NCBI RefSeq assembly: GCF_964204645.1
Contig: NC_134034.1
Coordinates: 11,110,962 to 11,174,961 of the forward strand
Direction: 5' to 3'
DNA length: 64,000 nt
DNA from: Tubulanus polymorphus
Lineage: Eukaryota > Animalia > Nemertea
The notes under the pieces are model-generated. The model was given only the letters and a program-made list of their open reading frames with translations, searched no databases and was not told the origin of the DNA. The position numbers and the translations under genes were made by a program. Shown here one piece after another: positions 1 through 64,000 of the stretch (positions are counted from its first letter, which is position 1; each line of letters begins with the position of its first letter).

Positions 1-3000
1 GCAACGGCAACAACGGTCGTGACCGCGGCGACCGAGGTGGTGGTTTCAACGGCGGGCGTCCGGGCGGTCGTCCGCAACCTCCCAGACGCGATAACTATCC
101 ATTACTCAGGTAACGTTTCAATCGGGGCTCGGTAGTCAACCGTGGCAAGCGAGGATCCACCAGGTGTCACTACCAGCGTGCCGTAGTACATGCCGGGATT
201 TAGATTTGAATCTTCTCAATTTTCTCGACAAATCTTTCCGATTTAATCAACGAGCGGTGATTTGCTGAAATTTTTGGAATGTCGGGGGGGGGGATTAAAA
301 ACAAATTGAAAATCGACTAAATTTTGATCCCGAGTCAGCTGGTAAAATAGCTAGTGTAGCAGGAGTGTTCCTCGTTTTAAATGAAAGCAATTTTGAAAAT
401 CTGCTTGATTTTTTTGGGCGAATGTTTAACGTTTGGAATTGTCGTCTCTTTATTCGCAGATTACTGGTGAACAGCGATCTCGTAGGAGCCGTAATCGGAA
501 CTGGAGGAACCACGATCACCGATATAACTAAACGCACGAAAGCTCGCGTCGACGTTCTGCGTCAAGATAAAAGCAACAAAATCCGTCTGCCCGAAACTGT
601 AAGTATTGTCGTATTTCGCTCGTTGCTGTGGTTGACAGTAATTTGAAATCTAACTCCCCGAATCATCTGAAAGCAGAATATCAACCTCTCCAGAAATATC
701 AAAATACTCTTAAATTCGGATTCATTTCTACTTCATCCTAAAATTGTAAAAATGTAAAAATTATTCGCGATTTATTGTGAAAACTGCCGCAAATAGAGAT
801 TTCAGGTAGTCTGGCAACCGCTGGGGTCAACTTCACTAGAAAAAGGTTTTCTTTGTTAATTATTCAGGTTTATCTTGTATATCAGTATAGGGTTTTATTT
901 ATTTTTGGAAACTGGTGCTAGGATTTTAAAATTGGCGCTAGTCATTGGGAATTTGACAAATATTTTTTTTGTGAAGTGACATTTGATTCTCAAACTGTGG
1001 CAATGTTTGTAATGCGACCGACATCGGGCCAGCTGGTAACTAACGTCTGTCATTATTGCTACGATTACAGCCTATATACATGTACGGTAACCCGGAGAAC
1101 GTCAGTTCGGCGTGTAAGGAAATCATGAAAGTTCTACAGGAGGAGTCGCGCGAGAAACTGAAAGAGGATTTCACGTTGAAAATGCTCGCCGAGGACAAAT
1201 ACTGCGGCAGCATCATCGGCCGTTCGGGCAAAAATATCCGAGCGATCCGAGAAAAAACTGACTCGAAAATCACCATTTCACAGTGAGTGTAATTCCTTCG
1301 CTAGTCAATTTTAAGTAGTGGAACAATGGGAAAACTCCTGAACCAACTTTTGGCTGAAGTCGTTACTGAACGACTTAGGTGTTATCCAAATGTTGGAATA
1401 TTATAGGGGCTGTATTAAGACATCGTGGCTGCTGAAGGCTTTCAATCCACCCAAAAAGAAAATTGAGCTAAATTTTGGTGTTATCTTCTATTTTGCAAAT
1501 TAGCTCAATATATTTCAAAGCAAATATCAGCATTATAAATAGAATATTGACATCCACTCTGGTTGGGGCAGCAGATGTTTTATAAGGGGTGGCTGATTTT
1601 CAGAGGGGTGGATGTAAAAATGAAAGCACCCCTCTAAACCTGTTGTGGAGAACACTGCAACTGGGCCCGAATCGATTTGAAAAATGTTGAGAATTTCTGA
1701 TTTTGATAGATTTGGATATTATTTTCGTTCGTTTAGACAAAATCCGAATTATCCGTTTAACTGGGATCGAATCATCACGATTAAAGGTGAATTAGAAGGA
1801 ATGTCCGAGGCTGAGAAAGATATCACTTCCAGATTACGACAATGTACAGTGAGCGACAGAGAGAAAAATGAAGTAAGTTTCATTTCATTCCCTTCTTTAC
1901 TACACTGGATTCCTTGCGGATAGTCGGCAACATTCTCTGAAAATAGTAGTCCCCTGATTGTCAGGAACAGTCTGTGAAAATGGTTTACTGTCCCCTGATT
2001 GTCAGGAACAGTCTCTGAAAATGGTTTACTGTCCCCTGATTGTCGGGAACAGTCTCTGAAAGTGGTTTACTGTTCCCTGATTGTCAGGAACAGTCTCCGA
2101 AAATGGTTTACTGTCCCCTGATTGTCAGGAACAGTGTCAGGAACAGTCTCTGAAAGTGGTTTACTGTCCCCTGATTGTCAGGAACAGTCTCTGAAAGCGG
2201 TTTACTGTGAGAATGATTTGACCCTGTAAACTCTTTTGTCTCTGATGAATTTCCAATGTCAAAATTGTAACGCATTTCACTGACTCGGCCCCAACTTGAT
2301 TGACCTGTCAATTATCTGTCGCTAGTCTGCTTTCTATTGTAGTTGTAATTTCAGACATGTGTCTACTACAACTGTTACTCCTGTGAGGAGAGAAACAATG
2401 AAACTCTGTCTATAGTCATGTATATATGTAACTGGTGATGATTCTAGGACAAATACTTTACTTAGAAATTCATTCGTATATTGTTGAATATAGATTTATA
2501 AGACATAAAATTACTGATGTTGTGTGCAGATCAAAAACTTTAAATCAGTCCTTGTGTAATTATAATTCACTTACCAAATTAAAGGAATCTTAATAAGTGC
2601 ACTTATTAGTGCATTAGTTAACGTTGGCTGATTTATTGGAATTAGTTTTAGTGTTACTTTAGCCAATCAAAAACTTTAAAGCAGTCCTAGAGTAATTAGC
2701 AATTAGTAATTATTAAAAAGATTTAATTTGGGGGGCAATTGTCCTGATACCCTGGTGATTTAATACTTGTACCTGGTAATATTTTGTAGTACTCGTGCAA
2801 TGCGATGATGCCGCCACCTCCTCCGTATATGACTGCTCCGGCTGGAATGCACCACCACCACGGACACACCCACGGAGGACCGGGCATGTATCCACACGGT
2901 ATGATGAGAAATCCTTACTTAATGGTAAGTGTTGATGTATTGTGATCAACGTTTCGAAGAAAAAAACCTTGGCGTAAAGTTTTGGAGAAAGCCTTCGAGA

Positions 3001-5748
3001 GAGAAGGAGTTATTTGAAATACGAATCTTGTAAAGGGTCTTCGAAAACCTTTGCAGGATGGTCGCTTACCTGGAAATCAGGGAAAAGTCGGGGGCTTTCT
3101 TTTCTTTTGAAAAATTTGGCGAATTTTTTTTTAAAAGGGAGCTAAAAATTCAGGGAATTTCGTAGAATAGTTCAAAATCAATATGTTGAGATTGTTAGAT
3201 CTTGTGTAAAATCAAACAGTTTCCGTGTATGTCTTACGTAGTTGACTGTTTTTTGATTGGATTCGAAGCAGATCAAGTCAGGGAAAACAACGTGTGTGTC
3301 GGGGAATAGTTGGGGGGAAAAGCAGGTCAAATAAGTGGCCACCCTGCTTGGGAAAAATGACTGAATAAAATTTGTTGATTGTAGCGTGTAATCAATCGTG
3401 AATGTTGATATTTGTTACAGCCACATCACAACTATCCGGTGCACCAACATCCCGGTAACATGTATGGTAACTCGTCGCAATACCCGAACTTACCGCCGAA
3501 TATGATGCCACAAGCGCCGCCCGAGGAGGAGACGTTTATCAAAGTGCCAGACGGCGCCGCGTCGGTCATCATCGGGCCGAAAGGCAACAATATACGACAT
3601 ATTAAAAACGAATCTAAAGCCTATATACATGTGAGTAGTGGCCGATTCATGGTTGACAATAGCAGTTTACCGAATGATTCTAGCGAGTCTCCTAACTGCT
3701 TTGAAGTTATTCTATTTGAATAAATTAAATAATGCCCTTCAATAGTGAGCTTACTCGTCGCAAAAAGTGACTTGTTATCCCGAATTGTTTGCGACGATTA
3801 TGCATTTTGGGGCAATCATGTTTTAGGTCTTGGATGAGGTTTGTAGACTAGTGAGTCATTTAATGAGATGAACGCAGCTAAACACTGAATACAGCCCTTT
3901 GAACCCTTTCAGTGCTGACTAATTAATACCCTTTAGTGCTGGAGATAATTTGAAAATTTTGAAAAATTCCACCCTAGTGTGTTGAATAACGGGAATAGCA
4001 CTATAGTGCGTCTACACCGCGACGCGGTGTATCGTTAGTTACTAGTATTTCACAATGTTTGACAGATGCTGCCATTTTTCAAGAGAGATAATTACTAATT
4101 ACATCAATACACCGCAGTGCGGTGTACTAGCAGAATCTATCACTGATTTGTACACCGCACTGAAAGGGTTAAACCCCCTGCGTAAACCACTGCTTCGTTA
4201 ATGATCGTATTTCAACGATTGAATCTGGTTTTCTGAAATGTTGCGTCGTTTTTGTTTAGATTGATCCGGAGAAGAAAGATAAGAACGACCCGACGCCTCC
4301 TCGTATTCCCGACGGAATACCACTGCCTAAAGATCCGAAAGAGCGAGTCGTTACAATCAGAGGAAACTGGGACGCCCAGTGGAAAGTAAGTACTGCGCCG
4401 CCGCCCCCTGGTGTCGTCTGAAACTGATTTCGATGTACTCATCGTCGCGGTTTATTTTTTTTTCAGGCGCATTTTTACGTATTCGAGAAGTTAAAATCGG
4501 AAGGTTTTGCCGGCAATGATGAAGTGAAATTGACGTGTTTAATGAAAGTGCCGAACAGTTGCATCGGTCGAATCATCGGCAAATTAGGACACAATGTTAG
4601 TATTTCTAGTCTACCTTTCACCCTCCATTCTCTCTTCACCCTTCCTTCCCACTCCCTTTCCCTTCTCCATTTCTTTCTCTTCTTCCCCTCAAGTTCCACT
4701 CCATTCCCTACCCTTTAATCCTCTCACTCTATTTCTATCTCATTCTCTCCTCAGTCACTTTCCTCCTTCCTTCTCCCATTCTTCATTTCTCCTTTCTATC
4801 CTCCTTTGCCTCATCCTCCCTCATCCCTTTCCACGCTGCCGTACCAGCCAATCCCTCTTCTGATTTCATTAACGTCTCTTTCTCGTTGTAGGTAAAAAAT
4901 ATACAAAAACAAACTGGAGCTATAGTAAAACTGCCTGAAGATACGTATTATCCACCTGCTGGTGATTACAAGTTTGTAGAAATCACTGGAAGTTACACTG
5001 CCACACAGGTTAGTCTACAGTTACAGCTATAATGAGTATACCGGCTACGCTACTGAGGGAAGCAAGGATTCGGCGTTGATCCTCCCGGATCGCTAGGGAG
5101 TTACCGTGCTTCAATTTCCTTCTGCTGTTATATTCTTTTGTAGTTAGTTAATCATAATTATCTAAATCATACACTGGAGAGTGAGAAAGCGAATCTTCTA
5201 TCTAACCGATCATCCGTTCGATAATTTTCCGAATTGTCTTGATTTTAAAGATAAAGCTCAAATTCATTGAAAATGAACTGGATTTTCACCACGACTGACC
5301 CAGTAATTTTATGCTTCATTTGGTGGTGCCGGTCACATCCCATAACAGCGTACAAAAATCTTTCACGCTAGACCGAGCGTGTGGGTTCACGCGCAGCTTA
5401 GATGATGTCATTATTAGCCAATCGGAAATCATGTTTTAGAAATGTGTTTGAAATTCTACTGTCATGTGTTTTTTTTTTTTTTTTCAGGCCGCAATGAGCC
5501 GCATAAAGTCCAAGATCCCAGGGACGAATTCCGGATACCCACCTAAACGTAACGGTACACCTCCGCTGACTGGAGCGGCGGCGGCGGCCGGGTCGCAGTC
5601 GTCGACACCGGTGGCGCCACCGGCCTCGTCGCAGGCGAGCGGTAACGGACACGCGTCGCCGAGCGGAGCCGCCGCGTCTGCCAGCGTTCAACAACAACAA
5701 CAACGCAGTTCATCGCTGAACGGCAACGAAACCAACGGCGATCAATAA
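1..5748 (+). CDS. IGF2BP: IGF2BP/Imp-like RNA-binding protein, four KH domains (5'-truncated by window edge)
   Basis: Exons <1-109, 460-598, 1071-1282, 1737-1872, 2790-2924, 3421-3630, 4260-4385, 4467-4595, 4892-5008, 5488-5748, all GT-AG and in phase. Spliced protein has YPLLRLLVNSDLVGAVIGTGGTTITDITKRTKARVDV (KH1), LKMLAEDKYCGSIIGRSGKNIR (KH2), VPDGAASVIIGPKGNNIR...ERVVTIRGNWDAQWKA (KH3) and VPNSCIGRIIGKLGHNVKNIQKQTGAIVKLP (KH4), matching the Imp/IGF2BP layout. Confidence 0.9.
1935..2207. repeat. 41-bp minisatellite (~6 copies) in IGF2BP intron
   Basis: Unit TGGTTTACTGTCCCCTGATTGTCAGGAACAGTCTCTGAAAA repeated in tandem. Confidence 0.9.
3054..3346 (-). mobile_element. Non-autonomous DNA element with CAGGGTGGCCAC-type termini
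   Basis: Reverse-complement copy of a family also seen at ~46746-46980, ~51188-51625 and ~52620-52950 (shared TTTCCCTGACTTGATCTGCT...CAGTCAA...GACGGAAACTGTTTGATTTT core). Confidence 0.65.
3904..4168. mobile_element. piggyBac-like MITE (265 bp)
   Basis: TIR CCCTTTCAGTGC...GCACTGAAAGGG, right flank TTAA and left flank TGAA. A second, internally deleted copy lies at 11794-11905. Confidence 0.75.
4600..4862. repeat. CT-rich low-complexity intron segment
   Basis: Almost purely pyrimidine on the + strand. Confidence 0.8.
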
Positions 5749-8700
5749 AAAACAGTAACATGGCAACCCATTTACAGTTAGTCCGGGGCGGTCGGGTTTT
5801 ATAGATTCGAGGCTGAATTGAGTTAACCCCTCGCCGGCCCGTTTTATAGGCTAGTGCTTTTAAGTCTTTATAACCGGCCGCTGGGGTTGAGGTTAAAAAC
5901 CGGTCTATAAAACTCGATACGCCTGGATTTTGATTCTGGTCGGTGGTCACTTTTCAATCAGCAGTTCGATTTCAATCCGTATCCCCGTTTTAGTTATACC
6001 TGTCAAGAAAACGCGAAACGCTATAATACGGACGGTTACGATAATGGACTTATTCGAAAAGCGATGAAAACAGATGTTTTTCCCTTCTTGCGTAACTCAT
6101 TTTCGCGCGCGTCCCGCGTTCGTTCACACGTTCATTACCATTGCTACGGTAACTAATAATAATAATTATTATTATAACTCGTTTTCAGTTTTTGCTAATC
6201 AAATAATTGTTGAATTAAAAAAAAAAAATGCTTTGAAAACTCTTTGTCCTGTAACAAATACGCCGGCTTAATCCGGATTGCGATTTCAGAACGGATCCGG
6301 GATCCTTATTTTGTCAGCAACACTTTTTGAAAATATTGCGAGAATTGTATTAGTTTCTCGATTAAGGTCGGATTGGTCTCTACAGATTCGGGAATTCTCT
6401 TCACGCGCATTCGTTTCGGCAAAAAATATTCCAGAATACGATATATCTATTCCCGAATGGCGTAATCTGTAAACCTGATAGAAGCGGCCGGTAGAGAGAG
6501 TTTGTAATCGATATTCCTAAACCGGAAATTAGTTCAATCGAAAAAACCCGGATTAAGCCGGTTTAAACGCTGTATTTCTGTCACTTGTCGTTAGAAATCT
6601 GTTTTTCATTCGATCATTCATGCAACAACTCGGTACTGCGCGTACGTAAAGACGCTTCTTCAGTCTTCGGCTGAGATCAATAAAAAAATCAATAATTATC
6701 GTCAGACGACACTTAACTATCTATAAACTCTACAGTAACCCACTGTGCTTTAAACTCAGTTAGTCGATGTGAATCGTAGACGGGACCTCGGTTCTTGGGA
6801 AAGAAATCATTTTCGCGCGTCGTATTCAACTCGGAAGTACTGCGCGCGAAAGCCAGCCGGTTTAAATTGTTGCATTTCTATTTTTAAGAACGATTTAATA
6901 GGCTTCGCGCGTTGGCGCTTCGAGCAGCACGCGCGTTAGGTAGACCTAGCCTCGAGCAATTATCAAACGGATGTAGACTCCGTTTGCCTCGGACTATGGC
7001 TAGCCCTAGTCTGTGGTTTAGTTTCACGATTGGATACTAGATCGCTTGTCCATTATGCCACATGTTTGCAAACCAGACAAAATGGCGGCTTCTGACACTG
7101 GAAATCTGAGGATAAATTGATTAGTTTCTCAAGAAAATGTTGATTAATCGCTCAAAGCATTCATGAAAATGGATAATTTGAAAAGTTTGTGAATTAAGTG
7201 ATTGTCTTTAGAAAATTTTTTTGTAGCGTTACTTTTTTCAACTGTTTTGGCCCTTGTCAGCCCTAACATTGGTATTGGTAAGCTTACCACCAATGATTAG
7301 GTAACTAACCAGGTGAGCCCCGGACTCTGTTTAACCCAGTTTTGATTGCATCTCTGATATCGTAGAAGAGAAGATTTTGGTCCCCGAGATGCGAGAGGCG
7401 AGTGGAGTCTACCGCCGTACACAACGTTTCTAGATAATTGTTCATGTTTAAGAACCGATAGTATTCTAAACAACCCTGAAATAAACGTCGGTCGTCGCGA
7501 CTTCTACGAACTGTCCGAGCGTTATTTTTTGAGCGGATTTCGTCGGAAAATCCGATTCGAAAAAAAAAGTGTTTCAGTCTTGATCACCGCGTTGATAACA
7601 ACGGCCATATTGTGATAAATTCATGGCTATTGTTTTAAGAATGAGTTGACTTCAAAAAACGGCATGTAGGCAATCAAAAATATACGTGACACAGACTTTC
7701 GACCGGTTTGTCGACCCAGTCGGTCGACTAGTCGATCGACCGCGTGTGTCGCGCGGCGGTTTTGTACGGTAATTTTATATTTACAAAAAACGCTATGAAA
7801 ACTTTAAAAAAAAAAAAAAACGGCTAAAAGATGGAGTTTGATAAATATAGTATATGTACGTGTATGTATTTAAAAAAAAATAAGCGGCATTTTGTGCCCG
7901 GTGCGCGAGCGTGTGCCGCGACGGGCGGGCACACGCCTCGACGTACTAGTGCGCGGGCAATTTTGTATTAAAAAAAAAAAAAACAAAGTTTATTTTTTGA
8001 TACTTGTTGGGAACGCGAAGAGAACACTTTGTTACAAAAACGAGAAAAAAAAACAGAATACAAACATGAAGAATAAATAAGTGACCGGGGGCAATTTCTA
8101 CGCAGGTCGTATGAATGTGTGTTAAAATATAAGGCGGAGCCACCCCGTGCCGGTGGTGGCGCCGCTGTGCGCTATTTCATCACCGGACGGTGGCTTCGAT
8201 TCCGTATCCGGAACTTTGCGAGAAACTGAATTTATCTCGATGATCCGACACAGACAGAGACTACTAACGCCCTCTATCTTCCTGATTATTCAGCAGCATT
8301 CAAACAGACCTGTTACTATAACGTACGTACGCGTGTGCGTGCGCGCGCTCATCCAGTCAATTAAAACCCTACGATTGGCTGGCCGTTGATCTTATTCAAG
8401 ATGGCTGCCTCTCGACGTTGATCACAGTTTGCTGGTCGTCACGCGACCGGCTCTAATCGTCGAGAGTGTTTTACGTTGTCCTTGTTTCCAACATTCATCA
8501 AAGATTCAAACTTGAGAATATTTAACGACGATTACGGAGCATTCGATAATGGCCGCCTTCGTCGTCGGCGGAGCGCGAGTGAAATTAATCCGGCTCGAAA
8601 CGATGAACGCAACCATCGCAGATTTCTATATATATATAATACATATACATGTGCTACTAGTACGAGTTGTTATGACGACGATTGTTGTAGCTAGCAGACG

Positions 8701-9629
8701 GCTTGAATACCGGTTATGACGATGGTTGTCGACGCTCGTGCTATTGTTTTCGTTGTGATAGGACAGGACGGGAAGTCTCCGGTGATTGGCTAGAAATCGG
8801 TTACTCGCGGTTACGCGTAGCGGCAGACGTGAAATCTGTTGCCAGGCTACAGAGCGGCAGACATTGTGCATGTTGTTGTCTGCTCGACTGTTACCTAGAG
8901 AAGGTATTCGATGGTAAAGCGTAAGTTTCGAGCTGGTTTATTTTCGTTTCTCGAGGGCGGCGGTAGCCATGGCGTCTGCTGCGTAATAGTCGTTACATAC
9001 GACCTGTAAAATGTAATAATCAATAATATAGATAGATCGTTCTTCACCTGACCTCTTTAGCCTACTTATTATTGAGTCTTTATCAAATCTCTTGTAGTAT
9101 ATATATATATGTTAATCCTGAACCGTGCAGTGGCGCGGACAGATTCCTGCAGGAGAGCAGCCATTGTTCGGCTTTGCGCTCCTGTTTTTGATTTTTATGC
9201 CTTTTTGTGTGCGTCTGGCGGCGTCGGCGGTGGTGAATCGGTCGTCCGTCTGTCGCTGACGAAACGCCGTGAAATTTTTTGATTCGTGATTTAGAATATT
9301 CCAGATGAAAATGATCACTTTTTCGCGAAACCGTTATTCAACCGCGACAGATTCTCCGACGTATCTTAAAAAGGTCGGTGGTTTTATCGGCCGAAAATGA
9401 GCCAAGCTGTGAGCGAGTTATTTTAAACGAATCAGTCATCATCCGTTTTCTTCCGCTTTTAGACTCACATGTACTGACACCTAGTGGCGAAGAGCGGCGA
9501 TATCTTGTGAATAGTTAGTACTACTACGCTTAGGGTTATTTTTCAATGAGCTTTGTTTGTTAGTTTATTGTGTATATTAAAGCTGGTTCTGTGTTGCATG
9601 TGAACCATTTTGAGTCTGTATCTGTCTGC

Positions 9630-9756
9630 TCTCTGTGAACTCAATGAGCCGGCGTCCGTCTGCTCTGTGAACTCAATGAGCCGGCGTCCGTCTACTCTCT
9701 GTGAACTCAATGAGCCGGCGTCCGTCTGCTCAATGTGAACTCAGAGCCGGCATCCG
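9630..9756. repeat. ~33-bp tandem repeat (4 copies)
   Basis: CTCTGTGAACTCAATGAGCCGGCGTCCGTCTG repeated. Confidence 0.85.
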
Positions 9757-11793
9757 AAGATCCGTCAAAACTTCGTTGAAAATTTTGAGGGCTCAATTTT
9801 ACCGATATATATATATATATATTATATATATTAAGATATTTTACGATGATTTCATCGAGTTTTTGTTTTGTTTTTGATTTATCCGAGAGGAATATCTCGA
9901 CGTGTTTCTCGCGAAGTCGTTGTTGAGATCCGGCTTTCGTAAAGATAACGCTTTTTTTTCCGCATGGTTGAACGCTGGTTATTACTGTTTATGATGAGAC
10001 TCTTGCTGTGTTGGGCGGGTGCGCGGCCCGAGCGTGGCTACCCGCCCCCGGGCGCCGATCGAGTGCCCGGTATTTACGTTTCAATGGTGAATGATGATGA
10101 TGATGATGATATTGAAATTTGTTGCAATGTTTTTTTCTTGTTTTATTATATAAAGTATTAGTTGATATTATTTTTGTGCTTGTGTGTGTATGCATGCGTG
10201 CGCGCGCGTAACGCGGCCGCGTGCGAAGAAGGATTTTTATTTTCTTTGTTTTCGACGCCTCGAAAAAATAAGCAGTTCGGTGATGATACATCGCGCTGCG
10301 TATAGGTGGCGCTACCGCTTATGTTAGTAAATTAGTTGTGAATATAGGGATAGGCATTTGACGCGCAGCGCGGAAGGATAACTGATCGGCGCGCTAGATC
10401 GACGAAAGACAGCTTGGCTCATTTTACTTCAATGAATTCATGATTTTGTTTGTTTATTGTCTTTGATGATTCTCTTTGATATTTTGTCTTTGTATCTCAC
10501 AACTCTCTCTCTCTCTCATTAGACAATTACGTCATAGATATTGATAATTGAAATGTTATTTAACGTGTTTGATGATATATGAATAATTAACCGCAATGAA
10601 TCGTTATCTTGGTCTCGTACGAACCCTATTTAACAGTTGTAGTAAAAACCTATTTTACTCGATTTGGCGATTGAATCGGGGGATGAAGAGTTGTGTGGGG
10701 GTCGGTGAGAGTTCGGTTCCACTGCGTTGTCTACCCAGTTGTGCAGTTGTGGACCCGATTCACGGTTGTGGACGCAGTTCCAACGATCTGCAGTTCTGGA
10801 CCCAGTTCACGTATTTGGAACCGGTTTCAAGGTTCTGCATTTCTTGTACCGTTTTTTGTGAGTTTAAAATTTGATTTGTGTCGCCTCCGCAACTTTCTGA
10901 TGGACTCACTCTCACGACCCAGTTCTGCAGTTGTTAGTTGGGATTTGGCTCTAGTAGACTTCATAAAACTAAAATGACATGAAATTCAACTGTTTTTAAC
11001 TTCTGATGAGTAAAATGCGACAAATAGAAGTAGACCTGTAGGTCCAGGGTCGGATTTAGTCGGTAACTTGTCCGCGGTTTACTTTCAAGATCTGTTATTT
11101 TCGCTGACCACCTTTATTGGTATGAGCTCTCATCTGATATAAAAGCTTACCACCAAGGATTAAGCGACTAACCGGGTTCGTTTTATGCAAAGGCAAAATT
11201 CTAGTTACCGGGTAGCTTCATTCCCTGCACAACTCTTGAAATTCTCACGAAGAAAAAAAATAGTTTGCGATGTTAGTGACAATTTATTTGTTCAACGTAA
11301 ATAGCTATAACGATATTAATGATAATGATAATAATAATAATAATTACTCTGCAAATATAAATGATTAGTTAACAATACGTGGAACAGACAATTTCACCGA
11401 ATGTTATTAATGTATAATTTTAGTTTTTTCATGAGTTTGGTTTATTTTTTCGAGTTTTAAAAATACGCAACAACAACTTCGGTGAAGACCTTAAGAAATT
11501 TTTGAAAAAAATTGTGCCGCGTGGTTTTCTTTTTTCTACGAGTGAAAATGGTGTGCGTTTCGAAAGAAACGAATCCGAACATTTTTACGATGATATTGAT
11601 TTCCTTTGTTTCTCATCGGACGCAAATCGTTAAAAAAAACTCGCTTTGCAAAAACATACGATGTAAGATGTTTTCATGTACAGTAGTATATCGGTAAAGG
11701 GGCGCGAGGCGGCTTTCTCAAGTCACCCCACCCCTTGTCATTTTCTGGTGTTATAAAATAGTTCTTTAGAGTTAGCTAATAATGTTAGTTTAA

Positions 11794-11905
11794 CCCTTTC
11801 AGTGCTGACTAATACCCGAAAGTGCTGGAGATATTTTGAAAATTTGAATAACTGCACGGTGTATCGATTAATACATCGCACTGCGGTGTAGACACACTGA
11901 AAGGG
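11794..11905. mobile_element. Internally deleted copy of the piggyBac-like MITE
   Basis: TTAA|CCCTTTCAGTGCTGACTAA...CACTGAAAGGG|TTGA, with the same ends and subterminal sequence as 3904-4168. Confidence 0.75.
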
Positions 11906-12682
11906 TTGAAATTAACCTCGCTCATTGTGTCCTATATTCCTTTACATAGAAAAACGAAACTTTTGAACGCGTTTCGCGGCCTAATGCGTGTAGCCATAGC
12001 GACCGATGTATGTCCGTCCGTTTGAGTATAGAAATAGTTCCGCGTGCGACAGGGTTCGATGTATGAAGTGACATTTTTGCCATACAACTCTATGAAAAAG
12101 CTATGGGATTTAGAAGTTTGGTCTGGATAATATTTTTCTTGTGGATTTCGTGAGTACTCTATGCTCTATTCAATTCTGTCGTAGCGAGTATAAGATCATA
12201 GCTCATTTAGCAGGAATTTTTTATATTTGACCCTGGCGGATGAAAACTGTAAAATCAAAGATGGCAAATAGTGCCAAACCCTGCTGATGACTCCAGGACC
12301 CACAGTTCCACAGTTGTGAGTTAGAGTTAACTCTGAGTTAAATTTAGTTCATTTTCAATGAGTTAACTCTGAGTCAAATCTTAACTGAATTATAATTCAT
12401 AACTTGAACTGAATCCAGAACTCGGTCGAACTGAAAACAAAAACATGGCAGACGGACTAATGGCATCGATCGTCGCTATGGCTACGCTTCAGTTACGTTT
12501 TCGCGTTCTTCCGTCTCCCGGTTATTGAAACAGAGTATAATGGCGTGTTGTAGTTCATATCGATGATGGTACGGAGAGATGTAACGGTTGCCATGGTTAT
12601 CACTCGGTTTATTATTAAAAATAGAAATGACACAGCCTTTAAAAAGTAAATAAACGTCGAATGGAATTTATAAAAAACATAA

Positions 12683-12730
12683 GTTTCCTGCTCTTCACAG
12701 GACTGTGTTTCCTGCTCTTCACAGGACTGT
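12683..12730. repeat. Exact 24-bp tandem duplication
   Basis: GTTTCCTGCTCTTCACAGGACTGT twice. Confidence 0.95.
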
Positions 12731-13673
12731 GGTGGTGATCATAGAGAAAATATAGAAACAAAGAACATGACATTTCCCTGTTTTTCTACCATGATGGAAT
12801 TTGAAAAATAAAAGGCAAAAAAATTGTAAAATTGGAAAATCAAATTTATTTCGTTGTTTTCGTTTTTGTCGAGTGTGAGAAGGAGAGTCGTTTGTTTCAG
12901 TTGGCCGAGTTTCCCAGTCTCTGGAGACCTGCTCAGTCCATAAGGGCCTGATGCAAAATGTTCGAGTTCTGAAGACCCAAATAATGTGATCATCATAGGG
13001 GGATTTCATGGTTGGAGTTTTTAGGGTCGAAAAACTTTTCTTCTACAATCAAGTGGTTGAAATTTAAAATTCCCTCCCTGTCATAATTATCCACTAGCAA
13101 ACAATTAGATTACAACCCGAGGCGGATTATTTGTAGATAGTGGGTCAGACCTTTACCGTCTGGTGCTGCCCCTATGTACAACATTAGCGGTGAAAATGTG
13201 AACTAACTCAACAGCGCAATATTCCTACTGTGGCATGCGGGTACCTATTAGACTGGTTACCGGTCCCTATGTAGCATATACTGGTTGCCTGTCCCAGATA
13301 CCGGTAACCAGTCTATATCTTCCATACTTGAACTTGAACTTTAATTTTATTGCTCCATATAATATACAAGTTATATAGGAAACGGCATGCAATAAAATAT
13401 TAACATCAAAACACAGGAGAAACAGTACAAAAGTGTATCTTCCATAATGAATGGGACAGGCAACCAGTCTATTCGCCATCAAAAATTAATCATGCGAATG
13501 TCCGTTAGTCGGAACTATAGTCCGGAAATGGTCGACCACGCAATTGAGCACGGTCGCTACAGTTCGGACCACAGTAAAATACGTTACGACCGAACTAGAG
13601 TGAACGACCGAACTAGCTACACGAAAACCGAAGTTGGCCGGGGCAGCGGCGCGCGGAGAATCCGCGAGTCCTC

Positions 13674-13719
13674 ACTTCCGGTGTGGAGTCGTGACCCGCC
13701 ATATTGAAATTTGGTAAGT
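13674..13719 (+). promoter_or_regulatory. Candidate promoter/first exon (ETS + YY1-like motifs + 5' splice site)
   Basis: ACTTCCGG (13674-13681), CGCCATATT (13697-13705) and TG|GTAAGT donor at 13714, in a short GC-rich patch. Confidence 0.35.
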
Positions 13720-15189
13720 CTTGGAATTTTTCCGGTTTTTTATCCTTGAATAATATCTATGTATTAAGTTAACAGAATTAATTTAATTTAATTTTCTAAA
13801 TATGAATAGGAATTGCATTGAGATGTCTAAAGGGAGGAGGCTGATAGACGGACCGACCCCGTCAATCACTCATCACACCCTGTGCTGTCCTATCTCCACC
13901 CCTTATATCACATCATGTACCTCCCAACCTTCCACAGACACCACCCCCGACCTCACCTTCACCTTTACAACACCAAACATCCTGACCCCACATTAGGGTC
14001 CGATCTAAGTACTTGTCCGATTGCTTGGGACAAGTATATTCTCATCAGGGCAAGTAGGTTATCATTATCACTTGTCCCCCGGGCTAGTGCAATGTTATGT
14101 CGCAAAGCTTTTTTCCCACTCGATACAACGGATGATAGTGCCACCAATCAAACTGCATGTGTAGGGCAAGTAGCTTTTGGAGGGGGCAAGTGAAATTTTT
14201 TGATGTGCTTGCCCCCGGGCAAGTGGCTTTCATTCCTTAGATCGGACCTTGAACTTACACTTTCATATTACTCTAACTGTACCTTACTCTACCCTTATAA
14301 CAACACCCCCTACCTTACACATACCATACCAGCATCACACCTGCACCGCCCTCTACCAGCAACCTTTCTCCGTTATCATACACCTCCCCAACTATACATC
14401 GTACACTACCACATACACCCACCCCAAACAGTTCTATATCAAACTCATCATCTAATCCAGCCATATCAAACAATCCTTCATCGTCCAACCTGACCTTACC
14501 TTATCACAATGTCCTATCCTCCACTAACGTGTCAACTCCCATACCCTGTCTCATTCCATACCCAAGCGCCACACTCCTCATTCTCCTATGATTAGATGAG
14601 TAGAAATGTTACGATGTTGTAGTTAGACGGATGAGAATGATTCTTATCGCTAATGAAGATGAGAGAACAAACATTTTTCAAACTGAGGAGGAATATGTGA
14701 ACAAATAAGAGCAGTGTTACACAGTCAATATTACATGTACATCAGTTATATCTCAATTAGACTGAAACAATGAGTGAAACTTCTACAGTTACAATCTGAC
14801 ACAAATCAGACTGGGTCAGAAAACATTTTACAACTTTCTATTTTTCTATCACTTTGGTTTTAGATGTGCTTCATACGTATTCATAAATAGAATCTGTTAT
14901 CATTATTTCAATTGTTATGATTAGGTTGATTCAGTGGTCGCTGTAAGGAACTCTGATCTATAGCTGTGTGTGAAGTGAGCTGAAGATGGATACAGATACT
15001 TGCTGGAGACAAATTCAATAACCGTTATAATGATTCTATACATTTTGTTTTGGTCTTTTATGATATAAACTGAATTGTGATCCTGGACATCTTTAACTAC
15101 TCCATCAATACTTGGTATGAATGAAGACATAATTTCAACAGTTTATTTCATGATTTCGATTGGTAGAACACTATATCCGTGTTGACGCG

Positions 15190-15345
15190 ATGTAGAGAGA
15201 ATCCCACAATGATAATAAAAAGTCAGAAAATGAAATTTCGAGATAGTTTATTTCAATGTTTCGACTATATCCTAATAGTCATCTTCTGCTATCTCGAAGT
15301 TTCATTTTCTGACTTTTTATTATCATTGTGGGATTCTCTCTACAT
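15190..15345. mobile_element. Foldback element with ~57-bp near-perfect arms
   Basis: ATGTAGAGAGAATCCCACAATGATAATAAAAAGTCAGAAAATGAAATTTCGAGATAG (15190-15246) is the near-exact reverse complement of 15289-15345. Confidence 0.75.
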
Positions 15346-15484
15346 TTCATTATTTCCTGCAATAGAATTTGATAAATTGAAGAATCTGTTATTTTCATTT
15401 CAGTGTCAATCACTGCTGGGGAGTTGTAGAATCTGATATAGAACTGATTTTCACAGTCAGCTACACACATTAACCGTTAGTTAA

Positions 15485-15648
15485 GGGATCATTCATTTAT
15501 TACGTACGAATAAAATTGGAATTTTTCAACCCCCCTCCCCCTCTGTACGCAGAATCAGCCATTTTTTCATATACATTTAGCATTACAGTACGCAACTGCA
15601 CTGACCCCTCCCCCTCCCTTGATGCGTACGTAATAAATGAATGACCCC
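15485..15648. mobile_element. PIF/Harbinger-like MITE
   Basis: 24-bp TIR GGG(A/G)TCATTCATTTATTACGTACG with TAA on both flanks (3-bp TSD). Confidence 0.75.
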
Positions 15649-15685
15649 TAATACATGTTTATGGATACAATAGAATAATATTTAT

Positions 15686-15814
<129 letters not shown>

Positions 15815-16916
15815 ATCATCACACTAGTTCTACCTCCTCAGTAGCAGGAATGTGCATCCTGAGGAGGCAATCAGTCCTCCTACAATTACAGATTGCACGT
15901 TCTTGTGCTGCCAATCTCAAGGTGGTCAGGTGACATTGGGTCTTACTTTAGTTTAACTCGGTCTTCGCTTCTCCGGGTTGGCTCTTAGTTGCTGTTGGAG
16001 GTTGGAGCGTTGTCTTACCCGACTAGATTGCCTAACCACCTGGTATTGTTAATGATTCTACATTTTGTTTTTACCTGTTAGGAGATGACCAATTACCAGG
16101 CGAAGACCAGGGATGACCAATTTACCAACTACCAGGGATGACTAATTGCCAGATGACCAGAAATGACCAATGGCTAGGCAATGACCAGCGATTACAGATA
16201 GCCAGTATAAGTGTATGATTGATTTTCTGTTTGTGAATGAACTTGAGAACAGTCGCTGCTCTTTAATCCTATCAGTTACAGCCATGTTTTGATAAAACAT
16301 CAGCCTCTTGCACACGATCACTTGTATCTCACCTCTAACACCTAATAAATACTAATTTTTTATTTTAACTCTCAATAATCAAAACGTGGTTGTAATCGAT
16401 AGAATTAGAGATGCTATCCAGCTGGCTGATGGTCATAATTCAAAATCTTTAATCGTGTTGTAGAACAAGTTCACGGAAACTGAAATCCACGAATCTATTT
16501 TGTAAACCCGAATAAATGTATTTATTATTGTGTTGTGTTGTTTATTCAGCGCGATCAGTGGTAATTCAATCACATGATCCGCTCTTTATGTCAACTCCCT
16601 CCAAAATTCTGGATCCGGTGTAATACATTGTAGTTTTAGACCATAGAACAGAGTTTTATGTTTGGGGCCTTAAATCTTAAGACTAGTCCCAAGTACATTG
16701 CTATACATTGCTTACAGTAAAGTGATCTTCTATAACAACTACGAACCAAGCTATTAACCAGGTCTCGCAATTGCATTTAATTTAAAATTGATAATCGTCT
16801 TTCCACACTTATTGCCATTTTCCCATAATCCGGATCCAGGCTTTTTTTGGAGTGAACGCGACCTGCCCACACGTTGGCGATTTTCCCATAGACTGGTTGC
16901 CGGTCTACCTGACTGC

Positions 16917-17504
16917 TAGGGCCAAATTCAATTTTCGTATCTCGAGACTAGTGGTCGGAACTAATAACCGAATGCGCTGATTTCCGGAATATAGTTCCGA
17001 CTAACGGTCATTCGGGTCCGTTTAGTCTAACTCAGATAACCGAAGGTGGCCCTGAAATAGACTGGTTGCCGGTCTCTACCTTCAGTTATTCCTCCCGAAC
17101 TCGCTTCCACCAGCCACCCTGGGCGTACTCTTTTATGACGTCAGAAATCTCCGGTTGGCTCCACATAAAATTCTAATCACACCACCTCGACAGGAAGGAG
17201 GTTTCGGAGACTCCAGAAGTCATGTGACCAATAAAAGAGTACGGTTGGAGGCAAACGGATTCTCCGATCTGGTAAAGGAATTTCGACCCTGGGGCCGACT
17301 CTATAATCACGTCCGGATTGATATCCGGAAATAGACAGGGCCGCCTTCGGTTTTCTGAGTTAGTCGACTATAGTCGAACTAAAGGAAACCGAATGTCCGT
17401 CAGTCGGAACTAACTATAATCCGGGAATAGTTCGGAAATCAAGCGCATTTGGTTATTAGTTCCGACCACTAGTCGACTAGATACGAAAACCGAATTTGGC
17501 CCTG
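16917..17504. mobile_element. Two inverted copies of a small GGCC-terminated element (16917-17054 and 17336-17504)
   Basis: 16917-17054 is the diverged reverse complement of 17336-17504; a related partial copy lies at ~13495-13640. Confidence 0.6.
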
Positions 17505-17883
17505 CATTTGTGTTCTGTTTAAGACTGAATTGATGATGGGTGTCTCGATACCAGGGCCCCGTTTCAATCAGAATCGATGCTAAAATGGATGTGTTCGATC
17601 TGTATTTATAAATCAGTCACGCGACAGAATCGCCACATTTGACAGCGTCATAAGAACACGGACGACGCGACTGCTGTATTTGTAAAATCGGAATCGATTC
17701 ATATTTCGACGCCGAGCGTCGAGACGAGTAACGAGAAGATCGTGAAACTCTGGATGAGATACGAATAGTCAATGTGTGTGTTTATGGGTTTTGTTTCTCC
17801 TGATCGATCTTTCATTGTTGTAAAAATTAGAATAAACGTGTTTTCCTGAAGTTATGAGTCATTGATTTTTGTATCTTTAATCA

Positions 17884-20800
17884 GTGATTTTGGTTTCGAA
17901 CCTGGGACGCCCCTGTTCATCCTCTATTCAGCATCACGACCACTCGGAATCAGCATCAGTAATTACTGGGTTCGACCCCGGTACATCCTCCATTCAGCAT
18001 CAGGGCCACTCTGAATCAGTATCAGTAATTACTGGGTTCGAACCCGGCACATCCCCGTACATCCTCTATTCAGCATCAGTACCGCTCTGAATCAGTTATT
18101 AGTTATCACCTTTGTTAGATATCAACATTTTACCGTACGGTGCTGCCTCTATGCTCATCGTTAGCGGGATTTTTATACACTAACGTTAGTCAACTCTGGC
18201 AAGCTAAGGTCACGGAGTGTAACTAGACAGCGCGTTGATTGCCAAAGTTGACTTTAGTTAGTGTATGAAAATCCCGCTAACGATGAGCATAGCGGCAGCA
18301 CTGTACGGTCGGGACACCCCTACATCCTTTATTCAGCATCAGGACAACTCTGAATCACAACAATCGATGGGTTTGAACCCGGGATACCCCTGTACATCCT
18401 CTATTCAGCATCAGGTCCACTCTGAATCACAGTAATTGATGTGTTTGAACCCGGGATACCCCTGTACATCCTCTATTCAGCATCAGGACCACTCTGAATC
18501 AGTATCAGTAATTACTGGGTTTGAACCTGAGACACCCCCGTACATCCTCTATTCAACATATGTACCGCTCTGAATCACAGCAATTGATGGGTTTGAACCC
18601 GGGATACCCCTGTACATCCTCTATTCAGCATCAGGACCACTCTTAATCAGTATCAGTAATTACTGGGTCGAACTCGGGACACCCCCGTACATCCTCTATT
18701 CAGCATCAGTACCGCTCTGAATCAGTTATTAGTTATCACCTTTGTTAGATATCAACATTTTACCGTACGGTGCTGCCTCTATGCTCATCGTTAGCGGGAT
18801 TTTTATACACTAACGTTAGTCAACTCTGGCAAGCTAAGGTCACGGAGTGTAACTAGACAGCGCGTTGATTGCCAAAGTTGACTTTAGTTAGTGTATGAAA
18901 ATCCCGCTAACGATGAGCATAGCGGCAGCACTGTACGGTCGGGACACCCCTGTACATCCTTTATTCAGCATCAGGACAACTCTGAATCACAACAATCGAT
19001 GGGTTTGAAACCGGGATACCCCTGTACATACTCTATTCAGCATCAGGACCACTCTGAATCAGTATCAGTAATTACTGAGTTTGAACCCGTGACACCCCCG
19101 TACATCCTGTATTCAGCATCAGGTCCACTCTGAATCACAGTAATTGATGGGTTTGAACCCGGGATACCCCTGTACATCCTCTATTCAGCATCAGGACCAC
19201 TCTGAATCAGTATCAGCAATTGATGGGTTTGAAACCGGGACACCCCCGTACATCCTCTATTCAGCATCAGTACCGCTCTGAATCAGTTATCAGTAATTAC
19301 TTTTGTTAAGATATCAATATTTTACCGTACGGTGCTGCCTCTATGCTCATCGTTAGCGGAATTTTTATACACTAACGTTAGTCAACTTTGGCAAGCTAAG
19401 GTCACGGAGTATAACTGGACAGCGCGTCGATTGCCAGAGTTGACTTTAGTTAGTGTATGAAAATCCCGCTAACGATGAGCATAGTGGCAGCACTGCACGG
19501 TCGGGACACCCCTACATCCTTTATTCAGCATTAGGACAACTCTGAATCACAGTAATTGATGGGTTGAACCCGGGACACCCTTGTACATCCTCTATTCAGC
19601 ATCAGGACCACTCTGAATAACAGCAATTGATGGGTTTGAACCCGGGATACCCCTGTACATCCTCTATTCAGCATCAGGACCACTCTGAATAACAGCAATT
19701 GATGGGTTTGAACCCGGGATACCACTGTACATCCTCTATTCAGCATCAGGACCACTCTGAATCAGTATCAGTAATTACTGAGTTCGAACTCGGGACACCC
19801 CCGTACATCCTCTATCCAGCATCAGTACCGCTCTGAATCAGTTATCAGTAATTACTTTTGTTAAGATATCAATATTTTACCGTACAGTGCTGCCTCTATG
19901 CTCATCGTTAGCGGAATTTTTATACACTAACGTTAGTCAACTCTGGCAAGCTAAGGTCACGGAGTATAACTGGACAGCGCGTCGATTGCCAGAGTTGACT
20001 TTAGTTAGTGTATGAAAATCCCGCTAACGATGAGCATAGCGGCAGCACTGTACGGTCGGACACACCTACATCCTTTATTCAGCATTAGGACAACTCTGAA
20101 TCACAGCAATTGATGGGTTTGAACCCGGGATACCCCTGTACATCCTCTATTCAGCATCAGGACCACTCTGAATCAGTATCAGTAATTACTGAGTTTGAAT
20201 CCGGGACACCCCGGTACATCCTCTATTCAGCATCAGGTCCACTCTGAATCACAGTAATTGATGTGTTTGAACCCGGGATACCCCTGTACATCCTCTATTC
20301 AGCATCAGGACCACTCTGAATCAGTATCAGTAATTACTGGGTTTGAACCTGAGACACCCCCGTACATCCTCTATTCAACATATGTACCGCTCTGAATCAC
20401 AGCAATTGATGGGTTTGAACCCGGGATACCCCTGTACATCCTCTATTCAGCATCAGGACCACTCTTAATCAGTATCAGTAATTACTGGGTCGAACTCGGG
20501 ACACCCCCGTACATCCTCTATTCAGCATCAGTACCGCTCTGAATCAGTTATTAGTTATCACCTTTGTTAGATATCAACATTTTACCGTACGGTGCTGCCT
20601 CTATGCTCATCGTTAGCGGGATTTTTATACACTAACGTTAGTCAACTCTGGCAAGCTAAGGTCACGGAGTGTAACTAGACAGCGCGTTGATTGCCAAAGT
20701 TGACTTTAGTTAGTGTATGAAAATCCCGCTAACGATGAGCATAGCGGCAGCACTGTACGGTCGGGACACCCCTGTACATCCTTTATTCAGCATCAGGACA

Positions 20801-23800
20801 ACTCTGAATCACAACAATCGATGGGTTTGAAACCGGGATACCCCTGTACATACTCTATTCAGCATCAGGACCACTCTGAATCAGTATCAGTAATTACTGA
20901 GTTTGAACCCGTGACACCCCCGTACATCCTCTATTCAGCATCAGGTCCACTCTGAATCACAGTAATTGATGGGTTTGAACCCGGGATACCCCTGTACATC
21001 CTCTATTCAGCATCAGGACCACTCTGAATCAGTATCAGCAATTGATGGGTTTGAAACCGGGATACCCCTGTACATCCCCTTTTCAGCATCAGGACCACTC
21101 TGAATCAGTATCAGTAATTACTGGGTTCGAACTCAGGACACCCCCGTACATCCTCTATCCAGCATCAGTACCGCTCTGAATCAGTTATCAGTAATTACTT
21201 TTGTTAAGATATCAATATTTTACCGTACGGTGCTGCCTCTATGCTCATCGTTAGCGGAATTTTTATACACTAACGTTAGTCAACTTTGGCAAGCTAAGGT
21301 CACGGAGTATAACTGGACAGCGCGTCGATTGCCAGAGTTGACTTTAGTTAGTGTATGAAAATCCCGCTAACGATGAGCATAGTGGCAGCACTGCACGGTC
21401 GGGACACCCCTACATCCTTTATTCAGCATTAGGACAACTCTGAATCACAGTAATTGATGGGTTGAACCCGGGACACCCTTGTACATCCTCTATTCAGCAT
21501 CAGGACCACTCTGAATAACAGCAATTGATGGGTTTGAACCCGGGATACCCCTGTACATCCTCTATTCAGCATCAGGACCACTCTGAATAACAGCAATTGA
21601 TGGGTTTGAACCCGGGATACCACTGTACATCCTCTATTCAGCATCAGGACCACTCTGAATCAGTATCAGTAATTACTGAGTTCGAACTCGGGACACCCCC
21701 GTACATCCTCTATCCAGCATCAGTACCGCTCTGAATCAGTTATCAGTAATTACTTTTGTTAAGATATCAATATTTTACCGTACAGTGCTGCCTCTATGCT
21801 CATCGTTAGCGGAATTTTTATACACTAACGTTAGTCGACTCTGGCAAGCTAAGGTCACGGAGTATAACTGGACAGCGCGTCGATTGCCAGAGTTGACTTT
21901 AGTTAGTGTATGAAAATCCCGCTAACGATGAGCATAGCGGCAGCACTGTACGGTCGGACACACCTACATCCTTTATTCAGCATTAGGACAACTCTGAATC
22001 ACAGCAATTGATGGGTTTGAACCCGGGATACCCCTGTACATCCTCTATTCAGCATCAGGACCACTCTGAATCAGTATCAGTAATTACTGGGTTTGAACTC
22101 GGGACACCCCCGTACATCCTCTATTCAGCATCAGGTCCACTCTGAATCACAGTAATTGATGGGTTTGAACCCGGGATACTCCTGTACATCCTCTATTCAG
22201 CATCAGGACCACTCTGAATCAGTGTCAGCAATTGATGGGTTTGAACCCGGGATACCCCTGTACATCCTCTATTCAGCATCAGGACCACTCTGAATCAGTA
22301 TCAGTAATTACTGGGTTTGAACCCGAGACACCCCCGTACATGCTCTATTCAGCATTTGTACCGCTCTGAATCACAGCAATTGATGGGTTTGAACCCGGGA
22401 TACCCCTGTACATCCTCTATTCAGCATCAGGACCACTCTTAATCAGTATCAGTAATTACTGGGTCGAACTCGGGACACCCCCGTACATCCTCTATTCAGC
22501 ATCAGTACCGCTCTGAATCAGTTATTAGTTATCACCTTTGTTAGATATCAACATTTTACCGTACGGTGCTGCCTCTATGCTCATCGTTAGCGGGATTTTT
22601 ATACACTAACGTTAGTCAACTCTGGCAAGCTAAGGTCACGGAGTGTAACTAGACAGCGCGTTGATTGCCAAAGTTGACTTTAGTTAGTGTATGAAAATCC
22701 CGCTAACGATGAGCATAGCGGCAGCACTGTACGGTCGGGACACCCCTGTACATCCTTTATTCAGCATCAGGACAACTCTGAATCACAACAATCGATGGGT
22801 TTGAAACCGGGATACCCCTGTACATACTCTATTCAGCATCAGGACCACTCTGAATCAGTATCAGTAATTACTGGGTCGAACTCGGGACACCCCCGTACAT
22901 CCTCTATTCAGCATCAGGACCACTCTGAATCAGTATCAGTAATTACTGGGTTTGAACCCGAGACACCCCCGTACATCCGCTATTCAGCATCAGTACCGCT
23001 CTGAATCAGTTATCAGTAATTACGATATCAATATTTTACCGTACGGTGCTGCCTCTATGCTCATCGTTAGCGGAATTTTTATACACTAACTAAAGTCAAC
23101 TCTGGCAAGCTAAGGTCACGGAGTATAACTGGACAGCGCGTCGATTGCCAGAGTTGACTTCAGTTAGTGTATGAAAGTATGAAAATCCCGCTAACGATGA
23201 GCATAGCGGCATCACTGTACGGTCGGGACGCCCCTACATCCTTTATTCAGCATTAGGACAACTCTGAATCACAGTAATTGATGGGTTTGAACCCGGGACA
23301 CCCCTGTACATCCTCTATTCAGCATCAGGACCACTCTGAAGAACAGCAATTGATGGGTTTGAACCCGGGATACCCCTGTACATCCTCTATTCAGCATCAG
23401 GACCGCTCTGAATCAGTATCAGTAATTACTGGGTTCGAACTCGGGACACCCCCGTACATCCTCTATTCAGCATCAGTACCGCTCTGAATCAGTTATCAGT
23501 AATTACTTTTGTTAAGATATCAATATTTTACCGTACGGTGCTGCCTCTATGCTCATCGTTAGCGGAATTTTTATACACTAACTAAAGTCAACTCTGGCAA
23601 GCTAAGGTCACGGAGTATAACTGGACAGCGCGTCGATTGCCAGAGTTGACTTTAGTTAGTGTATGAAAATCCCGCTAACGATGAGCATAGCGGCAGCACT
23701 GTACGGTCGGACACCCTACATCCTTTATTCAGCATTAGGACAACTCTGAATCACAGCAATTGATGGGTTTGAACCCGGGATACCCCTGTACATCCTCTAT

Positions 23801-25582
23801 TCAGCATCAGGACCACTCTGAATCAGTATCAGTAATTACTGGGTTTGAACCCGAGACACCCCCGTACATCCGCTATTCAGCATCAGTACCGCTCTGAATC
23901 AGTTATCAGTAATTACGATATCAATATTTTACCGTACGTTGCTGCCTCTATGCTCATCGTTAGCGGAAATTTTACACACTAACGTTAGTCAACTCTGGCA
24001 AGCTAAGGTCACGGAGTATAACTGGACAGCGCGTCGATTGCCAGAGTTGACTTCAGTTAGTGTATGAAAGTATGAAAATCCCGCTAACGATGAGCATAGC
24101 GGCATCACTGTACGGTCGGGACACCCCTACATCCTTTATTCAGCATCAGGACAACTCTGAATCACAGTAATTGATGGGTTTGAACCCGGGATACCCCTTT
24201 ACATCCTCTATTCAGCATCAGGACCACACTGAATCAATATCAGTAATTACTGGGTTTGAACCCGAGACACCCCCGTACATCCTCTATTCAGCATAAGGAC
24301 CACTCTGAATCACAGCAATTGATGGGTCTGAACCCGGGATACCCCTGTACATCCTCTATTCAGCATAAGGACCACTCTGAATCACAGCAATTGATGGGTT
24401 TGAACTCGGGACACTCCTGTACATCCTTTATCCATCAGGACCACTCTGAATCACAGCAATTTATGGGTTTGAACCCGGGATACCCCTGTACATCCTCTAT
24501 TCAGCATCAGGACCACTCTGAATCACAGCAATCGATGGGTTTGAACCCGGGACACCCCTGTATATCCTTTATCCATCAGGACCACTCTGAATCACAGCAA
24601 TCGATGGGTTTGAACCCGGGACACCCCTGTATATCCTTTATCCATCAGGACCACTCTGAATCACAGCAATCGATGGGTTTGAACCCGGGACACCCCTGTA
24701 TATCCTTTATCCATCAGGACCACTCTGAATCACAGCAATCGATGGGTTCGAACCCGGGATACCCCTGTACATCCTCTATTCATCACCAGGACCACTCTGA
24801 ATCAGTATCAGTAATTACTGGGTTTGAACCCGGGACACCCCCGTACATCCTCTACTCAGCATCAGTACCGCTCTGAATCAGTTATCAGTAATTACTTTCG
24901 TTAAGATATCAACATTTTACCGTACGGTGCTGCCTATATGCTCATCGTTAGCGGAATTTTTATACACTAACGTTAGTCAACTCTGGCAAGCTAAGGTCAC
25001 GGAGTATAACTGGACAGCGCGTCGATTGCCAGAGTTGACTTTAGTTAGTGTATGAAAATCCCGCTAACGATGAGCATAGCGGCAGCACTGTACGGTCGGT
25101 ACACCCCTGTTCATCCTTTATCCATCAGGACCACTCTGAATCACAGTAATAACTGGTTTTGAACCCGAGACACCTCCGTACATCCTCTATTCAGCATCAG
25201 GACCACTCTGAATCAGTATCAGTAATTACTGGGTCGAACTCGGGACACCCCCGTACATCCTCTATTCAGCATCAGAACCGCTCTGAATCAGTTATCAGTA
25301 ATTACTTTTGTTAAGATATCAACCTTTTACCGTACGGTGCTGCCTCAATGCTCATCGTTAGCGGGATTTTTATACACTAACGTTAGTCATCTCTGGCAAG
25401 CTAAGGTCACGGATTATAACTGGACAGCGCGTCGATTGCCAGAGTTGACTTAAGTTAGTGTATGAAAATCCCGCTAACGACGAGCATAGCGGCAGCACTG
25501 TACGGTCGGGACACCCCTGTACATCCTTTATTCAGCATCAGGACCACTCTGAACCAGTATCAGTAATTACTGGGTTCGAACC
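17884..25582. repeat. Composite tandem array: 72/76-bp satellite interspersed with 13 copies of a 178-bp foldback
   Basis: Monomer GGGTTTGAACCCGGGATACCCCTGTACATCCTCTATTCAGCATCAGGACCACTCTGAATCA(CAGCAATTGAT/GTATCAGTAATTACT). Foldbacks start at about 18132, 18762, 19324, 19879, 20584, 21222, 21777, 22558, 23038, 23530, 23931, 24919 and 25329. Confidence 0.95.
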
Positions 25583-28500
25583 TTAGAGACGATCAGGAGG
25601 TCATCGGCTACATTTACCGAAAGCATGAAGAAAATAAAAACAATGATTTTTACAAGAGAAACACAAATCTCACGTAATTAATCATGTAATGTTAACACCA
25701 AAAGAAGGAAACTGGGTACCACTTTTAAAGGCAAAGTTAACTATTCAGGACTCTGCTTCTGTATATAAAATTCAAACCGATCATCAGTGGAAATATCAAA
25801 TTAGCGGGTGGTGAAATATATATGCCGTCACAAAATATTGCCGAAGGGCACTTAGATTTTAGACCGTACAAACAATGTATTGGGCAATACGGTCTGGATC
25901 CGCCCCTGATGGCTATAGTGGCAATCAAATTTCGTAATTACTCTTCGGCAGCTCAACACTCGCTTCTAACCAGTCAACAAGCGTTAGTGTGTCCGGGTTG
26001 AAGTGGTAAGCTGTATTGCCAATATTCGATTATCATGTTTTCCGGACATCCTCGTCTCCGCACAATGTTGGTGGAAATATTGGGTTGAAAAAAGAGGTGG
26101 ATTGCAAAATAACAAAAAACCACTGACTGGTGAACTAACAAAGTTCAGAGAGAGTAGCTAAACAGATAAAGAATTTCAATCATATTTATTCTCATACAGT
26201 GTACAACAATTATACAAAATGCCAGGTCTGTGCTCGAGGAATTATAACGTAAGCTCCTCAAACACGCTGACTGTATTTCAAAAACAGTCCAACCATGGAC
26301 GTATAAACTATTAACTATAGTTTATACATCCATGGTCCAACCATAGACTCTTAAACAGAAACGTCTATGGCCCACAACCATGGACTCTCGAGTCCACGGC
26401 TCCCCGCACTAAAACCAGAGATAAATACTCTGGAAAGCGTAAGATTTAATGAATCGATCTGATTTACATTTTTACTCTTTAAAATTTGACCCGGCCGGCC
26501 ACCTATCTACCAAGGTATTACTTTAAAATCATGATCAAGCTAACCATAGCATACCGGGCAGCTGGAAATGAACTGATCACAAATTTCATTGATTTATGAA
26601 ATGACCCGGTTGATCAGGAAAAACAAGGTATCATTTTTAGCCTTGACTCAGATTATTCATTAATAAAATTACAAGCTTTTAATATCACATAACAAAATTA
26701 CACAAAGAATTGTAAACTTTGATCCATAAAACACCGACAATTTGGGACTAGTCTGAATGTCTAAGACTATTAATTTGACATTTCATGATGTCACCGGGCA
26801 TGAGTGACACTTGATTATTTCATGAAATATGAAGCATTCTATCATATCAACTATACAGCAAATGACAATGTAAGAAAGATTTCTGTTTATACAAAAAACA
26901 TATCTCCAGCATATAAACATTAAAGCTGGACATAAGATCACAAATTCACTCAAATAATCAATCTCTCATTTCATTTCATTAACATTATTTTTACAAGAAA
27001 ACTGAAATTTTGCAAACTTTGCTTTGTATTCGAGGAATTATCAGTTCTTCGTTAACCAATGGGTGAACTGTATTTGAAACAAAAAAACAGTTCAACATAA
27101 AAGGATTACAATCAGAGATAAAACCTAAAGATTAACTCTGGAAAGCTTGAGATTAGCTAATCAATCTTTATTTTCATTTTCATTTGAATTATTTTCCAAG
27201 ATAACTAGAGTTTTACAAGATAACTAGAGTTTTTCTAACTTTGCCTGAGATTTTCAAACATTGTCAGTTCGCTCATTTAATACGTTATTTCAGGGAAAAC
27301 ATGACAAAAATTTTACTATCGATAACTAATCACGTTTATAGCTGTTTAACATTATTTCTAAAAAAGAGTAAAATGTATCTCCCAGATATTATCCCTAAAA
27401 CAATTAACAGTTACAGCAGTGACAGGGTGTGATATATAGGTAAAAGGACGCATGATCTTTCATCAGTTATTTGAAGCATTCTATCGAAACAGATATTTTT
27501 TAGTGTGTTTGATTTAGTTAAGGTTTATGGTTATTTGTTTTGTTTATTACTGAGCCGATAGAACGCTTAAAACAACAACAGAAAGGATCTCAAGAGGTTG
27601 GGAAACACGGAGAAGGTTGTTCTATGAAAGAAGAACCTTTAATAATTGGATTAAGTTGATTAGAAAAAATGCCTGATGATGAAGGCCCTATATAGAGTAT
27701 TTACTAATTATTTGTTGGTTTTGTTTATTTTTATTACTTATCATTTAATTAGTTTTTTTTGTTATGTATTTTTTTATTAATTGTTTTTTTAATGTATTTT
27801 TCTTAATCATGTTCTATGTATTTTGTACTGTTTATTACAATCTACATCATCAGGAATTTTTTATCGGTGAAATTATGGGCTCACTTAAAAAAGTGCTACA
27901 AATTCACTGCTGCACCTAAATAATAGTTTATTATAAAACACCCCGATTAGTATGAAAGCCACTCAACCTTTTGATATGGATGACAATGAAAGAAGTTAAA
28001 ACAGCTATAAACAAAATTAAAACGATCAAAATCAAGTTCAGGACTAATAACGTTCCAACATCCTTTATTGCATTTAAAAGTTGCAACTGTTTAACTGACT
28101 ACGCTCTCCCTTTTGAACATTTAGGCTATGCAAATCATTTTCACTCAATAAAATATAAAATGAATCACTATTTCTAATATCAATTATCGAATAAAGACTA
28201 AGAGAGTAATTCATTCTATGAACTATTTGATTATTACAAATTAAGCAAAGCTATGTTTAACTAAAGTATGAAGCTTATCTGAACTATCCTGTCGATATTA
28301 TATCTCAATTTCAACTGACCTACAAGTCAAACTGAGACGCTGAACGCGATCAATACCATGAATTAATGGAGCTTAATTTTATGAGACTCCAAGAAGGAAC
28401 TTTAAGGACTTAAATGACTCATCTGTTTCACATATCTAAACAGTTTGCCTAATCAATATAAAGAATCAGGAGGATGCCATTTTATTGAAATATTCAAATA

Positions 28501-28687
28501 TGAATAGAAGGCCCAGAGACCAAATTACCTAATTTTCATTAATCAACATTTCAACAACTAATCAACTATTTCTTTAGTTTATTCTGCCCCTTCAAATAGA
28601 CAGTGAATTTTGTAAACTAATGTTACACATCAGACTGATTTGTAAAAAGGTGATACGTAAAATAAATCAATACTTCACATATTCTAC

Positions 28688-28938
28688 TGTCTCTGCTGCT
28701 CCTGAATAAGTGTTTATAAGACACGCATTGTCTGTGCTGCTCCTGAATAAGTGTTTATAAGATACGCATTGTCTGTGCTGCTCCTGAATAAGTGTTTATA
28801 AGATACGCATTGTCTGTGCTGCTCCTGAATAAGTGTTTATAAGATACGCAATGTCTGTGCTGCTCCTGAATAAGTGTTCTACGCATTGTCTCTGCTGCTC
28901 CTGAATAATTGTTTACAAGATACGCAATGTCTCTGCTC
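28688..28938. repeat. 41-bp minisatellite block A
   Basis: ATAAGTGTTTATAAGATACGCATTGTCTGTGCTGCTCCTGA, about 6 copies. Confidence 0.9.
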
Positions 28939-29577
28939 CACCAAATGTAGAAGAAATCCATCCGATGCTGGGTGAATTTCTCATCTGGACTTCAGCAGTT
29001 AAATTCAAGTTGGATTCATTCTGCTGACTGTTTTAATCAGTAGATTATAGATGGTTAGTTGATCTTAGTATGGGCTTTTTCTCATAGATGTGATTCAGCT
29101 GAAAAGAGTTAAAGAAAATATCCTGTATTCACACAATATTTCATATAACATTAATCATAATAATTTCCATGTGAATCAACTTACCTGTCAAGATTGCTGA
29201 GTATCGGCTAGGATTGTCTTAGTTGGTTCGAGTTAAATTCGTTGGACTCTTCCGTGGTAGTTGATGAGTTCAATTCAAGTTGTACCTTCTATGATTGCTG
29301 TGTTCATTATCGGCGAAGTTCTCCTAAGTTGGTTAGTTCTTGAGTTTCATTCGAATCGGCCCCTTCTGTGCGCTGTTCTCTAATCGGCAGATTTCTGATG
29401 ATTCGTCGACCTCAAGCTCTTGTTTGAGTTGGTGTCCCTTACAAACCTACCACACCTGCCGCGAGCGAAACAGGCGTTTTTTTCTAAATCGGAAATCGAA
29501 GTACAGATATAGTTGTGTGATCGGCGGTCGAGTTTACAGAATATTTTTTCTTTAAATCCAAGCACATAATTGGAAAT

Positions 29578-32705
<3,128 letters not shown>

Positions 32706-32709
32706 ATAA

Positions 32710-33090
32710 GAATCCAGAATTCAGCAAAGTCTTTTTAAAGATTCAATAAATCCTTCGCACAAGAGCCAGAGTTATAGTTCCTGTATTCTTTTGATATCAA
32801 CCGATATTAAATTATACAATTGTCTTATCAACCCCTATGGTTTGGATTCGAGCACTTTTGAGATGAAGATACTGAATTAATCTTCATCGTAGATACCTAA
32901 TCAGTCTACTTAAGTCCTCTATGATTAAAATTTTCTCCGACAATATTTTATGCGGGGCTTGACATGTCTACACGAGAAGAATTTCAGATCCGGTACAAAT
33001 TTGGATTGATCACTATTTCAAACTGCTAATTTTGCATCAGAGCTTTCGATATCTAGTTTGACGAACCCAGACATCCCCAAAACCTAACTG
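32710..33090 (-). mobile_element. Possible decayed non-LTR retrotransposon ORF2 C-terminal remnant
   Basis: Broken minus-strand frames give GFGDVWVRQ, IEDLSRL, RLIQY, LIRQLYN and DFAEFW, reminiscent of the post-RT region of some LINEs; many stops and frameshifts. Confidence 0.3.
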
Positions 33091-35610
33091 ATTCAACAGA
33101 TCCCACACACATGTGGCCTAGTTAGACGCAGATGACATTGCACGATACAGTCGTCTCATCCACTGCGCTATTTTTTGAATAATTTTCACTTATATTCATT
33201 ATATTGAATTGATTTTAATTAATCTTCTAGATATCTAACGCAATCCGTTAATTAGTAATCATACTAGCTTCATTTTAATGTCAGTTAAATTCGTCACTAC
33301 TTGAATTCATTAGAACTTAAGATACAAGCACATTTTTAGTGGTAAATTAGAAATTCCCTTATAGCCGAATTGCTATTTAATCTTTATTTCCCTTTTACAG
33401 TACACTGTGTATAAGACCGAAAGACCTTGTTATGACTGGACCTCCCTGGTGCGGTGCGAGTCATGATGCTGGAATATAGATTGAAGGAGAGGGGTTAGTA
33501 AAAGAGAGCTATTAGCAAGAGGGATAAGACCTAAGTTTAGGATATCCTGTCAGAATAAGGCTCTCAATCTGATATACACAGTGAAATTGAAAATATTCCC
33601 CCTTCCAAATTCAGGAATGTATTTGTGCACAGATTTGTTTTATCTCCCTTCGATCGGAAGTAAATCTTCGTTAAATGATTTTGGCAATATGTATCAAAAC
33701 TAATACAGCTGAATGAAGACACAATAGGTTCACTTAAGATACAGATAAATAAATGTGCTCAGATACACATGTATCAGCTTTAAATGTCCATGGACCTAAA
33801 TTAAAAATATTTTCATATAACAATTGAATTTAACCCTAATTGTAGATATCTAAGTAATACGTTAATGAGTAATTCAAGCTATATTCTAATTGTCAGTTAA
33901 ACTATATCTATTATGCGTCACTTGACACACAGTTATGCTTTTAGATATTATTTGAATCAGTTAGGTTTCGGTAAATTTTGGCAATATTGAAGAGCATGAC
34001 CAGTCGCCGTAATTAGGAGTTTGAGATGCAAGTACTGATCAGTCGATGAGACTGATTCAGATGTGCTCATACATATCAGCTATATTTAAATTGTAAGTTT
34101 AACAACATTTATATTATGGACCTGTATTACATATAGTTTTTGATCTAACATGAAATATTGATTGTGGAATCTTAATTGTGGATATCTAAGCCATTTGTTA
34201 ATGAGCAATTTGTCCTAGTTATATGTATGATAATTGTCAGTTAATCAATAATCATAGCGCAAAACAAGGCACATGGTATGGCTCTGGGGAATGATTTGAA
34301 TCGATTTAAGCTTTGTTTGATTCTAGATTTGTCAAAGTGCTGAGACGTAATCATAGCTTCTAAAAGATCCACAGTCCATAGTTTTCCCCCATGTATATTA
34401 CACCAGACCTCGATAGAGCCCTAGACACTTTTTATACATCTTTCCGCGGAGAAATTCATTAATGCAATGGGTAAAGCAGCATATAATATATACTGTAAAG
34501 TGCCTGAATGTTTATAAATGTATCAATATACTATTTGTAAAAAAATCTATTAACCGACGATGAAGTTTAATTGATATATATCTTTACAAGTAAAGCCAGC
34601 CTAAATGTATACAGGGCCCTAAAATATCTACACCAGAAGAATTTCTCGTCAAACATTATAAGATATTGAATGATTGCTAATATCTAAGCGATTAATTAGT
34701 AAATTGTCCTATCTCTGTATCTTGATTGTCAGTTAAACAATAGTCATATGAGGCCTGAAATATAGCGCCAAGCAAAAAGATGATGGCGTCTCGCCAGATG
34801 GCGCTATGTTACGGTGCCGCTCCAAAAGTCAATTCGGGCGTTATCTGCCTAGCCAAAAGCAATATGGCTATAGTGTATTTTCCCAGGGAATGTATTCGAA
34901 GTAAATATCTACGGTACATTCGAAAAATTACAAATGTCACATTGGATATTGAATTTACCTTAATTGTACATACTTAAAAAAATCTGAATTAATAATTGAC
35001 CAATCTACATTTTAATTATCAGCCAAAGTAGGCCTACATTTATAAGGGACCTCACTCATTGATTTTGTCTAATAGTGTAAATATTTAAGCAATCATTGCC
35101 CTAGTTACATTTCATTTTACTATCAACAATGTACCGGCCACAGAGCCTCAATAAAGTAGTGCGGAGATGCCGAGCTTGACCAGCGTCTCTATCCTCTCCA
35201 GTGCCTATGCATTTTGCTCCAGGTATGAAAAATCAACTAAGCTTTATGTCCTGGTATGTATCCATTCCTGTTGCTTATGCAGAATGAGCTCAAGACTGCC
35301 AGGTTCGGTTGCCAGGTGGAGTCTTTTGTGGTCACTTCTGGTGGGTAGATTTTAGGTTGATATCACGCTGGGCCTTTCCAGATTAAGTTTAGCTGAAATG
35401 AGCAAAAGAATGATATCCTGTAGTTACACAATCCTCTCTGTATCATACATCGTAATTTACATGTGTATCAACTTAACTTTCAATATTGCTGAGTTCAGTG
35501 TTCTTTTTTTTCGGCATCGTCTTCGTTGTCGTCACCTTCAGCATCTTCTTCTTCTTCATCTTGGGAATCCTGAAATTAAAAAAAAGAGAAGAGCGATGAA
35601 AACCTGGTAC

Positions 35611-36415
35611 GGAACAAAACTAATGTCAGAAAGCTTTACAGCTCTCCGTCTTCGGTCACATGCCGAGAACACCAGACAAAGAGCCAGCCAGGAATATACT
35701 GCCCTCTACACGCCCTCACACAGAACACGAAAACCAGGATGACAACGCCTTACTTTCACCATTTACCGACAGGGTGTGCCGGATGACGTCAGTAACTGAC
35801 AAACCTATCAAATTGCCCAAGCCAAAAATCAGGCAGCGCAACTGGATTGCCCGCACTAGCACTCAAAGGAAGACAAGACTTAATCCATGCCCGAAGCAAC
35901 CCACAGGGAATCAATGAATACTAACACGCAAAGGAAGACAGGGAAATTAATCCCTGCCCGAAGCAATCCCTTAAAAGGAATCAATGAATGCTAGCACGCA
36001 AGCGATCCCGCAGTGAATCAATGAATCCTAGCACGCAAAGGAAGACAGGGAAATTAATCCCTGCCCGAAGCAATCCCTTAAAAGGAATCAATGAATGCTA
36101 GAACGCAAAGGAAGACAAGACTAAATCTTTGTCCGAAGCAATTCCTGAAAAGGAATCAATGAATACTAGTAGACAGTCCAGCTTTACCACTCCATTTTTA
36201 ACCAGTCCAGTGCAATCGGACCGACTTGCCCGTCATTGACGTCACCCAGCACACTCTGTAGATAGGTGGGGAGAGTGAGGCCTCGTCATCCTGGTTTCCG
36301 TGTTCCGTATGAGGGCGTGTAGTGGGCAGCCATTTCCTGACCGACTCTTTGTCTGACATCCTCGACACGTGACCGGCGATGGAGAGCCGACGCTTTCGGA
36401 CATTAGTTTTGTTCC
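35611..36415 (-). ncRNA. Candidate long structured hairpin RNA (~255-bp imperfect stem, multibranched repeat loop)
   Basis: Arms 35611-35864 and 36161-36415 are reverse complementary. Substitutions between the arms mostly give G-U pairs on the minus strand. The loop holds ~4.5 ~70-bp self-folding units. No expression evidence. Confidence 0.55.
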
Positions 36416-37120
36416 AGCAAACGTTGAAATCGGCCCTGAAAAATAAAACGGATTAATAAACACGGAACAATACAGGACAGCACAGATACGAACAGTAACA
36501 CATAAAACATAAAGACGTCGTTCCTCAGGAAGCAGGAACAAGAGCAGGAGCGGGAGCGCAGCGAAAATCGCCAGGAGGAGAATCCACGGTGGCATGTTCA
36601 CAGTGTAAGTAAGCTGAGGTGAATGGCCTATGCTTGTGTACACCGTGGTTAGCCGGTGACGTATTCAATAGCGCGTGTAAATGATATCGACAAACTTTGA
36701 AAAACCGCAATTGTGTCTCTTTTGTTGAATGGATTTACATTATGAAAGGTTCCACCGCCGGGTTGAATACGCGCCAGTAGTCAGATGTGAGTAGACTGGT
36801 TACCTGAGATAGAGACCGGTAACCAGTCTAGTCACTTCGCGGCCCCGGCTGCATAAAATTCCGCGGTCTTTAGAACTTAGTGATGTTACTTATTTTCTTT
36901 ATTGCGTAAATAAACTTATCTATATATTTCTAAAGTGAAAGGTTTGTGTTGATTTAATCATGCAGTTCAGCAGTTTTCGGATAGATGGCAGCATTGTATG
37001 TAACGGGAATCAATATTATTGAATTGAGTTGTCAAGTTTGTTCCTGGTTACAAAAAACTCTCATTTGCCGCCGTTAAAGAATTTGACAGCTCTGAAGCAG
37101 AATACAGTGATAAAAATGCT

Positions 37121-40100
37121 ATGTCTTTCTTGAAGTCAGTTGCACCAGTTTTACTGAAACTTCGTCATAAATCGTTGAATAAGGTATTTTAAATATCAAT
37201 CCAATTCAATTAATAATGATTTATTGTTAACCCTAATTGAAATATGTTGAAATTTGGTGTTTCGAGGGTACATGAATAACTGGGTCTAACATAAAGTCTG
37301 ACATCTGTAATTACTAGGTGTGTTTGAATCAAGCTGCAGCGAGTGGATGGATTTTTCAAACCAGGAGACTCCGACGACTGTTTAGTCGGACTTCGAATAT
37401 GGAGAAATCGGCCGGACTACAACATTTACAACAAGCTCAACAGCGCATTAAACAGGTAGAATAAAACATGACTCAGTTCGTCTAATCTGAATGCCAGATA
37501 ATTTACTGGTTTGGTTCCTTATTTGTGTGGGGTTTGGTTCCTTAGTTAGAATCGGATGGGCTTATGTACCCGCTATGAAAATATCTGATCGTGAAGCTAA
37601 ACCACGGACAGTTTATTGACTAGGACTAGCCCTGATTCAGCCCACAGTTAGGGCTTGTCACAAAAGTACCTATAGGATACTGCATTGAATCTCTGATATT
37701 GGATTCCCAGCTATTGCGACAAGGCAATGATTCAAGCCATTGTAACAAGATAATCGTAAAACTGGTTCCCTATTGATAGAGATCTCTCAAAGTCTAATAT
37801 ATGTATGTATTGTATCGTGATAGTGGAGTATCCACGGTGGATTCAATGCGTCTAATACGGATAGTTTGCCGGTGAAGTGCGTCGGTGTGGTTGGAGGCGG
37901 TGGAACGATGGGTAGTGGAATCGTGATGGTTTTACTCAACGCCGGATTACGTGTCGTACTAGTAGAATCAAATACAGAGGTATCAGTTAAAACCTAAATC
38001 TGCTTTAATTTGAACCCAACGCTAAACCTCGCTTAATTTTGAAACCCCCTCATCACATTTTGATGTTGAAGCCCCCTCTAAACCTTATCTAAAGCCTCCT
38101 TGCTTAACCTAGATCCTGCTTAAATCTACCCCCTCTACAGTCTAGACCCTTCACTAAACCTTGCTTAATTTTGAAACCCCCTCATCACATCTTGATGTTG
38201 AAGCCCCCTCTAAACCTTATCTAAAGCCTCCTTGCTTAACCTAGATCCTGCTTAAATCTACCCCCTCTACAGTCTAGCCCCTTCACTAAACCTTGCTTAA
38301 TTTTGAAACCCCCTCATCACATTTTGACGTTGAAGCTCCCTCTAAACCTTATCTAAAGCCTCCTTGCTTAACCTAGATCCTGCTTAAATCTACCCCCTCT
38401 ACAGTCTAGCCCCTTCACTAAACCTTGCTTAATTTTGAAACCCCCTCATCACATTTTGATGTTGAAGCTCCCTCTAAACCTTATCTAAAGCCTCCTTGCT
38501 TAACCTAAATCCTGCTTAAATCTACCCCCTCTACAGTCTAGCCCCTTCACTAAACCTTGCTTAATTGAATCGGCTTCAATTTGAACCCCCTCACGTGCGC
38601 GATGTCGATAGATATATTTTCTAGTCCAGAGACCGAGCCGTTCAGACTATGCGGAATCTCTACTCCAACGCGGTGAAGTTGAAGAAATTGTCACCGGAAC
38701 AAACTGAAAAACATCTCTCGCGTATGATTCCAACTACTGAATATTCGCAATTAAAACGCTGTGATGTCGTAAGTACGAGTTCGAAATCTTCCGTTAAATC
38801 ACCCTATGACACGATCAAAAATAGAATTAGTCCATAGGTCCTTGTGGAAATGTTGGTTGCCTCCATAAAATCCCCCTATGACATCACTAATCGTTTTGGT
38901 CAGAACTGTTTACTGGATTTAGAGATGATGGGTGTCTAGATAAAATAACCCCTATGACATCACTAATTAGCAGTTGCTGATTATATTTGCAGGTGATCGA
39001 AGCTGTATTTGAGAATCTGGAGCTGAAGAAACAAATATTCAACGAATTGGATAAAATCTGTCCACCTCATACGATATTAACATCAAACACGTCATCTTTA
39101 GACATCGATCAGGTAGGGCTCACCCCCTCCCCCTAGCCCCTCTCCCGATTGCAATTTTAAACCTCTAATAGTCTTACTCGATGATTTTCAGCTGGCAGCT
39201 GCCACTAATCGCGCAGATAAAGTGATGGGCACACATTTCTTCATTCCCGTTTACCAATCGAAACTACTCGAGAACAGCTACGGCCGGTCTACGTCGCCGC
39301 AAACTGTCGCTACAGTGATGAAACTCGGGCAGAAGATCGGCAAGGTAAATGAGAATCGATATTTTACCCCTCAGAAAGTTGGCTGCTCGCTTGAAATTAA
39401 TTTGAACAGAAATATGAGAGTTGTTACTGAGGGTCTTACCCCCCTTGATTACTGCTTGTATATATTTATACCGGTATGTTTATTGTAGTTTCCGGTGTTA
39501 ATGAAGAATTGTGAATTATTCGTAGCTAACCGCGCGCTCATACAGTACATGTGGGAAGCTACGTTACTGCTGGAGGAAGGCGCCGATCCGAGTTCCGTCG
39601 ATACAGCCGTCGAGGAGTTCGGAATTCCGATGGGACCGTTCAGACTAAACGATATCATCGGTAATTAACGAGAGAACTGATGCTACCGTTCAGGGGCTGT
39701 AGTTGCTCAAAAGTTGCGTAAAGATAACCGGCCGATAAATACCATAAAAGATTTACTTCTAATTGTCACTATGTTAACTATCCACTGATAAACTCTAACC
39801 AAATGTTCAGCAACTGGCCCCGGATAATTAATGTCATAAGGGGTTTATGTAGTCAGCCATGTTTTTCTGCTTGCTCGAAAATTTCATCTCTGATTGCCAT
39901 TAACATCAGAGCCTTCGGATAACCGGCGGATAAATACTGTAGTTACGATGAACTTTTAATTGTCACTATGTTAACTATCCACCAGTTAACTCTAACCAAC
40001 TTTTCAGCAACTGGTCAACCCTGGACCCAGTTACACAGTTGTGACTTAAATCCAAGAGTGGTCTTAGAAATTAAGACTAGTCTAAAGTTGGCCTTAGACT

Positions 40101-42236
40101 GGTCTCGTATCTAAGCCAAGACTCGTTCCTGGTTTTCTGCAGATGAAACGGATGATCACCTAATGCATTCGTTAATTCGTTTTCTCAAGGTCACGATACG
40201 TTCGATCGAATCACCACCGAATCGATTCTGAAATATGGATTCAGTGAAAATGGCCGATTCGTCAATAATACGCCGTATTCCGCGATTCATAAAGAAACGT
40301 TCAACTCGGGTCGACTCGGAGTAAAAGTCGGTGAGTTAGTCGTAAACAGGGCGGCTCCGCTCTTCTGGAAATCGGGGAAAAGTCGGCAAATTTTCTTTTC
40401 TTAGAAAAGTTAGGGAATACAGTAGTCGGGGAATTTTGTAGGAAAGTTTAAAATCAGGTAAAAGTCAGGGAAGTTTGTATTTTCGGTTTTCATGTTAAGG
40501 TAAAGGTTGGTACGAATACGAGAAGGGTTCCCGGGATGGATTCATCGACGAAGACGTTTTAGAGATTTTGGACCGGTTTCGCGCCGAACACAACGTTCAA
40601 CCTAGAATTCATTCTAAACAGGTTGGTAAGAAACTCGACGATTCAATTACTGGCAAGGTTACTGCGGCGAGCGAGCATCCACCAGGTGGTGCTAGTGTTA
40701 ATGAGGACGGGGCCGCTGGAATCAAAATGTATCCAATTGTTTTTCAGGGTTTAAAATTCTAGATGAAAGTCCGAGGTTTTAGTCGCGCCATCTAACAAGG
40801 GCGGAATTAGTCGTTGGACCAGGTGGACTGGTCCACCTAACATCTAAATTTCAATGGACCCTCCTAAATGTCTTGAAAAACTTTATTCGCACAGAAAGCT
40901 TTAAAACGATGAAAAATAAATCCAAATGGCTGGAGATAAGTGCCCCTTTTTGTCCTTTTCTGTGGAAGGCCACCAGAACCCCCATTATTGTTTCGCCCTT
41001 GTTGCACTTGAATTGCCAAATCTGCCCTTCTCAAATTAAGTACACTTTCAAATTTTCAAATCCATCCGCATGTAAGAATCCTTGATCCACTCTTGATCTA
41101 AGTGGGATGTGGCTGATGTGCCTGATCGCACCTATACTGCGTAGCAGTGTCAGTTACAGACGTTCAATCGGTCTTGATTTCAATCTATTTTCAGGAGATT
41201 ATAGAACGTTGCACGCTGTCGATGGTTCACGAATGTTTCCGTATTTTACAGGATGGAATCATCAGTTGTCCGGACGATATTGATTTCATATGGTAACGTC
41301 TGCTACTCATAACGACAGACGTTCAGGTGGCTGTCGTTGCTGAATAGTTGGTTCAATTTAACCGGTGGATAGTTGACATAGCGACAATAAAAACTTCATC
41401 GTTATTATGATTTTTTATCCGCTGGTTATCTTTAACTAACTTTTCAGCGACTGGGTCCAGTTACACAATTCCGAGTTAAGATTTAACTCTCGAGTTAGCT
41501 CATTGAAATTGAAAATGAACTTACTTTAACTCTAACTCACAACTGTGGGACTGGATCCTGGGCTTTTACAAAAAGAGTTGACTTCTCAACCTTCTTCAAT
41601 ATCAGAAGTGCAGACTTCATTGTGGGTTCTGTGGTTCTTTTGCTAGATGAAACACTCCTCTTACCTTGTGTCGGATTTGTGTTCAATTTCCAGAGTTGCA
41701 GTCCTCGGACCATTTCTGAAAACGGTTCGATGTCCCCTGGCTTAGCTTGAAAACCACTTAAGATTCAATACCTTATTGAAACTGTCCCTGAAACTATTCT
41801 TTTGAATTCCTGAGAAATAGTTATATCCTAAAAACATGTCTCATTGACCCCGATTTGGATATTTGCAGGTTGTTGCCGGTTAATGTGGAGGAAGCTCATT
41901 TCGAATATCTTTGTTTTTTGCAGCGTGACGGCGTTAGGATGGCCTAAAACCACCGGGGGTCCGCTGTTCTACGCGAGTCGCACCGGTCTTAACAATCTAC
42001 TCGCTAAAATGAAACATTATCGAACTTCATTGAGTAAGTCAGTAAATTATGTAGGGAAATTGGGTATTTAGAAATTCATGTTGGCCATTGATCAAGTTTA
42101 AAAAATGTCTTCATTTTCTATATTTGTAGCCGACGCCCTCCAGTGGACACCCTGTGAACTACTAGTTGAACTGGCAGCTCAGGATGTTCCGTATGCCGAA
42201 TGGATGTCGTTTTTGGAGAAAAGCTCAAAACTTTAG
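37121..42236 (+). CDS. EHHADH: EHHADH-derived L-3-hydroxyacyl-CoA dehydrogenase lacking the enoyl-CoA hydratase domain; N-terminal presequence and C-terminal SKL (507 aa)
   Basis: Exons 37121-37183, 37318-37455, 37824-37979, 38625-38768, 38993-39112, 39192-39344, 39489-39660, 40190-40330, 40500-40621, 41195-41292, 41924-42033, 42130-42236 (1524 nt, in frame). Motifs: VGVVGGGGTMGSG (NAD), VIEAVFENLELKK, SNTSSL, GTHFF..LLE, FVANR, PMGPF, GRLGVKVGKGWYEY, GWPKTTGGP and terminal SSKL*. The first two exons are less certain than the rest. Confidence 0.88.
38020..38570. repeat. 132-bp tandem repeat (4 copies) in intron 3
   Basis: GAAACCCCCTCATCACA recurs at 38041, 38173, 38305 and 38437. Confidence 0.92.
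41454..41557. mobile_element. Palindromic MITE with CTG flanks
   Basis: CTG|GGTCCAGTTACACAATT...AACTGTGGGACTGGATC|CTG. Relatives at ~12296-12420, ~42890-42985, ~43465-43562 and ~55287-55390. Confidence 0.6.
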
Positions 42237-45200
42237 TCGTTTGACTTCAATTTGAGAATAACAGCTTAATCTATTCCATATTCAAGAACTATCGGGGTTC
42301 AAAATACCCGCAGTTCTTACGAATAGCGTCTGTATTTCTGAATAATCAAGAAACTATTTGATGTATTGTTCTTATCATGTTTTAATCAATAAATGTAATT
42401 TATATTCAATCAATGTGCTTAATGAGGAAGTTGAATGTTGAGTGAACCGCCGAGAAGCAGAGGAACTCTTTAAGTGCGATGTTAGCAGTGCAGACGCTGT
42501 TTGGCATCGGCTAAATTAGTACATGTTCGCCATCTATTGGAATTTTGCTGAACTTTCAAATTTCTAGGCCAAGATTCCCGCGTTCAGAGCTTAGATTGGG
42601 ATGGGTTCGAACCTCTGTCTCCTCCCTGTCCTCCACAGGTAGTAAATAACTGTCCGACAGTGCGTGTTTATATCAATATGCATTTTTTATTTCATTCATT
42701 TTTTTATCACACATTTGTTTCACGTTTTTGTTTCACATGTTTCTTGCATACGTTCGCATCAGTTTTTCTATTCACATAATTATTGTCTCGTCGAGAGAAC
42801 ATTCGCGCTCGGTCCGCGCACAAACAATACATACATGGAAACTATCAAACTCTATATTGTTCGTCGTCTAATGTTTTTCTACCTACATAGACCCAGTTCA
42901 GAGTCGACTCGAGTTAAAATTGAGCTCAATCGTTTCACTCGCATAAATCGAGTTAAATCCTAACTCACAACTTCGTAACAAGGTCCTGAGACTCTCCGAC
43001 CCAAAATTGAATCTTTAACACTGGTCGGAGACCAAACAAAAATAGGCTTTAGACTGGTCTTAATAACGTTGGTAAATAGACAATAAAACCTGACACTTCT
43101 GAAAACGAAGCTTTAGACTGGTTTTAAATCTTATCTTCACACTAGACTGACAAACTAGATCCGGGGTTAGCTTTGAATTTGGTACCGGTAAATAAGGCGA
43201 GCAATTTTCTTCACTCGTATCAAGCCAAACACCCCTGGGCTGGTTTTATAGACCTGTATTACCTTTAACCCGAGGGCTAACTCAATTGAAAATGAATTGA
43301 ATTAGCCCACGGTTTAACGGTAATATGAAACCAGGCCCTCTTCAGTTTTTATTTGAATATTTAGTACCGGTGTAACTGTAACTTCAGTGAGATCTTCTTC
43401 CACAGTGGAAGTATATCTCATTTGCAATGAGTTCACAAACGCAATGGCATCACAAACCCTGCCGATCCAGTTCCACAGCTGTGACTCATTAAAATTTCGC
43501 TCTATCGACGTTAAATCGGTTCATCTTGCGAAATCCAAACCGCGACAACCGTGGAACTGGATCTCGAGTTCATCAACAATTTATCGTACATTAACAAGAG
43601 ACCATAACATAAAAACCTTTGTTCATTGTTCATTGTACGTAGTCTCAGAAAAATTAAATTATTTTACAAAAAAAAGATTCTCGCACAATGCAAGAAATAT
43701 TCTTAAGCAAGCTCATCCATATAAATTTGCATAAACCAAAGACAGAATGTTAATGGCAGACATAAAATTTGAATTCAACTGTCAACTGTTGAACAGCAGA
43801 CGTACGATTTGAATTCAACTGATGAACAGCAGATGCATAATTTGAATTTAACAGTCAACTGAATATCAGACGCATAATTTCAATTCAACTGTCATCTCTG
43901 TTGAACATGTTATTATTGAATAATGCAAAAAAAAACAAATAACACATTAAACTGTACATTTTATGTACAAATTGATATTAATATTACTTAATCAATTATC
44001 ACAGTTTTAATTAAATAAAAAAGAAATTATCATCATTATTAACAGAAGTTAAGCGGGCACGGCCAACCGGAACAAACTGTCAGGAAAAACCGAGAAAATA
44101 CCAATTGCAATGACAACCTCACTCGATCGAGTCCCAGAAACTTATTACGATGGAATATGGCACTTTTAAAAATAGGGATAAATTTCAAAACGTTAACAAA
44201 TAGTTTACAGAAAAAAATGTGATCCCGATTGATGAGCTACGATATGGAGAAGGGGATAGAGATTGGGGAGGCATAGAGATATAGAGATGGGAGGAGTTGG
44301 TTTGAACAACATACAATGAACAATGAACCTATAACACTGTACAAAAAAATCCTCATGATTCAAAACTATTTCAACAAAACACGGGCAACAAATACACGTA
44401 CACAACCTATAGATACAGATAGCCGACGAACTCTGTGTCTTACCTCGCTGGGTTAACTGTCTGGAGATAGACGGATCCCTGGCACCGGTTTCAGCAAGCA
44501 ATAAATTATGATCATTTACTAATGGAAACCTCTCATTTTCGTTGACTTCAATGATTCAGTAAAATTATGATTAGCTACTGATTGATGATGACTTTCTCAT
44601 TATCAATGACTTCAATGATTCAGTAGAATTAGGAAATTACAATAGAACTTGCTCAAATGGGATATTTGATTATTCAGCTTCGTAAAACCGGGGCCGACCC
44701 AGAAACACGGGTTCAATTTTGCTGACAAGATTGAATTGTTTTTTTTTTTAAATTTTATAATCATTAATACTCGACTAATTACTGGATAGCCTTTTTTAAT
44801 CGGCGGAATCCAAGGAAGTACCGACAACTATCGCGACACATCACCGATCTACTAATTAACGAATCTACTAATTAGGAACTTAATTACCGACCTCTACTAA
44901 CAAACAGTTTCTCACACGCGACGACTTTCAAAATACTTCGCAGTAAAATTAGTTTCCATCTCGTCCTAATTTATCATATTTCTGTTTTTTGTTTTATGTT
45001 TACACGCACGTTCGTCTCGTTCAAACCCTGAATATATTTACACCGATTTTATTTACATAGCTGAGAAAATCAGAATCATATCGACCCCCCCCGAAATACC
45101 CCCCTATCATATCGCCCCCTCTATCGCACAGGCTTTCACGCTATCATCCCCTCGGGTCTCACCACGAACCCCCACCCCCCACGCAACATACACACAAATA

Positions 45201-45911
45201 CCCCTATTTCATAACACGCAAGGATATGTGAAGATTAAGACACCACACACGGTAAACGCGACGCACTCGCGAATTTCAGATTCCCGTCGGAATTCCATTT
45301 ATACGAGAAAATCTTCAGCTCTATTCGTAGAAACGCGAAACTCCCTTAAAAAACGTCGGCTTTTATCTAAAAACAAAAATCTTTTGGCAATAGATTACCG
45401 CCTACACGCGAATCTCCCTATGACATCATCAAAACTGTGAAACGCGGAAATTAACTGGATCGAAGTTCAGACGATCAGGATGGTTTATCGCGGTAGTTCA
45501 GTGGAGGCGGCCATCTTGAAACCGCCCTCTCTAGTTATAAATTTAGGAGTTATTTTCAGCGTAAATTTTCGCATTAACATCCCAGACTCACACGTTTAAT
45601 ACGAGCACGGCACACGCTATATCGGGCACACGGTTTTAAATTGGCACACGTTTTATCATCATTGATTTGATTAGAATGATGTGTACTTATTAAACTCACA
45701 CTCTCTCTCGCGCGCGCGCACACGTCCGGCACACGCCTCATTATTAAAACTATATTTCGAATACCACACGGAAAGAAATCGAAAATGGCCTAAGCCAACA
45801 AATCACAACAGTGGCGCCATCTATACGTGGATTCGGCTATCAGTCACAAATCAAACGCAGTCGACGAACGCCAATGTTTCATCAGTGAAAAATAATGCCA
45901 CATCGCAGGAC

Positions 45912-46035
45912 TATCGGACTAACTGGCACACGACTGTGACCAGTAATATCGGACTAACTGGCACACGACTGTGACCAGTAATATCGGACTAACTGGCACA
46001 CGACTGTGACCAGTAATATCGGATTAACTGGCACA
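45912..46035. repeat. 35-bp tandem repeat (~3.5 copies) in the TLK 3'UTR region
   Basis: TATCGGACTAACTGGCACACGACTGTGACCAGTAA repeated. Confidence 0.85.
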
Positions 46036-46269
46036 TGGTTTTAGCCAACAATCTTGGAATAATTGGCACACGGTAGTCAGCAGTGCTCCGGACTGTCAAC
46101 TGGCACACGTTAATCCCGCATTAATCAGCAACGGCACGCGACGAGTCAGCACACCATCCAGTCGTTTTCCGAAGTCGAGTGATTCTAAAATCCGGATTCT
46201 TCTTTCGTCGTCTGTCGTCGTGTTGTAATAATGACTAGTTGCAATTGTCGCTAACGGCGACCGTTGTTA

Positions 46270-49200
46270 TCACGACGGCGTTAGAGAATGATGATGGTGA
46301 TGATGAGATGACGATGAATAATGATTCGGCGAAGATGACGACGACGAGGTATCGTGTAATTGCCTGGAAATATAAAACGAAAAAGATTTTTATTTTAAAT
46401 TTCGCCCATCTCCAGATCATTGGTTTTTCGAGGAAAAATTTGACAAAAAATTTTCACTCAGAAAATTTAGATTTCTCTTATTTAGCCGAGTTAAATACCT
46501 AATTAATGATTTGGATTGTTTTACTTTGTCGTAGGGGAGGAAGGTGCCGAGGTCATCTTCAATTGGGGACTGAAAAAAAAGCGACAACAGTGCAAACAAC
46601 AGTTACAATAGCAACAACGAGCAGACGACGTAAGCAGACGACGTAAGCAGACGGTTGCGAGCTGCGACAAGCAGGAAACGCACGCAACAAAAATTAATCG
46701 AAAAATAACAACCAGGCAATTTCTCCTAAATTCCAGTGGCTGTACAGGGTGGCCACTTTTATCTGACTTGCTTCCCCCCCCGACTATTCCCAGACATGTA
46801 CATTGTTTTCCCTGACTTGATTTGCTAAGAATCCAATTAACGTACTCAATACGCAAGACGTAAACGAAAACTGTTTGATTTTTACACACGATCTCGCAAT
46901 CTCGACAAATTTCCCCGACTTTTAGCTTTGTTACAAAATTCCCAAGACTTTCCTTGATTTCCAGGTAAGAGGCCAACCTGTTGTAGTATATAGTATCATG
47001 GCAACGAATTAACAACAGTAGCATTATCGACGGCGCGTCTGCTAATGGAGCGAGACGGATACTTACTTGGATTTTAAAACCGACGGTTTCAAATAATCGT
47101 CTTGCGACAGAGCGAGCACGTCGGGTCGCGCGTCCTTTGACTTTTGAAGACACCTTCGGATAAAATTCTACGAGGACGAAAAAAACAACAAAACGAACAT
47201 TTTTGATATTTCGATGGTTTTTTTGGTTTATTCTGCCGATTGACGCTTGACGAGTGTCTTACCTTGGCCTCCTGCGTGACTACCGGTTTAGCCGGGAACT
47301 CGGGAGCGGCTGGCCCATTCACAATTAAATTCTGTTCTAATATCTCAGCTTGTGATTTGTCATGGCCAAAAGGCTGGAAAAGGAATTCAACAGATAAATT
47401 GTAAATCGATTCAAGGATGATTCTAAGGGAAGTGTTTGTTTGAAAGAATGATTTCAGCAGAAGTGTCTACATTTCATGGGAGTAGTTTTCTCAAAAAACT
47501 GATTTGGCTAGTTTTAGAAATATCGATGACACAAATATACAGACCTTTCTGCCGTAGAGACATTGATAAAATATCACTCCCACCGACCACACGTCGACTT
47601 TTGAAGAAATCTTAGGTGGCGATTTTCCAATATGAAAGCACTCGGGCGGAAGGTACCTGTCAACAGAACACGATATACATGTTTCATCATCAGTTCTAAC
47701 TTAAGCAATGGTTTATTTACTATCAGTTATGACGAACAGATTTTCCGGCGCCCCAAAGTTTAATTGTGTAATGACGAGGTTTTGCAGTATTTGAGTAACA
47801 AATTGCCCACTGTTCACCCCTCACCTATGATCGCCGCCCCCCCCCCCCAAGACCTCGTTGTAACTATACATACCAGTATGTTCCAGCACCTTGAGACGTT
47901 AAATCCATACCACTATCAGGATTATATTTATCTTCTTCCATGATTTTACTGAGACCGAAGTCGGTGATTTTGATTTCACCGCTCGCGTTCCCAGAACCGA
48001 GAAGAATGTTACCTACAACGTACAACGTATGCAATACTGTAGCAAGGGCGGGGCCATGATTTCTGTAAGGCAGGGTATCAGGGTACTGAAGGGCACAAAA
48101 GTAATCGCGAAGGGCAGCCTGACGTGGCAAGCGCTGAAGCCATCAATGGGGGTCTGGTTCTTCCCCCAGAAAATTGTGAAATCTTGAATTTCTAATGGCT
48201 GTCATTCATATTTCTTTGTAAAATGAAGAAAAAAAAAACCAATTTTTTCCTAAAAATTTTGAGGGCACCTCTAGATCCCCCCTTGTATAGATAGATCCAC
48301 AGGGCTGTAGACTAGAGGGGACCCACTGGATACAGTCGACTAGAAAACGCTTACGACTAACTGGGTACGAGAATCCGGAACTCGTAACTGTGACAAAGAA
48401 CCAACGAATGAACCATCGGGACCGAAAAGGACAAGAGATTACAAACATAGCTTACCGGGTTTAAGATCGTAATGTATGACGGGAGGCTTGATTTCGTTGA
48501 GATATTTCAACGCGTTAATCGTTTGAACCATGATTGAACGAGCCTCTCGTTCGGGAATAATCTTATTCTGTTTCAGATAGAAATCCAGGTCGTTCCCGTT
48601 ACAATACTCTAACACTGTACAAAAACTGAAAATTATAATTATAATCATTTCAATAATAATCATGATGATAATGATAGATTATATTTTGAGATAGTGCTTC
48701 GAATTATAAAATTTACTACCCTACTCCCTCTCTACCACTCTCCCTACTCCCTCTCTACCACTCTCCCTACTCCCTCTCTACCACTCTTCCTCTCCCTCTC
48801 TACCCCTCTTCCTCTCCCTCTCTACCCCTCTTCCTCTCCCTACTCCCTCTCTACCACTCTCCCTACTCCCTCTCTACCACTCTCCCTACTCCCTCTCTAC
48901 CACTCTCCCTACTCCCTCTCTACCCCTCTTCCTCTCCCTACTCCCTCTCTACCACTCTCCCTACTCCCTCTCTCCCTACTCCCTCTCTACCCCTCTTCCT
49001 CTCCCTCTCTACCCCTCTTCCTCTCCCTACTCCTCTCTACCACTCTCCCTACTCCCTCTCTACCACTCTCCCTACTCCCTCTCTACCACTCTCCCTACTC
49101 CCTCTCTACCCCTCTTCCTCTCCCTCTCTACCCCTCTTCCTCTCCCTACTCCCTCTCTACCACTCTCCCTACTCCCTCTCTCCCTACTCCCTCTCTACCC

Positions 49201-52171
49201 CTCTTCCTCTCCCTCTCTACCCCTCTTCCTCTCCCTACTCCCTCTCTACCCCTCTCCCTACTCCCTCTCTCCCTACTCCCTCTCTCCCTCTCTCCCTCTC
49301 TACCACTCTCCCTACTCCCTCTCTACCCCTCTCCCTACTCCCTCTCTCCCTACTCCCTCTCTACCACTCTTCCTCTCCCTACTCCCTCTCTACCCCTCTC
49401 CCTACTCCCTTTCTACCACTCTTCCTCTCCCTACTCCCTCTCTACCCCTCTTCCTCTCCCTACTCCCTCTCTACCCCTCTTCCTCTCCCTACTCCCTCTC
49501 TACCACTCTCCCTACTCCCTCTCTCCCTACTCCCTCTCTACCCCTCTTCCTCTCCCTACTCCCTCTCTACCCCTCTTCCTCTTTCTACTCCCTCTCTACC
49601 CCTCTCCCTACTCCCTCTCTCCCTACTCCCTCTCTCCCTACTCCCTCTCTACCCCTCTTCCTCTCCCTACTCCCTCTCTACCCCTCTTCCTCTCCCTACT
49701 CCCTCTCTACCACTCTTCCTCTCCCTACTCCCTCTCTACCCCTCTTCCTCTCCCTATTCCCTCTCTACCCCTCTTCCTCTCCCTACTCCCTCTCTACCCC
49801 TCTTCCTCTTTCTACTCCCTCTCTACCCCTCTTCCTCTCCCTACTCCCTCTCTACCCCTCTTCCTCTCCCTACTCCCTTTCTACCACTCTTCCTCTCCCT
49901 ACTCCCTCTCTACCCCTCTTCCTCTCCCTATTCCCTCTCTACCCCTCTTCCTCTCCCTACTCCCTCTCTACCCCTCTTCCTCTCCCTACTCCCTCTCTAC
50001 CCCTCTTCCTCTCCCTACTCCCTCTCTCCCTACTCCCTCTCTACCCCTCTTCCTCTCCCTACTCCCTCTCTACCCCTCTTCCTCTTTCTACTCCCTCTCT
50101 ACCCCTCTCCCTACTCCCTCTCTCCCTACTCCCTCTCTACCCCTCTTCCTCTTTCTACTCCCTCTCTACCCCTCTCCCTACTCCCTCTCTCCCTACTCCC
50201 TCTCTACCCCTCTTCCTCTCCCTACTCCCTTTCTACCCCTCTTCCTCTTTCTACTCCCTCTCTACCCCTCTCCCTACTCCCTCTCTCCCTACTCCCTCTC
50301 TACCCCTCTTCCTCTTTCTACTCCCTCTCTACCCCTCTCCCTACTCCCTCTCTCCCTACTCCCTCTCTACCCCTCTTCCTCTCCCTACTCCCTTTCTACC
50401 CCTCTTCCTCTTTCTACTCCCTCTCTACCCCTCTCCCTACTCCCTCTCTCCCTACTCCCTCTCTACCCCTCTTCCTCTCCCTACTCCCTTTCTACCACTC
50501 TTCCTCTCCCTACTCCCTCTCTACCCCTCTTCCTCTCCCTACTCCCTCTCTACCCCTCTTCCTCCCCCTACTCCCTCTCTACCCCTCTCCCTACTCCCTC
50601 TCTCCCTACTCCCTCTCTACCCCTCTTCCTCTCCCTACTCCCTCTCTACCACTCTTCCTCTCCCTACTCCCTCTCTACCCCTCTTCCTCTCTCTACTCCC
50701 TCTCTACCCCTCTTCCTCTCCCTACTCCCTCTCTACCCCTCTTCCTCTCTCTACTGTTGTACTAGCCACTAAATGATGTTATGTAGTAGTTTTGATAATA
50801 CAACACACATTTCGAGATTTTGACACAAATGATCGAATCAGTTTTCGAACGAACCACTAGGGGGCTTACCAATTATTATCTATTTCGAATACGTCGCGTA
50901 GTTTAACTATTCTAGCGTGGTCTAGTTGTTTGTGTATGTTACATTCCCGTACGGCGTGTCTGCAAAACAAACAGAACAAATCGGTTAATAGTATGATTGA
51001 CAGGCGCGTACGCGCGGTGGGCGGGGCTATACGTACTTTATATAGTTCGCCTTCTTTTCGTCGTTCCACGAATTGTTTAATTGGTGAATTTTACATGCCA
51101 CGTAACTTTGGTCTTTCAGATCAAATGCCTACAAACGATAAATCAGTACGCCGATGATAATACGCGATATGCGAACCAATCAATTAACAGGGTGGCGCCA
51201 CCTTAATTTGACTCGCATTCTCGCTAACTTTCCCCCGATACGCGCGTTGTTTTCCCCGACTCGATCTGATAAGAATCCGATCGAACAATTAACACAGTCA
51301 AATATGTAGACATTGACGGAAACTGTTCTGATTTTATCTAGCAATATCAACAAATTTCACTGACTTTTCCCTGATTTTGAGCTTTTCTACATTTCCCGAC
51401 TTTTATTAGACTCACTTTTCCCCCGACTATTCCCCGACATGCGCGTTGTTTTCCCTGACTTGATCTGCTAAGAATCCGATCAATTAACGCAGTCAAATAT
51501 GTAAAACATTGACGGAAACTGTTTGATTTTATGCACGATCTAGAAGCTTTCTTACAAAATTCCTCGACTTTTTTCAAGAAAAGAAAATTCCCCGACTTTC
51601 CTTGCTTTCCAATTAAGTGGCCACGCAGTAATATTTAGGATTTCAGGCGATTGCGATGAAACTCGAAAATTTCTGGACGGTTTTCGAAGCTGATTTTCTC
51701 ACCTTATGTACTTCGCTAAATCCACCTTTTCCTAATAGATTCAGTAGAAGATAACGTTCGTTTAAAATCGGATGAGATTTAAACCTGGAATTCAACAAAC
51801 AAATCCGTTAATTTCTTCGTGTTTCCGAAACGATGGTCGGTTCCGTAAAAATCCCCCTATGACATCATCGAAATAGTCGACTAATGAACGTTAGTATCGA
51901 TAAGTCTTCCAGAAAAGATGGTTGCCTTCCTCAATCCCCCTATGACATCATCAAATTATCTACGAGTGAATATTATTTAAAGACGCTTCTACTAGTAAAG
52001 ATGTCAGACTCCATAAATCCCCCTATGACATCATCAAATTATCTACTAGCGAATCTATAGATGCTTCAAAAAAGATGTCTGCCTCCTTAATTCCCCCTTT
52101 GACATTATCAATTGTCTACCAGTGAATATAATCTATAAACGCTTCTACAAGTAAAGATGTTCGAATCCATA

Positions 52172-52228
<57 letters not shown>

Positions 52229-55200
52229 AATATGTGTCTTATAAAGCGCTACATCCAGCGAAGCTGGACCCACGACCTGGCTTCCCAGAGCCGAACGCTC
52301 TAACCACTACTCAGCCACACCGCTCCAAATCCCCCTATGACATCACAGTTTTACACTTACCGACTGTTATCCTCGTTAGTGATACGTTTTAATTCCCTAA
52401 TGTGTAAGTTTCGTTCTCGTTCTAGTTTTTCTAACTCCAGTTGGAGGTCGGCGTCTTCCTTTTTCAACGACGCCTGCCGCAGTTTCAGGATATCGTCCTG
52501 TTCGTAATATTCCACGACCGACAACGACATCGCCCTAACGGAGAAAATATGTACACTTATAAATCATCGATAATTTCATCAGTTCAACCGAATCCACTTT
52601 TATTTTGGTGTGCTTTTTTCCCTATTTCCTGACACGCGCGTTGTTTTCCCAAATACGAATATATTCATAATAATACGTTATTACAGTGAACTAATTGAGA
52701 GCAGTCACTTTTATTTCAGTTGCTTTCTTTTGACTTTTCCCCGAAATACGCGTTGTTTTCCCTGACTTGATCTGCTAAGAATCAGATCAAACAATTAACA
52801 CAGTCAAATATGTAAGACATAGACGGAAACTGTTTTGATTTTATGCATCTAGCAATATCAACAAATTTCACTGACTTTTCCCTGATTTGTAGCATTTCTA
52901 CAACATTCCTCGACTTTTTAATGAAATGAATTTTCCTGACTTTCCCTGAATATGCTTGCCGCGAAAGAAAGTAAAACTCTCTAATCGATTCAAATCAGAA
53001 AACAGTTAATTTCCGATTTTCAACGAGAAAATCAAATCTCAACCGCTGGATTTGCACTTACTTCGGATCGGCTCCGGGTTTGAGGAATCCGTCGTTGTCC
53101 CTATTCGCGTTACGGCTTCCCTTCCCGCCGCTGGAGTTCGATAAACTCGGTTTACGTTTCATCAGCAGTTTGCGTTGACGATCGATTTCCTCGCGTTCAG
53201 AAGCGATTCGTTCTTGTTCCCTGAAACAAAATCGAAAATCCGAATTCAATAGAGGAGGAGGGAGGTTAGAAGGCAAAGAGGGCGCAAGAGGGAGAGGAAG
53301 CAACCTGGAGGTGGCACAGAGAGGGAAATGAGGGAGAAATCAGAAATCAATATACTTGTTTAATCTGGGAGGAGGTAGAGGAGCAGAGTAGGAAGATTTG
53401 AAGTCAAATGGAGGTAGTTTGAAGGGTAGAGAGAGTGAAGAGGAAGGGAGATGAGAGCAGGGAGCCTGAAGGGTAGAGGAAGGGGGAGGGAGGTGAGGGA
53501 AAGTATGAGCCTGGAGGGAAGAGGGAGGCAGTTGAGGGAGAGTAGGGTGCCTGAAGGGCAGCGAAGGGAGGGAATATAAGACGTACCTCATCAGATCTGT
53601 AAATGCATAACCGTCGACCCAGTTTTCTACGAACGTCGCTCCTTGTCGTATAGTTGTAAATTGACCCAATCTCAGACGATTTTCCATACTCTTCTCACGG
53701 GTCGTTTTCTTCTCCAGTTTACTCTGAATCGGGATAAATAATGTATGAGCAGACAGAACATGAACGGACGCAACACGAACAAATGCAACATGAGCAGACG
53801 CAATATGAGCAGATGCAACATGAACAGACGCAACATGAGCAGACGCAACATGAGCAGACGCAACATGAGCAGATGCAACATGAACAGATGCAACATGAGC
53901 AGATGCAACATGAACAGACGGAACAGGAGCAGACGGAACATGAGCAGACGTGAACAGACATGAGCTGACAAACTCGATCAAAATCCATCTTGTTCCCGGC
54001 TCTCTAAAACTTGTGTCGAAAATATGCGGTACATACCTTTTCGACAAGTAATTGTTTGGTCATCGAGACACATTTATCTATCGTCTCTTTCTGTTTGTCG
54101 ATTAGTTTTTGTTGAGCCGTTAATTGACGTCTTAATTCGTCGTTAGCCTAAAAATATTAATTGATTTGTGTACAATTAATCACATGCTAACTAATATCGA
54201 TTCTTATTAATAATATTTCTGAGGGATTATGTTTCATGAAAATAGCTTTTCGAGGCTTACCCTGTGTAGTTCGTCTATCGTGCTATCTTTCTTCTCGAGA
54301 ACTTGTTGCGATTTGGCTTCGAGTTGTTGTAAATGACCACTTGTGAGATCCGTCTTGAAAAAATAGAGAAAAATTCACTGAAATATTAACTCAATCCCGA
54401 CTATCGTCCGGTAAATATTCTGGGGAAGTGTCTGCATATTGCTTCTATATCCCAATTACTGTAGACTCCTGAATTTGTACCGATCTCGGTAAAGTGTTTA
54501 TTCAGTCGTTTCGTATTAGCAAATTTTTATCCTTTACATGACTAAACTTTTCTAATTCGGTAACCGCCTAATAGGGTAAAAACAATCCCAGTTCCAACTG
54601 TACTGATTTAGGAGTAGTTAACCGTACAACTACAGAAAAACATTTCTAATGACCTATTTCTAATAACTGAAGGAGCTTTAAAGGAGCTTTGCCCATTTTG
54701 CATCAAGAGTTTCAAGCACCTTCAAAAGCATTTACAATTTAGAAGAAGTTTTTAAGGAGATTAGAAGTTGTAGGGACCCTGAAGGATTCTTTATTACCTG
54801 AACATGAGCGGTTTTCGACGTCGGGAATAGATTTCCGCGTCCGTCCATGTTTCCAAACATCGTCATATTAGAATGATTTTGATTCAGCGTGTTGAACACC
54901 GAGCTATGCTGCTGCTGTTGAGGAGACGCAGGATGCTGCAACGTGAAAAAAAATTTCATCATCAAACCATCCATAAATATCAACGAAACCAAACTGATTT
55001 TGTCTTCTCATTTCCGATTGGCCCTTTAACCTAATAAATTAGTAGATCGTCCAATCAGAGCCAGTTTTACATTCGAATATTTACCTTAAAATATTCGCTA
55101 ATTTTTTTACTACTTCCTCCGTCTGCTCGTTTACCTGCGGCAACAATAAACAAACAACGCAACGTTAGAAACCATAGTTACAAATATCTCGATGATTCTC

Positions 55201-57225
55201 GACCCAATTCCATGCGTTAAATTAGGTCGTTTCTGACGTAGGAGTGGACCCAACAGTGGAACAGTCGTAAAACCAGGTCCTATGTGGACCCAGTTCCACC
55301 AGTTAAATTTGACTTTGCAGTTAAAATAAGAAGTTCAATTTCGTTATTTCAACAGTAAAGTCAAAGTTCCACAGAGAGAACTGTGGAACCAGGGGCCAAT
55401 TGCACAGTCGTGACTTAAGTCCAAACGTGGACTTAAACTTTATGACTGGTATTAAGTCGTTAGATTGGCTATAGAACTAACTTGGTCTTAGATTGGTCTT
55501 AAGTCTAAGTCATGACTATGCAACCGGCCCCAGGTGTGGAACCGGGGCCCAGTTTCACAAAAGGGATTAAGGCCTAAATCGATCTAAGATAAACTGAATT
55601 AATGAAGAAATTAAATCGATTTAAGAGTTAAACCTTTTTGTGGAACTGGGCCCTGGTGTGGAACCAGGTGTGGAACCGGTTGACAATGCTTATTAACTTA
55701 CCACCGCTTCCTTCGTCCGGCGCCTTCGTTCGTTTACGTTTTCGCTCGCTTCCACTCGGAGTACGATTCTTTTCGGGAGTCTGCGCGAAAGAGATGTCAA
55801 GAACATCATAACGAAATATATACGCCGAGGAGGGGAGTGAAGGAGAGGGGTAGGAAGACCGAGATGGCTGTTCCTCAATCAAATACTGGTGGAATCAGAA
55901 ATCACCGAGATATTACTGTAACGTAGACGTGAGACGAGCACGCTGCTACGCCCAGAGTGAACGGTGCACGACTCCATCAATAGTTGCCGTCGGTAACCGG
56001 TAACTGTTGATTATTATTTCTTTTCTCCGTCTTTTTCTCGTAGCAGCCGTCGTCGTGCGTTTTTCGTTAATCAGACACAAAAATGTGTCGCGCGCGAATA
56101 AAGCCGGTTGCCACGGTAACAGACTTACAGGTTACACAACACATACGTCTGTTGTCTGTCCGTCTGTTGTGCGTCGTCTGTGAATGAGGTCGAGGGGGGA
56201 GGGGGAGATGGTGTAGTACAGCTAAAAAACCTAATTATCTAGTGTTAAATGATTATACCGAGTTGCAGTGTGTTAGCAGCTATCTTTGCAAACCCCGGCA
56301 ATGATTATCTAGTCTAGTGATGGATCTAGTTGGATTTTAGCCGCACGCACGATGTAAGCAGCCAGCAGGACTCCAACCTGCTTTTGTCACTCGTTATCCC
56401 ACTGTGAGCTACTGACCCGAGGCCGCTCTGAGCTTTTACAAACATTTGATCTTGGCTTCCCAAGACGAACCCTTATTGGATTGTTCATTTAACCTCAAGA
56501 CCGGGCCACGACCTTTGAAGTGTTGCCCGCACACTGCGAGCAGACAGCAGGACTCGAACCCACTTGTCACCCCTCGACGATGATCTTGGTTTCCCGAAAA
56601 CTAACCCCCATTGGGTTGTTCATGCAGGACGACCATTAAGTTTTGCCCGCAAACTGCAAGCAGCCAGCAGGACTCGAACCCACTTGACCAGGCGCGGATC
56701 TACGGAGGGGGCCCGGGTCCTTTAAGTGAAGATCGTTTTTTTTATGCTTTAGTTTATCAGCAGCAGGAAAGGGGAAAGTATTTGTCATGAATTCTTGCCT
56801 CAGAATGCAGGAAATGGCCCCAAAACAGAGTTTCAAAAATTTTCTGGGGCAGGGCCTACGCCGCTCGGTGTCAATACAGTATCATCATAGCTACATTTAT
56901 TAGGTGGTCCCCCCCTAAATTGGGCTCTAGATCTGCCCCTGTTGACACTCAGAAGTAATGAATGCACCCTTTTACTGAGGTGTTGAATACTTACATTAGC
57001 CTGTTCGTCTTTGTCCTGATCGCTACCGGGATGAGAATCAACACTAGTCACGCTCGTGTTCGAATTATCCTGGTGATGATTCATCATATTCGCCACTACG
57101 ACCGGCGGCGCGGCGGCTACGGCGATGCCACCTGGCGTCGTAGTCTGTAACTTGCCGCCGAACAGACGCGCTTCGAGCAACTCTTGTTTACGAGGATCAA
57201 CTTGAATCGCATGCAGATTCTCCAT
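46270..57225 (-). CDS. TLK: Tousled-like serine/threonine kinase (~720-735 aa)
   Basis: Minus-strand exons 57225-56995, 55780-55702, 55134-55085, 54935-54798, 54353-54261, 54147-54037, 53723-53587, 53220-53062, 52534-52361, 51784-51703, 51128-51037, 50959-50870, 48625-48456, 48012-47874, 47656-47545, 47373-47263, 47167-47067, [46569-46525], 46363-46270. Motifs: [94 protein letters not shown]. Confidence 0.95.
48717..50755. repeat. 2-kb G-free C/T-rich low-complexity tract in a TLK intron
   Basis: Shuffled CCCTACT / CCCTCTCT / ACCCCTCTTCCTCT modules; essentially no G on the + strand. Confidence 0.95.
52170..52326 (-). mobile_element. Internally deleted tRNA-derived SINE with (TTA)n tail
   Basis: Minus strand reads GGAGCGGTGTGGCTGAGTAGTGGTTAGAGCGTTCGGCTC...GGTCGTGGGTCCA (tRNA-like head with A box), then AGCGCTTTATAAGACACATA and (TTA)n. 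Confidence 0.65.
53743..53968. repeat. 15-bp minisatellite (~15 copies) in a TLK intron
   Basis: ATGAGCAGA(C/T)GCAAC repeated. Confidence 0.92.
55393..55530. mobile_element. Harbinger-like MITE with CAG target duplication
   Basis: CAG|GGGCCAATTGCACAGTC...GACTATGCAACCGGCCC|CAG. Relatives at ~40022-40120, ~60110-60190 and ~60360-60485. Confidence 0.65.
56340..56690 (-). repeat. Diverged tandem repeats with a tRNA T-loop/B-box-like motif
   Basis: GCAG(C/A)CAGCAGGACTC(G/C)AACC recurs three times (~56358, ~56540, ~56660); reverse complement GGGTTCGAGTCC. Confidence 0.5.
56688..56941. mobile_element. Short TIR element (GGCG(C)GGATCTA...TAGATCTGCCCCTG type)
   Basis: Imperfect terminal inverted repeats; a similar-ended element lies at ~62330-62581. 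Confidence 0.5.
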
Positions 57226-58054
57226 TATCGAACCTGAAAAATACAATCGACACCGATTCAGCCTTTCATCCCCCTATGACATCACCAAACCGTGTTGAAA
57301 AGATGGCTACTTCAAATATAAATCCCCCTATGACATAATCGAATTGTTTCGCAAAGATGGCTATTTCAAAGTATAGATTCCCCTACGACATCATAAATTG
57401 TTTATAAGCATTAAGAATAGATGGCTACCTCCATAAATCCCTCTATGACATCATCAGATTATCAAAATAAGGTTTTAAGAGATGAATCTCCCTATGACAT
57501 CATTAATCTGCCAGCAGACCCTTTCAAATGATAGGGCTGGCATAGAGGTCAAAAACGAAGATCCTAAAAACCGCTTTTTCAATTTCTTACGAAGACAATA
57601 CTGGAGGCCACAGTTAGCTTTGCAATGCACATAGTTAAAAACTGACGCCCATTTGGTTATTAAACAGAAGTTTCAATTGTACTACTTAGTAATTTATGCG
57701 GATGAGTGCATGCGTTAGTGAAACAATGCTCTCTCTATCTCTCTCTAGTACCGGTCGGACCCTCGTACTCGTAACCTACGTTCTACCTATATTCAATAGT
57801 ACAACGTGTAAAAACGCTAATCAATAAGTATCATTGCCTGCCTGCGAAGACTAGAGGAAACACATATAATATATATATAATATATATATATATATAAATG
57901 TACGTCTGTGACAATGCCATACGATAATATACTATTAGTACTAAACGCACCATATACACACACACTACAGACACTACTACAGTCATCGGCTATTATCAGA
58001 TTACATGTAATCCTAATTAATGTAATCCCCGGGAAATCTATCTGTTCAAGGCGT

Positions 58055-58575
58055 GCCTTAACCCATCTAACAAGTCCTATCCCATATAAATCAGGCCTAA
58101 CCAACAGATCCAACCCATCTACGAAAATCAGGCCTAACCTATCTACATTCAGATCAAATTCATCCGAATCAGGCCTTAACCTATCAAAATCAGACCTCAG
58201 ATTCATCTTAAACAGACCTAACCCATCAAACCAGGCTTACCTATCTAAATCAGACCTACCAATCGAAATCAGGTCAAACCCATTTAAATCAGACCTTACT
58301 CATCTAAATCAGGCCTAACCTATGTAAATCAGGCCTCAACCAGCTAAACAGGCCTAACAGATCTAAATCAGACCTAACCCAGCTAAATCAGGCCTAACCC
58401 ATGTAGGCCTAAATCAGGCCTCACCCAGCTAAACAGGCCGAACAGATCTAAATCAGACCTAACCCAGCTAAATCAAGCCTAACCCATGTAGGCCTAAATC
58501 AGGCCTCACCCAGCTAAACAGGCCTAACAGATCTAAATCAGACCTAACCCAGCTAAATCAGGCCTAACCTATCTA
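58055..58575. repeat. ~20-bp minisatellite
   Basis: AAATCAG(G/A)CCTAACCCA(T/G)CT repeated, with higher-order regularity at the right end. Confidence 0.85.
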
Positions 58576-59059
58576 AAAAGATCGATTCATACAATTCTAG
58601 ATTGTATCTTTCTAGTCAGTAACCTGACTGTGCGTTAGTTTCACGATCGGATTTTTTCATTTAAGCTCATCCGATTATAAAAAGCTTACCACCAACGATT
58701 AGGTAACTAACTAGTATCTTTCGGGATACCAGATATTGCAATATCACAGTATACCGACTCGAAGTTTGAAGGTGCTCCCTGTTTGACTTCGATTTATGTT
58801 TCTAATCGAGAAAACGCAGGAAAGAATTAAATTAGTAGAACATCTTTGTTTCAATCTTTAGTATTCTCCCGATAAAATCTAGTACCAATCAGGACACTGC
58901 CGAAACCCAACTATATCAGCCCTATCAGCAGACCCTGGCATACCCATCAGTCCGCCCCACAGCCCTAGGGCTGCAAATGTAGCTGATTTTAAACGATCAT
59001 ACAGTCAACTCCCGATATACCGCCCACATTGGTGCAGAACGATTTTGGCGGTGTAGAGA

Positions 59060-59390
59060 GTATGGCGGTATATTGGAGGTGTTTTACTATGTATTTGTAT
59101 AGAGATGTACATTGAAAAACCTGGTGGTAGGCGGGGGTGGTGGTATATGGCAGGGTGGTATATCGGGGGTGGTGGTATATGGCAGGATGGTATATCGGGG
59201 GTGTTTTACTATGTATTTGTATAGAGACATACATTGAGAAAACCTGGTGGTAGGCGGGGGTGGCGGTATATGGCAGGGTGGTAAATCGGGGGTGTTTTAC
59301 TATGTATTTGTATAGAGATGTACATTGAGAAAACCTGGCGGTAGGCGGGGGTGGCGGTAAATGGGAGGGCGGTATATCGGGGGTTGAATG
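59060..59390. repeat. ~90-120-bp G-rich tandem repeat (3 copies)
   Basis: GTGTTTTACTATGTATTTGTATAGAGA...GGTAGGCGGGGGTGG recurs three times. Confidence 0.85.
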
Positions 59391-61199
59391 TACACACAAT
59401 TTTACAAAATTACATAAAAGGAAGTTCTAGCCCCCCCCCCTTATCACAACTACCTGCCCACGCACATCATGTTTAGCTCTAGTCCACACTGCCCTATATC
59501 ACAATTCTCAATCTGCATAGGCCTACGATATACGGAAGTCCTCGATAGGTTTCTGTTGACCCGAAAACCTGACAGTGCCTCTCAAAGATTAACAACAGCT
59601 CCGTTGACATTCCCGATTTCAAATTGGACTAATTGGGATTAGATATTTGGGCTAGAAGATAGTAAACTCAATCATTTGGGAATTTTCCATTCAATCTGAG
59701 TAGGCCTAACTCGTAGGCCTACTTTAGTTAAATCGGCAACTACACCACTAGTAACCAGCTATAGGCGCTAACTATGTTATCAGCAATAATATCGAAGAAA
59801 TCTATTCTGGTACGTTAAAACTGAAATACAGATATAATGACCTTATTTTTAATCGTTCATTTCTAAAAATGGTAGGCCTATTGTGATGAGAAGGGGTCAA
59901 GGTAAAGAGGAGCACCACATTGGCCATCGTTAAGGTCAAGGAATAAAACAGATGATAGGCCTAAAATCTTCGTATTTTCCAAACAGCCCCTTGTCCACTG
60001 TTGAGTACCGAAGGCTTTAACTTGGAGCTTTGCGCTTGACGTGGCGTCAAGTAGGCCTACAGCCGATGAGATTGTCAAATTTTCAAATCGTCAATTTTCC
60101 AAAAAAATTAAGACCAGTCTTAGTTCTATAGCCAATTCAACAACTTAAGATTTAAGACCACTTTGGTCTCGACTATGCAACTGGCCCCTGGTTAAGTTAA
60201 CACTACAGCCAAATTTAAGTCAGTAGGCCTAGTCAAGTAAAACCAACCCCACGCGCCGTTTATAAGTCCGGTTTCAAATCAATTTCAGTTTCTCAATCCT
60301 TAAGACTCAATTTCTCGGCTCAAGCAACTCAAAAAGGCCCAAACACTAGATTGAAACCAGCAGCATAGCCTAGACTGAGATTTAAGATCAGTCTAGAGAG
60401 CCAATCTAACAGCCAATCTAAATTTACATGAATTTATGACTTCGAAGACCACTTTCGACTTGAAGTCACGACTGCAACTTAGCCCAAATATTTCAACTGC
60501 GAAACCCCGAGGACTAGCTGAATATCAAACTGAATGGTAACAACCTTAATCATGCCCAGCTCTCAGCAAGCTTTGTCCATAAAAACTGGACATCTTGGAT
60601 TGGACTCCAGACTAAGGGAGACCCATCAAAAATTAACTACATTTTGACTTCCTAATCATAGGTCATATTATAAGAACTGAACTGATGATGACTCTGGAGT
60701 CAAACTTGACTCGAAAATGATGTAAGGGTGGTTTAATTCGTTTACCCACTGATCTAGGATTCGGGCATCATTTTTACATGTTGTTGGATGCAGCAGATTC
60801 TTTCCCCAGCATCAGTCACAATCACCACCTTTATTCGACCATTCCATTCACGACAAATAGGGGTGTGTAGGTTATACACAGAGCATGTTTTTGTTTGCAT
60901 TAACAAATATTCTGGTGAATAAATTCATAAAATACACCAAAAGCTTATATTTAGAGTCTGTTGATGGTATCTATTAGGCCTGATTATATATTCGCAATAT
61001 CTGGGATGGGGATTTCCAACCCACCTTTCCCCGTCAGGTCGGGGATTCTCTCTAATCCAATATGGCCACTCTCCTGATCGTGACCCGAGGAGGCTCGTTT
61101 AAACGCTAATAATTCCAATCCCGCGCCACCGAACTACATTCTACCAGCCCGAATACGGAGATGAAGAGTCTTACTAACGATCCCATGTGTCCGGGATTT

Positions 61200-61360
61200 T
61201 CCTGGCCGCTTTTTCAATCAGAAATCGAGCTTGATTCGAGTGACGAATTCGCTGGAAAAACTGTGGTTGTGTCCCTGTTTCTTTAGTGACGTCACGAGCG
61301 CGCGGTGACGATTTTGATTGACAGGTGCTCGCCGCCGGTCGGGCACGGCCCAGTAATTAA
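61200..61360 (-). promoter_or_regulatory. Candidate TLK promoter (CpG-rich, perfect CRE TGACGTCA at 61287-61294); possible non-coding first exon ending at the donor near 61026
   Basis: CpG-dense patch upstream of TLK and a minus-strand AAG|GTGGGT donor. The TLK ATG exon is preceded by an acceptor at 57234, so an upstream exon is expected. Confidence 0.35.
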
Positions 61361-62604
61361 ACGAATTGTTTAATTGTTGTTAATTAATCTTTAGATATTA
61401 AAATTCGAGAAGGCTAAAAAAATTCCCGTGATTTTTTACTAGGTCAGTGGGTTGAATCATTGGAGTGATTGGCAGGTGCGTCTCCGGATGGTCCCGCCCT
61501 CCAAATTAACTTATCTACCTTTGTTCAATAATTCTAACGAATTTCATCCCGATTTTTTACTAAGATATTTTCAATGGGTCAATGGGTCGGTTCTCGCTGT
61601 TCCGTCCCAGTTGCTGCGCGCTGTTGCAGCCGGGAAGTTCCTCCCACATTTTCCTGGGTCGATGATGACCTTTGACCTTCTAGGAAGTAGGTATTTGTAA
61701 ATAAAGCCCACGTGCTTTTGTTTACGAAATACAAAAACGATTTCTTTTGTGGTCCAAATCGATGACTCCTAATTCCATAAATAATACTGCTAACGAAATA
61801 AACTGCCTTGCTAAGACTTCTTTTGCCTTAGGCAGGTTTTGATTTAGAATCACTGAAGTGAATCGATCTCTGGTGTTGTTTTTGACCAGAAAACACTCTT
61901 TCCTTATTCCGGAATAGTCTAAACTGTGTAAGATGGAATTGTAATTCTCTTCTGGCGCATTTGTTTCAACAGACTATGCTCTACTTATTCCAGAATGCAT
62001 TTACCGGTAGTCTATCTATGAACCTAATAAAGAAGTGGCAGAGAGTTCCTAAACCGGAAGAAACCTGCCTAATCAAGTGTTCATTAAAACACAAAATTCC
62101 TCTCCTCCTCCTGGTGCTATTGTAGGTACCAGGGATAAAAGAAAAAAAAAACAACAAAAAATTACTCAATATAATTTTATTAATAAATAAATAATTTAAT
62201 CATGGTAAATCAATGGTTTGAACTTCAGATGAAATAACAAGGTGCTTTATGATTAAAATGAAATATATAATCTTTCAAATTTCAAATTACACGCTATAAC
62301 AATTAACGCAGCCTACACCTCCCGAATATGGGGTGGATCCAGGGTCTGATTCAGAGAGGAGTGCACCCCTTAATAGGGCGTATAAATTAAATGGGCACCC
62401 CAAAGAAATTTCATCAGAAAGCATTTTCAGGTTTTTTTTTTTGAATTACGGAGAGAAGCTTAAATGAATCTGAACTTTTTTGGAATCAATTTAATGTTTT
62501 TCGTTTTCCCGCATAATTTCAGGGTAACTTGACATTTTTAGGGGGTGCTTCCCCTGCACCCTCCCCTCGGATCCACCCCTGCAAATTCGCTCTCTGTCCG
62601 GGTG

Positions 62605-63981
62605 TTAAGATCCAGCAGCTGCTGTCGCCGCGGTAACTGCTGCAGCCGCTGCCGCTTTTTTCGTCGCTTGCAGCTGCAAACTTTTATACAAACGTTTCAA
62701 CTGTAATTTACGATCGTTCCAACAACCGAGGAACGAATTCGTCAAAAACGCCGGGTTACTCAACGTGTCGATGCCCCCTTCGTTAAACATCACCGGGCCG
62801 TCGTCCCAAATCATATCGAACCCACCGACGCGTCTCTCTTTACCCGTCAATCGACCTTCCATGTCGATGACGTTCATCACGTCGTCTAGGAGACCGTATT
62901 TCAGGTCGTAGTCCTCCTTGCTGCTGGCGGTCAGCGACGGCGACGCATTAACCTCGATCAACCACGGCTTCAAACCGCGATTGAGCAGAATATCGTAACC
63001 GTAGAGCTCGAAACAATGCTTGTCGTTGATCATCGTTTTTTGAACGCTTTGCAGACTTTTGACGAATATATCGTCGATCGCGCGGAAACACCGTTCGACG
63101 GCTTCGACGCCGTGATGCGCCGTGAGGTAACCGCGTAGTTGTCGCACCGACCACTTACAACCTTTCTCCGGATCGTAGTCGGGCGCCGTTTTCTGAATGG
63201 CGACGTTCGTCAAGTGCACGTAGTTGTCGTCGATCGAATCGAGCGAGAATCGCGTGTTGGAGAATCGCGCGAATCCGCCGCGGTAAAGCCACGCGCGAAG
63301 CGGTACGTACGACGTAACCAGGACGTAAACGCGAAGGTCGAATTTTCGACCGCCGATCAGATACGGATCGTCGATATAACGCTGTACGACGTACGTCTCC
63401 GGACCCGGGTTATTCGGATCGCTCGGCTGACTGAACGTCTCGCCTTTCTTCCAGTCGATTATATCCTTCAATTTGCGGAACAAGAATATCCCTTTACCCT
63501 GCGCCTTGGCGACCGGTTTCATAATCCAAATTTGTCCGGGCTTCTTTTTGAATTCTTCGACGAAAATATGATATTCGGACGGAACTTCGAATGTCGTCGG
63601 GAAAAAATCGCATTTCTGCGCCTCGACCTTTCCGTGCTCGCGTTCGATTTGTTTGCGCATTCGCTTCAGGTTTTTCACCATCAGATTTTTACGCGTCAAT
63701 TCGTAGTGATTGCGAAAGTGGCAAAGTTTCATGTGCTCTTCCAAGTACGAATGGTCGAAGTATTCTTTCATCCAGATGACATCGCACCAGTAGATATCCC
63801 AGTCGCTGCCGCCGCCGCTGCTGTCGCTGGGAACTTCCTGCCAACCGCGACCGCGCAACACGTCCAATATCGTGTTCGTAAAACCGCATTTGAATCTGAC
63901 GACTCCGCCGCGATCGGCCGCCGCTATTTTCCGCGGCCCTCCCCGACCCGTATACGTCGACGTTTTCGACTGCTTCGACAT
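62605..63981 (-). CDS. TTLL9: Tubulin polyglutamylase TTLL9, single-exon CDS (458 aa)
   Basis: Uninterrupted ORF with TTLL9-type motifs [88 protein letters not shown] and RVGGFD. Confidence 0.95.
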
Positions 63982-64000
63982 TTTAACAATTCACCTTCAA

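Follow-up and report, generated by a model that had tools for sequence, protein, structure and literature searches.

A strand-polarised predicted RNA rod capped by repeated three-way junctions in a high-copy cassette of the nemertean Tubulanus polymorphus

The window analysed here is a stretch of 64,000 nucleotides from the genome of the palaeonemertean Tubulanus polymorphus (RefSeq assembly GCF_964204645.1, contig NC_134034.1, positions 11,110,962 to 11,174,961 of the forward strand), and positions below are counted from its first letter. Three protein-coding genes were recognised in it. A TTLL9 tubulin polyglutamylase is encoded on the minus strand at 62605-63981 by one uninterrupted ORF of 458 amino acids, which was matched in assembly GCA_964204645.2 (record OZ123235.1) and has its nearest relatives among Owenia, Lamellibrachia and Lineus proteins; it is without introns and may be a retrogene. 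A protein kinase gene, in our reading Tousled-like, occupies about 46500-57250 of the same strand, and a 2-kb repeat composed of C and T only, with a 29-nt period, lies within it (48740-50755). The third gene, encoding an EHHADH-like 3-hydroxyacyl-CoA dehydrogenase, starts near 37121 on the plus strand (37121-42200), and its exons 37122-37181, 37316-37453 and 37822 onward are found spliced in one of the sequencing runs described below (X4). Elsewhere in the window, 17880-25590 is a composite array of 7.7 kb built of 72-76-nt units, in which higher-order repeats occur and inverted segments of 71 nt are embedded. The long hairpin with which this study is concerned, at 35591-36438, stands head to head with the dehydrogenase gene and not within that gene.

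A sequence-only reading of the window had described two reverse-complementary arms of ~255 bp whose differences lean toward G-U pairs in a minus-strand RNA. Formal local alignment bore this out. The arms, 35594-35865 and 36160-36432, are identical at 196 of 268 positions (73%) with 9 gap columns, and on the minus strand they form the 3' arm (272 nt, G+U fraction 0.63) and the 5' arm (273 nt), respectively, of a predicted RNA rod. The transitions that separate them are not symmetric: 35 (19+16) lead to G-U on the minus strand and 11 (5+6) lead to A-C (binomial p=0.0005), and a transition-friendly matrix gave 37:11; transversions number 26. The same lean was counted formally in the outer part (20:8 over 35611-35802, where about 22:8 had been counted by eye for ~190 bp) and in the inner part (14:3). 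The strands are also unequal in predicted folding, a comparison that the sequence-only reading had proposed. The RNA minimum free energy of 35591-36438 was -460 kcal/mol for the minus strand and -340 kcal/mol for the plus strand, a gap of 120 kcal/mol with RNA parameters and of 24 kcal/mol with DNA parameters. The minus-strand rod has 239 predicted pairs with a mean pair probability of 0.97, among them 40 G-U or U-G pairs, and its longest unbroken helices measure 42 and 40 bp; the plus strand has 186 pairs and a longest helix of 17. Columns that do not pair are mildly clustered away from the core of the rod (p about 0.04). The predicted minus-strand fold is thus a long imperfect intramolecular duplex, larger than a pre-miRNA and present on one strand, which is the structural definition of a hairpin RNA (hpRNA).

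The rod is closed by an apical loop (35855-36170, minus strand) of ~4.5 tandem units of 68-70 nt, one of them truncated; the earlier reading had not mentioned the tandem repeats of this 294-nt loop. Each full unit is predicted to fold on the minus strand as a three-way junction consisting of a closing stem and two hairpins, and the folding energy of the loop is -119 on the minus strand against -68 on the plus strand. When the loop was folded as DNA, the junctions were absent from the centroid structure. A comparison of four units found 96% of cells paired, eight additional pair types, in most cases a G-U gained or lost, and 2 two-sided changes; a shuffle control on this covariation was not significant (105/500), four related sequences being too few. 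Because the last unit ends in sequence that pairs with the beginning of the first and so extends the rod, a loop of one unit was probably the ancestral form. A miR-7 seed match is found in every full unit (35868-36116, minus strand), partly within a stem. We rejected these matches as a signal, since finding one of ~35 conserved seeds in a 70-nt unit is near chance and the four matches are a single event copied.

Several transcript-like signals, read from sequence, accompany the rod on the minus strand. Immediately before the rod, a U-rich tract (36436-36460) that closes with CAG at 36436 forms a 3' splice-site-like signal, and a second such signal (35570-35592) ends at 35570, ~24 nt past the rod. 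The second is followed by an exon-like segment (35478-35569) that includes a 24-codon acidic frame (35569-35495), of unsupported coding status and with no homologue found, then by an intron-like module (35393-35477) with a degenerate donor and an intact acceptor (35393), and finally by a candidate last exon (35002-35392) with an ATTAAA at 35016; an X4 contig starts at 35002, and depth drops beyond. The intron-like module is 76% identical to 29094-29202, in which the donor is canonical. The surrounding region at 28950-29480 (minus strand) is a second intron and last-exon module, 76% identical to 35388-35494 and with canonical splice signals; it has another upstream exon and no hairpin, and may belong to the same modular family as a further non-coding unit. 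Upstream of the rod, 36461-36784 may be a leader or promoter part and is the deepest part of the family. It contains a 53-codon hydrophobic frame from an ATG at 36595, for which a protein search gave no homologue candidate; a longer ATG frame had a single match, repetitive and attributable to chance. No canonical donor was found between this ATG and 36436, nor any donor usable to join the exon-like segment to the upstream ATG frame; the donor may sit in a part that is missing from the window copy. A 48-amino-acid micropeptide was considered and is not supported, as it needs a GA donor and no fixed family variant falls in that interval among those listed. On the plus strand, 36540-36611, within the deepest part of the cassette, is purine-rich and ends in a perfect donor, GTAAGT (about 36606); it is a possible divergent first exon.

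Contigs from five sequencing runs of one species label, none recorded as RNA, were matched to 33000-38000. They place the hairpin in a larger multicopy unit of at least 3.8 kb, a setting that the earlier reading did not mention. By contig cover and depth this cassette takes up 33000-36784, with no strand assigned and with its left edge at 33000 or further left. In run X1 the single-copy control, the dehydrogenase introns, was one contig of 1306 nt at depth 40, identical to the window. Over 33000-36840 the same run yielded 670 contigs (165 at 99% identity or more, 240 at 95-99% and 217 at 90-95%), and the summed depth over the cassette was 10-290 times that of single-copy sequence, a figure that is not a copy number and is read for order of magnitude only. 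From contigs and depth, we take the cassette to be present in tens to hundreds of copies, again as an order of magnitude and with older copies hidden by the identity cut-off of 88%. Copies differ from one another by 0-12%, against 27% between the two arms, and the G-U bias therefore arose before amplification. Depth reaches its maximum over 36340-36673, in part beyond the arms, and its minimum in the loop, as a variable repeat would lead one to expect. At 36784 five contigs carry on into a common, different sequence, and the window copy is therefore cut or interrupted there, ~340 nt from the start of the dehydrogenase gene. A 21-bp palindrome (36784-36838) sits at the exact divergence point and is likely a small inserted element. 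At the other end, family sequence is shared for at least 2 kb beyond the candidate poly(A) site. The AT-rich flank at 32870-35100 holds degenerate 340-500-nt repeats, is also multicopy, and shares short motifs with a 58-nt satellite at 29500-32700. No tail or target-site duplication was seen at the cassette, whose true ends were not reached, and a literature search found no description of it.

Run X4 is RNA-like: its dehydrogenase contigs are spliced at GT-AG sites and reach depth 349, and the single-copy introns are empty. Run X2, from the same sample, covers the dehydrogenase introns. The X4 contigs span the whole cassette, including 36223-36387 in an arm, which suggests that the family is transcribed; they carry no information on strand, on ends or on the activity of this particular copy. 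Their cover of the flanks is about equal to that of the exons and extends to an intronic repeat, and X2 shows that holes in cover can be filter artefacts. There was no minus-strand splice joint among the joints listed, and a paralogous contig passes unspliced through the acceptor of the second intron. Run X5 (2015) had no contigs on 33000-38000.

Both arms translate, across a common frameshift and stop, into stretches that, by their motifs, seem to resemble the C-terminus of an RTE-like LINE ORF2. As a lead obtained by eye, the arms may derive from the decayed 3' end of such an ORF2, with the 5' arm in sense orientation. Searches with arm pieces against Pfam, with a profile of both arms, and against genome and viral contigs were all blank, the pieces being too short for such searches, and they identified no gene or transposon as a target in trans; against Atlas the pieces retrieved unnamed clusters only, with weak recognition. 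A 17-nt arm pattern was found at 73 metagenomic loci, with 0 extending past the seed. Rfam gave no match at gathering score and, at a lower threshold, two weak matches at chance level outside the rod. No hammerhead core, the mark of a retrozyme, was found in the cassette. A miR-29-like stretch at the foot of the rod (36416-36431, plus strand) agrees in 12 of 16 letters in register; the pattern was chosen post hoc, the mismatches fall on microRNA positions 6-9 and the stretch lies in LINE-like coding sequence, and we regard the likeness as chance.

The locus is a real strand-polarised predicted RNA rod with a repeated three-way-junction cap, in an undescribed high-copy cassette. The best explanation, to which we assign a probability of roughly 45%, is a host gene family of hairpin RNAs of the endo-siRNA-generating type. 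The element plausibly works like an hpRNA, with about the same odds, yet we have not filed it as one. Fly hpRNAs are rich in G-U pairs. The 42- and 40-bp helices each offer room for two Dicer cuts, and the loop units fold on the same strand as the rod; we counted both points for this explanation, along with the polarity of the arms, a strand gap that is much larger in RNA than in DNA folding, the broken pair at 36323 and the listed fixed differences (both given below), the X4 contigs and the presence of siAGO without DICER2 in nemerteans. There is precedent for such an origin, as hp-ODox2 of D. simulans, a hairpin built from BS2/Jockey LINE sequence, gives rise to siRNAs directed at the same LINE, and multiplication of hpRNAs into clustered or dispersed copies is frequent, with up to 13 clustered in the Drosophila cases considered (PMC10317233). 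Against the hpRNA explanation we counted the 27% divergence of the arms, which would make them a poor match to a source LINE, the absence of an endo-siRNA signature in the nemertean Notospermus, the unspliced paralogous contig together with the absence of a minus-strand joint among those listed, and a copy number of tens to hundreds, dispersed and with flanks of kilobases, which exceeds those Drosophila cases and looks like selfish amplification.

Selfish amplification is indeed the core of the strongest alternative, which we consider unlikely: a non-autonomous passenger mobilised as RNA by the reverse transcriptase of a Penelope-like element or a LINE, in which the rod and junctions would be cis signals or a protective structure for its own spread. 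The high copy number with many near-identical copies fits such a passenger, as do the LINE-like appearance of the arms by eye and an arm divergence that predates amplification, as in a master lineage. Penelope-like elements can, moreover, carry introns. Other properties of the cassette are less easily accommodated. The deepest cover lies at the 5' end, contrary to the pattern of 5'-truncated retrocopies, and copies still share sequence 2 kb or more beyond the candidate poly(A) site. The absence of a hammerhead core and of an Rfam match also speaks against a passenger, as does the lack of a visible tail or target-site duplication, though the latter is tempered by the ends not having been reached. 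A long duplex that passes repeatedly through an RNA stage might also acquire an ADAR footprint, and the neighbour signature of this enzyme is absent (5' G not depleted, 14/35 vs 28/94). On the same ground, ADAR editing followed by retrotransposition was rejected as the source of the G-U bias.

Quite improbable, in our judgement, is a structured lncRNA that is never diced and whose rod steers acceptor choice, keeps the transcript nuclear, acts as a ligand or decoy for dsRNA-binding proteins, or closes the loop into a circle. Acceptor-like signals do stand exactly at both feet of the rod, the 3' arm encloses a donor-like GTAAGG (35753), the loop starts with an acceptor-like site (36145), and each loop unit has its miR-7 seed match. 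Yet one strong donor motif per 270 nt is near chance, as is the seed match, no splice joint was seen among those listed, and 240 bp far exceeds the need of splice control.

The polarity itself could also be neutral in origin. An inverted LINE fragment in a duplicated region would acquire precisely this G-U polarity from strand-biased A>G and C>T mutation on the non-template strand, and the 26 transversions and 9 gap columns between the arms represent real decay. The sequence-only reading had assumed that a neutrally decaying inverted repeat shows no strand asymmetry. As a general premise this was too strong, since transcription-coupled mutation gives equal polarity; mutation of this kind nevertheless fits the present data poorly, and we hold the neutral explanation to be improbable, more so than the undiced lncRNA. 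A 1.5-fold strand bias was rejected (p=0.017), whereas the data are compatible with a two-fold bias limited to the arms (p=0.11; 95% interval of the ratio 1.6-6.9). The strand difference in folding energy of the arms alone, -77 kcal/mol, was reached in 0 of 120 simulated inverted repeats with matched transition and transversion numbers under symmetric mutation, and likewise in 0 of 120 under a 1.5-fold strand bias. Differences between copies across the cassette were symmetric in three runs (40:44, 40:45 and 47:54; p about 0.002 for each against the 35:11 of the arms), although these differences are unpolarised, which weakens the test. Among the fixed transitions listed, nearly all of them outside the arms, the direction was opposite (5:12), and the neighbouring genes have no skew (G+T fraction 0.50-0.51). 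At CpG sites, whose decay is strand-symmetric, the polarity was 9:2 (p=0.065), and at non-CpG sites it was 26:9 (p=0.006). Among the differences listed as fixed against other copies, 4 fall in 1284 nt of core and 25 in 2500 nt of flank (p=0.014). At 36323 the window copy has an A-A mismatch; every contig matched there in X1, X2 and X4 keeps the pair. Strand-biased mutation, ADAR editing and DNA folding fit poorly as explanations, and selection on RNA structure is, in our estimate, quite probable. The proposal of the sequence-only reading that a minus-strand RNA is selected to fold into a long rod remains the most likely one, given the 35:11 count, the fold, the simulations and the symmetric copy differences.

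A foldback or single-stranded-DNA element (MITE, Mutator-like or Helitron-like) with a hairpin acting as DNA is very improbable: the high copy number by which such a transposon was to be known is there, G-T beats A-C in DNA as well (by 24 kcal/mol) and a similar short motif at both feet is readable as a target-site duplication, but the inverted repeats are not the ends of the repeated unit, which runs kilobases past the arms and is deepest outside them, the motif at the feet is the ordinary acceptor consensus and its distance to the well-paired arms is unequal (21 and 31 nt), and no loop junctions appear in the DNA centroid fold.

Under the preferred hairpin-RNA explanation, the window element would belong to a family of non-coding RNA cassettes that is dispersed and present in many copies. 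A decayed LINE 3' fragment, duplicated in inverted orientation, would have been taken into a minus-strand polymerase II transcript, and selection on the RNA, as the sequence pattern suggests, would have kept changes from A-U or G-C to G-U and purged A-C and other mismatches. Later the cassette and its flanks were amplified as a whole, as the variety and depth of the contigs show. The 240-bp imperfect rod would be an hpRNA precursor cut by a single Dicer, with or without Drosha, to 21-23-nt RNAs; loaded into an siRNA-type Argonaute, these would silence transcripts of related LINE-derived or other repeats. The array of three-way junctions that caps the rod may bind a processing or export factor, and the two acceptors would allow the rod either to remain exonic or to leave with an intron.

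The nemerteans studied by Formaggioni et al. (2024) are reported to have siAGO and to lack DICER2, and Notospermus showed no global endo-siRNA signature; the authors suggest that DICER1 or another route may supply siAGO and leave open what the nemertean protein loads (PMC11114477). For that question the cassette family provides a concrete candidate substrate and a precise locus class. A more far-reaching proposal, which we regard as doubtful, is that the missing substrate of nemertean siRNA-type Argonautes is a family of endogenous long hairpin RNAs, expanded to tens to hundreds of genes in a Dicer-2-less lophotrochozoan, with non-canonical processing in which the repeated three-way junction acts as recognition signal. 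If the rod is diced, hairpin-RNA silencing would reach beyond flies by a one-Dicer route. If it is not, a high-copy element selected for a 240-bp rod and repeated three-way junctions would be a structured RNA, mobile or non-coding, of an undescribed kind. With so many copies, covariation analysis is feasible at once from the public assembly.

Among known systems, foldback and Mutator-like DNA transposons and MITEs have long inverted repeats around a tandem-repeat spacer in many copies. The cassette resembles them in this architecture and copy number and differs in that its repeats are internal to the amplified unit, are 27% diverged, have RNA-type polarity and are without a convincing target-site duplication. 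Retrozymes and other non-autonomous RNA-mobilised elements combine high copy number with strongly structured RNA and tandem structured units. The cassette has the same three properties, but it is without a hammerhead core or an Rfam ribozyme match, and its unit is much longer and carries splice-like signals. The endo-siRNA loci of mammalian oocytes are inverted repeats processed by the microRNA Dicer, and they are mostly single and near-perfect. They are alike in placing a long hairpin in a one-Dicer lineage, whereas the cassette is old, G-U-rich and amplified, and nemerteans retain a separate siAGO; shared Dicer and AGO have been noted for mammals (PMC11114477). The Drosophila hpRNAs, such as D. 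simulans hp-ODox2 and the multicopy hp-tHMG and hp-pncr009 (PMC10317233), share with the cassette a long imperfect inverted repeat in an apparent non-coding transcript, several copies and possibly LINE-derived arms. The hairpin described here, known from sequence and predicted fold, differs from them in belonging to a lineage reported to be without Dicer-2, in occurring as tens to hundreds of dispersed copies with common kilobase flanks, and in having as its loop a variable array of three-way junctions.
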